A stretch of 64,000 nt of DNA, taken from an uncultured virus (IMG/VR IMGVR_UViG_3300044796_000330). Lineage: Duplodnaviria > Heunggongvirae > Uroviricota > Caudoviricetes. The notes below the pieces were generated by a model. It had not been told where the DNA came from. It searched no databases and was given only the letters and a program-made list of their open reading frames with translations. The stretch lies in the IMG/VR virus record IMGVR_UViG_3300044796_000330; one strand, 5' to 3'. The translations under genes were made by a program, and so were the position numbers. Shown here piece by piece: positions 1 to 64,000 of this stretch. Within the stretch, counting starts at the first letter, position 1; each line of letters begins with the position of its first letter.

Positions 1-360
1 TTCGGATTTTCGAATGATGTCGGTAAATTCTTGATCGGTTATGATCTTGCTCGCAATTCTGAATTGACACGGCTTGTTGGAATCTATAAGGAGTTTCCTC
101 TGATGAAATAGAGCCGAACAGGTGGCATTGCAGAAGTAATTCCCACTGGCATTTAATTCGCTTTTTGTCCGTTTTACAGGCGCAGCACAGTAGGAGCAAT
201 TGATAATCTTCGATTCGCCTCTCTGTTTTTGCAGGGCACTGGCGCATTTTCGAGAACATACGGGCACGTAGCTTTCGCCACTAACTTTCTTTTGGCGAGT
301 GAACTGCTTCAGTTCCCGTGAAAATTGCAAGCAACACATAGCACATACTAAATCGATCAT
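1..360 (-). CDS. 5' part of a Zn-ribbon repeat protein, probably an HNH endonuclease N-terminus (runs off window)
   Basis: Manually translated open frame from ATG at 360: MIDLVCAMCC...VCSRKC...NCSYC...YFCNATC...TDQEFTDIIRKSE; absent from ORF track because no stop lies in the window. Confidence 0.6.
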   Translation of the reverse strand, partial: MIDLVCAMCCLQFSRELKQFTRQKKVSGESYVPVCSRKCASALQKQRGESKIINCSYCAAPVKRTKSELNASGNYFCNATCSALFHQRKLLIDSNKPCQFRIASKIITDQEFTDIIRKSE

Positions 361-461
361 AGTCGTCATAGATACTAACCTCTTTTAGAAAGTCATAACC
401 CACACAACATAATATAATACTTATACCTCTTTTACACAACCACCGCAATTGAATTCTCTTT

Positions 462-815
462 ATGAACAACAAGATATACAACTATTTCAGACTTGCCGGA
501 AAAGCAGCAGAGAAGGACATGACGAATAAGAGCTTTCTCCTTGGTGCTGTTGGTATCCGTGGAGATGGCACCATCGTCTCTGCCACAAATTCTATCAGCC
601 AAGTTCCAAATAGAATGCTTCACGCAGAGAAGCGTCTATGCAATAAACTCGACTATGGCGCCACTGTTTATGTGGCTCGTGTGAGACTTCTCAATGGTGA
701 ATACGCATTGTCAAGGCCTTGTCCTGATTGCTACAAGGCTCTCAAATACAAAAACGTTAGCCGGTGCTATTACACTGTGTCCGAGACAGAGTGGGGCGTG
801 ATCGATTTCGATTGA
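462..815 (+). CDS. cytidine/dCMP deaminase-fold zinc protein
   Basis: HAE ... PCPDC zinc deaminase motifs. Confidence 0.75.
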   Translation: MNNKIYNYFRLAGKAAEKDMTNKSFLLGAVGIRGDGTIVSATNSISQVPNRMLHAEKRLCNKLDYGATVYVARVRLLNGEYALSRPCPDCYKALKYKNVSRCYYTVSETEWGVIDFD

Positions 816-827
816 ACTGAATAGCAA

Positions 828-1232
828 ATGGCCAAATCATCCACAGCAGACTCACTTATTGCCTTCGGCAAGGTGAGTTTTTTGCTTATCAGACTCACAA
901 GCAAGCTACTCGCAAAAGACGACAAATTGGTCATTGGTTCATCTTTTGTCGGAGATGATGACTGGATTGAGGATCTTTGCAATGCAGTGCTCAATGCGGC
1001 AAAGTTCGCCGAGCAATCTACACATTACACGACACAACCTATGAATTCAATTCACTCCTATTCTTGGGCATATGAAACGTTGAGCATACCGGATACATCG
1101 ACCGAGCAAGAGGTCAAATCTGCTTTCAAATCCCTCGTTAAACAATATCACCCTGATATCAACAAGTCCCCAGACGCAACCAAGAAGTATATTGATGTCG
1201 TGAAAGCGTATCAGATTCTATCAACTGCGTGA
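828..1232 (+). CDS. J-domain (DnaJ-like) protein
   Basis: C-terminal YETLSI...VKSAFKSLVKQYHPD...AYQILS. Confidence 0.8.
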   Translation: MAKSSTADSLIAFGKVSFLLIRLTSKLLAKDDKLVIGSSFVGDDDWIEDLCNAVLNAAKFAEQSTHYTTQPMNSIHSYSWAYETLSIPDTSTEQEVKSAFKSLVKQYHPDINKSPDATKKYIDVVKAYQILSTA

Positions 1233-1239
1233 ATTACCA

Positions 1240-1689
1240 ATGAACGATATTAAGAACATAGGGCGGTTTATAACCAAGTATCACTGTGCGGCCAATCAGA
1301 TAGTTGTGAGGGGATATCGATTGATACTTAGCGCTTGCACCTGCCAATTCCATACTATTAACGGTAGATGGGTTGCCACATACCCCAGATATGCTCATCC
1401 GTTTGAGTTTATTCTTGACAACAGAAGTGTGTATTCCCCACATTGGAAATTGGATTTGGCTAAAATGTTTGGCCTATCCTTCCCATCTATTCAGGCATTC
1501 TGCTATGAGGGTGATAAGCCGTTCGATCCACCTGGCCTGAGCTACGACGAAAAGCTTATGTATGATCTCGGAAGTATGATGCATTACATCTATTGCGAGG
1601 AGTACAATGATAGGCCGTTCGAAAGACGCTTCCCAGAAGCATCGATAGGACTCGACTATCTCTTCGCGAAACCAAAGCATCTCAAATGA
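1240..1689 (+). CDS. hypothetical protein (dispersed helical family H)
   Basis: PF...LAKMFGL...YDLG pattern loosely shared with 10228, 37555, 38166, 58481. Confidence 0.5.
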   Translation: MNDIKNIGRFITKYHCAANQIVVRGYRLILSACTCQFHTINGRWVATYPRYAHPFEFILDNRSVYSPHWKLDLAKMFGLSFPSIQAFCYEGDKPFDPPGLSYDEKLMYDLGSMMHYIYCEEYNDRPFERRFPEASIGLDYLFAKPKHLK

Positions 1690-2699
1690 GTTTTGATCTA
1701 ACCACAATCGACCTTTGCAAAGGTGAGCCAAGCATTATCAGGGAGAACCTTGTTGCGACATTTGGTTTAGAGAATACCTTCTTCACGACCTCACTCAATA
1801 AAGAGTCTTCCTCCTATCCGCCTATCACCGGACACTTACCACTCGTAAAATTTCTCGAAGATGTGTATGAGGCTCCCGTTATCATCACAACCGGAGCAAA
1901 ACAATCCCTTGCTGCTGTATTTTATGCCATGAAGAAAATGGGCAAAAAGAAGCTCGGCTATCGCAAACCATATTGGTGTCAGATCCCCGCTCTTGCCAAT
2001 AGAATTGGGTTGGAATCAAAGTCCGTAAGATCTGACGATCCTTCCGAGGAATACTGCGATTGCTATCTATCTGTTATGCCGTGCAATCCCGATGGACACA
2101 TTGACGGATACGGCGAACATAAGTATATGGGCTCGGCTCACAAATCCTTTGGCATTCCATTTATTCACGATGCCGCCTACTACCATCACATTTACCTTCC
2201 GGATGAATATGAACTTGGTCCCGTTGGAGACGCTCAAATTTTCAGTGCATCGAAAATGCACGGACTCTCCGGACTCCGCATTGGATATACGGTTCTCTAC
2301 GATGTCGAGATTTATCAGCATATGCTTGACTATATTGAGCATATGTCAGTTGGGGTTAGCGTTCCATCTCAAGAAGTTTATCTCGATGTGCTGCGGACAA
2401 TTCAATCTTCCCAAGCCAAGGAAAGAGAATTCACTCTGAAATGTAGAGACGATCTCTATCGTGCAAAGTTTCTTGCGAGAACAATCAATCGTGATGTTCT
2501 GGAAGTGCCCGATAATGTAGAGCACATTCCTGGTATGTTTCTTTGGGCGAAGGTAAAGAATTACGGAGCTTTTACTGCCGCAAAAGTTAGTGTAGCGAAT
2601 GGAAAAGATTTTGGCTGCCCTGGATTCATCCGTATGAATTTGGCTGCGTCATACGACGATCTAAAAGAAGCCATTACAAGAATTAACGCCTTCGGTTGA
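1686..2699 (+). CDS. PLP-dependent aminotransferase class I/II
   Basis: TTGAKQ, PCNPDG, HDAAY, SASKMHGLSGLRIG, GFIRMN motifs. Confidence 0.85.
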   Translation: MSFDLTTIDLCKGEPSIIRENLVATFGLENTFFTTSLNKESSSYPPITGHLPLVKFLEDVYEAPVIITTGAKQSLAAVFYAMKKMGKKKLGYRKPYWCQIPALANRIGLESKSVRSDDPSEEYCDCYLSVMPCNPDGHIDGYGEHKYMGSAHKSFGIPFIHDAAYYHHIYLPDEYELGPVGDAQIFSASKMHGLSGLRIGYTVLYDVEIYQHMLDYIEHMSVGVSVPSQEVYLDVLRTIQSSQAKEREFTLKCRDDLYRAKFLARTINRDVLEVPDNVEHIPGMFLWAKVKNYGAFTAAKVSVANGKDFGCPGFIRMNLAASYDDLKEAITRINAFG

Positions 2700-2709
2700 G
2701 GAGAACAAG

Positions 2710-3057
2710 ATGACAGCATTCATTGGAATTTCAGCCTTTATGTCTATGTATTGGATGTTCAAATGCCACGATCAAATTGGCAAGAGCGGCAAGCAGATTG
2801 TGCCGAGCGATTGGATTTATTGGTTGTTGGCCGCAACTGCAATCTTCGGATTCTATCTGCTTTTGTTTAGCCACGTTATCGTTATGCTTGTTGTGCAGTT
2901 TTCGCTTGGGTTATTCTACATCTATGATGTTCGTCCGATTAGTGGTAGGTGGTTTTTGGCGCTACTCTACTACACGATTGCTGGCGCTCCACTTGGTATT
3001 AGCGATATGCTTATGTTTCATTACGAGACGAAAGATGACGCAACAAAAAGCAAATGA
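2710..3057 (+). CDS. membrane protein
   Basis: Several hydrophobic segments; GAGGAG RBS upstream. Confidence 0.55.
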   Translation: MTAFIGISAFMSMYWMFKCHDQIGKSGKQIVPSDWIYWLLAATAIFGFYLLLFSHVIVMLVVQFSLGLFYIYDVRPISGRWFLALLYYTIAGAPLGISDMLMFHYETKDDATKSK

Positions 3058-3179
3058 CGTTTGAGCTTCTGATTTTTGGCGTGCCTGGCATAGTTCTTGC
3101 TTGGACGGTTGTGCGGCTCGTGAGAGCCGGGCACCATTGACTTGTGGCGAGCGGGTGGTTAGATTGAACGAGGATACTG

Positions 3180-3464
3180 ATGAAGGTGGGCGACAAAGTC
3201 AGATTTAGCAGCAAGTATAAGCAATATGCTTGTCGTAAAATGAATGGATTTTATCTCGGGGCTCAACCGCAACGAATTGTAGAGAGCATCAGGGATGCTA
3301 ATTGGATTAGATTAACCACATTGAGGTTAATGAACAATATCGGAGAGATAACTGGTATCGAGCCACACGATAGAATCTGGGTTAAGTTTGTATCACTATC
3401 GGCATCCAAATACAGCACAAAGTATCTCTTCGATGATTTTGACTTGGAAGTAATTCCGCAATGA
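3180..3464 (+). CDS. small SH3/KOW-like protein (family MKVGDKV..YAC)
   Basis: Paralog of 3461 and 34388. Confidence 0.6.
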   Translation: MKVGDKVRFSSKYKQYACRKMNGFYLGAQPQRIVESIRDANWIRLTTLRLMNNIGEITGIEPHDRIWVKFVSLSASKYSTKYLFDDFDLEVIPQ

Positions 3465-3760
3465 AGGTAGGCGACAAGGTAAAGCTATCTACACGATACA
3501 AGCAATACGCTTGTCGTAAGATTCGTGGGATCAAGGATCCGAATAAGCCAGTTAGAGTGCTTGATGAGCTTCGAACCAAAGATTGGCTGCATTCAAGACT
3601 AACCCATTATGGGGATAAGGTAGGAGTTGTGCGGGATACCGATACTCACAAAAATTATCCACACAATGAATGCGTCAGAGTGCGGTTCATTAATGACGAT
3701 TGTTTCGGGTTCTATACTGTTATATTTGACACGTTCGATCTAACTCTGGTGGAAGAGTAG
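3461..3760 (+). CDS. small SH3/KOW-like protein (family MKVGDKV..YAC)
   Basis: MKVGDKVKLSTRYKQYACRK nearly identical to the N-terminus of the preceding gene. Confidence 0.6.
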   Translation: MKVGDKVKLSTRYKQYACRKIRGIKDPNKPVRVLDELRTKDWLHSRLTHYGDKVGVVRDTDTHKNYPHNECVRVRFINDDCFGFYTVIFDTFDLTLVEE

Positions 3761-3774
3761 CCGAGGCACAAACA

Positions 3775-4644
3775 ATGAAACTGATGGGGCTTTTTCCGAT
3801 TGCGTTTATTCTTGCGGCTTGCTCTGCACATACTGTCGAAAACAAGACAGATGCGGGAGTGTTGGACACAAATTGTGATAGTGGGAGTTGTGATTGGCCT
3901 GCCGGATTTGCGTCGTCGATATCCAATACTCTCAAAACTCCGATTGATGAGAACTCCGCCCATTGTGGAGCTGGAATGATCTGGGTTCATGGGGATTATT
4001 GCCCGAAGGATGATCAGAAGTGCATTAAGTATGTGCGCAACGATCCAAACGATCAATGCGCCGAGTTCCGACAGCCAGTTCATTGTCTTGCAAAGACTCG
4101 ACCAATGAGTTTTTGTATGGCGGAATTTGAGGCGCAAAACAAACGTGGAGAGATTCCCCAGACTTGGGTGTCTTGGAATCAGGCTAAAGCATTGGCTGAG
4201 GCACAAGGCAATCGTCTATGCACAGATACCGAATGGACGTTCGCCGCAATGGGTGAGGAAATGTTTCCTCTCCCATATGGGGACGGATACCATAGGGATT
4301 CAACGAAGTGTAATATTGACAGACATATTACTGGCGTAAAGGTAATGAGCGTTAGAGATCCGAATTCAGAAGGCGCAGCGAGACTGCGTTCATACATCGT
4401 GCCATCAGGCTCAATGAATGCATGTCGTCCTCCCGCGAACCCAAAAATACACGATTTATCGGGCAATGTCGATGAATTTGTGTATAACGAACACGGATTC
4501 GTAGATCATGCACCATATGTTTCTGGTATGAAGGGTGGATGGTTTGGGCACATTAGAGCGGCTTCACGTCCAATGACCACTGCACATAATCAGTGGTTCT
4601 ATTGGTACGAATCTTCGTATAGGATGTGTTCGGACGCCAAGTGA
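3775..4644 (+). CDS. FGE/SUMF1 (sulfatase-modifying factor) domain lipoprotein
   Basis: Lipobox ILAAC; VSWNQA..RLCTDTEWTFA..PYG..DLSGNVDEF..KGG..YRMC. Confidence 0.8.
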   Translation: MKLMGLFPIAFILAACSAHTVENKTDAGVLDTNCDSGSCDWPAGFASSISNTLKTPIDENSAHCGAGMIWVHGDYCPKDDQKCIKYVRNDPNDQCAEFRQPVHCLAKTRPMSFCMAEFEAQNKRGEIPQTWVSWNQAKALAEAQGNRLCTDTEWTFAAMGEEMFPLPYGDGYHRDSTKCNIDRHITGVKVMSVRDPNSEGAARLRSYIVPSGSMNACRPPANPKIHDLSGNVDEFVYNEHGFVDHAPYVSGMKGGWFGHIRAASRPMTTAHNQWFYWYESSYRMCSDAK

Positions 4645-4659
4645 GGTTCAAATGAGTGA

Positions 4660-5484
4660 TTAGGTCTTCTTGTGCCTTGTACGCCGAGCCCCATCCAACT
4701 GATTGCTAATTGCACTCAATGGTCTCAAATTTTTTAGATCCCAAGCCTTCTTGAAATTGGCATCACTCATAGACGTGTATGGGGTTTCTGATTGAGGCGT
4801 GATATGATCAATTTGCCAAGCCCAGGTTGATTGATCTGCGTCGTTCCAAGATTCTCTTCTGTATGTTCCGTGATTTTGCCACGTCATCCACGGTTCAAAC
4901 ATTGATTCGAGATGGGTCTTAAGTTGTTCGATAGTGTATGGAAGGAATTCCATCACAGAATGGCCGCCTTTATCACGGCGAATCATATTGTAGATCGCGG
5001 TATTTACGATTCTTCGTAGTCGATAGACCGGATCATTTTTATGTCTTGTCTTCACATAGTCGTTGTTCTTGGCTCTAACTTTCGGATCGTTCTTTCTTCG
5101 TTCAGCTGCTTGCATATTTTGACGTTTATATACATCTTCTCTGTTATTTGCAACATACTTAAGTTGATTTTTAGCTCTGATCTTGTAATCACAACCGATG
5201 CACCGCGAGGATATTCGCCATTTACTTCCTCGCATAATTACAAACTCAATAGCTGGTCTATTGTTTTTACACACTCCACACAATGTATCTTTAGTGTGCG
5301 TCAAAAATTGATCGATGCGCTCCAAAGAAGTTTTTGTAGTTGGTCTCCTTCCTCTGCCATTTAGACACGTATTGCATACCCCTCTCCAATAGCCATTCGG
5401 CTTATTTTTCTCGTTTCTCCATCTGAAAAATTCTGTGGTTAGTGGTTTATTCTCCCCACATTGAAAGCAAATCTTCATTGTCAT
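4660..5484 (-). CDS. HNH homing-type endonuclease with Zn ribbons
   Basis: CxxC pairs; HLESMFEPWMTWQNHG...WQIDHITP...NLRPLSAISN. Confidence 0.8.
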   Translation of the reverse strand: MTMKICFQCGENKPLTTEFFRWRNEKNKPNGYWRGVCNTCLNGRGRRPTTKTSLERIDQFLTHTKDTLCGVCKNNRPAIEFVIMRGSKWRISSRCIGCDYKIRAKNQLKYVANNREDVYKRQNMQAAERRKNDPKVRAKNNDYVKTRHKNDPVYRLRRIVNTAIYNMIRRDKGGHSVMEFLPYTIEQLKTHLESMFEPWMTWQNHGTYRRESWNDADQSTWAWQIDHITPQSETPYTSMSDANFKKAWDLKNLRPLSAISNQLDGARRTRHKKT

Positions 5485-5487
5485 CTT

Positions 5488-5676
5488 CTATTCCTCTTCT
5501 AAGATCTTCCGTATCCTCTCTAATCTCTCTTCGGCATTTGTAATCCGACTCTCCACCATAATCGTGCCGGTATCGAGCTGTTCAGCCTTATCAATTTTTC
5601 CTGCCTTCCACCACCGATATGCTGTCGTATATGATATTCCCTGTTGTTTTGCCCAATGCGATAGTTTGATCTTCAT
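5488..5676 (-). CDS. stand-alone MerR/excisionase-like HTH resembling the IS607 TnpA N-terminus
   Basis: KLSHWAKQQGISYTTAYRWWKAGKI; no resolvase catalytic domain. Confidence 0.65.
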   Translation of the reverse strand: MKIKLSHWAKQQGISYTTAYRWWKAGKIDKAEQLDTGTIMVESRITNAEERLERIRKILEEE

Positions 5677-5747
5677 GGAATTCTCTCCCTGTCTATATAT
5701 AACACTATGCCCATAGTTTGGTAATGAAAAGCAACAAAGGACGATAA

Positions 5748-7181
5748 ATGTCTAATCAAGAAGTTCGAGTAAGAATCGCGCCATCAAACTCAGGCGCCGA
5801 TGTCCATGCTGGCAACGTTAGAGCAGCTCTCTACAATTATCTCTTTGCTAAACAAAACAAAGGGGTATATCTTCTACGCTTCGAGGATTCAGATTCAGCT
5901 CGCTGCAAAGATGAATATGCCGATAGTATCACCGAGACGCTCCGTTGGATCGGTTTGCCTCCCGACGAGGGGTATGGTACAGATAACAAGCCATGCGGGC
6001 ATTATCAGCAATCAAAGAAGCTCGAACGCTATCAAGAGTTCGTGCAAGAACTAATTGAACGTGGTGCTGCCTATCGCTGCTATTGTGATAGTGCGATGCT
6101 GGACAAGGAACGCGAAGAGGCTATCGCAAAGAATCCCAAAGCCCCGTGGCGTTATGACGGAAGGTGCCGCGATCTAAAATCGCAAGATAAAACCAAGTCT
6201 CACGTTGTGAGATTCAAGACCACAACAGAAGGCGAAGTCGTTCTAAACGACTTGGTATTCGGCAAAATGACTTTCCCTAACAAGGAGAATCAGGACTTCG
6301 TTATTATGCGCTCAAACGGGTTCCCTCTCTACAATCTATCTGTTGTAGTCGATGATCTCGATATGCGGATATCGCACATCCTACGTGGCTGCGATCATAT
6401 TTTAAATTACACCGCGCAGGCCGCCATCTATAATGCTGTGGGCGCTACGATTCCGGTGATGGCACACTTTCCGATGATCCGTGCTGCTGACGGAACAAAA
6501 CTCGCCAAGCGCAATGGAGCATCAATCATTCAGTATCGCGAAGCTGGCTACACTCCAACCGCAATTCTAAACTATCTACTTCGCCTTGGTTTCGGTTGCG
6601 GCAACCAAGAAATTTTCAGTCTGGACGAGATGATTGAGAGGTTTTCTTTCAGTGGATGTAGTAAGAATGACGCAAAGTTCGATCCGAAAAAGTTCGAAGC
6701 AACAAATACGACTCATTTGAAGTCTGTCGATCTAACCTCTGATGACGATTATGTATCACGGGTTGTTCCGTTTCTTTCAGCTCGCGGCATCGAAAATTTC
6801 AACATTGATAGCGTCAAGTCTCTTATTCCTCTCATCCGCGGGAGAGCGAAAACATTCATCGAGGCTGCTGATATGCTCGATCCGTTCCTTCGCGATACTC
6901 CCGTCATCGATCAAACCGCAAAAGATAAACTCATCACCACAGAAATCAAAACAAAGCTCGCTGAATATACCGCATTCCTTTCTGGAATTGATACCTGGGA
7001 AGCACCCGTGCTCAACGAGCAATCTGTGAATTGGATGGCAGCGCACACCACGTCAATCAAAGAGATTGGCCAGCCCATTAGAGTCGCAATTACAGGTAGA
7101 ACAAATTCGCCAGAGTTGTTCCAAACAATGGCAGCTCTCGGCAAAACAACAACCATCAATAGGCTAAAGAATCAGCAATGA
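5748..7181 (+). CDS. gltX: glutamyl-tRNA synthetase
   Basis: RIAPS..HAGN (HIGH equivalent), RFEDSD, CYC..YDGRC Zn site, VVDD..RGxDH, KLAKR, PIRVAITG..SP anticodon domain. Confidence 0.95.
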   Translation: MSNQEVRVRIAPSNSGADVHAGNVRAALYNYLFAKQNKGVYLLRFEDSDSARCKDEYADSITETLRWIGLPPDEGYGTDNKPCGHYQQSKKLERYQEFVQELIERGAAYRCYCDSAMLDKEREEAIAKNPKAPWRYDGRCRDLKSQDKTKSHVVRFKTTTEGEVVLNDLVFGKMTFPNKENQDFVIMRSNGFPLYNLSVVVDDLDMRISHILRGCDHILNYTAQAAIYNAVGATIPVMAHFPMIRAADGTKLAKRNGASIIQYREAGYTPTAILNYLLRLGFGCGNQEIFSLDEMIERFSFSGCSKNDAKFDPKKFEATNTTHLKSVDLTSDDDYVSRVVPFLSARGIENFNIDSVKSLIPLIRGRAKTFIEAADMLDPFLRDTPVIDQTAKDKLITTEIKTKLAEYTAFLSGIDTWEAPVLNEQSVNWMAAHTTSIKEIGQPIRVAITGRTNSPELFQTMAALGKTTTINRLKNQQ

Positions 7182-7489
7182 GCAACAATCAGATGTTGTT
7201 TGACTTTGGAAACCTGTACCCGTTTTTGCTGAAACTCCAAGTCCAACATTGGGATAAGAGGATTCAGCTGAATACGGTGCAGGAGAAGATTGCGGCGATT
7301 GTGGTTGATATAAGGGCAACACCTCTTCCAGAGTATAAGGAGGCGTGTCTAAAGAACATTCATCTCCTCAATGACATCTATGCCTATATTCACCGCGGCA
7401 ACGCCTTTACAATCCACAAATACAAACTACAACTGGTGAATGACCCTACAATCGAAAACGAGATTCACAGCATCCAGCAATTGCGCTGA
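7178..7489 (+). CDS. hypothetical protein
   Basis: ATGA overlap with gltX stop. Confidence 0.5.
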   Translation: MSNNQMLFDFGNLYPFLLKLQVQHWDKRIQLNTVQEKIAAIVVDIRATPLPEYKEACLKNIHLLNDIYAYIHRGNAFTIHKYKLQLVNDPTIENEIHSIQQLR

Positions 7490-7513
7490 ATGTTTAGGAT
7501 TAACAATCCGGGC

Positions 7514-7542
7514 TTGACAGGGCGAAAAACAATGATTACAAT
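7514..7542 (+). promoter_or_regulatory. sigma70-type promoter
   Basis: TTGACA-17nt-TACAAT, intergenic. Confidence 0.8.
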
Positions 7543-7551
7543 GGTTCAACG

Positions 7552-8142
7552 ATGAAGCTGCATAAGGGAATATACGGGTTCGAGACCTCCTCGAACAAAA
7601 CACCGTTCGGGTTTCTTAACGAACAACAGAGAGTTGATGCCGTTGTAAAAAACGGTGGATGGTTCAACTACTGTGGCGATAAGATTGGGCGAGGGGATCT
7701 CAATATGGCTGACCTGGCGAAGATTGCCAAGTCAATTCCGGGAGGAGAGGCGTTCTTCGTCCTGTCTGAGGTAGATTCCATTTGGGATATGCCAAGCGGC
7801 CTTGACCGAAGCGCTCCTGGTATTGACTACATTCTTAAGACAGCTACTTGGCTGATTTCTAAAAGCACGGGGGTTGTCCGTGCTCGTGATGACATTTCAA
7901 AAGGAGATATCGGAGATAGCAGTGGGGTAAGGTATTCTCGCATTCCTCGTAAAGAACTCGTGTCTTCATTTGGAAGTAAGTCAAAGACCTCTGCGACGAA
8001 GACGATTCCCGCTGCCAAAGACACAGTAGCGGATCCGTTTGGCGGGCAAGCAACAGCCGGTAAGCCACTTCGAGGTTATACTCCGTGGTCTTCCGGCGCA
8101 TCGAAGCCAAAGCCCACGGCAGGAGTGGCAAAAGTTCCGTGA
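7552..8142 (+). CDS. hypothetical protein
   Basis: 196-aa ORF directly after promoter. Confidence 0.6.
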   Translation: MKLHKGIYGFETSSNKTPFGFLNEQQRVDAVVKNGGWFNYCGDKIGRGDLNMADLAKIAKSIPGGEAFFVLSEVDSIWDMPSGLDRSAPGIDYILKTATWLISKSTGVVRARDDISKGDIGDSSGVRYSRIPRKELVSSFGSKSKTSATKTIPAAKDTVADPFGGQATAGKPLRGYTPWSSGASKPKPTAGVAKVP

Positions 8143-8329
8143 GCATTACCGTTTGCAATTGCATCTTGCTAAGTGTAGCATTTGGCGTAGGATTTTTCTT
8201 TGGCTTCTTGAAGACCAAGGAATGAAGGTTTCGGAGGGCGAGAGAGAGAGATTTGGTGATTGATTTAGCTTGAAGTGCATTCAGCAATGTATCCACTTCC
8301 GGTTAGATCGATACGATGATCTCGAAACA

Positions 8330-8500
8330 AGAGCCTGTGTTGTGGCAATGGGATTCGTCCCTACAGTAATGGATTGCCACACGACACTACTCACCTTTCA
8401 CCAGAAGTCCGTGTTATCCTTATGAATGGATAACGAGACACAGGCGGTGGGTTCGTAATATGTTGGTGCGCTCTCTGAAAGTTTTTCGTGTGTGAGTTAG
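8330..8500 (+). ncRNA. candidate structured RNA or leader
   Basis: 9-bp stem 8341-8349/8373-8381, GGGA-UUCG-UCCC hairpin, 7-bp stem 8413-8419/8428-8434, CUUUCA/UGAAAG; no long + strand ORF. Confidence 0.45.
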
Positions 8501-8531
8501 AATTTCGTGTATAGTAGTTAAAGGAGTTATT

Positions 8532-8834
8532 ATGATTCAGCAGTATTATGGTCTTGGTTTGACGTGTAATGTTTGTGGGGAGCAAAGTTCTCCATTGAAG
8601 CTTGATCGCACGGCCTATAATGTCGCAGGTAGGGAAACCTATACTTCGCATATGAATAAGAAAGCAGAAGCTCTCGCAAAAGAAGAGGGTTTTGTTCTTA
8701 TCTCAAAGGAGAAGAACGGTCTTCCAGCAAGACACATTTGCGGTAATTGCGCTATTCTCTTTCAGAAGAGAGCCGAGTCGGTTTTGGGTTCCAGCAAATC
8801 AGTATCGAAGCCAAAGGCTTCCAAGAAAGTATAA
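8532..8834 (+). CDS. Zn-finger protein (paralog pair)
   Basis: CNVC...HICGNC; AAGGAG RBS. Confidence 0.6.
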   Translation: MIQQYYGLGLTCNVCGEQSSPLKLDRTAYNVAGRETYTSHMNKKAEALAKEEGFVLISKEKNGLPARHICGNCAILFQKRAESVLGSSKSVSKPKASKKV

Positions 8835-8845
8835 GTGGTAAGATT

Positions 8846-9130
8846 ATGACAGTAGGTATCAGATATGGTGTTGGAATAGCTTGTTGCTTGTGCAATCGCG
8901 ATGGTTCTCTACTGAGGTTTGACCAGATTGCGTATTATGACGCGAATAATCAAGCTTACAAAAACGACATAGAGAACAAAGCTTGGGCAGTTGCGCAAAA
9001 GGAAGGCTTTAAGAAGCTTCTGATTAACAATCTCGATAATCATCTGTGTGGGAATTGTTATGCATCTATACACGAGAAGAAGAAGGCGCCAAAATCAAAG
9101 AGCACCAAGTCTGCTCTCAAAAAGAAGTAG
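8846..9130 (+). CDS. Zn-finger protein (paralog pair)
   Basis: CCLC...HLCGNC; AxKEGF shared with 8532. Confidence 0.6.
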   Translation: MTVGIRYGVGIACCLCNRDGSLLRFDQIAYYDANNQAYKNDIENKAWAVAQKEGFKKLLINNLDNHLCGNCYASIHEKKKAPKSKSTKSALKKK

Positions 9131-9206
9131 TTTTACCGAGTCTCGTGCTCAACACTGGTTCCTATGCCAGAGCCGAAATCAACTTCTTCGACAATCAAGA
9201 AAGCCA

Positions 9207-9527
9207 ATGAAAAACTCAAGCACTCCGCCGCTGCCCGAACGAATTCCATACACGTTGTTTGTCGTGGAGCTTGACAAATACGTTGTCATAACGTCTTGTC
9301 AGATTACAAAGTGTGAATTCACTTGCTATCGTTTCGATGGCAATAAGCAGCTTGCGTATCGTGCGGCAGATGAGATTGCAAGAGAATCCAATAAGTTGGT
9401 TGCCAATATGGTGGAGTTTCCGCCTGACAATCCTTTCGTGTATGACCCGAATAAGTATGAGGAGATTGAGCGGGCATTGATTGCAGCAGATGATGCCGAT
9501 GATCTTGCTGACAATTACGCAGGCTGA
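9207..9527 (+). CDS. hypothetical protein
   Basis: ORF in co-oriented cluster; start chosen at ATG 9207. Confidence 0.5.
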   Translation: MKNSSTPPLPERIPYTLFVVELDKYVVITSCQITKCEFTCYRFDGNKQLAYRAADEIARESNKLVANMVEFPPDNPFVYDPNKYEEIERALIAADDADDLADNYAG

Positions 9528-9529
9528 TT

Positions 9530-9919
9530 ATGAGCGGCACGGCAGCAAGAAAAGCAAGATCAAATCCAGATCGATGGTATGGATATCCTGATCGATATAC
9601 GAGCGATTTCTCTGGACCTATAAATAGGCATAGGTCATATCAGACATCAACAGACACGGCACAACTCAAAGGGGCAGCTCAAATGAAGAAGAAAGCAAAA
9701 TCGACCTACAAGATCAAGGAAGACGACACATTGACAGAAGCCGAGTCGCTTTCAAAAATCAAAAAGGCTTGTGAAGGCTGCACCTCAGATGAGGCCTGTT
9801 GTGCTTTTGTTGGACTGAAGAAGGCCGGATGGACGGTTAACATCTCCGATGGAGTCGATCACGAAGGTCGCAAAGGCATCGTGATTTCTTGCACTGAACC
9901 ACTTAACAAGACAGAGTGA
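9530..9919 (+). CDS. hypothetical protein
   Basis: ORF in cluster; start uncertain. Confidence 0.45.
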   Translation: MSGTAARKARSNPDRWYGYPDRYTSDFSGPINRHRSYQTSTDTAQLKGAAQMKKKAKSTYKIKEDDTLTEAESLSKIKKACEGCTSDEACCAFVGLKKAGWTVNISDGVDHEGRKGIVISCTEPLNKTE

Positions 9920-9922
9920 AGC

Positions 9923-10222
9923 ATGAGCCGCACCGCAAAAGATAACAAACGCATTCCTCCTCGCAATCCGCTTGCGGTGCATGCCAAAAGTCGCGGTGCG
10001 GGAAAAGCCCCAATGAAGCATCGTTTGGAGCCTAAAAAGGGCGCTAAAAACGATCAAGCAGAGTTGCTTAATGATGTCTATGATTTCCATTGTGGTGGAA
10101 AGGACTGCGGCTCCAATTCTATGATCGAGTCTATTACGAGCAAGATTGGGGACGCAGATAGATATTTGCTTGGCGATTGCATTTGTGATTGTGATGTCTG
10201 CCGTAATATTTGTCGTGGTTAA
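9923..10222 (+). CDS. hypothetical Cys-rich protein
   Basis: PRNPLA..RGAG basic N-terminus; CICDCDVC C-terminus. Confidence 0.5.
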   Translation: MSRTAKDNKRIPPRNPLAVHAKSRGAGKAPMKHRLEPKKGAKNDQAELLNDVYDFHCGGKDCGSNSMIESITSKIGDADRYLLGDCICDCDVCRNICRG

Positions 10223-10227
10223 TCCAA

Positions 10228-10608
10228 ATGAACGACAACGAACGCGAAGAGATTATACGCTCCTCCATTGCCGCAATGAAGGCGAGGGGCGCCGTTCTCA
10301 CTCCCCAACAATGGGGAATTGAGTGGAGCAAGAAGGAGCATCGTTTCGTTATGCAGAACAGCAAGTGTTGCTGTGCTCTCGGTTGCGTCATTCTTGCAGA
10401 GCAGGAGAAGCTCAAAGACACCAACATCAACGAGTGGAGGAACCTCTACATTGAGAACATCCTCAAGGTTGATGTGCAATGGGTTAGAGAGTTTCAATCC
10501 GGTTTCGACGGGCACAAGAAAGCCAACAATAGTGAGAACGGTGCTTATGAGTTAGGGCTTCTTCTCCGTAGTGAAGCTAAACACGATAAGCAAGAAACTT
10601 CGCCATGA
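10228..10608 (+). CDS. hypothetical protein (helical family H)
   Basis: CCALG...FQSGFDG...YELGLLLR. Confidence 0.55.
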   Translation: MNDNEREEIIRSSIAAMKARGAVLTPQQWGIEWSKKEHRFVMQNSKCCCALGCVILAEQEKLKDTNINEWRNLYIENILKVDVQWVREFQSGFDGHKKANNSENGAYELGLLLRSEAKHDKQETSP

Positions 10609-10907
10609 GATCCGAAGCTCGTAAATACATCAATCACGAGAACTTTCTATCCAGAATTCCATACATAGGCCGAGCAAACACCATCCGATTTGTGGATGCT
10701 CTGTATAATAAGGGAACCATTTCGGCTGAAATTACGCAGATTCACCAACTATCATACTCGACACACATACTCGAACTGTTCATAACCGCCGAGAGCAAAA
10801 GCAAACGCAAGGTTCTCGACGAGATAATGAAAGCCGTTCCATCTGAAATCGTAGAGACGAAGAAGAACACGTTCAGAGTATCGTGGGATCCAGTATCACT
10901 GATTTAG
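10605..10907 (+). CDS. hypothetical protein
   Basis: ATGA-coupled ORF. Confidence 0.5.
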   Translation: MRSEARKYINHENFLSRIPYIGRANTIRFVDALYNKGTISAEITQIHQLSYSTHILELFITAESKSKRKVLDEIMKAVPSEIVETKKNTFRVSWDPVSLI

Positions 10908-10912
10908 AACCA

Positions 10913-11383
10913 ATGCATATTGATGACTGGAATCCAAAATACTCCACGGAGATATATTGGCGCAAGCACAAGAAAGTATTTCTGTCAGCTATGAGCGCTA
11001 TTAATCTTACAAGCAACATAATTCGGTTGTGTCTTAGAAAATCGCCATACGAACGATGGCCGTGGCGACCGCATGGCGAGCAATGTGCATGTAGTTTTTG
11101 CAGAAACATCCGCCTGTATTTCAGACGATACCTGACAATACAAGGTGAAAGGATAGAAGTCTCCATTATATCGGATGGGATCGAGAATGAGATCGAGATC
11201 TACAGTGGGGAAGGTGGGAATGATTATAGACCCGCAATCGTTATGTTTCTCTACAATCTCACAGACCATCAATTCTTAGATCTCCTCCATATGAAAAGTC
11301 CGTTCATTGTGCCATCTGGCGTTATTGACGACAAAACTTTTATGGCGGCGTTCAGGCGCGGGGAAGTGCGCGGCAGCCCTTGA
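10913..11383 (+). CDS. hypothetical protein
   Basis: ORF with CACSFC motif. Confidence 0.45.
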   Translation: MHIDDWNPKYSTEIYWRKHKKVFLSAMSAINLTSNIIRLCLRKSPYERWPWRPHGEQCACSFCRNIRLYFRRYLTIQGERIEVSIISDGIENEIEIYSGEGGNDYRPAIVMFLYNLTDHQFLDLLHMKSPFIVPSGVIDDKTFMAAFRRGEVRGSP

Positions 11384-11408
11384 CATAGCCACACCGCATC
11401 ACTAACTT
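11380..11408 (+). promoter_or_regulatory. sigma70-type promoter
   Basis: TTGACA-17nt-TAACTT. Confidence 0.55.
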
Positions 11409-11479
11409 GTGCGAGGCAAGCCCTCTCGATGGGCGACAAATTTCGGCAACCGAATCATAACAATCAGGAGAACAATACA

Positions 11480-11914
11480 ATGGGTAAGTTTCAGACAGCA
11501 GACGTCAATGGCAAGATTCAGCTTATCAAGGATAGCTTCAATGAGCTTATCGGGCAGATTTCCAACGAGCCAGATAAGATTCGTGATATCCTGAAGCTTG
11601 GGGAGAAGCCCAAGCCGGTAGCCGCGATTCATACGCCACTTCACGGCAACGAAAGCGAAGAGCGTCGTAAGGAAATCGAGGGCATCAACGCTCTTGCTGA
11701 CACTCGTGCAACTGAGGAGACTGCTCGTCTTGAGCAGGAATACGCTTCGAAGATTGAGGCAGTGAATAACATCGGCGAGGCCATCAAGAAGATGGGGAAG
11801 AAGGAAGGATGCATCTGCGGAACTTGCTTCAACACCGAGGCCACCAACGGTTCTCTTTCTCCCGACTTTGAGCCTCTAATTGACATTGCTCGCACAATCG
11901 CCGAAAACAGCTAA
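11480..11914 (+). CDS. hypothetical coiled-coil protein
   Basis: AGGAG RBS; CICGTC motif. Confidence 0.6.
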   Translation: MGKFQTADVNGKIQLIKDSFNELIGQISNEPDKIRDILKLGEKPKPVAAIHTPLHGNESEERRKEIEGINALADTRATEETARLEQEYASKIEAVNNIGEAIKKMGKKEGCICGTCFNTEATNGSLSPDFEPLIDIARTIAENS

Positions 11915-11917
11915 ATA

Positions 11918-12694
11918 ATGGCTGCCAAGCTCGAATCACATCAGCTGAATAGCGCTTGGGTTAAAGAACTCAGGAGGACGTGGCGGCCGGAATTGGTAGC
12001 TTCTCTTGTAGAGAAGAGACTATCCGATCCAGAACACGTCGGGCCTCACTATTGGCCTGGCTCAAAAGAGCTTCCGAGCGATGTTCTTGTATCTCTTGCT
12101 GAAGATGCCGATGAGTTTCGAAAGAAGCTCGTCCCGGCTGTCAGGATACTTTTGTATCATGTCCTGCACGATGATAAGGACAGCCACAAGAACAGTATGG
12201 TCAAAAGCCTATTTGACCTGATCAAGGACGTCAATATCGCTGAATGTGGCGAACTTGTGTATGGCTGGCTGAAAGAGCACTACTCGCTTCTTCTCTCGAA
12301 GAGGGATAGCGAGAGGGAGCTTTACCGAGCTGCTCTCTGCTGTTTTGCCCGTGTTCAACCAGTCAATACAGTTATCGAGCTGTTCTGGTCAAACATTTGG
12401 CTCAATGCAGATAGCTATTGGTGGGCTGTGGCTTTTCTCGGGCTTCGCGTCCAGAATCCCGAACTTGCCTGCACACATCTCCCGCTATTCACATCTCGCA
12501 AACTCACAACCGCTCACAACATTTTGAGCGGTATGTGGAGTGATATCAATTGCAGACCTGCGTTCATCGACGCTCTTAAGAGGGGGCTTCGCGCAACATC
12601 TGGATGGGCTGGGATTGCTATCAACGAAACATATGGCATATTGCAAGAGACCGAACGTAAAATGCTGCTTGCTACTCTACACGATACATATTAA
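11918..12694 (+). CDS. hypothetical alpha-helical protein
   Basis: 258-aa ORF. Confidence 0.6.
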   Translation: MAAKLESHQLNSAWVKELRRTWRPELVASLVEKRLSDPEHVGPHYWPGSKELPSDVLVSLAEDADEFRKKLVPAVRILLYHVLHDDKDSHKNSMVKSLFDLIKDVNIAECGELVYGWLKEHYSLLLSKRDSERELYRAALCCFARVQPVNTVIELFWSNIWLNADSYWWAVAFLGLRVQNPELACTHLPLFTSRKLTTAHNILSGMWSDINCRPAFIDALKRGLRATSGWAGIAINETYGILQETERKMLLATLHDTY

Positions 12695-12706
12695 AGGAGA
12701 CAGGTT

Positions 12707-13315
12707 TTGATCTACCATAGCATTGACTCGACAATTAAGCATCGTAAAATTGAGGAGCTTGTTGATCTTCCGAAGGTTGTTCTTGTCAATAAATTCGACG
12801 AGGAGAGCGCGAAGAACTTTCGCCATGACTTCACGAAAGCCATCAATACTGGACAGAAAGTAATTCCGGTTGTTATCGATTCGTTCGGTGGAGAAGTCTA
12901 TTCTCTAATGAGTATGGTGGCAACAATTCAGTCTTCTCCTGTTAAGGTGGCAACGATTAGCACCGGAAAGTCTATGAGTTGTGGTAGTATTCTTCTGAGC
13001 TGCGGCGAAGAAGGTATGCGTTATATCGATCCTGCGGCGACCGTGATGATTCACGATGTAGCGAATATGGCTTGGGGCAAGATTGAAGATCTTAAAGCCA
13101 GCACGGCAGAAGCAGATCGTCTCAATCAGATTGTGTTCAAGCTTATGGCGAAGAATTGCGGTAAGGATGATGATTACTTCTTCCGTTTGATTGATGAAGC
13201 AAAGCATGCTGACCTTTATCTTGATGCAAAGGCCTGCAAGCACCATAACTTGGCAAATCACATTCGTTTCCCGTCATTCAAAGTCAAGGTGAGTAGCGAA
13301 GTTTCGTTCTCATAA
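12707..13315 (+). CDS. clpP: ClpP-like protease
   Basis: IDSFGGEV, KSMSCGS, VMIHD, DLYLDA..NL motifs; AAGGAG RBS before TTG start. Confidence 0.85.
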   Translation: MIYHSIDSTIKHRKIEELVDLPKVVLVNKFDEESAKNFRHDFTKAINTGQKVIPVVIDSFGGEVYSLMSMVATIQSSPVKVATISTGKSMSCGSILLSCGEEGMRYIDPAATVMIHDVANMAWGKIEDLKASTAEADRLNQIVFKLMAKNCGKDDDYFFRLIDEAKHADLYLDAKACKHHNLANHIRFPSFKVKVSSEVSFS

Positions 13316-13327
13316 GAGAAACACACA

Positions 13328-13675
13328 ATGTATCTACGCAAAGGCTTTAAGCGCCTACAACATAAAGGCATATCAGAAGCGATAGAGAGTTTTCGAACAG
13401 AATTTGGTGCTACAAAAGGCATCGTTCATGTCGGATATGATCTCCGCATTAGCGGAAACGACATCGTTGTATGCGTTAGCCGCAATAATGTGAAACTTCC
13501 TCCGCTGTGGGAGAATTACAGGATCGTGAAATACGATCTATCATCTATGCGAAAACAATCCGCAGCTATATTGAAACGTCTCCAAGACGAAAAGATTGAC
13601 ATCAGCGATCCCCAAACACAATACTTCTATCAGCTTATGGTCGCCGGAAACACAATCTGCAACAAGCTGGGGTGA
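13328..13675 (+). CDS. hypothetical protein
   Basis: ORF in cluster. Confidence 0.5.
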   Translation: MYLRKGFKRLQHKGISEAIESFRTEFGATKGIVHVGYDLRISGNDIVVCVSRNNVKLPPLWENYRIVKYDLSSMRKQSAAILKRLQDEKIDISDPQTQYFYQLMVAGNTICNKLG

Positions 13676-13825
13676 TGTCGTGCTTCAAAAATCTGCCATT
13701 GTCATCTGGCGAAACCGCTTGGTGGTAATGGCGTTGCTTGTAATTGTTGGTCTTTTGATCGAAGATCACTACAGGGTAAGGCATTCTTCGAAGCACGTAG
13801 ATACTATTCACAGGGCAAATGGACA

Positions 13826-14038
13826 ATGAGTATTGGCAAGTGTTCTTGTTTGAGTGTAAAGGACTTCAAGCTTGGGGATAGAGTCAAAGTGGTGTTCATT
13901 GAGACATTATGGAAGCGTCATTTTGATGTTGGGTCAATTGGAACCGTTCTTTATATTGGTGCCAGCAACATTGATGTTCGTATAGAAGGCTACGGAATAA
14001 CCACGCTTGCATCTCAGAGGTTAGTCAAAATCAAATGA
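13826..14038 (+). CDS. small SH3-like protein (GKCSCL family)
   Basis: GKCSCL..F.LGD.V.VV shared with 52874-53777 cluster. Confidence 0.65.
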   Translation: MSIGKCSCLSVKDFKLGDRVKVVFIETLWKRHFDVGSIGTVLYIGASNIDVRIEGYGITTLASQRLVKIK

Positions 14039-14544
14039 ACTCCAAATACCAAAAACACATAGAGCAACTGGCAACTGAGCTTGGCTGCAAAATTGTGCAG
14101 AGGGCAAATATGCCAGGCATGATGTATGTTGAGTTAGGTTATGTCGAGATCCCTACGGTTGAAAACCAGATACACTATCTAACAGGCTTACACGAATTGG
14201 CGCATTTTGCTAACGGAGATACACAAGGTCGTCCGCCTCATCAGGACAAGAAAGCCTATTTCGACAAGGGCGTTCTTCACTGCGAAGCTGCTGCCTGGAA
14301 TTGGGCACTCGACAGATGCATTGATGAAGTATCTGATGCGTCTCGTAAGTTCATGTGGGATACCTGTCTCGGATCTTATTACCTCGGTAGCATTCACGCA
14401 AAAGGCAAACCATCCCGTCTAATGAACGGAGATCGTCATCACGTTGAATTTGTCTATGACGAGCCCGACGAATACTTTACCAATACCGTTAAGCGTATTC
14501 AGGGAGACCTAACAAACTTTGCGATTAAGTATCCAAATGGCTAA
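14035..14544 (+). CDS. HExxH zincin-like protein
   Basis: LHELAH...EAAAWNWA. Confidence 0.6.
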   Translation: MNSKYQKHIEQLATELGCKIVQRANMPGMMYVELGYVEIPTVENQIHYLTGLHELAHFANGDTQGRPPHQDKKAYFDKGVLHCEAAAWNWALDRCIDEVSDASRKFMWDTCLGSYYLGSIHAKGKPSRLMNGDRHHVEFVYDEPDEYFTNTVKRIQGDLTNFAIKYPNG

Positions 14545-14761
14545 AATCGGAAAATGCAATGCTGGCGCCAACGTCTACGACTTCATCTATCCAGTCGAGG
14601 TTGTTGTCGTCTATGGTGAGAGTTATCTTGTTGGTAAGAAAGGTTTCGTGTATTCTAACCAGCCATTTAGAAAGTCTAACATTCTCAGGGTTGCATTAGA
14701 TGGGCGTCTCGATGTTGTGGAACTTCCCGCGCAATCATTGCGAATATGTCGAGATAGATAG
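14537..14761 (+). CDS. small SH3-like protein (divergent GKC family)
   Basis: IGKC..DF..VEVVVVY..L. Confidence 0.5.
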   Translation: MAKIGKCNAGANVYDFIYPVEVVVVYGESYLVGKKGFVYSNQPFRKSNILRVALDGRLDVVELPAQSLRICRDR

Positions 14762-14781
14762 CGAATATGTCGAGATGGGTA
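14740..14781. repeat. imperfect 21-bp tandem duplication
   Basis: GCGAATATGTCGAGATAGATA / GCGAATATGTCGAGATGGGTA. Confidence 0.85.
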
Positions 14782-14798
14782 CTGATATATAACCATAT

Positions 14799-15617
14799 GT
14801 GCCTGACAAGATTCTACTCATAGATGCCCTGAACTTCATATACAGAGGAAACGTCAGCTTTAAGCCAAGCGAGAAAACCTCTCAATTCACCGTAGTTTAT
14901 GCGTTCTTTCGAAATCTTCGAGCGTTAATTGAGCAATTCTCCCCATATCGTGTTTTCTTTGCTCTCGAAGGCTCAAACAACTTCCGATACAAACTGTATT
15001 CCGATTACAAGGCAAACCGTATTATAAAGCGCGGATCGGTGGTTCCGCCCGAACTTTTCGATGCACAAAGAGATATTATCGTCAATCTTCTTCCGAGCCT
15101 GCCAATCACTCTCGTCAAAGCAAACGGATACGAGGCAGACGATACGATTTTCAACCTTGCACTATCTCTGCAAGACGAACATATTACCGTAGTAAGCACA
15201 GACAAGGATTATACGCAGCTCCTTCAAAAGGGACTCCCTAACATCGAAGTATTCAATCCCACCAAGAAAGAGCTTTTCAAGCTTCCAGATTATCACTTCA
15301 TCACGTTCTTATCTCTTGCGGGAGACTCATCAGACAATATACCAGGATTAGTTAGCGAAGAGGTTGCGGTAAATCTCGCGCAAGACCCAGATGCATTGCT
15401 TGACTTTTTGTCAATCGAAGAGAATCGTGCCAACTTTAATCTCAATCGAGAACTTATCGAGTTCAAACGATTCGACGACAGTGAGTTTGAATTCACAGAA
15501 TACAACACAGACTTCGATTACCTGAAACTGGAATTCGAGAGAATGGAATTCGCCTCCATCATCGAGCCCAAATATTGGGCAAAGTTCATCAACACATTCA
15601 AGCAACTGGAGACATAG
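14799..15617 (+). CDS. 5'-3' exonuclease / flap endonuclease (PolA N-terminal / T4 RNase H family)
   Basis: LLID, YKANR, EADD, STDKD, GDSSDNIPG motifs. Confidence 0.9.
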   Translation: MPDKILLIDALNFIYRGNVSFKPSEKTSQFTVVYAFFRNLRALIEQFSPYRVFFALEGSNNFRYKLYSDYKANRIIKRGSVVPPELFDAQRDIIVNLLPSLPITLVKANGYEADDTIFNLALSLQDEHITVVSTDKDYTQLLQKGLPNIEVFNPTKKELFKLPDYHFITFLSLAGDSSDNIPGLVSEEVAVNLAQDPDALLDFLSIEENRANFNLNRELIEFKRFDDSEFEFTEYNTDFDYLKLEFERMEFASIIEPKYWAKFINTFKQLET

Positions 15618-15620
15618 CAA

Positions 15621-16127
15621 ATGGGTTTCAAGATCACTCGCCAGAGATACAGCAATGAGAACAACGGGCAAGGTCAGCTCGCGGTAGAAATCTGTTCTGG
15701 CACCAAACACGTTGGTGATGACGTTCTCACAACCCGATACAAGGATTTGGGTGAATCCAAGTATCTTGTCAATCCGGTTGATGCCTTTAACTGCGCAGTC
15801 AGAATTATCAACAAGTGGAATCTTGACTATCACGATGAGCTGAAAAAGGTCGCAATCGTTAACGCTGATGGTAATGGTGGCAAGGAATACTTTGACATCA
15901 GCAGCAAGCGCGAGTTGCAGGAGCTTGAGAAGCTCTCGAAAAACATTCTTGCCAAGATGAGCCACTGCGGAAGCTGTCATCGTCCGCTCGGCAACTCGAA
16001 GAAGATATTCAGCACCGACGATTTGCCAAACCACGAATTCTGCGACGAAGTTTGCGGTTCTCGCAAGTATAGGGATATGTATGGGGTAGAGATGCCGAAA
16101 AAGAAGGTTGCGAAGGTGAGAGTCTAA
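15621..16127 (+). CDS. hypothetical Zn-ribbon protein
   Basis: CGSC...FCDEVC. Confidence 0.55.
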   Translation: MGFKITRQRYSNENNGQGQLAVEICSGTKHVGDDVLTTRYKDLGESKYLVNPVDAFNCAVRIINKWNLDYHDELKKVAIVNADGNGGKEYFDISSKRELQELEKLSKNILAKMSHCGSCHRPLGNSKKIFSTDDLPNHEFCDEVCGSRKYRDMYGVEMPKKKVAKVRV

Positions 16128-16128
16128 A

Positions 16129-16395
16129 ATGCAATACGCGGCCATACTTAATGCGGAGGGTGGTTGGAAGGCTGTCCTCGTTAGGAGAGACGGAACTGTG
16201 TCCATTGTTCAGATTGCCAGATGGGGATCAACAACGGCTACGTTTTCCGATCCGGCTCCCCTTTCAAGTTATGGGGAAGACTTGAGAGCCAAAAAGAACT
16301 TCGTGCTAATGCTAAATCCCAATTACCCAATGACCGATGAGCAAATTGCATCCGCAGCGAAACGCAAGGCACGCGAACTTCGCTGGATCGATTGA
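16129..16395 (+). CDS. hypothetical protein
   Basis: ORF abutting previous gene. Confidence 0.5.
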   Translation: MQYAAILNAEGGWKAVLVRRDGTVSIVQIARWGSTTATFSDPAPLSSYGEDLRAKKNFVLMLNPNYPMTDEQIASAAKRKARELRWID

Positions 16396-16420
16396 CAACG
16401 CCACATCGAGTGGTTAGCAT
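16392..16420 (+). promoter_or_regulatory. sigma70-type promoter upstream of the candidate ncRNA
   Basis: TTGACA-17nt-TAGCAT. Confidence 0.75.
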
Positions 16421-16431
16421 CTAAAAGACTT

Positions 16432-16661
16432 GGGAGCTGGGATCGCCGCACTCTGTCGGACGAGAGGCTTGCGCGATGCGCGTCGAACGCACGCAAGCCC
16501 GCGACACGTGCTCTATGGCACTCCATTTGAGGCAGGCGCCCATATGGTCTCTCTGACGTGTCCGCGGCCTACCCTGGCGCGTAGCCGCAAAGCGTGGCTA
16601 ACCTCGACACCGAGACTTGACCATCAGCCAGCCGATCGTGTGAAAACGACTGCTCCCGCCA
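16432..16661 (+). ncRNA. unclassified ~230-nt structured RNA with tRNA-like GGGAGC.../...GCUCCC-GCCA ends
   Basis: GC-rich island after a promoter; terminal 6-bp stem plus GCCA; several internal stems. Confidence 0.65.
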
Positions 16662-16681
16662 ATTTCACCACAACAACTACT

Positions 16682-17041
16682 ATGTCTATGCCGGAAAGCT
16701 ACAAGCGATGCTATAACAAATTGCGTGTTGGGGACTTCTTGTGTTTAGGATTGAGAGCGGACGGTTCATTGTCTTGGTGCGAAGATGAGGCATCGTCTCA
16801 AACACCACCAGTAAAAGTGATTGGTATTTCTGCCAGACAGTCCAATATGGAAGGATATCGCAAATACCTGCTCGTCGGAAGCAACGTGCATGTTCCTGGT
16901 TTCTGGATAGAAAACAGCGGAAGCTTGCCGCAATCAGAAGTCTTCTTGGAGAAGGCTGATGATTTTGACCAATACACCTATTGTAGGTGGATTTATGGTC
17001 AGAATCGAATTGTCAAGATCGACAAGCGACGGGCAGTGTAA
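16682..17041 (+). CDS. hypothetical protein (C..K/R.R.GD family)
   Basis: Paralog of 17041, 36774, 59742, 60436; start set by N-terminal alignment. Confidence 0.6.
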   Translation: MSMPESYKRCYNKLRVGDFLCLGLRADGSLSWCEDEASSQTPPVKVIGISARQSNMEGYRKYLLVGSNVHVPGFWIENSGSLPQSEVFLEKADDFDQYTYCRWIYGQNRIVKIDKRRAV

Positions 17042-17412
17042 TGACTAACATCGGCAACAAATATTGCATCAACCGTTTGTGTGCGGGTGATTTTATTCGC
17101 CTCGGGTTGAGTGAGAATGGTTCGCTGGCGACCACATCGAATGATACTCGTAATACTGTTCGTTCGGAGACGCCGTTTGTAAAGGTGATTGGACAATCCG
17201 AAAGATTAACAAATCACCCTGACCATACAAAGTATCTATTACTTGGCTGTATGTCGCATACCACGGGTTTCTGGCATAGAGAAAGTAGCAGCCTGCTTTC
17301 GAAAGACGAAAGATTCATCTCTGTATCTGACGACTTTGCCAACTATACGTGGTGCAGATGGTGGTATGGACAAAACGTAATCACCAAGATCGAAAAACAA
17401 CGGAAGCTATGA
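17041..17412 (+). CDS. hypothetical protein (C..K/R.R.GD family)
   Basis: Tandem paralog: GDF..LGL..GSL..VKVIG..GFW..YT.CRW.YGQN. Confidence 0.65.
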   Translation: MTNIGNKYCINRLCAGDFIRLGLSENGSLATTSNDTRNTVRSETPFVKVIGQSERLTNHPDHTKYLLLGCMSHTTGFWHRESSSLLSKDERFISVSDDFANYTWCRWWYGQNVITKIEKQRKL

Positions 17413-17909
17413 CCCCACGCTCCGCCTCCGTCAATCTATTGGCAAACTACGCAGCCATCGCTCGTGGCAATGTAGAGGCTCTCGCTCGACGAGAAGCTAT
17501 CGCTGGCAGCGAGAACCTAAAAGGTTATTGCGCCATTGCTTCAAGACACTTGTGGATGATGGCCATCCACTTAAAACCAGTTCTTTGTGCCGGTGTATTT
17601 CGCCAATACGACAAGGACACCAACAAGTATTTTCCCATCTCTGGGCACGTGTGGCTTGAATTGGATGGATACATCGTTGATATCACGGCAACCCAATTTG
17701 CTGGCACACCAAGCAAAGTCAAGAGGGATTTCGGCAAAACTGTATATGTTTCCCCGTTGCCGAATCCACACTATCTAAAGACACACTCGGGCGATAAGGC
17801 TTTCGAGAGAATCCGGAATTGGCACGAGGCGCCTCTTGACGATATATGCGCCACGATTCCAGATCACACGCGCCTTCTAACAACTCGCCGCCGCAAGAAA
17901 TCAAAATGA
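17409..17909 (+). CDS. transglutaminase/papain-like Cys-His-Asp protein
   Basis: GYCAIAS...GHVWLE..G.IVDITATQF. Confidence 0.55.
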   Translation: MTPRSASVNLLANYAAIARGNVEALARREAIAGSENLKGYCAIASRHLWMMAIHLKPVLCAGVFRQYDKDTNKYFPISGHVWLELDGYIVDITATQFAGTPSKVKRDFGKTVYVSPLPNPHYLKTHSGDKAFERIRNWHEAPLDDICATIPDHTRLLTTRRRKKSK

Positions 17910-20900
17910 CGCGACCAAATCAAACGGATATCGAAAAGACAACTCTTGCGTCTTGGCAAAAGTCAGGAGCTTTTGAGCAGTCCAATAGTTGCCGCAAGGG
18001 TAAGCCATTTGTCATCTATGATGGTCCGCCTTTTGCAACAGGCAAACCTCACTTCGGACACATCCTTGTGTCAGTGATCAAGGACGTTGTTGCTCGATAC
18101 CAGAATATGAACGGTCGCCCTGTTCCGAGACAATTCGGATGGGATTGCCACGGTTTGCCAATCGAGAGTATTGCGCAAAAAGAACTCGGTATGTCTGCGT
18201 CCGAGGTTATCCGCAATGATATGGTGGGCGTATTCAACACTAAATGTCGCTCACTTGTCAATAAGTGCGAGGCAGATTGGGAAGATACTATCAATCGCAT
18301 TGGCCGCTGGGTAGATTTCAAATCTCCCTATCGCACGATGGATCTCAATTATATGGAGAGCGTCTGGTGGGCGTTCAAGCAAATCTACCAGAAGGATCGT
18401 ATCTATAAGGCTCATCGTATCATGGCGTATAGCGGAAAGCTAATGACGCCTTTGAGCAATTTCGAAGTAAGCGATAACTATCGAGAAATCGAAGACTATT
18501 GCGTTGTTGCAAGTTTCCCTGTCAAAGCATTTGATCTGGAATTTTCCGTCCTTGCTTATACCACAACGCCTTGGACTCTTCCAAGCAACGCTGCATTGTG
18601 CGTTCATCCCGAGCACAATTATTGCATCGTTGAGGATATCGCAAGTAAAGAAAAGTTCCTGCTTGATCCTGCACGCATCACGGCACATTTTAAGGATGGT
18701 GTAAGAATCCTTAAGTCTCTCAAAGGAATTGATCTCGTTGGGCTTAAGTATGAGCCGATTTTCGATATGCGTGAGAAGGCCAAGGAAGGCCAAGATAAGT
18801 TCTATACGATTGTTGCGGATACCTATGTTTCATCTGAGGATGGGACAGGCGTTGTTCATATCGCTCCGTGCTTTGGGGAAGATGACTACCGAATTGGTAA
18901 GGCCAATAACCTTCCCATGCTTGATTTCCTCGATGGTGAGTGCAAGTTCGATAGCAATGTTGGGTGTCTCTTCGAGTATAAGGGACAGTTCTGCAAAGAT
19001 GCGGACGGGCGTATCGTTATCAATCTCGGTAAGATCGGCAGGCTCTATGAGAGCGGCAAAATCAAACACAACTATCCGTTCTGCGATCGAACTGATTCAC
19101 CAATCATCTATCGAGCCATTGACGCTTGGTATTTGAAACTCGAAGATCTAAAAGACAAGCTTGTTGCTAATAACGCAAAGATCAATTGGGTTCCCGAGCA
19201 CGTCGGTTCTGGTAGATTTGCCAACTGGCTGAAAGATTGCAAGGATTGGAATATCTCCCGTAATCGTCTATGGGGATCGTGTATTCCTTTGTGGGTTGCC
19301 AAAGATGGCGATACTATCTGTGTTGGTTCTATCAATGAGCTTGAGAAGCTTTCTGGGCACCGCATCACCGATTTGCACAAGGACTTCCTTGACACAATCA
19401 CGATTGTGAAAGGCGGGAAGGAATACAAGCGTGTTCCCGAAGTTCTCGATTGTTGGTTTGAGAGTGGAGCCATGCCTTTTGCACAGTTCCATTTTCCTTT
19501 TGAGAACAAGGAGGTTTTCAACAGGAACTTCCCAGCAGACTTCGTAGTTGAGGGGCTTGATCAAACTCGTGGATGGTTCTATACGCTTCTTGTTCTTTCG
19601 ACGGTTCTATTCGAGCTTCCTCCGTTTAAGAACGTAATCGTCAATGGCTTGCTCTTGGCCGAAGATGGCGCCAAGATGAGCAAGAGCAAAAACAATTACG
19701 CTGATCCAACCACCATTCTCGATAAGTATGGTGCCGATGCGCTGAGGATGTATCTTTGCTCCACTCAGGCTACTCACGCGGAACCTGTCGCATTCAAAGA
19801 GCAGGATCTCGAAACCATCAACAAACAGATTATCCTTCCATTCCTTAATGCGTTGGACTTTTTTACCCTGTATGCAAAGCACGACAACTGGAGCGAGAAG
19901 GATCGCGTGTTCGCGTGTGAGCGTAAGCTTGATGGTTGGATTATGGCGAAGTTTGATCTCTTGGTAAGAGATTTGCGCACTTGCCTTAATAGGTTTGAAA
20001 TCTGGAAGGCAGCTCCAAAGATTGCAGAGTTTATGGATGACTTGTGCAACTGGTATATCAGACTATCTCGAAAGGTATTCTGGGGGTCTAACTCGAACGA
20101 GAAGAGTAGTGCATACTATTCGCTATTCAACGTGCTCCTTGGTTTGTCGAAAGCCTTGGCACCATTTATTCCATTCACAGCGGACTATGTATTTAATGCT
20201 CTGAACCAGGAAGGAAGTGTTCATTGCAAGAACTATCCTATGGTTGCAACATACTCGCTGAGGCTAATTGAGGAAATGGATGAGGTTCGTAAAGTTGCGA
20301 ACATTGCAAGACGCATCCGAGCAAAGAGCCAACTCAAGACACGACAGCCTCTCGCCAACATGACGGTATTCGGCTCCAAAATTGGCGTTGAGGATTTGCC
20401 ATTGCTAAAGGCAGAGATCAATGTCCAATCTGTGTCTTTGAAGTCGTTCTCCGAGATCAAAGTTCAACTTGAATGTAAGCCCGATTACAGAAAGGTTGGA
20501 GCTGTATTCGGAAAGGACTCACAGCGCATCTTTGCAATCATCAAGGACAAACTGAATAACGTGCAACTTGCACGTTTGCATTCTGGCAAAAGTGTTATCT
20601 CTGATAATGTCGAAATCACTTCAGACTATGTCATCATCACTGAAAAAATCGATGTCAATGGGGCGTTCTTGTCCGACGATAAGATCACCGTTGTTCTCGA
20701 CACACATCTAACTCCCGATCTAATCGAATTGGGTTTCGTTAGCGAATTCCGTTCCATCGTTCAGAACATTCGCAAAGAAGCTGGGCTCGAAATGGCAGAT
20801 CGCATCTATACGGAAGTATTTGCCGGTGCTGATGCCACAAGAGTGCTTGAAAAGCATAGAACAGATCTGCTTCAGCAATTGCTTTCAAGCGACATGAAGT

Positions 20901-20992
20901 TCTTCCTTCCCCTCAATGTTCCCATGAAAGAGGTTCATAAGATCAAGATCGATAACGAGTATATGTTCCTGCGTCTCTATAAAGAGGGTTGA
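17906..20992 (+). CDS. ileS: isoleucyl-tRNA synthetase, type 2
   Basis: DGPPFATGKPHFGH, GWDCHGLP, TTTPWTLPSN, GTGVVH, WNISRNRLWG, EGLDQTRGWF, KMSKS. Confidence 0.95.
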   Translation: MTRPNQTDIEKTTLASWQKSGAFEQSNSCRKGKPFVIYDGPPFATGKPHFGHILVSVIKDVVARYQNMNGRPVPRQFGWDCHGLPIESIAQKELGMSASEVIRNDMVGVFNTKCRSLVNKCEADWEDTINRIGRWVDFKSPYRTMDLNYMESVWWAFKQIYQKDRIYKAHRIMAYSGKLMTPLSNFEVSDNYREIEDYCVVASFPVKAFDLEFSVLAYTTTPWTLPSNAALCVHPEHNYCIVEDIASKEKFLLDPARITAHFKDGVRILKSLKGIDLVGLKYEPIFDMREKAKEGQDKFYTIVADTYVSSEDGTGVVHIAPCFGEDDYRIGKANNLPMLDFLDGECKFDSNVGCLFEYKGQFCKDADGRIVINLGKIGRLYESGKIKHNYPFCDRTDSPIIYRAIDAWYLKLEDLKDKLVANNAKINWVPEHVGSGRFANWLKDCKDWNISRNRLWGSCIPLWVAKDGDTICVGSINELEKLSGHRITDLHKDFLDTITIVKGGKEYKRVPEVLDCWFESGAMPFAQFHFPFENKEVFNRNFPADFVVEGLDQTRGWFYTLLVLSTVLFELPPFKNVIVNGLLLAEDGAKMSKSKNNYADPTTILDKYGADALRMYLCSTQATHAEPVAFKEQDLETINKQIILPFLNALDFFTLYAKHDNWSEKDRVFACERKLDGWIMAKFDLLVRDLRTCLNRFEIWKAAPKIAEFMDDLCNWYIRLSRKVFWGSNSNEKSSAYYSLFNVLLGLSKALAPFIPFTADYVFNALNQEGSVHCKNYPMVATYSLRLIEEMDEVRKVANIARRIRAKSQLKTRQPLANMTVFGSKIGVEDLPLLKAEINVQSVSLKSFSEIKVQLECKPDYRKVGAVFGKDSQRIFAIIKDKLNNVQLARLHSGKSVISDNVEITSDYVIITEKIDVNGAFLSDDKITVVLDTHLTPDLIELGFVSEFRSIVQNIRKEAGLEMADRIYTEVFAGADATRVLEKHRTDLLQQLLSSDMKFFLPLNVPMKEVHKIKIDNEYMFLRLYKEG

Positions 20993-20995
20993 GTT

Positions 20996-21379
20996 TTGAA
21001 TCCTACCTTATCAAAGATTGTCCGCATGATGGATTTCTTGGGGGCAGATGATTACATTATCCCATCCTATGGACTGTGTATGCCGGATGATGTGTGCCAG
21101 TTCAGTTATCTGCCAGATAGGTTGTTCAGGTTTTTCAAAGACACCAAGACGATGACATACACCGGCATTGGCTATGGTCAATCGAATAAGAAGGTTGTGA
21201 TCGTTGGCATTAAGTTGCCAGAGGCGTATCTCAATACACTGTATGATACACTGGTGTATGATTGTCGCGAGTGGATTAAGAGCGAAGGTAAGAAGACGCA
21301 TATGAAGTATCTTGGCAAAGCGTTGTGTAGGTTTGGTGATATAGACTTTGTCCTCAAGGGCAGCGCATTCGGATATTAG
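20996..21379 (+). CDS. hypothetical protein
   Basis: ORF filling gap after ileS. Confidence 0.45.
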   Translation: MNPTLSKIVRMMDFLGADDYIIPSYGLCMPDDVCQFSYLPDRLFRFFKDTKTMTYTGIGYGQSNKKVVIVGIKLPEAYLNTLYDTLVYDCREWIKSEGKKTHMKYLGKALCRFGDIDFVLKGSAFGY

Positions 21380-21391
21380 CACGGAGTCAAA

Positions 21392-22120
21392 ATGGCAATG
21401 ATATCATCGAAGAAATTCCTATCAACAAAGTCTGCTGGCAAACTGCCATCTTCGCTGAAAGATCATCCCTATTTTAGGGACAACAAATACTTGGAGAAGA
21501 TATTCCCGAAGATTGGGTTGAAGAACGATCGAGTTAGAAACGCCTATAAAGATCCACAGTTTGGTATGCTTGACCTTGTGTTTTCTGCCGCTGGAACACA
21601 ATGCTTTTACGACTTGGCGACGATGAGTATGCGTGGAGCGCTGAGTTGCATGCATTGGGCAAATTCACACTCAACCCACGTTATCGGATCCGTCGTAGAT
21701 CCTTTTTGCGCAATCATTTATCTGACAGACCGCAAACACACAAAGTATGGTCGCTCTATCATTAAGCGATCTCTTGTGAGGTTGCTTGCCAAAAGCAACG
21801 ATCATACGCCCCATCTTTTCATCGAACGCCCTTATACGAAATCCGATAACACCGATCCTTTCAGGTATGCCAATAAATGCAACAATCCAAATGAGATATC
21901 TACCGTGTTTGCCAACTATCTATCCAGCAAAACTGGACTTGAAGTAAGGCACACTGGCTCTGTCTATATTCCCGCCTACATTCCACACCATAAATCGCTT
22001 GCAAAACTCACATATAGAGAAAACTCTATTAGTGATTTTGGGCTTGGATACTATGAGCCAGTAATTGCGGATAAGTTTATGCGGGAGCTGAAGCCTTTGG
22101 CGCCACGCTCGACGCAGTGA
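21392..22120 (+). CDS. TMSMRG-family paralog 1 (short form)
   Basis: IFPKIGLKN; YDLATMSMRGALSCMHW; IGSVVDP..IIYLT. Confidence 0.8.
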   Translation: MAMISSKKFLSTKSAGKLPSSLKDHPYFRDNKYLEKIFPKIGLKNDRVRNAYKDPQFGMLDLVFSAAGTQCFYDLATMSMRGALSCMHWANSHSTHVIGSVVDPFCAIIYLTDRKHTKYGRSIIKRSLVRLLAKSNDHTPHLFIERPYTKSDNTDPFRYANKCNNPNEISTVFANYLSSKTGLEVRHTGSVYIPAYIPHHKSLAKLTYRENSISDFGLGYYEPVIADKFMRELKPLAPRSTQ

Positions 22121-22127
22121 AAGTCGC

Positions 22128-22156
22128 TTGACAGCAGCTAACCCAATGACTATGAT
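22128..22156 (+). promoter_or_regulatory. sigma70-type promoter
   Basis: TTGACA-17nt-TATGAT. Confidence 0.85.
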
Positions 22157-22212
22157 GACGGGAGCCGTTGCGCTCCTGCGATATTCCTAAACCAACACAA
22201 CACAAAATCAAA

Positions 22213-23781
22213 ATGAGCAACTCAACAAAAGACATTCTTGCAGCACATAAGTATCCGCCGAAGATTAAGTCGCACGACATCTTCAAAAAGACAAAGGAAA
22301 TCAAGAAGGTCTTCCCCGAAATTGGTCTCCCCAACTGCGAAAAAGAGCTAACCATCGACAATAGCAAAGAGAAGATTGCCGCGGCGCAATCCTTGCTTGT
22401 TGGTATCAAGGAAGCCACCGTTCGTCGATTTACAAATCTCGACAAGTGGGAAAAGAAGAAGGCTGACGAGGAGGATCTTACTGACCTCCGCAAAGAGAAG
22501 ATTGAGAACTGCAAGTTTATCCTCAAATCCCTTCAGACCGACATCGTCAAAAAGAAGAAGAACTTCTGCGTCATTAACGATGGCAAGCTGACCATCAACC
22601 TTCCTTCTGAAATCAAAGACAAGAGTGGCAAGGTTGTTTTCAAGCCCGGCGAGCGGCTCTTTGGTGTCTATAACAAGCTCAATAGTATGCTCACCGATGG
22701 TAAATTCCGTCCTTTGGTTCCTCTCGAAGAAATTCCTCAGTTCAAGGATTTCAGTTCCAAGAACGTTCCCTCGAATAAGATGACCGTTCGCTTCTCCTCC
22801 GATGGTGAGGAGGGAGTTTGGGATATTGCAACGATGAGTATGCGTGGGATTAGCTCGTGTCAAACGTGGGGAAACGGGAACGCAACTCATGTTGTCGGTT
22901 CGATGGTCGATCCATTCACTGGAATCATCTATCTCACCACTGGTGGAAAGTTCAATGAGCACGGATCTAAAATGATCCGTCGTTGCGTTGTTCGGTTCGT
23001 TGTCAATGAAAATACCAAAAAGCCGTATCTCTACCTTGAGCGCATGTATCCATCTCACGAGGAAAGCACACACAAGACATTCGTTGATTTTCTCCGCGAA
23101 AGAACTGATGGTAAGTTCGAGATCAAGGGGCACACACATTCTCTTGCTGGATCGTATGTCCCACTGAGCAGTGTTGTGCGTAATTTGAACGCAAATGATC
23201 AACCTTATCGTGATAGCGGCGTGATGTATAAGAATGACGTTAACGATATGAAGGCAAAAGCGCGCGATGGCGTCGAAGCAAAGATGCTCAAAATCTACTC
23301 GACCATCACAAATGAATTCCGACAAGCTGCCAACAGCATTAAGCCTGATGAAGTTTCGAAAGAACAAGAACAGAGCATAAAAGCTATGGTTGGCAGTGAT
23401 TATCACTACGATTACAGTTATTACTACTACGAAAACGTGGTGGCAATGGCGAAGAAGCACTTGGCTGACTTCGACATTTCGAAGTATGAGAACGCCGATG
23501 CTTTGATCAAGGATGCTGTCGAGAAGTTGGCAAATTCGAAACTCAAGGCAAAAATTGCCTCGGCAATCAGATTGACCATCAAGGGGAACAAAATTCCTTC
23601 GACCTACAAGAACATAAGCCCGAAGATCATTACCAGCCTGTCCGATGCTGCGAGTGAGAAGATTTCTGCTGCTTTGAAGAAGGAAAGCGAGAAGCTGGAG
23701 AAATCTGTTGCAAAAACGATCGCTATCAAGGCGAAGGCAAAGAAGGAAGAAGTTCCCGTGTATGTGAAGCTTCTCGAATGA
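22213..23781 (+). CDS. TMSMRG-family paralog 2 (long form)
   Basis: VFPEIGLPNC; WDIATMSMRGISSCQTW; LERMYP. Confidence 0.85.
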   Translation: MSNSTKDILAAHKYPPKIKSHDIFKKTKEIKKVFPEIGLPNCEKELTIDNSKEKIAAAQSLLVGIKEATVRRFTNLDKWEKKKADEEDLTDLRKEKIENCKFILKSLQTDIVKKKKNFCVINDGKLTINLPSEIKDKSGKVVFKPGERLFGVYNKLNSMLTDGKFRPLVPLEEIPQFKDFSSKNVPSNKMTVRFSSDGEEGVWDIATMSMRGISSCQTWGNGNATHVVGSMVDPFTGIIYLTTGGKFNEHGSKMIRRCVVRFVVNENTKKPYLYLERMYPSHEESTHKTFVDFLRERTDGKFEIKGHTHSLAGSYVPLSSVVRNLNANDQPYRDSGVMYKNDVNDMKAKARDGVEAKMLKIYSTITNEFRQAANSIKPDEVSKEQEQSIKAMVGSDYHYDYSYYYYENVVAMAKKHLADFDISKYENADALIKDAVEKLANSKLKAKIASAIRLTIKGNKIPSTYKNISPKIITSLSDAASEKISAALKKESEKLEKSVAKTIAIKAKAKKEEVPVYVKLLE

Positions 23782-23791
23782 GAGCGCCGCC

Positions 23792-24007
23792 ATGAGTAAA
23801 AAGCACGATAAGAACCAACGAGCTTGGCAGAAAATTACATCCCACGTAATGCGTGGTGAGGAAGCGGTTGCTTTGCTTGAATCAATTCACATATACGATC
23901 TTCTTGCGGCTCCCACAACACGAAAAGAAGATAGTCATAAGAACGCGCAGCTTGACGATATTCGCGCAAGATTGAATGCGTTTTTCGAATTCGACGACGG
24001 AGAATAA
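23792..24007 (+). CDS. hypothetical protein
   Basis: Small ORF between paralogs. Confidence 0.5.
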   Translation: MSKKHDKNQRAWQKITSHVMRGEEAVALLESIHIYDLLAAPTTRKEDSHKNAQLDDIRARLNAFFEFDDGE

Positions 24008-24009
24008 CA

Positions 24010-24975
24010 ATGGCGTTCCTCACAAAGAAGATTGCTTCTTCGAAAAAGTGGCCGAACTGGCTTAAAGCGGGAATCACAAAGTCCAAATCAATCAAGAAGG
24101 CCTTTCCTTCCATTGGTTTGAAGAACTGTTCTGGCAAAACAGATACATCCATCGTTGATGATATGGTGATTAGTCATTTGGATGCAGCCATCTGCGATGG
24201 AAATGATGACGATCTCTTGTTCGAGACCAAGGCAGAGGTGTTGGCGGCAGAAGCGTTATACATTGCAAATAGCATCCTCAAGAATGGTTCTCTTGTGATG
24301 AAAAGCGATCTTGTATCGCCCTGGGGCAAGATATTGTGCAAGAAAGGAGAGAGCGCTTCTAAACTTCTTGCCAAGAAAGCACCGCATCTAAAGCGCATAA
24401 CGTATCGCCACAGCAAATCAATTTGCGATGAGATTGTTCGTCTTTGCGGTTCGAAATCAAAGCTCAAGATCGTATTCTCATACGATCCGTGGGATATCGC
24501 TACGATGAGTATGCGTGGAATCTCTTCTTGCCAGTCTTGGAATAGCCATTACAAAGAGTGTGTGATTGGATCTGTTGTCGATCCGTATGCGGCGGTGATT
24601 TATATCACTGACGGATCCAAGACACAATACGGTGAGAGAATGCTTGCGCGCTCTGTCGTAAGGATTGTCGTTCCATCGAAGGAACAAAAAGATATCCAAT
24701 ACTGGAAAACCCATAGGAAAACAAGAGCAACCTCGATCTTTATCGAGGAGCCTTACATTGCCTCGGAAGATGATTCCGAAACAAACGCAGACTATGTCCG
24801 TGTGTTTGCGGACTTCATCACCTCAAAACTTGGCAATAAAGTCAAGATTGTTTCTGGCTACGATAGTCATAGGTATCAAATACCTATGTCGGATGCCGTG
24901 AAGAAAATCAACGTTAGCCAACGATCCTATATTGACAGCGGACTATCGTATGAAGATGGACAAAGCTCTTCTTGA
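24010..24975 (+). CDS. TMSMRG-family paralog 3 (medium form)
   Basis: AFPSIGLKNC; WDIATMSMRGISSCQSW; IEEPY. Confidence 0.85.
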   Translation: MAFLTKKIASSKKWPNWLKAGITKSKSIKKAFPSIGLKNCSGKTDTSIVDDMVISHLDAAICDGNDDDLLFETKAEVLAAEALYIANSILKNGSLVMKSDLVSPWGKILCKKGESASKLLAKKAPHLKRITYRHSKSICDEIVRLCGSKSKLKIVFSYDPWDIATMSMRGISSCQSWNSHYKECVIGSVVDPYAAVIYITDGSKTQYGERMLARSVVRIVVPSKEQKDIQYWKTHRKTRATSIFIEEPYIASEDDSETNADYVRVFADFITSKLGNKVKIVSGYDSHRYQIPMSDAVKKINVSQRSYIDSGLSYEDGQSSS

Positions 24976-25001
24976 CAACCAGTCTCGCCAGTGATTACAC
25001 T
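24972..25001 (+). promoter_or_regulatory. sigma70-type promoter
   Basis: TTGACA-18nt-TACACT. Confidence 0.7.
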
Positions 25002-25040
25002 TGGTGTAAGAGCGAGACATACTGAGACATTATAAAGCAA

Positions 25041-26645
25041 ATGAAGATTGCATCCAAAGACATATTCAAGAACAAGAACTACGCCAAGTATATTGCCACC
25101 CATCCAATCTTCGACAAGATTGAAAAGGTCAATAAAGTCTTCCCTGGCATTGGTTTGCCAAACTGTGAGGACGACAAAATCGTCAATAACGCTGAGATTG
25201 CGGCCAAGAGTGCAAAAACTCTCATCGGCTCAATCACCGCCTCTCTTGATAAGAGAGAGAAGGGTCTTAACGCATTTGTCGATACGCACCCTAAAATGGG
25301 CGAGAAGCGTAAAGAGAAGGCCGAAAATCTCATCAAGATCATAAACGCCACAAAATCGCTCATAGCGGATAATGTCGATAAATGCGTTCTTGTGGATAAG
25401 AAATGCGTCAAGATTATGCTTCCCGGCGATCTTACAATCGATGGCGGAAAGAAGCCTATCTTCAAGGCCAACAAAACCATCATCAGCGTTTATGGCAAGA
25501 TCAACGAGCTTTTGCAAGATGGCAAGTTTGCTCGAATGAAGAATATCGATAACGATCCTGCATTCAAAGAGTTCAGCAAGGATAACATTCCAAATGCTGG
25601 TTTGAAGGTCGTTTTCTCGTCGGAAGGATCTGATGGTATTTGGGATATTGCTACGATGAGTATGCGCGGTGTATCGTCTTGTCAGTCTTGGCAGAACGGT
25701 GCATACAAGCACGGCGTTATCGGTTCTATGATCGATCCGTTTGTTGGCATCATCTATCTTACGACTGGTGGCAATTTCAACGAATACGGATCGAAGATGA
25801 TCAAGCGCTGCATTGTGCGCTATGTCGTTGATGGCAAAACGAAAAAGCCATACTTGGCTCTCGACAATATGTATCCATCATTTGATGCCAATGTTCTCAC
25901 TCAGTTCATTGAGTTTCTCAAAGCTCGCGTTAGCAACAAACTGGAAGTCTATTTCGCCTCTCACCTGTATGGCAGGCCAATCTATAACACCTCTTATGTT
26001 CCGCTTACGAAAGTAAGGGAGAGTTTAGAGAACTACGGTGCAAGAGATCCATATAGCGTAGGCGCAATCGTTGCGTATCAGGATGTAAAGTTCCCGAGCA
26101 AGAAATCCACCAACGATCCAAAAGAAGCTCTGTATGCAAAGAACATCGTCAGCAAGGGACAGAAATTCACACAGAACTTCATCGCCGCTGCCACTGAAGC
26201 ATTCAAAAACATCGACATAAAGCTATTTCCGGAAGCAATCCATCCAACGATCCAAAGCCTTACAGGCGTTGCGATCGGTAAGGGACTATACAACAACAGC
26301 TATCTAATCCCCGAGCTTATGAGGGTCATTGCCAAGGGCTTCATCGAAAGCGTCAATTCTGCTGACTTTGCTAACTCTGATACATACATACGAAGAGTGT
26401 ATTACAACTACTTCAATCGAAAAGAACTTGTGTTCAGCTCGATCAAAAACAATCTCGTCAAGCAGATGAATGGCGGGATGGGTCTCAAAAAGAAGAACCG
26501 CATCAATGCCGATCATCTAACTGTGATGATGCAGGTTATCCTCAGTAAGACTGACGACATTATGCGAGACAAACTCCGCAAGCTTGTTAGCAGGCGTAAG
26601 TTTTCAGGCGCGTCGCCGATCCCCGACGGGGCGAGCACTTCCTAA
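25041..26645 (+). CDS. TMSMRG-family paralog 4 (long form)
   Basis: VFPGIGLPNC; WDIATMSMRGVSSCQSW; LDNMYP. Confidence 0.85.
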   Translation: MKIASKDIFKNKNYAKYIATHPIFDKIEKVNKVFPGIGLPNCEDDKIVNNAEIAAKSAKTLIGSITASLDKREKGLNAFVDTHPKMGEKRKEKAENLIKIINATKSLIADNVDKCVLVDKKCVKIMLPGDLTIDGGKKPIFKANKTIISVYGKINELLQDGKFARMKNIDNDPAFKEFSKDNIPNAGLKVVFSSEGSDGIWDIATMSMRGVSSCQSWQNGAYKHGVIGSMIDPFVGIIYLTTGGNFNEYGSKMIKRCIVRYVVDGKTKKPYLALDNMYPSFDANVLTQFIEFLKARVSNKLEVYFASHLYGRPIYNTSYVPLTKVRESLENYGARDPYSVGAIVAYQDVKFPSKKSTNDPKEALYAKNIVSKGQKFTQNFIAAATEAFKNIDIKLFPEAIHPTIQSLTGVAIGKGLYNNSYLIPELMRVIAKGFIESVNSADFANSDTYIRRVYYNYFNRKELVFSSIKNNLVKQMNGGMGLKKKNRINADHLTVMMQVILSKTDDIMRDKLRKLVSRRKFSGASPIPDGASTS

Positions 26646-26665
26646 TCTAAAACATTCGTGACCAC

Positions 26666-26694
26666 TCGACTTCGACTCGACGGATGACTACATT
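26666..26694 (+). promoter_or_regulatory. possible sigma70-type promoter
   Basis: TCGACT-17nt-TACATT preceded by ATGAC, as in other promoters. Confidence 0.5.
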
Positions 26695-26789
26695 CGTCGA
26701 AGCCAATCTCTTCGGCGTGATGGCACCACCTATGCCACCGCAGCCATTCTTTCTCAGTCTGACCTATCATCAATAGGACCAAAACAACA

Positions 26790-28358
26790 ATGATCACAAA
26801 GAAAAACACCCACCTGACCACCGAACTTTTCGCCGGGAAGACCAACATTCCCGACTTCGTAAAGCAACACGCTGTCTTTAAGAAGCCCACAAAAGTTCAG
26901 AAGGTGTTCCCGGCAATTGGTATGCCGAATTATCGAGAGAAGGCTAACCTCGATAAGTGCCTCACCGACATCAAAAAGGAAGGCACTTATGTTTGGAACC
27001 TGCTTAAGGTTATGAGCGATCTGCTTCTTTCCGCAAAGGCGGGTTTGACCGAGCACGCCGATAAGTTTCAGTTTCTTCTCACCCGCAAGCAGCGCGAGGA
27101 GAAGCGCGAGGAGATGGGTGATCTTTTTAATCTCTGCTCCATTGTCAATGAATTGCAGCTTTGCACCGATCCGTCCCAAAAGGATGTTCTGGAAGAAGCA
27201 ATCAAGACGGAGGAGGGGAAAATCTCTCTTCGTCTCATTAGAGACATCAGCAACACGATCGGTGGCAAAGTCAAGCTCGCTCATCGTAAAGGTGAGGGTC
27301 TTTTGAGGGCATATGCAAAAGTTGCCGAAAGGTGTGCCGTTTATGGCGTTGTTCTTGCTCCGCTTGATCAAACAGAGCAGTTCAAGATTTTCAGCAAGGA
27401 GAACATTCCGAATAAGGAATTCTGCATCGTATGGTCGTCCGAAGGCCCCGAAGGTGCGTGGGATGTTCTCACAATGAGTATGCGTGGGATTACGTCCTGC
27501 CAGCGATGGGAGGGCGAATACCCCAAGTGTCTCATTGGGAGTATGCTATCGAAATTCGTTGGTATCATGTATCTTACCAGCGGCGTTATGAGCGATGGCA
27601 ATGACAAGAATGGGAATCGCGCCAATCTCGGAACCAAGATGATGCGTCGGTGTGTGGTTCGTTATGCAATTAACGCTGACGAAGATAAGCCGTGCATTGT
27701 CATCGACAAGATGTATCCGGATCTCGATAAGGATGTTCTGAAACTCTTTACCGATTCGATCAAGGCGAGAACCAATCTCGAAGTTATCTATGCGCCTGAT
27801 CCGAACAACAAGCTTCGCCACATCTATCTCCCCGCGGAGAAGATCAATGAAGACATTATGGATAGAGAGAAGTCCTATCAGGATACTCCGCTGAAGAGCC
27901 GCTATGATCTCTATGCGATTCTCCTCAACTTCAATCGTGATGAGGTTGAGCGCGAGTTGAAGGGTTTCAACGTCAATCTGTCGCTGTTTATGGCTCGAAG
28001 ATTCGAGGACATTTATAGCGGTGGAGTATCCGTTAGCCCAGAAGTCAAGAAGATGGTGAATAACATTCGCATGAATACATCATTCACTCCTCTCTGCGAC
28101 AAGATCGTCAATCACATTGTGGCGAGTTTTGCTCGTCCGCCGAGCAACGAACACTCACACAGCGGAACTTACTATCGCAAGTATCTGCGTGAGTTCCTCA
28201 TCAACCGCAAGAAGATTATGTCTTCTGCTCAGACAAACATCAACGCAATCGTGGCTCAGCACTCGTCTCGTCAAATCGAAGGAAATGCGTTTGTCGAGTA
28301 TATGTTCTCCATTGCTGTGGAATTCGCAAAGAACGAAATCAAGCGTTGCATCAACTAA
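26790..28358 (+). CDS. TMSMRG-family paralog 5 (long form)
   Basis: VFPAIGMPNY; WDVLTMSMRGITSCQRW; IDKMYP. Confidence 0.85.
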   Translation: MITKKNTHLTTELFAGKTNIPDFVKQHAVFKKPTKVQKVFPAIGMPNYREKANLDKCLTDIKKEGTYVWNLLKVMSDLLLSAKAGLTEHADKFQFLLTRKQREEKREEMGDLFNLCSIVNELQLCTDPSQKDVLEEAIKTEEGKISLRLIRDISNTIGGKVKLAHRKGEGLLRAYAKVAERCAVYGVVLAPLDQTEQFKIFSKENIPNKEFCIVWSSEGPEGAWDVLTMSMRGITSCQRWEGEYPKCLIGSMLSKFVGIMYLTSGVMSDGNDKNGNRANLGTKMMRRCVVRYAINADEDKPCIVIDKMYPDLDKDVLKLFTDSIKARTNLEVIYAPDPNNKLRHIYLPAEKINEDIMDREKSYQDTPLKSRYDLYAILLNFNRDEVERELKGFNVNLSLFMARRFEDIYSGGVSVSPEVKKMVNNIRMNTSFTPLCDKIVNHIVASFARPPSNEHSHSGTYYRKYLREFLINRKKIMSSAQTNINAIVAQHSSRQIEGNAFVEYMFSIAVEFAKNEIKRCIN

Positions 28359-28372
28359 GAAGGACAACATAA

Positions 28373-30007
28373 GTGGCCAGCACTACAACACAAAAGTCGG
28401 TTGATTATATCATCAACTCGAAAAAACCGTATCCAGATTGGCTTAAGGGGCACGCGGTATTCAAGAATATGGGCAAGATCGATAAGATCTTCCCCAGGAT
28501 AGGTCTTCCTAATTTCAGGGAGACCGCTGACATTATGAACACGGCAGAAGCGAAAAACGATGCCATCAATCTTGTTAGCAACTTAAACCAGCATATGCTT
28601 ACTGCAAGAAATGCGGCATATACCAAGCTCAATGAAGCTTTGCTATCGAAAGACGCAACAAGAGCAGAACTTTGCAACAAGCTCCAATCGATCATCAACA
28701 TCGTTGGAAGTTTGACATGGGCAATTTCTTTTCAAGACTATATCACATTCGATGGTGGAAAGATCAATCTGAAGCTCAGATGTGATGTCTTCAACGGAGA
28801 CAAGAACCCTGTTCTTCGCAAGGATGAAAGCATCCTACGTGCCGTTGGCAAAGTCCGAGAAATGTGCATCACGGCGAATATTCCGTTTGTCGAAATCGAC
28901 AAGATTCAGGAGTTTAAGAACTTCTCGCGCACAAACATCCCGAATAAGAAGTATATGGTCGTCTTCTCCTCGACAGGAGAGGATGGCGCCTGGGATATGG
29001 CTACAATGAGTATGCGCGGCATTCAATCTTGCCAAGCCTGGACTTCTCCTCAGTCCCGCGGTCTAATTGGGAGCTTGTCCTCCAAGTTCGTGGGAGTGAT
29101 GTATATTGCTTCTGACCAGGATATTCCTGGCTACGGCAGCAAGATGATGAACCGATCTGTCGTTAGATTTGCTATTCATACGAAGACCAAGCGTCCTGCA
29201 CTTTTGATCGATCGTATGTATCCGGCTGAAAACAAGGATACGGTTGAGTGCTTCAAGAAAATTCTGCACGAAAAGACCGGACTTGATGTTGTTTATGCCG
29301 CAAGCAACACCAACGATTACTACAACTACTATATCCCCGACGAGCCCAGCAATAAGCTTCTTGCCCCTGGTGAGACTTCGTATATGGATACGAAGATTGC
29401 CGTAGTGGCGCATACTCCGTCGATCAAGGCGGCAAAAACGAATCTCGATTCTCTCACAATCGAGTTCAAGTCGAAAGTTTGTGCCGAACTCAACAATATG
29501 GTGAGAATGCGTCGTGAGATGTATGAGGCGGCGAGAGCAAAGCATGTTGCAATTCGTGCCGAATATGATGCCGCTAAAGCAGCTCACTTGGAGAAGCATG
29601 GCAGCAAACCGGCTTCCGATCGACCCAAGTTCGAACTTCACGCTCCGAAGATGGAAAACGAATTGACAGCATTCGGCGGCGGTGGCGTTATCAATCTCTT
29701 TGAGCACTGCGATAAGCGCTATGGCGCAAATTCCGCGGCCGGGCAGTTCGCAACAATCATCTTCAACAACATCGAAGTCCCGCATCCCGAGGATTGCGAA
29801 ACCCCACAAGAATATCACAGAAGGTATATGATGAGTTTCTTGCGCAATCCGAGTGTCGTGAAAGCTGCTGCGTGGAGAGCCGCGTCTCAGGGAACTTGGA
29901 TGAAGAGCTTCCCCAAGTCTGCTGACAAGTTCTTCATGTTCGTCTTCGGGCAAATGAGAGGGTTTATGATGAATGAAGTTCGTGCTATGATTAAGAAGCA
30001 GAACTAA
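28373..30007 (+). CDS. TMSMRG-family paralog 6 (long form)
   Basis: IFPRIGLPNF; WDMATMSMRGIQSCQAW; IDRMYP. Confidence 0.85.
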   Translation: MASTTTQKSVDYIINSKKPYPDWLKGHAVFKNMGKIDKIFPRIGLPNFRETADIMNTAEAKNDAINLVSNLNQHMLTARNAAYTKLNEALLSKDATRAELCNKLQSIINIVGSLTWAISFQDYITFDGGKINLKLRCDVFNGDKNPVLRKDESILRAVGKVREMCITANIPFVEIDKIQEFKNFSRTNIPNKKYMVVFSSTGEDGAWDMATMSMRGIQSCQAWTSPQSRGLIGSLSSKFVGVMYIASDQDIPGYGSKMMNRSVVRFAIHTKTKRPALLIDRMYPAENKDTVECFKKILHEKTGLDVVYAASNTNDYYNYYIPDEPSNKLLAPGETSYMDTKIAVVAHTPSIKAAKTNLDSLTIEFKSKVCAELNNMVRMRREMYEAARAKHVAIRAEYDAAKAAHLEKHGSKPASDRPKFELHAPKMENELTAFGGGGVINLFEHCDKRYGANSAAGQFATIIFNNIEVPHPEDCETPQEYHRRYMMSFLRNPSVVKAAAWRAASQGTWMKSFPKSADKFFMFVFGQMRGFMMNEVRAMIKKQN

Positions 30008-30008
30008 A

Positions 30009-30344
30009 ATGAGCACAAAAGATCTACATAGCTGGCGCGACGACATTCAGAATATGGATGACGATAAGCAAGACGAAGGAACAATCACGCAGGAACAAGC
30101 AGCCTCCGAGCTTGCCGTGCTTCTGGATTGTTATGACTGGTTTTATTCTGTTGAGGTAGAGAGCGGCAGAATTGTCGTCTATGTCAATAAGATGAATGCG
30201 GATATTCTGCGCATTGTTCCCGAAGTCCTCTACGGGTATAAACCTATCGTTGCTTTTTCAAGCCATCTTCTTTGTGGCGAAAAATACGGGAAATCTGGTA
30301 GTGGTAAATCTGTCTTGAAATCTCCCTCAATTAAGTTCATGTGA
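30009..30344 (+). CDS. hypothetical protein
   Basis: ORF abutting paralog 6. Confidence 0.55.
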   Translation: MSTKDLHSWRDDIQNMDDDKQDEGTITQEQAASELAVLLDCYDWFYSVEVESGRIVVYVNKMNADILRIVPEVLYGYKPIVAFSSHLLCGEKYGKSGSGKSVLKSPSIKFM

Positions 30345-30411
30345 TGGCTACTTTCACGGCATAGTTATAAGACAGCATTTGTAGCTGCCCTCTCTTCGAA
30401 GGAGGTTTCTG

Positions 30412-30858
30412 ATGGTTGAAAATATTGAGGCTCAAAACACCAACGCTCTCGATCCAGTTGTTCTATACATAGTAGTTCGTAAAGAACTCAACATGAGCCC
30501 TGGTAAAATCGCCGCCCAAACAGGGCACGTTATTCAAAAGCTATTGATGCACTACTTCAAAGTGCAAGTCCTTTCGAGGTCAAAACAACAACAAGAGCTT
30601 CATTTCATCAGCGATAAAGAATTATCGAGAGTTGAAACTTTGACTCATTGGGCTGATTCAACGAGCGCGAAGATCGTTCTCGGCGCAACAGACAAAGAGT
30701 TCGATAGTATCAAGGAAGAGCTTGGCAAAGACATTTTTGTGGTAAAAGATGCCGGAAAAACCGAGATAGAACCAGGAACTTGCACCGTCTTGGCTCTTTG
30801 GCCGAGTAAGAAAAGCGAAGTGTGCAAAAGTGTGCGTGGTTTAAGTTTGCTTCGTTAG
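30412..30858 (+). CDS. peptidyl-tRNA hydrolase PTH2 family
   Basis: IVVRKELNMSPGKIAAQTGH; KIVL; DAGKTEIEPGTCTVLAL; AAGGAGG RBS. Confidence 0.9.
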   Translation: MVENIEAQNTNALDPVVLYIVVRKELNMSPGKIAAQTGHVIQKLLMHYFKVQVLSRSKQQQELHFISDKELSRVETLTHWADSTSAKIVLGATDKEFDSIKEELGKDIFVVKDAGKTEIEPGTCTVLALWPSKKSEVCKSVRGLSLLR

Positions 30859-30884
30859 AGTCGAAAAAGAAAGACACATCGAAA

Positions 30885-32810
30885 ATGAGCAAGAGTAAGA
30901 GACAAGAGGAGCTATCGGCTCTCGTGATGTATCATCGCGATCTCTACTACAACGATGAGCCTGAGATTTCCGACGATGAGTTTGATGCTCTTGTCGATGA
31001 GCTTACCCGCATTGATCCAAATGATCCTGCCATTACAATGGTTGGCGCAGAGCTGAGGCCTTCCGAGTGGAAAAAGGTCAAGCATAATATCCCGATGGGA
31101 AGCCTGAATAAGGTTAATCCGCCGAAGGATATGCTGAATTGGATTGCGAAGACCATCGAAGACGCAGATGATCTGTTTTGGACGGAAAAACTCGATGGAT
31201 TGAGTATCGAGCTTATCTATGATAACGGAAACCTTATCCACGCTCTCACTCGTGGCGCAGGTGAAGGTGATGGAGAGGATATCGTTTCTAACGTTGTGAA
31301 GATGGGTGGAGTTAAGAAGCGTCTTCCGTTTTCTGGATCACTTCGCGGCGAGATTATGCTCTTCCGCGATAAGCACGAAGAGTTTTTCCCGGAAAAAGCC
31401 AATCCGCGAAATGCCGCGAGCGGAGTTTCTCGCAGACTTGATGGCGAAGGGTGCGAACACTTAAACGTGTATTTCTATCAGGCTATCGGGAAGCCCACAA
31501 ATGGGCAAAAGATTACCTCAGATTTTGAGCAGTATGAGTTTATCTCCAAGGAATTAGGTTTGGATACTCCTGCGTTTGGCGTTATTTCGGGTTCCGCCGA
31601 TACGAAGTTTGAGAAACTTCTCAAGATTTGGCAAACGTATCAGGAAAAGACGCGCGATAGCCTGAATTACGAGATAGATGGTCTTGTTTGCGGTGTAAAT
31701 TCTTTGCGTGTTCAGGATGAACTTGGCGAAACAAACGGTCGTCCAAAGGGGAAAATCGCTTGGAAGTTTGCCAATCAAATGGTCGAGACAACCATTACTG
31801 GCGTTGCCTGGACGACAAAGAAAGCTGGAAGAATTTCCCCAACAGTTCATATTGAGCCTACACAAATCCTCGGCTCTACGGTAAGCAAGGCAACCGTCTA
31901 TAACTTTGACTACATCGAAAAGCTTGGACTCGGTATTGGAGCCAGAGTTCTAATGTGTAAGGCAGGGGAAATTATCCCAAGGATTCAAAGCGTTGTAAAG
32001 AAACCGAAATCTGTGTTCGAAATTCCCACTCAATGTCCCGAATGCAATGGCAAAGTTGAGAAACAGAACGTATATCTCGTTTGCGTCTCTGCCGGATGCA
32101 TCGGCAAAAAGACAGGTATCATCAATTCTTGGATCAAGAACATTGGCGTAATGGAGTGGGGTCCGGCGCTTATTGACAAGCTGATTGAGGCCGGTCTTGT
32201 GGATAGTATCGCCGATCTTTATCGACTGAACGAACAAGATCTTCTTACAATCGAACGAATGGGCGACACTTCTGCTTGCAAAGCCATCAATGAGCTTTGG
32301 AAGGTGAAGGAAATTCCGCTCCACACGTTTATCGGAAGTCTTGGCATTCTAAATGTTGGCAGAACAACAATTGAAATTGCAATCGAAAACGGAAAAGATA
32401 CACTCGATAAGTTGTTCAATACAACAGAAGCGCAATTTGCAGGAATGAAGGGTATTGGCGAAGTGAAAGCCAAGGCTCTTTACCAAGGTTTGAAGGACAA
32501 TGCAGACCTTATCAATCAGATTATGGAGGCAGGTGTGAAGATTGCGAAGGTTAATAAGCCAGAGCCACCGAAGAGTGGCAAGCTCAAAGGTATGAGGATT
32601 TGCATCACGGGTAAGACCGATAAAAAGCGTGATGAATGGGCTCGTATTATCGCTGAAAATGGCGGGATATTCGAGAAGTCAGTTAAATCTAATACGACAT
32701 TCCTCGTTATCGTAGATCCCGACAGCACGACCGCAAAGGCAAATGCCGCAAGGGCGAATGGAACAAAGTTGATCGACGAGGGAACGCTCGCTAAAATGGT
32801 TGATGTATAA
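30885..32810 (+). CDS. ligA: NAD-dependent DNA ligase
   Basis: YY..EPEISDDEFD, EKLDG, RGE, NPRNAASG, EIDG, C4 Zn finger, HhH, BRCT. Confidence 0.95.
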   Translation: MSKSKRQEELSALVMYHRDLYYNDEPEISDDEFDALVDELTRIDPNDPAITMVGAELRPSEWKKVKHNIPMGSLNKVNPPKDMLNWIAKTIEDADDLFWTEKLDGLSIELIYDNGNLIHALTRGAGEGDGEDIVSNVVKMGGVKKRLPFSGSLRGEIMLFRDKHEEFFPEKANPRNAASGVSRRLDGEGCEHLNVYFYQAIGKPTNGQKITSDFEQYEFISKELGLDTPAFGVISGSADTKFEKLLKIWQTYQEKTRDSLNYEIDGLVCGVNSLRVQDELGETNGRPKGKIAWKFANQMVETTITGVAWTTKKAGRISPTVHIEPTQILGSTVSKATVYNFDYIEKLGLGIGARVLMCKAGEIIPRIQSVVKKPKSVFEIPTQCPECNGKVEKQNVYLVCVSAGCIGKKTGIINSWIKNIGVMEWGPALIDKLIEAGLVDSIADLYRLNEQDLLTIERMGDTSACKAINELWKVKEIPLHTFIGSLGILNVGRTTIEIAIENGKDTLDKLFNTTEAQFAGMKGIGEVKAKALYQGLKDNADLINQIMEAGVKIAKVNKPEPPKSGKLKGMRICITGKTDKKRDEWARIIAENGGIFEKSVKSNTTFLVIVDPDSTTAKANAARANGTKLIDEGTLAKMVDV

Positions 32811-33086
32811 ATGCTGCACGCTACTGTAATAATCCTTTCCTTCTTTGGACTAACCTACGCAATCAAAGAAAGCTCGCTCCTCAATGGGCTTCGAATTTGG
32901 CTACTTGGGCTTCATTCGTTCTTCTACGGAATGCTTGAATGTTGGCTATGCAGTGGGTTTTGGTCGGGTTTAGTCGTATTCTCCCTTGATCGTTGGTGTG
33001 GTCTGCCTGGACAAATGCTTCTCTATGGTCTGGCGTCCGCAGCTATAAGTCTTTTACTCGGTATATTCGTCGATCTATTTACGTGA
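32811..33086 (+). CDS. small membrane protein with CxxC (DUF1360-like)
   Basis: LECWLCSGFW within hydrophobic helices. Confidence 0.5.
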   Translation: MLHATVIILSFFGLTYAIKESSLLNGLRIWLLGLHSFFYGMLECWLCSGFWSGLVVFSLDRWCGLPGQMLLYGLASAAISLLLGIFVDLFT

Positions 33087-33124
33087 GGCGCCACGGAGTC
33101 GATGCGTGCATCATACACGCAAGC

Positions 33125-33153
33125 TTGACATGGCGACGCCGAATGACTATGAT
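33125..33153 (+). promoter_or_regulatory. sigma70-type promoter
   Basis: TTGACA-17nt-TATGAT. Confidence 0.85.
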
Positions 33154-33203
33154 TGAGGCCACAAAGGCAGCGTGTCCGAGCTGAAGAGGATTGGGTAAAT
33201 AAA

Positions 33204-33662
33204 ATGGGTTGGAGTGGATATGGACTATATAATGGAGACGGGACACAGTCTTGTCATATTGAATTCATAAAGACAGCCATTCCAACGTTGTCCGAGGACA
33301 CCATTAGTGGTTTCCTACGAATTAGAGGAACAAGAATTCCAGATAGTTTGATACCTGCTTTCAAAAAAGGCATTCCTTCTATTCTCAAGAATATGCGAAA
33401 GCCTTCGCTTATGAAGTGGAACGAATATGTTGCATTTGATTGGCAGATGTTGTTGTCGTTGTTTGTGGATAATAATCTGAAAGTCCCGCACGATGTCTTG
33501 GTGTATGGTATGGTGTCCTGCCACTATTTGTTAGGCGAGCACTCGGCAGATTTTAACGAACCTGGCAGACGACGGGCTGTCATTAGAAGGTTTATGCGCA
33601 AGGCAGATTCAGAATATTGTTCCGTGAGAGCGCGCAAGGAAATTGCCAGAATATTGGCATAA
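33204..33662 (+). CDS. hypothetical protein
   Basis: MGWSGYGLYNGD N-terminus, downstream of promoter. Confidence 0.55.
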   Translation: MGWSGYGLYNGDGTQSCHIEFIKTAIPTLSEDTISGFLRIRGTRIPDSLIPAFKKGIPSILKNMRKPSLMKWNEYVAFDWQMLLSLFVDNNLKVPHDVLVYGMVSCHYLLGEHSADFNEPGRRRAVIRRFMRKADSEYCSVRARKEIARILA

Positions 33663-33696
33663 AGGTCTCGGAGTAAGGAAAGAAAGGAATAACACA

Positions 33697-34302
33697 ATGC
33701 AAAAGTGGAACGGTAAGAAGATGTGTCAGACGAGTTTCGATAATCTCCAAAAGGGGGATCGGTATGTGATTGAGAACGGCGCGGAGCGCGTGTTCGATCA
33801 CTTCACGAAGGATGACGGTGCGGTCAATACTTTGAAGAAGGTTAACCGTCGCGAGGATATGAGATGGCCTGGATGTGAGAAGACAACAAAGGAGAATAGC
33901 ACAATGAGCGGAATGGCAAAGAGTGGTGGCGGTTTGGTTAGTGATACGCTTGCCCGAGTGGTGAGCGATGGCGAGGATGCGGCGTGGCGCGAGGCTGCGC
34001 GGCAGTGCACGAAGAACATCACGGGGGCACTGGCGGTCGCCCTCGATAAGCGACTCCCGAGCGGTATGCTTGGTCTTGCTCTCGGCAAGATCAATACTCC
34101 GGTGGGCCAGGCTAGCGTCTCATTTTTTGCAGGGCACGTAATGGCAGTCGTCCCTTCGTTCAATCAGGATGCTCGTCTTCGCAGGCTTGCCACTGAGATG
34201 AGAGTCTCGGGCTCGCAGTTCGTTCTCAGTATGGTCGCGGACGCGGTGCTCGATCCGATCCGTGATAGCATCGTCGAGATCGTCAAGGGACTCACCGCCT
34301 AA
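33697..34302 (+). CDS. hypothetical protein
   Basis: AAGGA RBS; internal AAGGAG-ATG at 33904 is an alternative start. Confidence 0.55.
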   Translation: MQKWNGKKMCQTSFDNLQKGDRYVIENGAERVFDHFTKDDGAVNTLKKVNRREDMRWPGCEKTTKENSTMSGMAKSGGGLVSDTLARVVSDGEDAAWREAARQCTKNITGALAVALDKRLPSGMLGLALGKINTPVGQASVSFFAGHVMAVVPSFNQDARLRRLATEMRVSGSQFVLSMVADAVLDPIRDSIVEIVKGLTA

Positions 34303-34329
34303 TCTCGAAAGAGAATTGAAGTAGTAGCA

Positions 34330-34370
34330 AAAACGCCAGCAAGGGATGAAGAATTCTTTGCTGGCGTTTT
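34330..34370. terminator. inverted-repeat hairpin, probable intrinsic terminator
   Basis: AAAACGCCAGCAA ... TTGCTGGCGTTTT. Confidence 0.6.
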
Positions 34371-34387
34371 CGATTTCCAGATAGACA

Positions 34388-34684
34388 ATGAACTTCCATC
34401 CCGGCGTAAAGGTAAAACTCTCACTATACTTCAAACGCTATTGTTGTCAGCGCTTCAACAACAAGAACGAATCTCCATATGCCAAAGAATGGCTTGAATC
34501 GCAGATGCATCATAAAGATCAAATTGGCGAAGTAAGTGTTGTTGAAGCCCGCACGCTTCTTCGAGGATATAGCGGATATTGTTATAACACAATCATAACC
34601 GTCAATTGGCCAAACAACGCTATTTTTAGATACGCACCAAGAGACTTGACGGTGATCGAACCACATCAAACAGGCAATCAATAA
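34388..34684 (+). CDS. small SH3/KOW-like protein (family of 3180/3461)
   Basis: G.KVKLS..FKRYCC...W...IGEV...DL.VI. Confidence 0.55.
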   Translation: MNFHPGVKVKLSLYFKRYCCQRFNNKNESPYAKEWLESQMHHKDQIGEVSVVEARTLLRGYSGYCYNTIITVNWPNNAIFRYAPRDLTVIEPHQTGNQ

Positions 34685-35179
34685 ATGCGCATAGTCAATG
34701 GCTCAATTCTCGAAGCGGACGACCAATATATTTGCCACATTATTAATGCCACGACTCGGCAGTGCGGCTCCACCTCATATTATCTGTTCGAGAAATTTCC
34801 TTACGCCAACTGCTGCACCGAACGTCCAACACTAAAGGCAACTCTGCGAGACTCAGCGTGTGGCAAAATTCCAGGCTACATCTCAATTCATGGAAATGGG
34901 CAAGATAGACGATTCGTCATCAATATGATTGCTCAATACTTTCCAGGTAGCCCCACCGATCCAAATGGAATGAGGGATGGCTTCAAGCAGCGTGAGAAGT
35001 ATTTCTATAGGTGCATCAAAGAGATAGCGGCAATTCGAAACCTTAAGAGCATTGCGTTTCCATACATGATCGGTTGCACAAATTCCGGAGGCAACTGGAC
35101 GAATTACTTGGCGATGTTGGAAGAGTTCGACAAGGCAGCATCTACCCAAGACATAACGGTATCCTTATATCGTGAATAA
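34685..35179 (+). CDS. macrodomain protein (Poa1p/TARG1/DarG-like)
   Basis: IVNGSIL..YICH..N..LFEKFP..PG.I..VINMIAQ..SIAFPYMIGC..GGNW. Confidence 0.8.
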   Translation: MRIVNGSILEADDQYICHIINATTRQCGSTSYYLFEKFPYANCCTERPTLKATLRDSACGKIPGYISIHGNGQDRRFVINMIAQYFPGSPTDPNGMRDGFKQREKYFYRCIKEIAAIRNLKSIAFPYMIGCTNSGGNWTNYLAMLEEFDKAASTQDITVSLYRE

Positions 35180-35221
35180 CTTTTAATCGTGCGCCTCCAA
35201 TCGGAGGGCTCGCCGGTGCAC

Positions 35222-35250
35222 TTGACGAGCGCGCATCGAATGACTATGAT
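35222..35250 (+). promoter_or_regulatory. sigma70-type promoter
   Basis: TTGACG-17nt-TATGAT. Confidence 0.8.
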
Positions 35251-35297
35251 TGACCGCGAGCGGGATGGCACACCTGCCCCCTGAGTTTTGTGGCGAT

Positions 35298-35329
35298 AAG
35301 AGCAGCTCGTAGCTCTATAAATACGAGAC
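35298..35329 (+). repeat. dispersed 32-nt element copy 1 (predicted H-type pseudoknot)
   Basis: AAGAGCAGCTCGTAGCTCTATAAATACGAGAC, identical to 49668-49699. Confidence 0.85.
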
Positions 35330-35376
35330 AAAGAGAACGATAGGCTCCAAAGCGGAGCAAGGAAAGAAGAACAACA

Positions 35377-36426
35377 ATGAGCTTTCAGCAAACAGAAATC
35401 GAGATCCCCACAACAAGCGGCGTTGAGATGACCTCTCGCAGCAAACATGGGTTTGAGAACTTTATGATGCAGTGCCTCAAGGCGCCAGAAGCGCAGTTTA
35501 GGCGTTGGCTCCATAAGGTTTTGACCCGAGCTGGGTTCGAGATTTTCGAAGACGCTTATGAGAGCGACCGAGCGTCGAAGGATTCGAGCTATAAGACGGT
35601 GCATAATATGCTGGCAATCCGCGGCAACAAGCCGAACATCTGCCTCGTTGCGCACACTGACGTTTGTAGAGATCACGAGATGCTTCGCGAGAGCCGTTAT
35701 GGTTCTATGGGGGAATACTCTCACTTCAACCAGGGGCGACATACCTCGGCCGATGAAATCCTTAAGCGTGCTCCTGTTCTCGTTGAGCCGGTGATCAAAT
35801 CTTGGATTGATGAACGCGGGCCGCATCGTATCATTCAGGACAAGAACTGCAAGATTCAAGTTGGTGGAGATGACCGGCTTGGTTGCGCTATCAACACATA
35901 CATCGCGCTCAATAGCGGGTATGCTATGGGTCTTCTTTTCACAACAGATGAAGAATCTGGGCTGAAGTCAGCACGAGTTTGCGACTTCCCGCAATTCAAA
36001 GACTTTGAGCTTATGGCTCAGGTCGATCGTGGCAACAATTCGAACGAGGTTGTTATCAAGATTTCTGGCGATATTCTCTGCACCTATGAGACCGCTGCCG
36101 GATTGCTTGAAATTGCATACGATATCGGATTGCCGAGGACTTGCGTGACTGGCGCACACACCGATGTTTATGCAATGCATAGCCAGGGACGGATCCGAGA
36201 TTGCGTCAATATGACCTGCGGCTACCACAATAGCCACGGCGCAGACCCGACAGAGTATATCGATGTGCAGGAAGCAAAGGATACGCTGAAGTATGTCTAT
36301 GAGATTGTGAAGCGCTACGATCTCAAAAACACTTCTCCGATCGTTGCATCGAACACAGAAGATGCCGATGTCGAAGAGATTGTTGGGACGGATGTTGAGG
36401 AAGCTGTTGCTTCCGAGGCGTCCTGA
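35377..36426 (+). CDS. M20/M28-like zinc peptidase
   Basis: AHTD, GGDDRLG, TTDEESG, QVDR, HTD, GYHNSH metal-ligand motifs. Confidence 0.8.
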   Translation: MSFQQTEIEIPTTSGVEMTSRSKHGFENFMMQCLKAPEAQFRRWLHKVLTRAGFEIFEDAYESDRASKDSSYKTVHNMLAIRGNKPNICLVAHTDVCRDHEMLRESRYGSMGEYSHFNQGRHTSADEILKRAPVLVEPVIKSWIDERGPHRIIQDKNCKIQVGGDDRLGCAINTYIALNSGYAMGLLFTTDEESGLKSARVCDFPQFKDFELMAQVDRGNNSNEVVIKISGDILCTYETAAGLLEIAYDIGLPRTCVTGAHTDVYAMHSQGRIRDCVNMTCGYHNSHGADPTEYIDVQEAKDTLKYVYEIVKRYDLKNTSPIVASNTEDADVEEIVGTDVEEAVASEAS

Positions 36427-36434
36427 CATTCACA

Positions 36435-36761
36435 ATGGATGAGCTAATCGACTTAGACTTGCTAACTGACGTTCTTGGCGATACCGATCCCCTCCTTTTC
36501 ATTAAGGCGGGGTCGGATTCGTCCGTTTATGATAGCGCGGCTAAGATCATTTCCTACGGGCTTTTTCAAGACATTTCGAAAACACAGATTCAAAATCTGA
36601 TCTGGCAAGCGTTTTACGTTGAGTATTGCTGCGGAACTATTGCCGGTAGCAATCCGCTTGTGTATTGGAGTCTCGGCAAGGAGCAGGCACGTATCGTTCT
36701 TGGTGCGCCAAATCGATGGAAGAACTTGGCCTCTATGATTCGCGACTTCATAAACTACTGA
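36435..36761 (+). CDS. hypothetical protein
   Basis: ORF in cluster. Confidence 0.5.
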   Translation: MDELIDLDLLTDVLGDTDPLLFIKAGSDSSVYDSAAKIISYGLFQDISKTQIQNLIWQAFYVEYCCGTIAGSNPLVYWSLGKEQARIVLGAPNRWKNLASMIRDFINY

Positions 36762-36773
36762 CAGAGACTATCC

Positions 36774-37130
36774 ATGTTCCCAGAAACATTTTCCTCGCAA
36801 CAAGAATACGATAACTATCTTTGTTGCAAGGGTAAAATCCGGCTTGGGGATAAAGTAAGCCTATATATCGAAGGGCGGTATGGTGGATTCGCTTGCAATC
36901 ACCATACTATGGATTCAAATAACATCACAGAGCCATTTTTGGTTATAGCAACCATGTTGTTTAATCATGCATATGAATTTGTGATTGGGTCTGAAATTCA
37001 ACAGTATGGCCTATATTCAGGATCATTTTTTCCATCGACGACAATCGCTGATGTGAATAAATACCGATTCCGCTATGTTCTTATCGATACCGACTGTAGG
37101 ATTGCCAAAATCATTAAGGGAACGAAATGA
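36774..37130 (+). CDS. hypothetical protein (C..K/R.R.GD family)
   Basis: CKGKIRLGDKV...RIAKIIKG. Confidence 0.55.
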   Translation: MFPETFSSQQEYDNYLCCKGKIRLGDKVSLYIEGRYGGFACNHHTMDSNNITEPFLVIATMLFNHAYEFVIGSEIQQYGLYSGSFFPSTTIADVNKYRFRYVLIDTDCRIAKIIKGTK

Positions 37131-37554
37131 CTGGCAAATATTCGGATGAAGAGATTGCTATCTTAGATGACCTTGTGTTTAGCGGGTGTGTTATCTCATA
37201 TGAGTTTGACGAATATGGCGTTGTCCTTTCATTCCAAAAGGGAAGGAAAGTGCGATTTGGCGCAAATGCTGATGCTACGGATAATCCTTTTTTAGAGATT
37301 GAGCAAAAATGACCGACATAAAAGAACTATCCAAATATCTGTTTTCTGTTGCAAAATTGTCCAGCGACGAGGCGGGTGCGGTCGCAACGATTGAGGTCTC
37401 GCTTCGTGATTTGGCCAATGCACAGATTGGCCTGGCGACCGCAATCGTTAACCACCACGCGGGCGAGTGGGGCGAGACTGCCCGATGCACCAAACATACC
37501 TGCGCCGATATTGCAAAACGATTGACCGAGCACATTAAGAAGTGAGGTGTTGTT

Positions 37555-38163
37555 ATGAGCAAATATTTGGACGAGTATGGTGAAGAATATCTTACCATGT
37601 TTGATGAAGCTTGTGTTAATATGATGAAAGACAGGCTCAAAACCGGACATCAAATATATGGTGGTCTAAACGATCCCAAGATGCGCGCTCATACGGTGGT
37701 AGCTGTGCCAAATCTAAACTCCGAGGAAAGCATCGCAAAGCTTGAAGAAGATCTTTGGGATTCTATGGAAGCCAAGTTGAGTGATGGTTGGGTTAAAGAG
37801 TATATGGTTTATCCGTATGAGGATATAGCTGTAGGTGTTGTTGCAGACACAAAAGGAAATTGTTCGTTTAAGATAACTTATGGCGGCCCATTTGTCGCGC
37901 TTCTTTCGCACAAGAAGCTGACTTACCGATATTATAGCTATAATGAAGCGATAGAAGAGCCAATAGCGCGTTCAATAGGTTCAGCTTACAATCTTTCGGA
38001 AAGATTTGTAATGGGGGCGCTACAAGGGTATAATGCACCATTGAATCGACGCTATTATTTTTACCAAGGACGCTATTATTTTTACCAAGACTACGATGAT
38101 GGATTCAGTTTTGGGTCGAGAATGAGGGCCTGCATAAGTCCTATGTTGGAAACCGCGCATTGA
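37555..38163 (+). CDS. hypothetical protein (helical family H)
   Basis: LEEDLWDSME..GW; PFVALL; AYNL..FV.G..GY; G..FG.R. Confidence 0.6.
   Translation: MSKYLDEYGEEYLTMFDEACVNMMKDRLKTGHQIYGGLNDPKMRAHTVVAVPNLNSEESIAKLEEDLWDSMEAKLSDGWVKEYMVYPYEDIAVGVVADTKGNCSFKITYGGPFVALLSHKKLTYRYYSYNEAIEEPIARSIGSAYNLSERFVMGALQGYNAPLNRRYYFYQGRYYFYQDYDDGFSFGSRMRACISPMLETAH
38048..38089. repeat. perfect 21-bp in-frame tandem duplication
   Basis: GACGCTATTATTTTTACCAAG x2 (RYYFYQ repeated). Confidence 0.9.
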
Positions 38164-38165
38164 TA

Positions 38166-38624
38166 ATGTCCAGAGTAGAGAAGACACTGCTCGAATTATT
38201 CGAGAGAGATCTTTGGCAATCGACCGAAAAAATGGTCGAAAAAGGTTGGCCTTTGCATTCTCTCACGGATTATCATGGCGATCTTTCGATTGATGACCGC
38301 TCAGGTTTATTTAAAGCCTCGCGAGGCTATCCCATTATATGTTTGGCTGTTGCTACGAAGCTTTGTAGTGCCCGAATCGAACCACCCAACCCCATCCCAT
38401 CCATCCTAATTCCATCATACCTAGTGAGCCTCCCGATATCGATTAATTACCACATCGCCGCAAATTTCATTGTGGCTATCCAATGGTCGTTTGCGCATCC
38501 GGAAACAACTGACGTCGATGGACTACCGTTTAACCCATCCAAAACAATGAGCAATGATGCAATATGTAAGTTCCGCAGTAGATTTGAATTCGGCAAAAGA
38601 ATCAGAGCATCTCTCGTCAGATAG
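38166..38624 (+). CDS. hypothetical protein (helical family H)
   Basis: LELFERDLWQS..KGW; FEFGKRIR. Confidence 0.55.
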   Translation: MSRVEKTLLELFERDLWQSTEKMVEKGWPLHSLTDYHGDLSIDDRSGLFKASRGYPIICLAVATKLCSARIEPPNPIPSILIPSYLVSLPISINYHIAANFIVAIQWSFAHPETTDVDGLPFNPSKTMSNDAICKFRSRFEFGKRIRASLVR

Positions 38625-39981
38625 TGTCGATCATTGATCCAATCTTCCATACGATTCGTTTCAGATTATTGACGTCATTCACAACATTGGATACTTCGTC
38701 AAGGCTATATTGATTTCGGAAATCGGTGTTGAGTTTGATTAGCCCATCTAGCGTTGTATCAAGGGCACGACGAAATTCTCCACCGAGCACAAGCACATCA
38801 AATACATTACTCGCTACACTCGATCGCCATATCAACTTATTGTTGTCATCGAAATCGGCAAAACGTGATGTGAGAACATTGCGCATATTCATAGCGTTTC
38901 CCCCCATATCAGTTAGTTTAACTCTGGCCTCTTGTGTTAATCTGCTAATATCATTGACGTTTCCGATAAGTTTCTTGATTTGCAGTATCTTGTCTTTTAC
39001 CGCAACCAAGGCATCCATCGATCTATATATCTCGTTCATTCCTTCTTTCAATAACTTACGACTTCGTATAAGCTCGATCTTGGCGTCAAGTTCTTTCTGT
39101 GTCTGTTTGACCTTTGATTCTGGATTTTCTCTTATGCGCTTGATATAATCACCGAATAGGTGCTTGTTCTCGTTTTGTTCAATGATATGTTTGACTTCGT
39201 TGTAGGCGAGGAACGGATCGTCAAGTTCTTTTGCGTCCATAAGACGACGCATTTTGTGAAGATAATCGCTACGACGTTCCCGAACTTCCTTCTGCTGTTG
39301 CGATAGCAACTTTGCTCTTGCATCATAGTCAAGATCTTTGAATGCCGGGTCGTCATATGACTTATTGACGATGTTATTTGTAGTAATACCCATAGCATCG
39401 AGTTCTATTTCCGCCAAGTTTTCCATTACATCGCTGGTATTGTGAGCTAATCCATCGAAGACGTTCATTGTGATAACCATCTGCTTCATAAGAGATACTT
39501 CAGCCGCAAGATAGTCTGTATTTGGATCTGGATTGGTTGTTGATTGTGCTCTCAGGTGTGTGAGAGCAAGCTGCTCTTCGGATAGTTGTAGAAGGATCTT
39601 GGCGATTTTCCTCCAGGGATCACCACCGTAATAGGGACCCCACAATCCTGATGTAGCGAAAAGCTTATCACATATCTTCAGACACCTTATATACCGCTGG
39701 TTCAGTAGGTATTCTCTTGCGCTCTCGGACGCTTGCCCAGCAGAGCTATCCGCATGTTCGAGTTCATCTACGCAAGCTTTCGTTCCAAACCGAATCAAGT
39801 CTTTCGCACCATTTACCGCACTTTTCAAGGCCTTATAGTCAAAACCACCTGTATGATGTCTCTCTCCCTCGGATTGAACGGCAGGAACAACGGATAGCAT
39901 AATGCGTTTTGCCATATCGCTTTCGAGGCTCGCTTGTGCGTATAGAGAGCACATTTTGAGGATGGCGGAATTCTTTGGCAT
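38617..39981 (-). CDS. hypothetical coiled-coil protein on the opposite strand
   Basis: 454-aa ORF; YYGGDPWRKIA and DGLAHNT segments. Confidence 0.75.
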   Translation of the reverse strand: MPKNSAILKMCSLYAQASLESDMAKRIMLSVVPAVQSEGERHHTGGFDYKALKSAVNGAKDLIRFGTKACVDELEHADSSAGQASESAREYLLNQRYIRCLKICDKLFATSGLWGPYYGGDPWRKIAKILLQLSEEQLALTHLRAQSTTNPDPNTDYLAAEVSLMKQMVITMNVFDGLAHNTSDVMENLAEIELDAMGITTNNIVNKSYDDPAFKDLDYDARAKLLSQQQKEVRERRSDYLHKMRRLMDAKELDDPFLAYNEVKHIIEQNENKHLFGDYIKRIRENPESKVKQTQKELDAKIELIRSRKLLKEGMNEIYRSMDALVAVKDKILQIKKLIGNVNDISRLTQEARVKLTDMGGNAMNMRNVLTSRFADFDDNNKLIWRSSVASNVFDVLVLGGEFRRALDTTLDGLIKLNTDFRNQYSLDEVSNVVNDVNNLKRIVWKIGSMIDTI

Positions 39982-40007
39982 CTACATAAGGATACAGGAT
40001 AATTGAT

Positions 40008-40454
40008 ATGGCGCATTTAAGGCAATTTGCAGGGATTCCGGGGTTATATTTTGGCCCAATTCCAGATCTTGGTGTGCTTGAAGCGTTGGAAGAGCAAAAA
40101 TTCGATTGTGTGTGGAACCTCGGTAAGGAGTTATCTCCAATCATTGCAATCGAGAAGGAATATGTCCCTCTTGTATTGCACGGAAACATTCCTGATTACG
40201 GAGTTCCAAAAGATGTTGGTAGTTTCGTTGGTCAGTTAGATAAGGTCGTTGGTCTATTGAGATCTGGTAAGAAGGTGTTCGCACATTGCTTCGGCGGACA
40301 GGGGCGAACCTCCCTCGCGCTTGCGAGCATTAGTGTAATGTTTGGAGCCAGTGCAGAGGACGCATTGAGAGCTGCAAATAGCGCAGCTCACGGACCAGAC
40401 ACAAAAGAGCAAGCCGAGTTCGTTCGCAAGCTTGAAAAAGCAATTCGCTACTGA
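40008..40454 (+). CDS. protein-tyrosine / dual-specificity phosphatase
   Basis: IPDYGVP acid loop; HCFGGQGRT (CX5R). Confidence 0.85.
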   Translation: MAHLRQFAGIPGLYFGPIPDLGVLEALEEQKFDCVWNLGKELSPIIAIEKEYVPLVLHGNIPDYGVPKDVGSFVGQLDKVVGLLRSGKKVFAHCFGGQGRTSLALASISVMFGASAEDALRAANSAAHGPDTKEQAEFVRKLEKAIRY

Positions 40455-40476
40455 AAGAAAGACGCTGCCATAAATC

Positions 40477-40992
40477 GTGTCAAATGAAATCAAGCCAGGC
40501 AAAGTCTGCGTCGAAACTGAAACCGACGATATGATGAATAAGGTCATCAAGAAGTTCGATAAATTGTCTGCGTTCGACAAAATCGGCAAAACATCTTTCT
40601 TCGATTGGCTTGCACCTTCTGGTATATTCCCGAAGGTCGCGCCGGGAAAAGAGCAGATTGAAATCTACACAGGGCTTCTTGCAAGAGAATATGATTTCGT
40701 AAGGCTATCCAACTATCGTCGGTTTGGTAAGCCTAACGAGAAGTACTTCTACGTGTATAGTTCGCTTAGCTATACTCAAACTCTCACACAATTGTATTCT
40801 CGAAAGAAGGGAACAACCTTCTTGATGAAGTTCATTATGAACAAGTCGTATATGAAGACTTTCTCCGACTATGGAATCATAAGTGGTGGAAGTGGATATT
40901 TTGTTCCGTCCATATACATGGATGAATTCAATAGCAATATCATCGGTGGGATTAGCTTTGTCAAAGTCTTTATTCGCCGTGGCCGGAGTTGA
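40477..40992 (+). CDS. hypothetical protein
   Basis: 171-aa ORF. Confidence 0.5.
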   Translation: MSNEIKPGKVCVETETDDMMNKVIKKFDKLSAFDKIGKTSFFDWLAPSGIFPKVAPGKEQIEIYTGLLAREYDFVRLSNYRRFGKPNEKYFYVYSSLSYTQTLTQLYSRKKGTTFLMKFIMNKSYMKTFSDYGIISGGSGYFVPSIYMDEFNSNIIGGISFVKVFIRRGRS

Positions 40993-41149
40993 CCCAGTAG
41001 TGAGGGCGAACTTGAATAAAGTGAGAGGACGAACTTGTCGATCGCGGGATCGAGTATGTGAGGGTGGTTTCATATACAGCAATATTGGAACCAAATGCAT
41101 CGTGTGTGGTGCGAAAATTACGCTGAAAAGCTGGAAAAGAGCGCAGGGC

Positions 41150-41178
41150 TTGACAGGATGAGCGTGAGTGATTAGAAT
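41150..41178 (+). promoter_or_regulatory. sigma70-type promoter
   Basis: TTGACA-17nt-TAGAAT. Confidence 0.8.
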
Positions 41179-41395
41179 GAGCATAGGCGAACCTTCCCAT
41201 GGCTTATATTTACGTCATCATTACTGAGCTAAAAACATCCGGACTCACCGACACACACACAAGTGTGTGCGAGGCATTTGAGATTAAGGATGATGCTGAC
41301 GCTGCTCTTGAAGTATATATGGCCAAGTATGAGAGGGATTATTATTCGGGAAAACCAAAGATCGTGAAACTGAAGCTAAACAAGGAGAAATGCAA

Positions 41396-41593
41396 ATGAG
41401 TAAGAAGCAAAGCATCGGACGACTAATGACCAAGGCTGCACTGAGAGCCGCAATGTCTCGCGCAACCAATACGATTATGGATACGCTATTGGACGTAATC
41501 GCGGATGTCAAAGTCAAGAAGAGCGACGGTGGTATCGATACGGTTAAGACTTCGACAAAGCCGAAGGCAAAGAAGGCTTCCGCAAAGAAGTAA
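41396..41593 (+). CDS. small basic protein
   Basis: AAGGAG RBS; Lys/Ala-rich tail. Confidence 0.5.
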   Translation: MSKKQSIGRLMTKAALRAAMSRATNTIMDTLLDVIADVKVKKSDGGIDTVKTSTKPKAKKASAKK

Positions 41594-41780
41594 TTCGCTT
41601 TGAAACGAATGAAACTCAATAACGCTGTAGCGATCTTCGCTGCGGCGTTTCTGTATTCGTTTTGCTTATCGCGCTTTTGGTTCCATCTTGAATATGCGTG
41701 GTCGATTGTCTCATCAATGACATTCGCGTTTATTGTGTTGTGGTTCTCGACGTGGTCATAAACAAAAGGAGAGAGGAAAA

Positions 41781-41960
41781 ATGAAGAAGGCGATTGTTAG
41801 TGTGCTCGCGTGTGTTGTGGTGGCAATGAGTGTTGGTTGTGTTCAGGAGCCCATTACCCCCAAGGGGTATAAGCTCTGTCGCACGGACTATGATTGTCCT
41901 CGTCCGCTGAGATGTTATTCGTTCTACAATTCTTACGCTGTTTGCCACTCGGCACCATAA
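41781..41960 (+). CDS. small Cys-rich lipoprotein
   Basis: Signal peptide ending SVGC; CRTDYDCPRPLRC...VC. Confidence 0.55.
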   Translation: MKKAIVSVLACVVVAMSVGCVQEPITPKGYKLCRTDYDCPRPLRCYSFYNSYAVCHSAP

Positions 41961-42629
41961 ACAGGTAAAATGCCTGCGCTTACATATATGAAGAAAGCAG
42001 CGATGCCCCCGCTTACATACAACTATGTGTTGGGGCAGCTTCGAATTAAACAGGCGTATATAGATTCATCGTTCAGACACTTGTATAAGCTTCCTTATGT
42101 AAAGAACGCATACAATGAACTTTGTACGAAGTCTTATCGTTTGTTAGATGAAGTTAGATTCTATGCGAAACTATTCGGGAAAGAATACGAATCAATGCGG
42201 AAAGCAGTTAGGCGTCATTCCAGAAAGAGAAAGTGAAGTGGGTATCCATTATGAAGAAAGCAATTACAAAGAAGTCGGTTATAAACAGGCTTAACCGGAA
42301 GTTTCGAGCCCTCGAAAAAGGAAGGAAATGCTCGGTATCACTTCAGCTCACGGCGCAAACAATAAAGGCATCCACGCATATAAGATGGTCATCCGCTGAT
42401 ACGGCAGAATATGATGATCACGATATGCAGTTGTCTATTGACGACCACCAGTACAAGCTCTACAATAAGCTATATGCTATGTTTGATAAAGCTTTTTTAG
42501 CAGCCACAAAGCAATTTGATAAACCCATCAAAGATGTCGTAGCCGAATCAGATTTTTACGCAGATCATTTTGGTGAAAAGCGTTCCACATTTTGGGATCG
42601 TGTTATGGACAACGATTGGGAGTGAATTT

Positions 42630-43287
42630 ATGACGTGGGCAAATTTTATCGCATCACAATTCGAAGAGGATTACTTTCAGGAGTTGGATAAGTTCTTGCG
42701 CAAAGAAGCGAAAGAGCATACCATCTACCCAAAACAAGAGGATATATTTAAGGCATTTGAGGCAACTCCAATCGACAAAGTTAAGGTCGTTATTCTCGGG
42801 CAAGATCCTTATATAGGCAAGAACCAAGCAATGGGACTATCCTTCTCTGTCCCTGATGGCGAAAGAGTCCCACCGAGCTTACGCAACATCTTCGCCGAGA
42901 TAAAAGATGATCTTGATTTGGTTGATTATGAGTTCAAAAACGGCAACCTCACACACTGGACAAAACAAGGTGTGTTTTTGCTCAACAGTTGCTTAACCGT
43001 CCGAGATGGAGAAAGCGGTAGTCATTCCAAAATCGGTTGGCAATTATTCACAGACGCAGCGATTCAAGTGCTCAATAGTCAGGATCGCCCCATAGTATTT
43101 GCCCTCTGGGGCAACTATGCGAAAACAAAAGCAAAGCTTCTCGATAATCCAAAGCATCTGGTTCTGAGAGCGGCGCATCCTTCGCCTTTCTCAGCACACG
43201 ATGGTTTTTTTTGGCTGCAAACACTTCTTTCGCGCAAATGAGTTTCTTGTGCGAAATGGCATCATGCCGATTGATTGGAGAATATAG
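42630..43287 (+). CDS. ung: uracil-DNA glycosylase family 1, with a frameshift in a T8 run near the 3' end
   Basis: GQDPY, GLSFS, PPSLRNI, GVFLLN, LWG, HPSP; canonical GCKHF..ANEFL..PIDW tail lies in another frame after 43205-43212. Confidence 0.9.
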
Positions 43288-43292
43288 GCTAT

Positions 43293-43565
43293 ATGAAGAA
43301 CTTAATATTGGCAGTGGCGATGGCCGCGTGTCTTGCTGGTTGTGAGTTTCATGGCGTCGGTAAAGAATACATCACAAGCAATTACGATACCGAGGTGTAT
43401 AGAGGGAACGTGATTTTCCAGTATCCTACTGGACAGTATATAACCCACGTTGGCGTCTTCTATTTTGTCGCAAAGGATGGCAACAAATACTATTGGGATC
43501 AAAGCGGAGGGCGTTGGATAGGTCAATATGGATACTATGATAGCAATGGATATCACTCGACATGA
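43293..43565 (+). CDS. lipoprotein
   Basis: Lipobox LAGC. Confidence 0.6.
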   Translation: MKNLILAVAMAACLAGCEFHGVGKEYITSNYDTEVYRGNVIFQYPTGQYITHVGVFYFVAKDGNKYYWDQSGGRWIGQYGYYDSNGYHST

Positions 43566-44221
43566 AGAACATCAGCGTATATTTGGTAAGACACGGCTTC
43601 TCTGAAGGCAACGCCCAGGAAGATATTATTGGACAGACGGGAACAACAAATCTGACCGATCTCGGCATTCAGCAAGCTCGCGCTCTTGGCAAGCGTTTTG
43701 CCGAGGAGAAAATTTCATTCGACAAGATATTCTCATCTACTTTTACACGGGCAGTTCAAACGGCCAAAATTGTTCAGGATGAAATTCGTCATAAGGATGA
43801 AATCGAATACTCCGACGCTCTCATTGAATATAGCGCTGGCAAATGGATGGGTGAATCACGATCGAAAATTATGGGAACTCCCGAGAACTTCAGAAAGGTA
43901 GCCCATCTTGGTATGGGTTTCAAGTTCCCAGGCGGAGAAAGTTTGCAACAGGTCGAGCGCCGAGCGGCAACATATATCGAGGATAACATCATCTTCAACA
44001 AGAAGGTTCTCAAAAGAGCCGAGGACAACAAACAGAACTTCCTAATTGTTAATCACGGCCAAACCTGCAAGGCAATTCTTCATTGGATTATGGGTTTCGA
44101 CCAGTCTTTCCTTTGGCGTATTGCAATCGGAAACTGCTCTATTACCCATCTTAAATTCAATGACGATGGGTGGTTTCTTCGCTCACTCAACGACACCTCT
44201 CACCTAAAAGACATCAAGTGA
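43562..44221 (+). CDS. histidine phosphatase (phosphoglycerate mutase family)
   Basis: LVRHG, SSTFTRAVQTA, PGGES, VNHG, NCSI, LNDTSHL. Confidence 0.9.
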   Translation: MKNISVYLVRHGFSEGNAQEDIIGQTGTTNLTDLGIQQARALGKRFAEEKISFDKIFSSTFTRAVQTAKIVQDEIRHKDEIEYSDALIEYSAGKWMGESRSKIMGTPENFRKVAHLGMGFKFPGGESLQQVERRAATYIEDNIIFNKKVLKRAEDNKQNFLIVNHGQTCKAILHWIMGFDQSFLWRIAIGNCSITHLKFNDDGWFLRSLNDTSHLKDIK

Positions 44222-44392
44222 TTAGACCAACACGCATAACCGTAAAGACCGGCGGAACCCTAACATCCTCAGAACAAGTGGTATATATCACCTTGCAACT
44301 TGATGGGATTGCTCTCAGCAAGATGACACTTGCGAAGAAGATTGAATTCGAGGAAGCAATGAGAGCGGCACTCGCCGAGTGGAAATTTGAAT

Positions 44393-44941
44393 ATGAGCAA
44401 GATTGAAGTTAGAACTCCATCACGGAATGGTTGTCAGTATAGGGCACTGACAAAGCCGTATAGTTTTCACTTTCATAAGCTGTCTCAGTTCTCTTTTCCA
44501 ATTCCTTGTGAAGCTGCCCGAACCTGCCCGTTCTGCAACGATGTTGGCAGCCTGATGTTGTCCTATGTATTCGGTGCTATTGATAGGGCTGACAATAAAT
44601 ACGTCATCTACAAGATAGATAATCACACACAATCACGAATCGTCAAAACAAAGCAGTCTTTGTTCGGGCACGCACGCTACGATACATATGATGTGCTGCT
44701 GTCTCCGCGCCCTAACAGTGCTCAGCTCAACCCACTCATACTTCCCGGCAACCTCACTCTCGATGAGCAGGAGATTAGGGCAAATGTGTCTATTGTCGAA
44801 ATACAAAACGTTGTCAAATCTGCCCCACAATCTTGCTTGAATACTCTACACAAAAGATATCTCGATATTGTTAGTGGCGGAAAGTCGAGCAGCCATAGCG
44901 TATTGTTGAATGAAGTATCACGATTTAAGGCCAGATTTTAG
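44393..44941 (+). CDS. hypothetical Zn-binding protein, weakly SSB-like
   Basis: H..C..CPFC followed by AIDR strands; impression only. Confidence 0.35.
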   Translation: MSKIEVRTPSRNGCQYRALTKPYSFHFHKLSQFSFPIPCEAARTCPFCNDVGSLMLSYVFGAIDRADNKYVIYKIDNHTQSRIVKTKQSLFGHARYDTYDVLLSPRPNSAQLNPLILPGNLTLDEQEIRANVSIVEIQNVVKSAPQSCLNTLHKRYLDIVSGGKSSSHSVLLNEVSRFKARF

Positions 44942-44950
44942 GAATCCGCA

Positions 44951-45271
44951 TTGTCATACATTTCCCCAACAAACAGAAATCAATACTGGAACAATATCAA
45001 CGAATATTGGGACAGTATCTTGCACATTTTGCGCCTTTACTTGCCAACGTTTCAGAAACGATGGATTAATGGCGATGTTCTTGACAAAACAATGGATGAG
45101 CATTTGGTCGAGTTGCGAGATGCTCGGAGCCCAAAGCTTGTGAGAGCTATTAGTGCGGCTCTTTGGAATGCCCCCGATGAGCACCGTGGAGAGTGGTTCC
45201 ATAAGGATTGGAATGTGCTTTACGATTTATGTTTGAGTGAGTGGTGTTTAACAGAGGAGCGAGAGCAATGA
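44951..45271 (+). CDS. hypothetical protein
   Basis: LWNAPD..W..LYDLC. Confidence 0.5.
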   Translation: MSYISPTNRNQYWNNINEYWDSILHILRLYLPTFQKRWINGDVLDKTMDEHLVELRDARSPKLVRAISAALWNAPDEHRGEWFHKDWNVLYDLCLSEWCLTEEREQ

Positions 45272-45507
45272 ATAGGTTAATGACGGGTATAGTGGCTTCG
45301 ATTGTGATGTTGAGTGGATGTTCGCATTCCACGACATTAACCCCGGTGGAATTGCCAGATAATATTCACGGACTATATGTCCCCTGCGACGCAATCTTGA
45401 AATGCGAGAGTGCGCTCAATGGTATATGTAAAGATGGTTATTGGGTTGCCCAACAACTTCCAACTTCAGGGGTTCTCTCGGGAGAAGTTATTGTGTGCAA
45501 GAATTGA
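45268..45507 (+). CDS. small lipoprotein
   Basis: Lipobox LSGC; C..C..ICKDGY. Confidence 0.55.
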   Translation: MNRLMTGIVASIVMLSGCSHSTTLTPVELPDNIHGLYVPCDAILKCESALNGICKDGYWVAQQLPTSGVLSGEVIVCKN

Positions 45508-45951
45508 GTATGAGTTGGTTTTACGATAAGGGTAGATGTATGTGTGGGCATATGGAAAGCCAGCACATTTGGAGTAAAGATTACCCTGGACGAAGCCATT
45601 GCGATGGTGAAGGACAGGATTACGGATTTAGTGGCGGTCCTTGTTATTGCGCAGCATTCGAGCAAAGAACGAAAGAAGCTGAGGAGCGACGAGATAAACT
45701 CAGTAATGAAATCCGCAAAATAGAACGGCGTTTGCAAGAAGAAAAATACGCTCGTCTTTCTATGTGGGAAAAGATCAAAATAGCATTCAGAGGATATTGA
45801 GTATGACAACTAAATACAACGAGGACGCCTTAAAGCATCTTGCGGAAATATGGGCGAAGTTTTTTCGAACTAAAAAAGGAAAAGCGTTGATTAAACAGGC
45901 TGATGAGGCCGAAGAGTTTTTGAGAAAACTTGGGGAGACTTTGGCGGACGA

Positions 45952-46344
45952 ATGAGCTGGTTTGATGAACATAAACAATGTCTGGCGGATCTTGTTCCAT
46001 CCGTTTCAGCAGATGATAAGAAGAAATACGCATACCTGAATTGCCCGTTTTGCAACAATATGATGCGATGCCGTAAATACACGAGTATCGGTGGAGAAAT
46101 ATCGAGTGAAGTCTCTATGTGTTGTTTTAGTTGCGATATTGATTTTGAATTCTCACAGCAAGAAGATGGATGGTTTTTGGAGTCCATATGGTATTACTAC
46201 AGTGGGGATCAATATGTTTTGATGCAGTTTGATACTTCGCATAAGTCGTGCGCACTAACATTTTACCCTGGGTGTGTATCGATGGATATGATGACTCCTG
46301 AGGGATGTAGGGCATATACGCAGAAATTGAGGATGTTGCAGTGA
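45952..46344 (+). CDS. hypothetical Zn-ribbon protein
   Basis: CPFC...CFSC. Confidence 0.5.
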   Translation: MSWFDEHKQCLADLVPSVSADDKKKYAYLNCPFCNNMMRCRKYTSIGGEISSEVSMCCFSCDIDFEFSQQEDGWFLESIWYYYSGDQYVLMQFDTSHKSCALTFYPGCVSMDMMTPEGCRAYTQKLRMLQ

Positions 46345-46397
46345 GTTGGATCCGAAAGTTAATCGGATCACTGCGATCGATAAGAAGGACAGCTCTC

Positions 46398-46426
46398 TTG
46401 ACAGAAATCTCACTCGTGATTACACT
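46398..46426 (+). promoter_or_regulatory. sigma70-type promoter
   Basis: TTGACA-17nt-TACACT. Confidence 0.85.
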
Positions 46427-46432
46427 GGTGGT

Positions 46433-46462
46433 AAGAGCAGCTCGTGGCTCTATAATACGAGT
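46433..46462 (+). repeat. dispersed element copy 2 (variant pseudoknot)
   Basis: AAGAGCAGCTCGTGGCTCTATAATACGAGT; differences preserve pairing. Confidence 0.8.
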
Positions 46463-46485
46463 ACAAAGAAAATACAGCCCTGAAG

Positions 46486-46620
46486 TCCAGTGTGGTGCAG
46501 CCTGTAGAGGAAAATCTCGTGAATATCTTAACCGATACTAGAAGAGACCCGATGAGACAGGAACTGAAGCTCGCGAGAACTTCAATCAGGATGCAATCAG
46601 CATCTGATGAGAACTGGAGG
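46486..46620 (+). promoter_or_regulatory. structured 5' leader overlapping the RBS of 46626
   Basis: TCCAGT/ACTGGA closing stem enclosing three stems; GGAGG at 46616-46620. Confidence 0.45.
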
Positions 46621-46625
46621 TAGCT

Positions 46626-46820
46626 ATGGCATACGGACACGGAGAATGGGAATTTGAGTTGTTCGATCGCACAAGACGATTATTGCGAGATGCGGTAATG
46701 ATTAATAAAGCAGATGATGCCGCAGTAAAAGAAGCCCGTGAAATATGTGATAGCCTTACATATCTGTGCGATAGTGCTTGGTATGTTAGCCCGTTGGGGG
46801 AATTCAAATTCGATGAATAA
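46626..46820 (+). CDS. hypothetical protein
   Basis: GGAGG RBS. Confidence 0.6.
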   Translation: MAYGHGEWEFELFDRTRRLLRDAVMINKADDAAVKEAREICDSLTYLCDSAWYVSPLGEFKFDE

Positions 46821-46854
46821 ACCAAAGATGATTCTGTGATAAACAGGTGAAGAA

Positions 46855-47559
46855 ATGAAAAAGTCGAAAACAAGTAGCACTATCACGAATGTTCTTGCAG
46901 CCGTAGATGCGAACTACTCTTACAGTGCTATCGAATATGATTACGATAGGGAGCGTCATTGCGATGCAAGTGGCTGCGATAGCATTTGTCGTTGTGCCAC
47001 AATCGTAGATTTTAGGATCAAAAGCGTCGATATAGACACGGTTGCAGCGAGATTTATTGAAGGTATCGATAACCAAATTCTCGCTTATTGCATTGCAAGA
47101 TTGCCCGGAATTCACAAGTTGTATCGCACGGAGGCTTGGAGGGAACACACGAGAAGAGGATATTATGGCGATGAGCTGTATAACATTAAGATTGAAAGTC
47201 CTGGCGAGATCAAGAAAGACATCACAGCTCTTTATGATTTGTTCGATAAAGAACGCATAGAGTATATCCTGACGAAGGAATATGGCTACATTGCCGAGAC
47301 GATTAAGAGCGTCAAAAACTATGTGGTGCGTGAGGTTTCGGTTGATTCGCTTGTTTCTCCGGCGCAGGATTACTCGCAGAAACTCGACGGAGAACATATA
47401 GCCCGCGTCGAGAAAACAATCGGCGCAAGTAAAGTTCCGATTGGTATTTATCGTCCGGCTGGTGTTAATAGGTGGTCAGTTGTCGATGGCAGGCACAGAT
47501 GTGTTGCCGTAAAGAATGCAAAACTCAAGACAGTCAATATCATAGTAGGAGAGGAATAA
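46855..47559 (+). CDS. ParB/Srx-like domain protein
   Basis: C-terminal PI..WSVVDGRHR..A..V. Confidence 0.6.
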   Translation: MKKSKTSSTITNVLAAVDANYSYSAIEYDYDRERHCDASGCDSICRCATIVDFRIKSVDIDTVAARFIEGIDNQILAYCIARLPGIHKLYRTEAWREHTRRGYYGDELYNIKIESPGEIKKDITALYDLFDKERIEYILTKEYGYIAETIKSVKNYVVREVSVDSLVSPAQDYSQKLDGEHIARVEKTIGASKVPIGIYRPAGVNRWSVVDGRHRCVAVKNAKLKTVNIIVGEE

Positions 47560-47560
47560 A

Positions 47561-48001
47561 ATGTCGAACAATAATGATGAGCCGAGCGTGGCGACTATGT
47601 TTTTTGGTGGTTTTTTCGCGTTTGTAGTTCTATGCGGGTTAATCTTCGGCGGGTGCTATGCAATTCCGAAGTATGGAATCTATCAACAGCGATTGGAGGG
47701 TGAAGCAGAACTTCAAAAAGCCGAGTATTCCAAGCGTGTTGCCGTGCAGGATGCTCAGGCAAAATATGATAGCGCAACTCTTCTCGCAGGAGCCGAGATT
47801 AAGCGAGCGGAAGGCGTGGCGCAGGCGAACAAGATCATCGGAGATTCGCTCAAAGGTAATGAGGCGTATTTGAGATACTTGTGGATTCATAGTTTAGAGG
47901 ATACCAAAAACCAGATTATCTATGTCCCCACGGAAGCCAATCTACCGATTTTGGAAGCTTCAAGAAACACGGCTCCTGCTGCGGTAGCGGAAACGAAGTA
48001 G
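47561..48001 (+). CDS. membrane-anchored SPFH/band-7-like protein fragment
   Basis: TM helix then AEIKRAEGVAQANKIIGDSL..YLRYLWI..IYVPTEANLPILEA. Confidence 0.65.
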   Translation: MSNNNDEPSVATMFFGGFFAFVVLCGLIFGGCYAIPKYGIYQQRLEGEAELQKAEYSKRVAVQDAQAKYDSATLLAGAEIKRAEGVAQANKIIGDSLKGNEAYLRYLWIHSLEDTKNQIIYVPTEANLPILEASRNTAPAAVAETK

Positions 48002-48003
48002 AA

Positions 48004-48336
48004 ATGTCTATCACCGATTTTGTCAAGAGGTTATTCAACCCCAACAAACCAAAACAAAAAGTAGAGGACAGGTTCAAGAACGCCCCAAGTGATGATGTTG
48101 GTAAATACATCGAACTGACAGGTGTTGTTGTTGCGGTAGGTGAATCTTACTTTGAGCCTGATCCTCGTTTTGAACCAGAACAAATTGGCGTAAATGTCAA
48201 GATGGACAATGGTGTTGTGTATCACGCCTTTACAACATCGCCTCCGAAAGTCGGGTATAAGGCAACGGTCAGACACTATCAGTGGGGTGGCGGCTGGTAT
48301 CCTGATGATAAGGTTGTTGCGTGGAGCGAAGAATGA
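48004..48336 (+). CDS. hypothetical protein
   Basis: ORF in cluster. Confidence 0.5.
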   Translation: MSITDFVKRLFNPNKPKQKVEDRFKNAPSDDVGKYIELTGVVVAVGESYFEPDPRFEPEQIGVNVKMDNGVVYHAFTTSPPKVGYKATVRHYQWGGGWYPDDKVVAWSEE

Positions 48337-48568
48337 GTAAGAAAACACCAAAAGATCGCTCTCTTAAACACTACAAGAAACTCGTCAAAAACGGTTGGAA
48401 GCAGAGCGAAGAGAAAAAGCGTGGAGAAGATTTCTGCGAACTTTGTGGTGGAGATTTATTCGATGATGACGATGCCATGCGTGGCGACGAACAACATCAT
48501 TATTTCGGCGATTGCATCAAGAATTTGAAACTCAAAATAGAGGAACTTACCGAGGTTGTATGCAATAA

Positions 48569-49240
48569 ATGAACTATGAACTAATCAAAGCAGCTGATGG
48601 TGTGTATTGGACAAAGTTTGATAGCGGATATGATCTCTCGATGACATATCTCAGATATCAAGAACACTATGAAAACTCTTCGGAACGTTTCCGAGGAAAA
48701 GCTTTCACCATCCTCGACTTTATGGAATATTACGCCAGGAATTTTGGCAACGGAGTTTTCTCCTACCCGCAGGATTTCAGCGGCTACAACCTACCTTCGC
48801 ATATCATCGAAAGTGTTATTGGAACAGGCATCCCCGACCCCAATAAATACGATACAGAGATGCTCAAAATTCACCACCAAATAACCGACAGACGGTATTA
48901 TTTGATTGGTTCCTGCAGAGAGAATATAGACCCTCACGAATTCGCCCACGCCACCTATTTCATTAACGGGGCTTACGCCAATGAGATGGATGCTCTCGTT
49001 AAGGGTATGGACAACAAAGCATACGATCAGATGTGCAATTTCCTAATCAACCTCGGATACGGCGAGAACGTTTTCGACGATGAGATGCAAGCTTACCTTT
49101 CCACATCTTACAAGTTTGGCATCAAGGGCAACAAGAAGGATGTGGATTGGCAAAAGGCATCTGCTCCGTTCAAAGCCGTGTATCGTAAGTATAACGGGGA
49201 CAATAAGATGTTGGAGCGCTATTGGAAGGAGATTGGATAA
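48569..49240 (+). CDS. HExxH zincin-like protein
   Basis: RYQEHYE..GYNLP..HEFAH..DEMQAY. Confidence 0.6.
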   Translation: MNYELIKAADGVYWTKFDSGYDLSMTYLRYQEHYENSSERFRGKAFTILDFMEYYARNFGNGVFSYPQDFSGYNLPSHIIESVIGTGIPDPNKYDTEMLKIHHQITDRRYYLIGSCRENIDPHEFAHATYFINGAYANEMDALVKGMDNKAYDQMCNFLINLGYGENVFDDEMQAYLSTSYKFGIKGNKKDVDWQKASAPFKAVYRKYNGDNKMLERYWKEIG

Positions 49241-49608
49241 TGAGCAAGGAAGACAAAACAGTTGCGCCAGTGAAGCTTCGTAAAGATTCGATCGAGATCG
49301 GGCAACCTTTCTCTGATTATTATCGAGTCAGCGTTCCTGACTTTATGGAAGATCTTGATGGTATCAAGAAAACCGTTCAAGACGAATTGGCAAAGAGACC
49401 AGAACTAATCGATACAGAGATAAAAGTTAGCATTAAGAACGGTTATTATGATGACAAACATATCGTGTTTCATTTGGTTGGGCAACGTCCTTATACCGAT
49501 GAGGAAAAAGAGCAAGAAAAGAAAAATGAAGAGCGGCGCCTGCAATGGCAGCGTGCTGAGTATGAGAAATTGAAGAAGCAGTTCGAGGGCAACGAAAAAG
49601 CAAAATGA
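49240..49608 (+). CDS. hypothetical protein
   Basis: C-terminal R..TDEE..AEYEKLKKQFE. Confidence 0.55.
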   Translation: MSKEDKTVAPVKLRKDSIEIGQPFSDYYRVSVPDFMEDLDGIKKTVQDELAKRPELIDTEIKVSIKNGYYDDKHIVFHLVGQRPYTDEEKEQEKKNEERRLQWQRAEYEKLKKQFEGNEKAK

Positions 49609-49667
49609 GAAGCATAATCATTGCGCTATTGTGTTTTGGTATGACATCACAAGCGTATTTGGTGGGC

Positions 49668-49699
49668 AAGAGCAGCTCGTAGCTCTATAAATACGAGAC
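49668..49699 (+). repeat. dispersed 32-nt element copy 3 (predicted H-type pseudoknot)
   Basis: Identical to 35298-35329. Confidence 0.85.
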
Positions 49700-49735
49700 T
49701 ATCACGGGAAAACAGACGCAGAGATCACGTAAAAT

Positions 49736-49765
49736 TTGACGAGAAGCAGTAAAATGGCATACATT
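49736..49765 (+). promoter_or_regulatory. possible sigma70-type promoter
   Basis: TTGACG-18nt-TACATT before helicase. Confidence 0.5.
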
Positions 49766-49772
49766 GTAATAG

Positions 49773-51203
49773 ATGGTGCCGAAAAAAGAACGAGAATGGA
49801 GCGAATATCAGAAGGCGATATTTGCAGATGTTGCCAATCCTAATGGCGGAAATACTGTTGTAATTGCACGAGCAGGCAGCGGCAAGACTTCCACCCTGAT
49901 TGAAAGTATTCGCCACATTCAAAACAAGAAAGCAAAGATCTTATGTTGTGCATTCAACAAATCGATAGCAGTTGAGCTGGAAGAGCGAATTGGAAAGTCT
50001 TATGTAGATGTTCGAACTTTACATTCTCTCGGTTTCTCTACAATCAAGAAGTGTTTTGGAACAGTAGCAATCGATCCAGCGAAAGCCCAAACGATTATAC
50101 GAAGCACTTTTGATCCTGGCTATAAATGCTACGAAGAATTATTCTCATTAGATAAGGCAGTTTCTCTGGCAAAATCAAATCTCGTCGATACCCCAACAAA
50201 AATAGACGCGCTGCTTGATGACTATGATATAGTTCCAGCGGATTTGACACGTGATGAATTCATCAAACGAGTTGTTAAAGTGCTCGGACTTTGTAGAGCA
50301 AAGAAAGATAGCGTTAATTTTGATGATATGATTTGGTTTGTTTGTTCGTATGCCCTTCCAACTCCGAAGTATGATTACGTGTTTGTTGACGAGGGGCAAG
50401 ATCTTTCTCTGTCGAGATCTCACGTTGCTCTTTCAAGCGTTGCGAAAAATGGACGCTGTTTCGTTTATGGAGATCCGGCGCAGGCAATATATGGTTTTGC
50501 GGGTGCGGACGAAAGAGCAATTCCAAATCTGATCAAAAAGCTCGATGCAAAAACATTACCGTTGCCAGTAAGTTATCGTTGCGCCAGATCTATCATTAAG
50601 CTTGCTCAGTCTATCGTTCCAGATATACAACATTGTGATACCGCAATAGAGGGGAAAATCAGCTATATCAACGAAGATCAACTGATTGAAAAGGCTAAAC
50701 CCGGTGATTTCGTCATATCACGATTGAACGCGCCGCTCGTAAAGTTTTGTATGGAGTTCATCAAGAACAAGATACCAGCAAATGTATTTGGGAGAGATAT
50801 TGGCGCCAATCTAAAATCGCTCATCAAGAAATCGAAGAAGAAAGAGCTTAAAGCGTTTCATACTTGGCTCGATAAATGGCGTGATGATGAGATTGCTCGA
50901 CTTGTTGAGAAGCACCGCAGCACGGAAAGCGTTATGGATAGGCACGAATGTCTGATGATGTTAAGTGAGGACGCGAAGAATGTTGCGGACATTGAGAAGA
51001 ATATAGATGACTTGTTTGCCGATAAGGACGGTGATAGTATAGTTTGTTTTGTGTCAGGGCACAAATCCAAGGGGTTGGAGCGAAAAAACGTATTCCTACT
51101 GAGAAAAACGTTTCGTCCCAATTTGTCCGAACAAGAGAGCAACCTACTATATGTTGGATTTACGAGAGCGAAAGAGCACCTGTATATAGTGAATAAGGTG
51201 TAG
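49773..51203 (+). CDS. UvrD/Rep-family SF1 helicase
   Basis: ARAGSGKT, AFN, TLHS, VDEGQD, GDPAQAIYGFAGA, SYRC, HKSKGLE, LYVGFTRAK. Confidence 0.92.
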   Translation: MVPKKEREWSEYQKAIFADVANPNGGNTVVIARAGSGKTSTLIESIRHIQNKKAKILCCAFNKSIAVELEERIGKSYVDVRTLHSLGFSTIKKCFGTVAIDPAKAQTIIRSTFDPGYKCYEELFSLDKAVSLAKSNLVDTPTKIDALLDDYDIVPADLTRDEFIKRVVKVLGLCRAKKDSVNFDDMIWFVCSYALPTPKYDYVFVDEGQDLSLSRSHVALSSVAKNGRCFVYGDPAQAIYGFAGADERAIPNLIKKLDAKTLPLPVSYRCARSIIKLAQSIVPDIQHCDTAIEGKISYINEDQLIEKAKPGDFVISRLNAPLVKFCMEFIKNKIPANVFGRDIGANLKSLIKKSKKKELKAFHTWLDKWRDDEIARLVEKHRSTESVMDRHECLMMLSEDAKNVADIEKNIDDLFADKDGDSIVCFVSGHKSKGLERKNVFLLRKTFRPNLSEQESNLLYVGFTRAKEHLYIVNKV

Positions 51204-51270
51204 TGCGGCACACTTGTAATCGCGTAGCCTGCCGTTCGTTCGGTTTGGTGTGTTTTGTCGCGTCAGCCAC

Positions 51271-51299
51271 TTGACAGGTGAGCTGCCAATGGATACATT
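51271..51299 (+). promoter_or_regulatory. sigma70-type promoter
   Basis: TTGACA-17nt-TACATT. Confidence 0.75.
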
Positions 51300-51354
51300 T
51301 ATCCATTGGATAGAGCCATGTGCCACAAATTATAGTTCCAAACTGAAGGACACC

Positions 51355-51651
51355 ATGACCACGAAAACAAATACCGATGAAAACAAGCTTACACGTTCAA
51401 AAGAGCGTGTTCGTGATCTTGGTGAGGTTTTCACACCGGATTTCCTGGTTGAAAAGATGCTTGATTTATTCCCAGAGGATGCTTGGGGCGAGGATAAGAA
51501 TTGGTTAGAGCCAACTTGTGGTAATGGCCAATTCATTTTGGGGATTCTTAGACGTAAGTTATCGAAGGGGCCTTTTCAATGTATAGGCCAGAAATATTCG
51601 ATGTTGCGCCCGTTAGTGGCTCACAAACATTGGATGTCGTATAGAAGATAG
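51355..51651 (+). pseudogene. truncated DNA methyltransferase N-terminus
   Basis: RVRDLGEVFTP..LEPTCGNGQF (motifs X/I), then similarity ends; no NPPY-type motif IV. Confidence 0.55.
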
Positions 51652-51660
51652 GTTATCGCC

Positions 51661-52008
51661 ATGTTCTCATTCTTCAAGCCAAAACCAAAAACCAATCTCC
51701 CTCCTCCGAAGGTTTTCAATCCTGAAAACGTATTCCGTAAAATAACCGAAGCAGATGGCGCAAATGCCATGGTCGCACTGATGCCAGAAGAGGTTTCTGA
51801 GTTATCGGAACACCTATATGCCTGTGATTTTGTTCCAGTCAATAACATGACTGACGCGCGTGAGCTGCAAAAGCGAATCAACCTGGCAATTGGGCAACTT
51901 CACTCCCTTGCCAATGAGCACCGCCACCGTCGTAATGGGGCTCCTTTTGCTGAAATTGACGACGACGATCTTGAGGGGATCATTAATATGCTCAAGGGAA
52001 CACTATGA
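51661..52008 (+). CDS. hypothetical protein
   Basis: ORF coupled to next gene. Confidence 0.5.
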   Translation: MFSFFKPKPKTNLPPPKVFNPENVFRKITEADGANAMVALMPEEVSELSEHLYACDFVPVNNMTDARELQKRINLAIGQLHSLANEHRHRRNGAPFAEIDDDDLEGIINMLKGTL

Positions 52009-52847
52009 AACGCTCTGGCATCGAACTTCTCAACGCCCGCACTCGCAACGCCAACATCGCTCGCGAGACCATCGCCATAATCAAACAAGGCTCCTACGCC
52101 TCTCCAACCGGCGCCCAAATCGATATCTCTGAGACCACCACAAACGCCATCAAGAACACAATCCTCTACGATAAACCTCTCCCCAAAAAGGAATACACAG
52201 CAACAAAGCCAACCATAGAAGTCCTCAACGAAACTACCGCACAAGCTGCCACAAGACTTCTCTCCTCCGGTAAAGACAATATCGTAGCTCTTAACTTTGC
52301 CGCTGCTCGCAACCAAGGAGGAGGCTTTTTAAATGGGGCATCAGCACAGGAAGAGGACTTATGCAGATGCTCCTCGCTATACTCTTGTCTAAAATCCAAG
52401 CCTATGTTCTATAACAAGAACATTCTATGCAATGACCCTTATTACACGAACGACATTATCTACTCACCAAAAGTTCCGTTCTTCCGCAATGAACACAATC
52501 TCTTTCTCGAAGAGCCATTCCTCCTTTCCATTATCTCATCTCCCGCTCCAAATCTTTCTGGCGCAAGACCAGAAGGATTGCAAACCCTACTAAAAGGTAT
52601 TCTTCGCGAACGAGCTATGAAGATATTTGAGATTGCCGAAGCTCACGGGCACAAAACGCTTATTCTCGGAGCTTGGGGTTGCGGTGCATTTGGCAACAGT
52701 CCCGCTATGGTTGCCGAAGCATTTAAGCTTGCCATGCAAAAAGTTCCCACCTTCGAGCACATCTGTTTCGCTGTGTATGATACACGAGAGCCTCCGGTTT
52801 TATTTGAAACATTCAAAGCGGCATTTGCCAACCACTCGCTGACTTGA
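52005..52847 (+). CDS. bacterial-type poly(ADP-ribose) glycohydrolase (TIGR02452/DUF2263)
   Basis: LNFA..GGGFLNGASAQEEDLCR; IYSP.V.FFR; LILGAWGCGAFGN. Confidence 0.9.
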   Translation: MKRSGIELLNARTRNANIARETIAIIKQGSYASPTGAQIDISETTTNAIKNTILYDKPLPKKEYTATKPTIEVLNETTAQAATRLLSSGKDNIVALNFAAARNQGGGFLNGASAQEEDLCRCSSLYSCLKSKPMFYNKNILCNDPYYTNDIIYSPKVPFFRNEHNLFLEEPFLLSIISSPAPNLSGARPEGLQTLLKGILRERAMKIFEIAEAHGHKTLILGAWGCGAFGNSPAMVAEAFKLAMQKVPTFEHICFAVYDTREPPVLFETFKAAFANHSLT

Positions 52848-52873
52848 TAGAAACCACAACACATTAGACCACT

Positions 52874-53098
52874 ATGAAACCAGCAGCAGGAAAATGTTCG
52901 TGTCTTAAACTAAACCATTTCAAATGGGGTGATCTTGTTAAGGTTGTGTATGTTGAGAAAGGCTGGGATACTCTTAATGTAGGAGATGTTGGAAGCGTTG
53001 TGGGAATTTATTATGGATCAAATAGGTTAGAAGTGAATATCAGTGGATATATTCGCGTTCTTTATCCTCAGCACATAAAGAAATACAATGACAAGTAA
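52874..53098 (+). CDS. small SH3-like protein (GKCSCL family)
   Basis: Tandem paralog 1 of 4. Confidence 0.65.
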   Translation: MKPAAGKCSCLKLNHFKWGDLVKVVYVEKGWDTLNVGDVGSVVGIYYGSNRLEVNISGYIRVLYPQHIKKYNDK

Positions 53099-53309
53099 GG
53101 GAAAATGTTCTTGTTTGCAGGTAAGCGACTTCACTGGTGGTGAGTACGTGGAGGTTGTGTATGTTGCCATGCCGCGGTGGGGCGCAACGGTAGGTGATGT
53201 TGGCTATGTTATGTGGGTTCATAGTGATACGTTATATGTTCCTGTCGATATTTTTGGACAATTGGTATATTTTCTTCCCCAAGAACTGAGGAAACGAAAT
53301 GTTAGGTAA
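53088..53309 (+). CDS. small SH3-like protein (GKCSCL family)
   Basis: Tandem paralog 2 of 4. Confidence 0.65.
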   Translation: MTSKGKCSCLQVSDFTGGEYVEVVYVAMPRWGATVGDVGYVMWVHSDTLYVPVDIFGQLVYFLPQELRKRNVR

Positions 53310-53511
53310 ATGCTCTTGCTTAAAGGCTGATTCATTCAGAGTGGGCGATCGTGTAAGGGTTGTCTATACAGGTGGATTACGCGACAACGTTAAGGTTGGC
53401 GACTATGGTATAGTAAAGTCTATATGGACTAATGGATGTATTGGCGTAAGTATTGACTTTCAAACTTTTTGGAAGATTCTACAACCACAGAATTTAGTTC
53501 CCGTTAGATAA
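53299..53511 (+). CDS. small SH3-like protein (GKCSCL family)
   Basis: Tandem paralog 3 of 4. Confidence 0.65.
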   Translation: MLGKCSCLKADSFRVGDRVRVVYTGGLRDNVKVGDYGIVKSIWTNGCIGVSIDFQTFWKILQPQNLVPVR

Positions 53512-53519
53512 GTGAGAAA

Positions 53520-53777
53520 ATGAAAACAGGAAGATGTTCGCGATTAAAAATATGCGATTTCAAGGTTGGCGACCTCGTGGAAATGGTCTATCTATTGCCA
53601 GATGTGAATTGGCGATGTAGTGGATACGATGATGGCACATCATTTGAGATTGGCGACACTGGTGTAGTGCGTTCAATTTACCATGAACTACTGAACGTCA
53701 AGTTTTATGGCAAAGGGCACGCTCACGTTCGCCCGGAACAGATACAAAAATACAAACATCCGGTCGTTAGTTGTTAG
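53520..53777 (+). CDS. small SH3-like protein (GRCSRL variant)
   Basis: Tandem paralog 4 of 4. Confidence 0.65.
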   Translation: MKTGRCSRLKICDFKVGDLVEMVYLLPDVNWRCSGYDDGTSFEIGDTGVVRSIYHELLNVKFYGKGHAHVRPEQIQKYKHPVVSC

Positions 53778-54007
53778 ATGCCGCGAAGAACATCAGCCGC
53801 TTTAAGTGCCAACGCTGCGGCTCGTCTTAATCTTGCAATTGTGCGAGGATTGCTTTCATTTCTCGCCTCATAGGTCATTTTACCCGCCATAAGCGCTAAT
53901 TTGTGGCCTTCGTTATACCAATCGGTGCGACCAAATATGCCACCGTCATCATCGAATGCACTGTCATAATAATCGGCAAGTTTGATGATTGCACTAATAT
54001 CGGCCAT
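53774..54007 (-). CDS. small hypothetical protein on the opposite strand
   Basis: SAIIKLADYY N-terminus resembles those of 39981(-) and 62864(+). Confidence 0.55.
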   Translation of the reverse strand: MADISAIIKLADYYDSAFDDDGGIFGRTDWYNEGHKLALMAGKMTYEARNESNPRTIARLRRAAALALKAADVLRGI

Positions 54008-54034
54008 ATTCCAATGCCAAAATATTGGCGGGAC

Positions 54035-54063
54035 TTGACATCGCCTCGCCCGATGACTATGCT
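54035..54063 (+). promoter_or_regulatory. sigma70-type promoter
   Basis: TTGACA-17nt-TATGCT. Confidence 0.8.
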
Positions 54064-55327
54064 ATGCCACGTGGGGCACACGGCGCGAGCCCGACGCCCC
54101 TCGGCGACGAGCCTCCCCATAATTACAACCAAATGGCATTTGATCTACGACAAACAACTCGCGCTTACATCGAAGCGATTCCTGGCAGCTTCGTCTCATT
54201 CCTATACATCCAAGCAGATATCCTCGATACAATCGCCAACGAGTGGAAAGCTGTTGGTAAGTTCAAATGGTATAACGTTCTTGGTGCCTCTGCGCTTAAG
54301 ATTCGCTCGATAGCTGAAGAGCTTTCGATTATATCCTCTGAGCACGACAAAGAAACTGAAGAAACCACAAAGTAATGTCATTGCAATCTATGCGGCAAGT
54401 ATGCCGGGCTGTAAGAGAAGACCCCGATATCTTGGTATCGGTTGCCAACTATTGGCGCAGAAATAGACTTGATACTCTTATCAACAACACACCAGAGGGT
54501 TTTGGATATAGAGTTGCAGAATACGTTTTCCTTACCCCATCGACTGTATTAACCATGAAAGAGCTGCGTATCATCGGAATGAACGCCGCAAAACAAACCA
54601 ACTGCCTGGATATGCTGTATGTAGGCCGATGACCAGTAAAGGATCTTATGCACTCAACATTAAAGATTTGTGCCGTTTCCTACACAAACACAAAATCAAC
54701 ACAAGAAAACTTGTGATTTCATATAGGTTTTATTCTGACCAGGAATTTGGGTGGTTTTGTGCGTCAAATCTGTTTGTCGATCCCGACATTAGTTTTTATT
54801 CCGAAGAGCTTAAAACGATAGGTCGGAACATTCACGTTGCTTACGCGGAGAAGTAGGATTATGGAATATACGCAAGATCTGAACAAACTCAAGAAGGATT
54901 TTTGTAGATGGCTATCCGCCAATAGCCATGAGGTTAAGGGAACCATAAACATATACTCATCGGTGTCCAACAGAAAACGATACAGTTGTAGTGATTTTGC
55001 CAAATCGTTGTTCTACTCTTCGGCGGAACATGCGCGGTTCAAAGCCAAGACAATAGATAGCAACCAATACTACGCGATGAAAGGGCTTATGCGTGCCGAT
55101 TTTGATCGGATCGGCAGGGTTGTGGCCGATGCGTATAGATGCAGACACATCTTCAAAGAGTAAGCGCCTATGAAAAACAAAATCTACGAGGTCGTGAATT
55201 ATCTTGTTGGGGTTGTTGCCCTATACATCATAGGATACAGCTATATGTTTTACAGTAGGGTTGGTAATTTTGTGGCGGGGTTTCTGCCAAAGAAAAAGAT
55301 CGAAGAAAAGGTTAGGAAGAAAAGCAA

Positions 55328-56074
55328 ATGACAAAGCAATGCGTCTGTTTCGGTGGTGGAGAAGTTGGCGGTAATAATCCGTGGAACGATCTCTATGTAA
55401 TTGCACAATCGCAAAAGAAGCTTCCAAAGGTTTGCCTATTGCCTACTGCTTCGTCTGACAACAGAGGGCTCATCAACTACTTTATGCAATCGTATGATAG
55501 ATACCCTTGCGTTCCTTCCTATCTCGAACTATTCTCACCGAGTGTGCGCGATCTTGAAGGGTTCATTATGGATCAGGATATTATCGTAGTGACTGGCGGC
55601 CAGAGTAAAAGTATGCTTGGTATATGGCGTGAATGGGGCGTCGATAAATATCTGAAGAAGGCCTATGATAACGGAACGATTATGTCCGGTGGTTCTGCGG
55701 GAGCCGTTTGCTGGTTCGAAAGTTGCATAACAGATTCATTTCCAGGCGCTCTTTCCGTAATGCCAGCGCTTGGTTTTTTGAGCGGTTCGTTCTCTCCTCA
55801 TTTTTCAAGCCAAGAAAGACGCTCCACATACCACAAGTTCCTCGCGTCAGGTGAGATTCAGGCGGGCTTTGCCGCTGATGACGGTGCAGGCCTGCACTTC
55901 GTCGATGGCGAGCTTCTCCGGGCGATTAGCGCCTATCCTCACGCCCAAGCCCACGCCCTCAGAGTCGTCGATGGCGCCTCAAGGCGAGATCCAATTCCAA
56001 CCGCTTGGCTCGAAATGCCGGAAGCTCAGGATGAGCTTATTTGGAAATCGAAACCGTTCTCTAACGAGCAATAG
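55328..56074 (+). CDS. peptidase E (S51) family
   Basis: LPTAS.D; VTGG; GGSAGA; PHF; ADDG..LH. Confidence 0.88.
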   Translation: MTKQCVCFGGGEVGGNNPWNDLYVIAQSQKKLPKVCLLPTASSDNRGLINYFMQSYDRYPCVPSYLELFSPSVRDLEGFIMDQDIIVVTGGQSKSMLGIWREWGVDKYLKKAYDNGTIMSGGSAGAVCWFESCITDSFPGALSVMPALGFLSGSFSPHFSSQERRSTYHKFLASGEIQAGFAADDGAGLHFVDGELLRAISAYPHAQAHALRVVDGASRRDPIPTAWLEMPEAQDELIWKSKPFSNEQ

Positions 56075-56082
56075 ACTCACCA

Positions 56083-56817
56083 ATGACGATGCTGCTTATC
56101 ATAACTCCAAACAACGAGGAAAGCTCCAATTCGGTTGAGGTTTATGCCAGGCAACTTGGTTGGGCTGTTCATAAAGCGTCTCCAACTGGACGAATTCCGG
56201 CTATACTGCAAGGTCTGCCCGGAACCGTATATGGCGAGCCTATTTTCTGCGAAATTGTGGCGGCTCAAATGGGCTGGCATTTGCACAAGAATGATATCCA
56301 CTGGATCACAACTTTGCCAAAACCATTCGTTAAGAGAAACATCGTCGTCTCTGATGTGAAATTTGCACGAACAATCAGAACACCGAAATTTATTGCACCA
56401 ATAGATTGTGGGCTTTTTGTTCCCAAGGTTTATCAATCAGGCAGCGATCTTCCTGTCGTGCATTCAATAGAAGACAGCAAGGTAATCATATCTGATATCG
56501 TTGATTTCAGATCAGAGTATCGAGCTTTTATTAAGGGCAGGGAAGTTGTTGCTGTGTGCTGCACGAAATACCTTAAACGAGCAACAAGGCAAGTTAATTG
56601 GAACGAACACGGAGATGTGGTTGCAACATTCGTCAATAGCCTTTTAAGGGACAGGGATGTGGCTTGTGCGCCCGGAACAGTTATTGATGTGGGAATGACA
56701 TATAGTGGGTCTATGCTCATCATCAAATCTTCTCCCGCATGGACAACTAAACTTCACGGTTGCGAACCAGCAGCAGCTCTCGATGTGATGCGAGATAGTT
56801 GCGAAATGTTAAACTAA
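56083..56817 (+). CDS. ATP-grasp-fold protein (DUF4343/R2K-like), apparently degenerate
   Basis: LP..FVKR.I, SEYRAFI, VIDVG, AW..LHGCEP; expected KP and ExN replaced. Confidence 0.6.
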   Translation: MTMLLIITPNNEESSNSVEVYARQLGWAVHKASPTGRIPAILQGLPGTVYGEPIFCEIVAAQMGWHLHKNDIHWITTLPKPFVKRNIVVSDVKFARTIRTPKFIAPIDCGLFVPKVYQSGSDLPVVHSIEDSKVIISDIVDFRSEYRAFIKGREVVAVCCTKYLKRATRQVNWNEHGDVVATFVNSLLRDRDVACAPGTVIDVGMTYSGSMLIIKSSPAWTTKLHGCEPAAALDVMRDSCEMLN

Positions 56818-56836
56818 CACAGGAACTCAGAATAAA

Positions 56837-57697
56837 ATGGCAGCAGGAGACTACACGCAGATTGTCAAATTTCTCGAACACATTGGATCTCACAGACCCA
56901 AGAAGTTCCCGAAATTCTTCTACTACAAATCAGATCTTGTCTGCCTTGTGTTGGCAAACAAGATGTTTGACTTGCCAATTGTTCTCAATCGATACAAGAA
57001 CCACGATCATCTGTTCATTCAGTTCGATGCGAATGAAAAGACAGCGTTGTTCTATGCTTTTGACATAAGGGAATATACAACAGGAGAGCACTGCAATGAG
57101 GAGCACGGCGCGATAGATTGGAATACGATAGAGAACTCCTTTATGCGGTTCCTAAATATGAATCTCAAGGAGCTATCAAGTTCCTCGATGCCGTATTCGG
57201 ATGTTGCCGGAACAACCGGAAAAACATCAACGGTCAAAACAGAATCACAAAAAACATATGGACCGACACCAGCACCCATGTATGAGCACGTGTATGGGCA
57301 TCATCGTGGATACCGTAGATATGCTGCTCATGGCCAGCAGTCTAATTACGGATACAATTTCAACTCGGATACCTACAAGCAGAGATGTGCCTTCACTGAT
57401 AAATTGGAAGCATATTCCAAGGAATACAAAACATCCGCGGCCACGGAATTCATTAGTGTAGAGATGTCTAAGCTAATTGAGGACAAGAATTACGATGTAA
57501 TCGATGCGATTTTCAGATATGTATTCATTGACAAGATGAATCTTCTAACAATGAGGGCAATGCTTTCGAGCACCTCGTCGCTCACAAAATCTCGTGGGAG
57601 AGATGAGTTTCTCGAAAAGTTCAAGACATATGTGAATAAAGTGAAGCCATCTATGGCTAATGGTATATTGAAAGGTATTGAACAAGCAAATGTTTGA
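56837..57697 (+). CDS. hypothetical protein
   Basis: 286-aa ORF. Confidence 0.6.
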   Translation: MAAGDYTQIVKFLEHIGSHRPKKFPKFFYYKSDLVCLVLANKMFDLPIVLNRYKNHDHLFIQFDANEKTALFYAFDIREYTTGEHCNEEHGAIDWNTIENSFMRFLNMNLKELSSSSMPYSDVAGTTGKTSTVKTESQKTYGPTPAPMYEHVYGHHRGYRRYAAHGQQSNYGYNFNSDTYKQRCAFTDKLEAYSKEYKTSAATEFISVEMSKLIEDKNYDVIDAIFRYVFIDKMNLLTMRAMLSSTSSLTKSRGRDEFLEKFKTYVNKVKPSMANGILKGIEQANV

Positions 57698-58412
57698 CAC
57701 ATCTGAGATCAAGAAGAAAAAGAAGTGGCCAGATTTTATACGGAATTCTCCGGCCACACAAATAAAAACAATCGAGAAGGCATTTGAAAAGATAGGATTG
57801 GCTGATTGCGAGGAAAATGTCGATCGTGTCATAACTTTGCGTGGGGTGAAGAAGCGCGGAGAGAAGAAAGCACAAAAAGCACAGCAGATCGGCAATCTTC
57901 GTATCGTCTTTTCATCGAAGCCTTGGGATATCGCTACGATGAGTATGCGCGGTATTGAATCCTGTCAGAGGTGGTCATCTAACGCTCATAGAAACGCTCT
58001 TGTTGGATCTATGATTGATCCTTATGCTGGAATTATCTACCTTACGGATGGTAAGGGTGGCGGCAAGGGAAAACGTATGTTTGCCCGTGCTGTGGTTAGA
58101 ATTATCGCGGATAAGATAATTGGAACACCATACCTCTTCTTGGAGACAGTATATCTCAATGATAAAGTTATACCATACTATGGGACTTACGATAGTATCT
58201 ATAACGCCTTTGCATCTTTTCTGCGAAAAAAGACAAGGAATATGACGATATTGGATCGCAAGTATGTGGCTGGAATCGGAATACCTACGTCAGACCACAT
58301 TAGGAAACTTCCGGGTAGATACTTATCTTATCGAGATAGTCATCTATCATACATTCCTTCCACAAAATTTCGCAAGGAATTCAAGAAGATAGAAGCGCTA
58401 ATTGACGTTTAA
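57690..58412 (+). CDS. TMSMRG-family paralog 7 (short form, outlier)
   Basis: AFEKIGLADC; WDIATMSMRGIESCQRW; VGSMIDPYAGIIYLT; LETVY; YRDS. Confidence 0.85.
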   Translation: MFDTSEIKKKKKWPDFIRNSPATQIKTIEKAFEKIGLADCEENVDRVITLRGVKKRGEKKAQKAQQIGNLRIVFSSKPWDIATMSMRGIESCQRWSSNAHRNALVGSMIDPYAGIIYLTDGKGGGKGKRMFARAVVRIIADKIIGTPYLFLETVYLNDKVIPYYGTYDSIYNAFASFLRKKTRNMTILDRKYVAGIGIPTSDHIRKLPGRYLSYRDSHLSYIPSTKFRKEFKKIEALIDV

Positions 58413-58480
58413 CGATTTCTGGGCATTCTACTGCATTTTCTTATGCAGCATTCCTCAGGCACCGCTAAATCGACTCTATT

Positions 58481-59035
58481 TTGGCAACAACTCAACGGAA
58501 TACTCTCTATCATTGGGATATTGATTTCCCTATTAGCATTGTTCATATGAGTTTCACAATGAAAAAGACAAGCAAGAAAAAAGTGAATCTGACCTACGAA
58601 GATAAGTTGGAGCTATTTGAATCTGATTTGTATAATGCAATGGACAAATGGATTATGTCTGGTAGGAAAATTTCCTCCTGTTTGGGGGATTTTTATGTGA
58701 ATACGAGGAATCGAACAGTTTTCTGCAATCCTTTTGCGGCTCTTATTGTGCAAAACAAAATCAAGATCAGGTGTGTATATTTATCTGGCAGGGATATAGA
58801 CTACGATTCAACGATTAGAAATACACTCGCGCAAGCATACGGTCTTCCCAATATCTTTGTTCGTGGCTACGAACGAGGATTTGTGAGTCCAGCAATGACT
58901 TCGAAAGAATACCTAAAAGGATACCTGCCTGTTTCGGAAAACGATCTTGATGTCCTTCACGATGGGGCTAAGAGAGGACAATCTCTTGCCTTGGCGACCT
59001 CTCACATACTCTACAACGTCTACAACGACGGATGA
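58481..59035 (+). CDS. hypothetical protein (helical family H; true start probably ATG 58547 or 58559)
   Basis: LELFESDLY..; NPFAAL; AQAYGL..FVRGY..GF. Confidence 0.55.
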   Translation: MATTQRNTLYHWDIDFPISIVHMSFTMKKTSKKKVNLTYEDKLELFESDLYNAMDKWIMSGRKISSCLGDFYVNTRNRTVFCNPFAALIVQNKIKIRCVYLSGRDIDYDSTIRNTLAQAYGLPNIFVRGYERGFVSPAMTSKEYLKGYLPVSENDLDVLHDGAKRGQSLALATSHILYNVYNDG

Positions 59036-59352
59036 TTACGATTACAGATAAAGCCGTGGAAAAGCTTAAAGAATTCGCAGATAGCGAAGGCTTATCTTTG
59101 TCCGTAAGGGTGAAGATATTAGGCGGTGGGTGCTCAGGCTATTTGACAGACTTCTCATTCGACGAAGCTGCAATCGATACCGATGAATTATTTGAAGATA
59201 AGGGAATCAGAATTATCGTGGATATGTTATCCAACCAATATTTAGAAAGCACAGTCATAGATTACAGTGAAGGTGTATTTGAAAGCGGATTTGTGTTTAT
59301 CAATCCGAATGAAACTGGCCGATGTGGCTGCGGCAAAAGTGTTGCATTTTAG
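59032..59352 (+). CDS. IscA/HesB A-type Fe-S carrier
   Basis: ITITDKA, GGGCSG, IDY..GFVF.NPN..CGCGKS. Confidence 0.92.
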   Translation: MITITDKAVEKLKEFADSEGLSLSVRVKILGGGCSGYLTDFSFDEAAIDTDELFEDKGIRIIVDMLSNQYLESTVIDYSEGVFESGFVFINPNETGRCGCGKSVAF

Positions 59353-59741
59353 AAAGACAATTACCTGAATAACGAAGAACTTCGACTGAAGCTTATCGAG
59401 ACGTTTGCCCATACGACTTATAACCTCGTTGAGCCGAGTGAAGATATCTATAAGGAGGTTGAATCAACGTTCCTCAGCTATATTGTTGGATCTCTGAGAG
59501 TTGCTATCGAAAACGATAATGACAGCATTATACTCGACACTTTGCCTCTCATAAATACACAAATACCATATAAGCAACAACATAGGCATTGGGTGGCGTA
59601 TGCACCTGGAATAACTCATAAACTTATGAGTCTTGGCGTTCCATTTGTTCGTAGGGATTATACCTCTGGTAGTGTGCAATTCGAATTATTCGTGGATGAA
59701 TTGAAATCGTTCTGCGATGCCGAAAAGATGGGTATGCTACT

Positions 59742-60079
59742 ATGAGTAAGAAGGAGCAAAACCAATACTTCAAATGCTTCAGCAAGATTCGTCCAGGCGA
59801 TAGCGTTATCATTTGGTTGAATGCCTTCGGTTGTTATTCAAATGAGGAGCATCATTTGTCAGAACCAATTCCTATTACTGGATATTATGAAGACTTCACA
59901 CCGACCGTTCTACTTGAAACAGATTATAGATACGGGTTTCCAGCCTGGGAAGACTCAAAGAAGGGCGGACGTGGGCAAAATACTCCGCCAACGTAGGCAC
60001 GCACGCATATGCAAGATGGACAAATGGGCATGCGGTGAGAGTAGCAAAGATTGTAAAGGGGCACAATGTCAAGACATAA
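59742..60079 (+). pseudogene. frameshifted member of the C..K/R.R.GD family
   Basis: N-half KCFSKIRPGD; family C-terminus (GTHAYARW..RVAKIVKG) lies in the -1 frame, open 59930-60079. Confidence 0.55.
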
Positions 60080-60428
60080 CGAAGGAAGAGAATACGCAAT
60101 CAAGGTTCTTGCAGAGAAGAATGAAGTTGTGCTTCACTGCAACGGCAATAGTATGAGACCAATTATAGCACCGAAAGAAGCCATACTTATTCGTAAGGTG
60201 GCGCCGGAACTCCTCCGAGAGGGAGATGCTGTATTTTGTCGAATCAAGGGAGCGCTACAAGTGCATAAAATTACACACATCGACAGCAAACGAGGCCGTT
60301 GGGAAATTTCCAATAACCTTGGTTTCCGAAATGGAGAAATCGGCGCTGGTTCTATCTATGGACTTGCTGTGAAGGTCGAAGATCGTGTTCTTGTGTCGGA
60401 TGAGGAATTGGCAAAGCGAGCGCAGTAG
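60066..60428 (+). CDS. S24/S26 peptidase-like protein
   Basis: GNSMRPII..GDAVF..VHKI. Confidence 0.6.
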   Translation: MSRHNEGREYAIKVLAEKNEVVLHCNGNSMRPIIAPKEAILIRKVAPELLREGDAVFCRIKGALQVHKITHIDSKRGRWEISNNLGFRNGEIGAGSIYGLAVKVEDRVLVSDEELAKRAQ

Positions 60429-60435
60429 TTAGTAA

Positions 60436-60807
60436 ATGACTCCACAGGAACAAGCAAATTACAAACGCTGTTTTCGCAAGATTAAGCTTGGCGATCACGT
60501 GCGTGTGTATATCCAAAATGGATATCCATCTCTGAATAAAGGAGATAATGTCTCGTCTTGGTTAGAGGTTGTTGCGTTGTTTATGAGTCGCGGATTTGTA
60601 GAGGCCATCAATGTTGAGAGCAACGATAACTATGACTTCAATCTAATTGATAAGGTTAGTCACGTAGCAAGAATGCGCAATCAACATAACTACATTGTAT
60701 CAGATACCGCTGGAACGCACGAGTTTCAACAGTGGCTTTACTATGACGCAGAGACCGGGCTTATTTCTGATATCAGGAAAAAAGCAATCAAGGAGATAAC
60801 AATGTGA
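60436..60807 (+). CDS. hypothetical protein (C..K/R.R.GD family)
   Basis: YKRCFRKIKLGDHV. Confidence 0.55.
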   Translation: MTPQEQANYKRCFRKIKLGDHVRVYIQNGYPSLNKGDNVSSWLEVVALFMSRGFVEAINVESNDNYDFNLIDKVSHVARMRNQHNYIVSDTAGTHEFQQWLYYDAETGLISDIRKKAIKEITM

Positions 60808-62767
60808 AGGCCGTACTCCACCAACTAGCAGAAGTAGAACTGCTATAAACCTGAATAGCAACTGTGTGTGAGTTTCCTGGCGTCAGTCCAGTAAATGGAT
60901 ATGTGCTATTCATTGTTTGTGAGCCTACGAAATTAACATTCTGAACCAATGTAGATGGACTTGCGACAACGGAGTCCAATAACATCCTTGTTTGAAGTTG
61001 AATATTGGCGGCAGATGTTTGGCAGTATGCCGAGAAATGTGCTATAATGGATCCGCTTGACCCAATAGTAATGCTCGCTTGTGCAAGCGTCTGGAACACA
61101 GCCGTTCCTTGGAGAGTGTTTCCTACCGATGTTGCCACTTTACCTGCTGGTGGCTGATTGCAAGTTATCGTTGTTCCATCATAGTTAACTGTATATATGC
61201 TTGCCGTTGGCCCTGAAATTACGGTAGATGATGCCCCGGCCTCAATAATAATGGCAGTTGATATGCTGATATTCGGCACCTGCGTCAGATCAAGAATCTT
61301 GGTATATCCACCGGCATGATTCGGGAAAATGATGGTAATGATATTACCAACTGCCCCACCGTTAGTAACGGTTCCTGACATTCTAATACAGTAGCAGTTG
61401 TATTGAGTATTGCTTAATGTTAGTTGGTATGTGCTATTCACAACGGTCGTTGGAACCGTAACATTGGCGATACCGAAGCAAAGTGGATTGTTAGTTGCCG
61501 AGTCTCCGACTAATGGAGCATCAAGAACGTTGGTTCCATTTTGAACTTGAAGTGCTAATGCACCATTCCCATCGTATAGTTTAAGAGTTCCATTATTTGC
61601 TGTATTAAAGGATGCTCCTGGTTGTATGGAAATGCTTCCACCCGATGCAGTCGATGCATTGGACACACCACCTCTAATTAAGAGTCCCCCGCCAGTACAA
61701 GCGCTGGTTCCGCCCGTTCCGCCCTGACCGCCTTCCAAAATCAGTAATCCACCACCACCGGCAGTTCCGCCAGCTCCGGCGATAATGTTGATTTGGCCAC
61801 CCTGCAAACTGGTTGAAGCCCCGCCATAGATATTAACGTTCGTCCCAAAAACCCCGGTTGGCACTGTTGCTGGCTGCAATTGGAAGTTAACACCAGAAGC
61901 TAAATTGGGGGTAAAATTCCAAGGTGATAAGGTTGCTGTTCCAAGCGATCCATATGACCCTGCTCCACCGAGACTCAGTGTTTGCGTCGTGTCGTTCCAA
62001 GAGATACCAAGTGATTGTAGGATTGTGCCAGAAATACTTCCGAAAAGAATTTGGCTTGGGGTTAATCCGCCAACAGCAGGTCCGGTAAGTCCCTGTAATC
62101 CGCTTGGTCCGACTCCCGAATTTGCCGGAACGGTTGCCGCAGGAGCCGCATTGCCAGTATATCCAAGATTTTGTAGAACGACACTCGTTGTATTGGTAAC
62201 AGAAATAACCTTATAGTATCCGCCGTTCGTAATATAAACAACTTCTCCAGCTACCATCCAGTTGGAAAGAACAACAGGAACTGAAATATTGGTCAGGATT
62301 GCTGGTTGAACAAAACTTCCGGTCGTTGTCGTATAAGATGAGGAATTCCCACCCCACAGCGGTGGAACGATATTTAGGCTGGCGAAATTTGCTTCAGAAC
62401 TTGCGATTGTGGCTATAATTCCATTAACATATGGCGTGAATGTTGCGACAGACGGTATTGTGATGAATGGCGAGGCCGTATTTGATCCTGCCCAAAAACC
62501 AAAAGAGCCATTCATTATGCCAAAGGCCTGAACCTCATCAATTCTCGTTGATTTACCCCAAGCAATATCAAAAGTTTGAGCCCATGCTTGCGCTAATACG
62601 GAAAATTGAGAATAGTCCGCTACGGTCGTATCGGTATTGGTTACTTGAAAAGTAGTAATACCTGACTGTGCCCCCTGAAAAGCAAGAGCATAAACATCCG
62701 GATTTATCGGACTATATGATGTTGGTGCTGCAACTGCTTCAGCTTGTGGTCCCTTTGCTCCTGCCAT
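60788..62767 (-). CDS. fibre/spike-like virion protein
   Basis: 659 aa, T/S/G/N-rich beta character, short Gly-X-Y stretch (GPSGLQGLTGPA), repeated GG.I.I..G units. Confidence 0.6.
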   Translation of the reverse strand: MAGAKGPQAEAVAAPTSYSPINPDVYALAFQGAQSGITTFQVTNTDTTVADYSQFSVLAQAWAQTFDIAWGKSTRIDEVQAFGIMNGSFGFWAGSNTASPFITIPSVATFTPYVNGIIATIASSEANFASLNIVPPLWGGNSSSYTTTTGSFVQPAILTNISVPVVLSNWMVAGEVVYITNGGYYKVISVTNTTSVVLQNLGYTGNAAPAATVPANSGVGPSGLQGLTGPAVGGLTPSQILFGSISGTILQSLGISWNDTTQTLSLGGAGSYGSLGTATLSPWNFTPNLASGVNFQLQPATVPTGVFGTNVNIYGGASTSLQGGQINIIAGAGGTAGGGGLLILEGGQGGTGGTSACTGGGLLIRGGVSNASTASGGSISIQPGASFNTANNGTLKLYDGNGALALQVQNGTNVLDAPLVGDSATNNPLCFGIANVTVPTTVVNSTYQLTLSNTQYNCYCIRMSGTVTNGGAVGNIITIIFPNHAGGYTKILDLTQVPNISISTAIIIEAGASSTVISGPTASIYTVNYDGTTITCNQPPAGKVATSVGNTLQGTAVFQTLAQASITIGSSGSIIAHFSAYCQTSAANIQLQTRMLLDSVVASPSTLVQNVNFVGSQTMNSTYPFTGLTPGNSHTVAIQVYSSSTSASWWSTAFTLLSP

Positions 62768-62863
62768 ATGATATACTCCACAGTTAAATTCTGCTCAAAT
62801 TCGCAGAGAACATAACTTAATCCCGTTTTATTACCATTGCTCTCAATAACAAGGCATTTTCAT

Positions 62864-63046
62864 ATGGATCTTAATTCCATAATAGCGTTAGCGGCTTCAT
62901 ATGAAAGCCAAGTTGGCAAATTAGCAGCATCTCACGATAAAGATAAGTTGCTAAAACAAGCAACCATCGCACAAGAATTAGCTAATAAATGCGCCCGTGT
63001 AGCGCGTGAATTATACACAAAATACACAGAAGGAATTAAATTTTAG
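62864..63046 (+). CDS. small hypothetical protein
   Basis: NSIIALAASY N-terminus. Confidence 0.45.
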   Translation: MDLNSIIALAASYESQVGKLAASHDKDKLLKQATIAQELANKCARVARELYTKYTEGIKF

Positions 63047-63124
63047 GCTAGGCAAATTAGCAGTGAGTTATCCAACTACCGAATAGTTTAGTTGTTGTTT
63101 TGGGCCTATTATTGTATATCAAGT

Positions 63125-64000
63125 ATGAAACAGAATATAAAAGAACAAGCAATGCGAATGAGTGATAACTCACCAGTATTTGATATTTGGCACGGAGACT
63201 GTTTGAATAGGCTTAAAGATATTGAATCGAATATTGTTGATTTGATTATCACCTCTCCACCCTATGCGGATCAAAGGAAATCTACATACGGGGGCATCGC
63301 ACCGGATAGTTATGTGGAGTGGTTTTTACCGATCGCAAATGAGCTACGCCGCGTGTTAAAGCCAGATGGCACTTTTATACTGAACATAAAAGAGAAGGTA
63401 GTCTCGGGACAAAGGCACCCATATGTTCTCAAGCTAATTCTAGCGCTGATGGATAGTGAATGGATATGGACTGAGGAGTTTATATGGCACAAGAAGACAA
63501 GCGTGCCTGGTAAGTGGCCGAATAGATTTCGAGATGCCTGGGAAAGATGCTTGCAGTTCAATAAACAAAAAGCATTTTCAATGTATCAAGATGCGGTAAA
63601 AATACCAATAGGCGATTGGGCGAATACACGACTTAAAAATCTATCCGATGCAGATAAATCTAGGCACGAATCGGATACGAAAAGTGGATTCGGTAGAAAC
63701 ATGTCAAATTGGGTTGGAAAGGATACCGTATATCCAACAAATGTGCTGCATATGGCGGCAGAATGTGGCAATAAAAACCATAGTGCAGCATTTCCAAAGG
63801 CGCTTCCAGAATGGTTCATTAAGTTATTCACACAAGAAGGAGATTTCGTATTGGATCCATTTGCAGGCAGCGGCACAACATTATTTGCTGCCCGTGAATT
63901 AAACCGTAATTCTCTCGGCATAGAGATTGATGAACAGTATGTAAGGAACATTAAAAGCGACTATGAATACAAGTATAATATTGGAAACACAACGAGCCGT
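63125..64000 (+). CDS. beta-class N4-cytosine/N6-adenine DNA methyltransferase (runs off window)
   Basis: Manually translated: GDCL..VDLIITSPPY..RVLKPDG..HSAAFP..VLDPFAGSGTT..GIEID. Confidence 0.9.
   Translation, partial: MKQNIKEQAMRMSDNSPVFDIWHGDCLNRLKDIESNIVDLIITSPPYADQRKSTYGGIAPDSYVEWFLPIANELRRVLKPDGTFILNIKEKVVSGQRHPYVLKLILALMDSEWIWTEEFIWHKKTSVPGKWPNRFRDAWERCLQFNKQKAFSMYQDAVKIPIGDWANTRLKNLSDADKSRHESDTKSGFGRNMSNWVGKDTVYPTNVLHMAAECGNKNHSAAFPKALPEWFIKLFTQEGDFVLDPFAGSGTTLFAARELNRNSLGIEIDEQYVRNIKSDYEYKYNIGNTTSR

Follow-up and report, generated by a model that had tools for sequence, protein, structure and literature searches.

The locus lies in the window, a stretch of 64,000 nt of DNA from an uncultured virus of the Caudoviricetes that was analysed as a whole. 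A conserved gene, a small open reading frame (ORF), a predicted promoter, a structured RNA element with helices P1 to P6 and a second ORF follow one another on the + strand:

15621..16127, + strand: gene of a conserved Cys4 protein (168 aa); in the relatives, a homologue directly precedes the RNA.
16129..16395, + strand: 88-aa ORF that separates the Cys4 gene from the RNA, seen in this lineage only, with no family and no real relatives.
16392..16420, + strand: predicted sigma-70-type promoter (TTGACA, 17 nt, TAGCAT), with 10 of 12 consensus matches.
16428..16665, + strand: whole RNA element, matched full length by covariance models, with the tail GCCAAUUU closing its conserved part.
16432..16439, + strand: 5' strand of P1 (GGGAGC, then U, then G), predicted to pair with 16650-16657.
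16440..16524, + strand: P2 domain, a long irregular hairpin that contains GGCUUGCG/CGCAAGCC, from a fold of this segment by itself.
16531..16633, + strand: branched P3-P4-P5 domain, from the model alignment and a constrained fold.
Within 16531..16633, + strand: P3, GGC.GGC/GCC.GCC, from the same alignment and constrained fold.
16544-16549 with 16619-16624, + strand: P4, AUGGUC with GACCAU, likewise from model alignment and constrained fold.
16550-16558 with 16605-16615, + strand: P5, with a compensatory change in 7 of 8 pairs (helix 8).
16559-16581, + strand: P5a, from the model alignment and a constrained fold.
16582..16600, + strand: P5b hairpin, UAGCCGC-AAAGC-GUGGCUA (5 of 7 pairs compensatory; pair probability 0.74-0.99).
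16636..16649, + strand: P6 hairpin, UCGU-GUGAAA-ACGA (4 of 4 pairs compensatory across lineages).
16650..16657, + strand: 3' strand of P1 (C, then U, then GCUCCC), from the alignment and pair probabilities.
16658..16665, + strand: single-stranded conserved tail, to which the 'CCA' belongs, from the four-lineage alignment.
16682..17041, + strand: 119-aa ORFan, co-transcribed with the RNA (metatranscriptome contig 16447-16857).

The two ORFs flanking the RNA gave little in searches. For the 88-aa ORF a single 20-residue match of no value was obtained, and for the 119-aa ORF only 2 of 93 candidates passed, both being the window's own or near-identical copies, with in-frame indels in relatives. 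No relatives of the 119-aa ORF or of IleRS were found in viral contigs, nor of IleRS in metagenome contigs, and GluRS led only to distant loci, L002 and L003, neither of them syntenic. Downstream of the RNA comes a long array of + strand genes; ileS starts at 17846, 1185 nt away, which agrees with the distance of about 1.2 kb given in the initial annotation.

The predicted promoter directly in front of the RNA is near-consensus and of host type (sigma-70-like), and TTGACA-17-TAGCAT was found at 16392-16420 ahead of a GC-rich island, as had been claimed. The -35 hexamer at 16392 overlaps the end of the 88-aa ORF, whose TGA stop falls within it, and transcription would start at about 16426-16428, 0-5 nt before P1. 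TTGACA-N17-TANNAT occurs at five exact sites in the window, all on the + strand, against 0.15 expected, and the structured element follows only one of these five promoters. The island that the RNA occupies (16428-16665) is the most GC-rich stretch of the window, with 61-64% GC versus a window mean of 44.9%, and the window maximum of GC over 150 nt (0.66) falls inside it. Other GC-rich islands in the window, at 33.9-34.3 kb and 37.3-37.5 kb, are protein-coding and bear no similarity to that of the RNA.

Homologues of the RNA were found in three other lineages, all related jumbo phages (L005, L006 and L037), in which an RNA of 205-215 nt directly follows the homologue of ORF 15621-16127 and is preceded by a homologous promoter (TTGACG or TTGACT, 17 nt, TACAAT). 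Two covariance models, R1 and R2, were built from these relatives alone, with the window sequence left out. R1 placed 16428-16665 first, at full length and 14.3 bits (E = 0.056). With R2, the same interval was the top match, at full length and 16.1 bits (E = 0.011 by a rough calibration), the next best in both strands of the 64 kb scoring 10.7 bits, and among 21 decoy loci with the same sequence pattern the best score was 10.9 bits.

Across the three relatives, 97% of cells were paired and 15 of 56 pairs were compensatory, a level seen in none of 500 shuffles. In the alignment of all four lineages, to whose model the window was fitted in a way that favours pairing, 96.7% of pair cells were paired and 32 of 56 pairs showed compensatory changes, versus at most five in slid controls. 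RNAalifold returned a nearly identical structure from this alignment. A formal covariation statistic, such as that of R-scape, is impossible because only four distinct lineages are available. The four lineages have a signature in common, namely a sigma-70-type promoter, GGGA..., a 7-bp P1 with a 3' strand ending in YUCCC, and G-N-C-AAUUU. Natural variants inside the RNA were limited to three (16450, 16520 and 16579), too few to inform structure.

Wider scans added little to this set. A three-motif pattern yielded 3 loci in viral contigs, one of them due to chance, 18 in metagenome contigs (5 real, 13 chance) and 11 in genome contigs, none of which was real. Six loci came from a 17-mer scan, two of them on contigs already known; loci L011, L012, L013 and L015 were rejected as unrelated, and R1 scored none of these four at E ≤ 1. 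Viral contigs yielded no relatives to an exact 24-mer from the RNA 3' end, and DNA similarity to GenBank phages was absent for the RNA and amounted to two marginal matches of 150-185 nt for the surrounding 7 kb. The family has so far been found only in a small clade of jumbo phages from soil, peat and wetland. Within this clade the RNA looks like an independent module, with a downstream gene and spacing that differ between lineages and one copy per record (G001 and G002).

The predicted fold is a four-way junction, made of the closing stem P1, a variable P2, the branched P3-P5 domain and P6 beside P1. All seven P1 pairs are kept in the four lineages, with compensatory changes in two of them; the stem is 7 bp long in the three relatives and consists of 6 bp, a U.U mismatch and 1 bp in the window, where its pair probability in the unconstrained ensemble is 0.99-1.0. 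The closing stem was correctly read in the initial annotation, GGGAGC (16432-16437) pairing with GCUCCC (16652-16657) ahead of G-CCA (16658-16661). P2 is expanded to about 85 nt in the window versus about 53 nt in the relatives, and most of it was handled as an insertion by the covariance models. Folded alone, it forms a single hairpin of -33.3 kcal/mol, and its apical loop CGUCGAA has GUC-S-AA in common with the GUCCAAA of the relatives in a by-eye reading of the alignment.

The P3-P5 domain was recovered in an isolated fold of 16525-16665, its probability in the full-length ensemble being 0.02-0.06. The apex of P5b (a G.U pair, a C-G pair and the AAAGC loop) is identical in all four lineages; the invariance of its G.U pairs, together with an excess stability on the + strand only, fits an RNA made from the + strand. 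P6 has a stem of 4-6 bp and a loop of 4, 6, 6 or 8 nt (GUGAAA, UAAAGGUU, AAAG and GAUGGU) that differs in sequence from lineage to lineage. It abuts the 3' strand of P1 in L005, L006 and L037, and in the window one inserted U precedes the main GCUCCC run. The tail reads GACAAUUU in L005 and L037 and G-CAAUUUU, 1 nt shorter, in L006.

Six helices had been proposed from the window sequence, and four of them, with unconstrained pair probabilities of 0.74-1.0, fit the comparative model: P1, GGCUUGCG/CGCAAGCC, UAGCCGC/GUGGCUA (P5b) and UCGU/ACGA (P6). The remaining two compete with the conserved P5/P5a. One, CCGCG-ACACGU/ACGUGU-C-CGCGG, has a probability of 0.04 or less in the unconstrained ensemble; the other, CUCG/CGAG, is present in the single-sequence minimum free energy (MFE) structure.

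Thermodynamics alone is weak here and does not show more structure than expected by chance; the homologues and the covariation do. The window RNA has a z of -1.58, with 15 of 200 shuffles folding equally well, and a separate script gave z values between -1.2 and -2.0 for the + strand and close to 0 for the - strand. The homology-constrained fold (-81.9 kcal/mol) lies 11.7 kcal/mol above the MFE of -93.6 kcal/mol. For the RNAs of L005 and L006, z was -2.83 and -3.45.

We considered whether the stretch might act not as RNA but as GC-rich coding sequence that lengthens the 119-aa ORF at its N-terminus, from TTG 16430 or ATG 16544, or as a DNA site such as an origin or a packaging signal. The frame does run without a stop through 16430-17041, gene calling on a near-identical contig produced a 170-aa version and, in our own reading, two of the three natural substitutions are synonymous in that frame. 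However, by our own arithmetic an open frame of 84 codons is expected in about a quarter of such regions at 62% GC, and the gain under a codon model is only about 0.1 nat per codon versus 0.25-0.5 in real genes. Moreover, L037 has no + strand ORF of at least 30 aa through the RNA, and the only ORF of at least 50 aa spanning the L005 RNA is on the - strand and is not shared. A search for protein relatives of the extension in the TTG frame returned only the window's own sequence and one near-identical copy, and no protein-like conservation was found in the frame starting at 16430. As for a DNA site, no iterons or tandem repeats were found in the GC island, and the changes in the helices are compensatory, including G.U pairs that are workable on one strand only. 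We therefore consider a coding or DNA-site function extremely improbable.

The element also stands apart from known RNA families. At the gathering score, Rfam gave no match in the whole window, and none was obtained for 16000-17000 at an E of 10 or less, including with the tRNA, tmRNA and YrlA models. When six loci, among them the copies in L005 and L006, were compared with Rfam, the only match was to an irrelevant snoRNA elsewhere (E = 0.3). ARAGORN predicted no gene in the window, L004, L005, L006 or L037, and no tmRNA or tag peptide. A literature search that drew on sources in part returned nothing on the 16428-16665 RNA. A 6S RNA was rejected, a rod with a central bubble being expected for it versus a four-way junction in our consensus, with no Rfam match. 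Nor was an antisense target apparent, as the reverse complement of the single-stranded 16615-16635 had no other site in the window with at most three mismatches. The earlier proposal of an unclassified phage non-coding RNA with its own promoter is thus supported by the lack of any Rfam, ARAGORN or tRNA match, by the lack of conserved coding and by the compensatory changes in the homologues.

The companion proposal of a tRNA mimic that ends in GCCA and is processed or can be charged is not supported. According to it, P1 and P6 would imitate the acceptor and T arms, enzymes of tRNA maturation (RNase P, RNase Z and the CCA-adding enzyme) would process the RNA, and the product would be charged or serve as bait for host defences that target tRNA. 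Consistent with such a role are the cloverleaf-type topology (a closing stem and three arms), the stack of 11-13 bp formed where P6 adjoins the P1 3' strand, the G that follows P1 in all four lineages, and the GluRS and IleRS encoded by the phage. On the other hand, CCA is encoded in one of the four lineages, the 3' end being GCCA in the window, GACA in L005 and L037 and GCAA in L006. CCA is not encoded in many bacterial tRNA genes, so its absence from the relatives is not decisive. However, conservation extends beyond the 'CCA' and past the would-be 3' end into ...CAAUUU. The P6 loops vary in length and have no common T-loop sequence, and a T-loop of the type UUCRANY (7 nt on a 5-bp stem) was found in P6 of none of the four lineages. 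Equivalents of a D-loop and an anticodon arm are absent, and the negative ARAGORN and Rfam results also speak against a tRNA. The encoded GCCA thus appears to be a coincidence of this lineage rather than the end of a tRNA, and we regard a tRNA mimic or decoy as very unlikely. The absence of the tmRNA G3-U70 pair had been noted correctly, the third pair of P1 being G-C in all four lineages.

Expression data bear on the form in which the RNA exists. Metatranscriptome contigs cover 15995-16402 and 16447-16857, leaving the promoter and start region uncovered, and runs X4 and X5 (a small share) contained only short, near-identical pieces. The second of these contigs, from an RNA library (a kind of library that can also contain DNA), crosses 16661 into the next ORF at a flat depth of 3.3 versus 5.4 and 7.5 for its neighbours; this low, flat depth gives no hint of an abundant small RNA in free form. 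Its course through 16661 is a further point against the tRNA-mimic proposal. Simple scans of the window and L005 found no terminator-like site between the RNA and the next ORF.

These observations are in line with a cis-acting 5' leader rather than a free RNA. Such a leader would act on its own transcript or on the transcribing polymerase, and it could be a 5' stabiliser (with a stem at the very 5' end), a processive antiterminator like HK022 put, or a leader through which a protein or ligand controls the operon towards ileS. The element is always the first after the promoter, with P1 0-5 nt from the probable start; the RNA-library contig is unbroken from 16447 to 16857; and a long + strand gene array follows. 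Yet the gene downstream is not conserved, since L005, L006 and L037 have a 161-aa ORF family after the RNA that bears no similarity to the 119-aa ORFan of the window. The spacing from RNA to start codon differs within the one clade, between about 20 and about 50 nt, and simple scans showed no conserved platform of a canonical kind for sequestering a Shine-Dalgarno sequence or for termination. Furthermore, only one of the five similar promoters in the window is followed by the element, whose size (about 210-235 nt, 11 helices) is far above the needs of known stabilisers and put RNAs. The lack of one consistent downstream gene family (119-aa ORFan versus 161-aa family) speaks against a gene-specific riboswitch or leader. 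We regard a cis-acting leader as less likely overall; it is the main rival of the reading that we favour.

We propose that 16428-16665 is a member of an undescribed family of structured RNAs, probably a stable RNA of early origin (probability of roughly 0.6). The element would form the 5' end of an early transcript, may be released by a cut in its A/U-rich tail, and would act as a stable, protein-binding non-coding RNA, for which the Cys4 zinc-ribbon protein encoded upstream is a candidate binding partner.

The Cys4 protein is the most obvious candidate for such a partner, to judge by the position of its gene. It is 43-46% identical to the L005 and L006 proteins, and a search with it yielded 32 protein clusters with 31-78% identity to the protein of the window; a tblastn search of GenBank phages gave none. 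Its C-terminal residues 112-157 show a weak likeness to TRASH/eL24 zinc ribbons (Z 3-4). In a VIA wide search of the 168-aa protein (best Z 4.0), only this small C-terminal zinc ribbon recurred, as TRASH/eL24, and Foldseek found no PDB structure at E ≤ 0.001. The Cys4 gene occurs together with the RNA in G001 and G002, and the complete 428-kb record G003 lacks both; such a link, made of adjacency and one genome without both, is explained equally well by a single insertion or deletion. In a more speculative extension, which we hold to be rather improbable, the tRNA-shaped four-way-junction RNA would be the scaffold of an early ribonucleoprotein (RNP) that contains the Cys4 (TRASH/eL24-like) protein and engages the tRNA-handling or translation machinery of the host. 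If so, this RNP could bait tRNA-directed defence nucleases or serve as a platform for the phage synthetases (GluRS and IleRS).

Several known RNAs resemble the element in part. P4 CI RNA, P1/P7 C4 RNA and T4 stable RNA species 1 and 2 are leader-derived RNAs of about 70-140 nt matured by RNase P. Like the element, they are phage RNAs from the front of, or within, longer transcripts and have tRNA-like features, and their excision is known; unlike it, they belong to other families, and no match was found at an E of 10 or less. HK022 put RNA is likewise structured and encoded right behind an early promoter, and there too the genes follow without an intervening terminator, whereas the RNA described here is about three times larger, multi-branched and located behind one of five similar promoters. 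Phage-borne tmRNAs exist, and tmRNA (RF00023 and its clan) similarly has paired 5' and 3' ends around a large internal domain; in contrast to it, the phage RNA has G-C and not G.U at position 3 and no ARAGORN or Rfam match.

Bacterial Y RNA/YrlA has tRNA-like domains (PMC4201824). With tRNA and tRNA-like RNAs (RF00005, YrlA) the element has in common a four-way junction, a 7-bp closing stem, a hairpin at the 3' strand of this stem like a T arm, a purine after the stem and, in the window lineage, an encoded CCA; it differs from tRNA in its length of 205-235 nt, in lacking a D-loop, a T-loop and an anticodon arm, and in having CCA in one of four lineages. The Rfam families raiA, HEARO, GOLLD and ROOL, some of them phage-borne, also have complex conserved folds that are GC-rich compared to the surrounding genome, but none of their models matched, and the RNA is smaller than GOLLD and ROOL and confined to one jumbo-phage clade.

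RNAs of more than 200 nt with a complex fold and real covariation are rare, and past cases proved to be ribozymes, riboswitches or RNP scaffolds. The present case illustrates how an apparent tRNA-like CCA terminus can be misleading when only one sequence is considered. In giant phages equipped with translation genes, the RNA lies behind what is predicted to be a strong early promoter, and its two invariant hairpin or loop motifs resemble binding sites. Together with the neighbouring zinc-ribbon protein, it offers a concrete, testable starting point for studying RNA-based takeover of the host in uncultivated jumbo phages.

The initial annotation had placed at 16392-16661 a promoter, two pairing end strands and a terminal GCCA, and inspection of the sequence found all of these features. 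The promoter, TTGACA-17-TAGCAT (16392-16420, + strand), scored 10/12 in a consensus scan, and the upstream ORF has its stop codon within the -35 hexamer. GGGAGC (16432-16437) is complementary to GCUCCC (16652-16657), GCCA follows at 16658-16661, and ATG 16682 starts the next ORF 3' of the RNA. A gap of 286 nt separates ORF 16129-16395 from ORF 16682-17041; its GC content is 61-64%, compared to a window mean of 44.9%, and it contains the top 150-nt GC value in the entire window (0.66). The promoter is genuine as a motif, TTGACA-N17-TANNAT being found at five window sites, each on the + strand, for 0.15 expected. These sites, and two with one hexamer mismatch, are as follows.

7514-7542, + strand: near-consensus sigma-70-type promoter (exact TTGACA-N17-TANNAT)
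16392-16420, + strand: same type, preceding the RNA
22128-22156, + strand: same type
33125-33153, + strand: same type
41150-41178, + strand: same type
35221-35250, + strand: promoter-like site, one hexamer mismatch
54034-54063, + strand: promoter-like site, one hexamer mismatch

The spacer and -10 region of the promoter at 16392 (GAGTGGTTAGCAT) is similar to that at 41150 (GAGTGATTAGAAT), and the promoter family, whose members often have a common -10 region, (A/G)(A/G)TGA(C/T)TA..AT, suggests early operons driven by host RNAP. A GC-rich leader of ~70 nt (54064-54134), dissimilar to the RNA element, lies between the promoter-like site at 54034-54063 and ATG 54135.

Direct similarity searches found no relatives of the RNA locus. 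Alignment of seven window paralogues with a WDIATMSMRG..SCQ motif led to seven IMG/VR loci (L004-L010) on jumbo contigs of 157, 406 and 428 kb. Two of these, L005 and L006, were syntenic with the window by tblastn of its ORFs, in the order exonuclease, homologue of ORF 15621-16127, gap, DUF5915 (IleRS C-terminal domain) protein and paralogues. In both, the gap opens with TTGACG-17-TACAAT; the RNA ends are GGGAGCG...CGUUCCC-GACAAUUU in L005 and GGGAAUG...CAUUCCC-GCAAUUUU in L006, with folding z values of -2.83 and -3.45, respectively. A pattern of three common motifs was then scanned over metagenome contigs, viral contigs and species genomes. It gave 18 matches in the metagenome contigs, of which four were identical to L005 and one, L037, was a new variant; three loci in the viral contigs, the L005 and L006 contigs accounting for two and chance for the third; and 11 matches in the species genomes, none a true member.

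Covariance models built solely from the relatives recovered the window copy. With R1 (L005 and L006 only; filters off, whole window), 16428-16665 was the top, full-length match at 14.3 bits (E = 0.056; runner-up, 8.8 bits), and R2, which also includes L037, raised it to 16.1 bits (E = 0.011; runner-up, 10.7 bits); these E values are roughly calibrated, and 21 decoy loci with the same pattern scored at most 10.9 bits. The match boundaries fell within 4 nt of the annotated ends. Collecting homologues, as had been proposed, gave three lineages in addition to the window. All share the position of the element, the promoter, a 5' GGGA, a 3' YUCCCG-NC-AAUUU and a GCAAAGCGU hairpin. In L006, an AT-rich insertion of ~0.9 kb (4100-4950) with an apparent reverse-strand ORF, absent in L005, separates the exonuclease gene from that of the homologue of ORF 15621-16127; a mobile element or an insert of the homing-endonuclease kind is conceivable. 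The viral contigs L011 and L015, which are GC-rich and related, have the 17-mer GAGGCGTGCCCGCAAGC in common and are similar to each other over long flanks on the reverse strand around it, including repeated ATCTTTCA motifs; neither matched the RNA covariance models.

The window appears to belong to a large phage: its + strand is dense in ORFs, its products include a ClpP-like protease, 5'-3' exonuclease, IleRS, NAD ligase and GluRS, and its contig is recorded at 137 kb. It encodes full GluRS (5748-7181) and full IleRS (17846-20992); the syntenic IleRS place in L005 (6394-7365) and L006 holds only the free-standing DUF5915 protein. The seven paralogues (242-544 aa; tandem array at 21392-30007, and 57678-58412) share an invariant WD.ATMSMRG..SC..W; their family, multicopy in the related 157-428-kb contigs, matched neither Pfam nor PHROG. 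A 32-nt element in three copies, two identical (35298-35329, 46433-46464 and 49668-49699), consists of a short GC hairpin (GAGCAGCTCGTAGCTC) and then TATAAATA, which resembles the T4 late-promoter box; it may combine a terminator with a late promoter. A 67-nt repeat is present in five copies with 61-72% identity (13835-13901 and 52889-53595; four in tandem), which seem to be small paralogous ORFs that start with G(K/R)CSC.

Single-sequence support for the RNA was weak: the minimum free energy of 16432-16661 was -93.7 kcal/mol (z = -1.58; 15/200 shuffles equally stable), and separate shuffling gave z values of -1.2 to -2.0 on the + strand and ~0 on the - strand. The comparison of lineages yielded the following fold, from 5' to 3' on the + strand.

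P1: closing stem of 7 bp in the relatives; in the window, a U.U mismatch separates 6 bp from a further G-C pair
P2: long hairpin, ~53 nt in the relatives and ~85 nt in the window
Linker between P2 and P3: ends in GA
P3: GGC.../...GCC
P4 and P5: enclose hairpins P5a and P5b
Linker before P6: 2 nt
P6: 4-6 bp, adjoining the P1 3' strand

Among the three relatives, 97% of 167 pair cells were standard pairs and 15/56 pairs were changed on both sides, a level reached in 0/500 shuffles (slid controls, at most 2). Inclusion of the window gave 211 cells, 96.7% of them paired, and compensatory changes in 32/56 pairs (slid controls, at most 5), in a set of only four lineages from which the structure was itself derived and with the window row fitted to the model. 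From this alignment, RNAalifold returned nearly the same structure (53 pairs, 32 compensatory). All four scored P6 pairs and 5/7 P5b pairs covary, the P5b apex (G.U, C-G, AAAGC) is invariant, and by eye the P2 apical loop has GUC-S-AA in common across lineages. In the window ensemble, P1, the GGCUUGCG hairpin, P5b and P6 had probabilities of 0.74-1.0 and P3-P5 of 0.02-0.06; the homology-constrained fold lies 11.7 kcal/mol above the minimum. When folded on their own, the P2 domain and the core both take the comparative structure, which would be favoured by sequential, co-transcriptional folding. The annotated helices CCGCG-ACACGU/ACGUGU-C-CGCGG and CUCG/CGAG compete with P5/P5a and gained no support from the comparison.

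The element was also considered as coding sequence or as a known RNA. An open frame runs without break from TTG 16430 into the 119-aa ORF, with a codon-model gain over other frames of only ~0.1 nat/codon, compared to 0.25-0.5 for genuine genes of the phage; ATG 16682 is preceded by an A/C-rich, Shine-Dalgarno-poor leader, as usual for genes in the window. Searching the 203-aa read-through against 5.8 billion proteins left 2/93 candidates, the 119-aa product of the window itself and a nearly identical protein. In this search, the 16430 frame showed no protein-like conservation. Rfam gave no family for the whole window at gathering score or for 16000-17000 at E <= 10, Rfam 15 matched neither the window copy nor those of the relatives, and ARAGORN found no tRNA or tmRNA in the window and nothing in the relatives' loci, in line with its annotation as an unclassified ncRNA. 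Full-text literature search turned up no such RNA. The element is a new RNA family within a known broad category, phage-encoded structured RNAs.

The RNA has the shape of a cloverleaf, in which P1 closes three arms and stacks with P6 over 11-13 bp. Those tRNA hallmarks visible at the sequence level are missing or unconserved. The base after P1 is G in 4/4 lineages, followed by CCA, ACA, ACA or CAA; the P6 loop varies (GUGAAA, UAAAGGUU, AAAG and GAUGGU); and conservation extends beyond the supposed 3' end into AUUU. The tRNA-like GCCA end did not hold up across the lineages. The third P1 pair is G-C in 4/4 lineages, confirming that the G3-U70 pair of tmRNA is lacking. Because a tRNA-like RNA need not encode CCA, the mimic idea is weakened yet keeps a small probability.

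The window stretch occurs in peat, soil and pond metagenome runs and in one metatranscriptome, and four runs were aligned over 15600-17500. RNA-library contigs covered 15995-16402, 16447-16857 and 17139-17471 at low, flat depths (5.4, 3.3 and 7.5) that reveal neither ends nor expression levels, in a library that may contain DNA. The promoter/start region was not covered, and one contig runs unbroken from the RNA into the downstream ORF, which merely hints at co-transcription. Within the element, near-identical relatives show the changes 16450 A>G, 16520 A>G and 16579 G>T, too few for a pairing test, and they carry in-frame insertions of 12 nt and 3 nt in the downstream ORF, a gene-like pattern. 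In two runs, X3 and X4, the segment with ORF 16987-17412 (window 17053-17436) is swapped for other sequence, which opens with another TTGACA promoter-like site at loose contig ends; it looks like a small swappable gene cassette.

The main rival reading is a generic cis-acting leader, i.e., a stabiliser or antitermination element, upstream of the next gene. In the window that gene is a 119-aa ORFan, and in L005, L006 and L037 it belongs to a 161-aa family; its spacing from the RNA is ~20 to ~50 nt across lineages, and no terminator-like site was found 3' of the RNA. The related phage records G001 and G002 hold one RNA copy each; in the complete 428-kb G003, none was found at E <= 1, and the 168-aa Cys4 protein (ORF 15621-16127), encoded 5' of the RNA elsewhere, is also absent, which the gain or loss of one block could simply explain. 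In a large protein collection, the family of the Cys4 protein comprises 32 clusters. The protein's confidently predicted structure (pLDDT 87.5) matched nothing in Foldseek at E <= 0.001 (best VIA Z = 4.0), and the C-terminal zinc ribbon (residues 112-157) repeatedly aligned to TRASH domains and ribosomal protein eL24 (Z 3-4), a weak lead toward possible nucleic-acid binding. The conserved A/U-rich tail of the RNA presumably resembles an RNase E-type cleavage context. From this context, we favour a stand-alone, protein-binding RNA from the 5' end of an early transcript.
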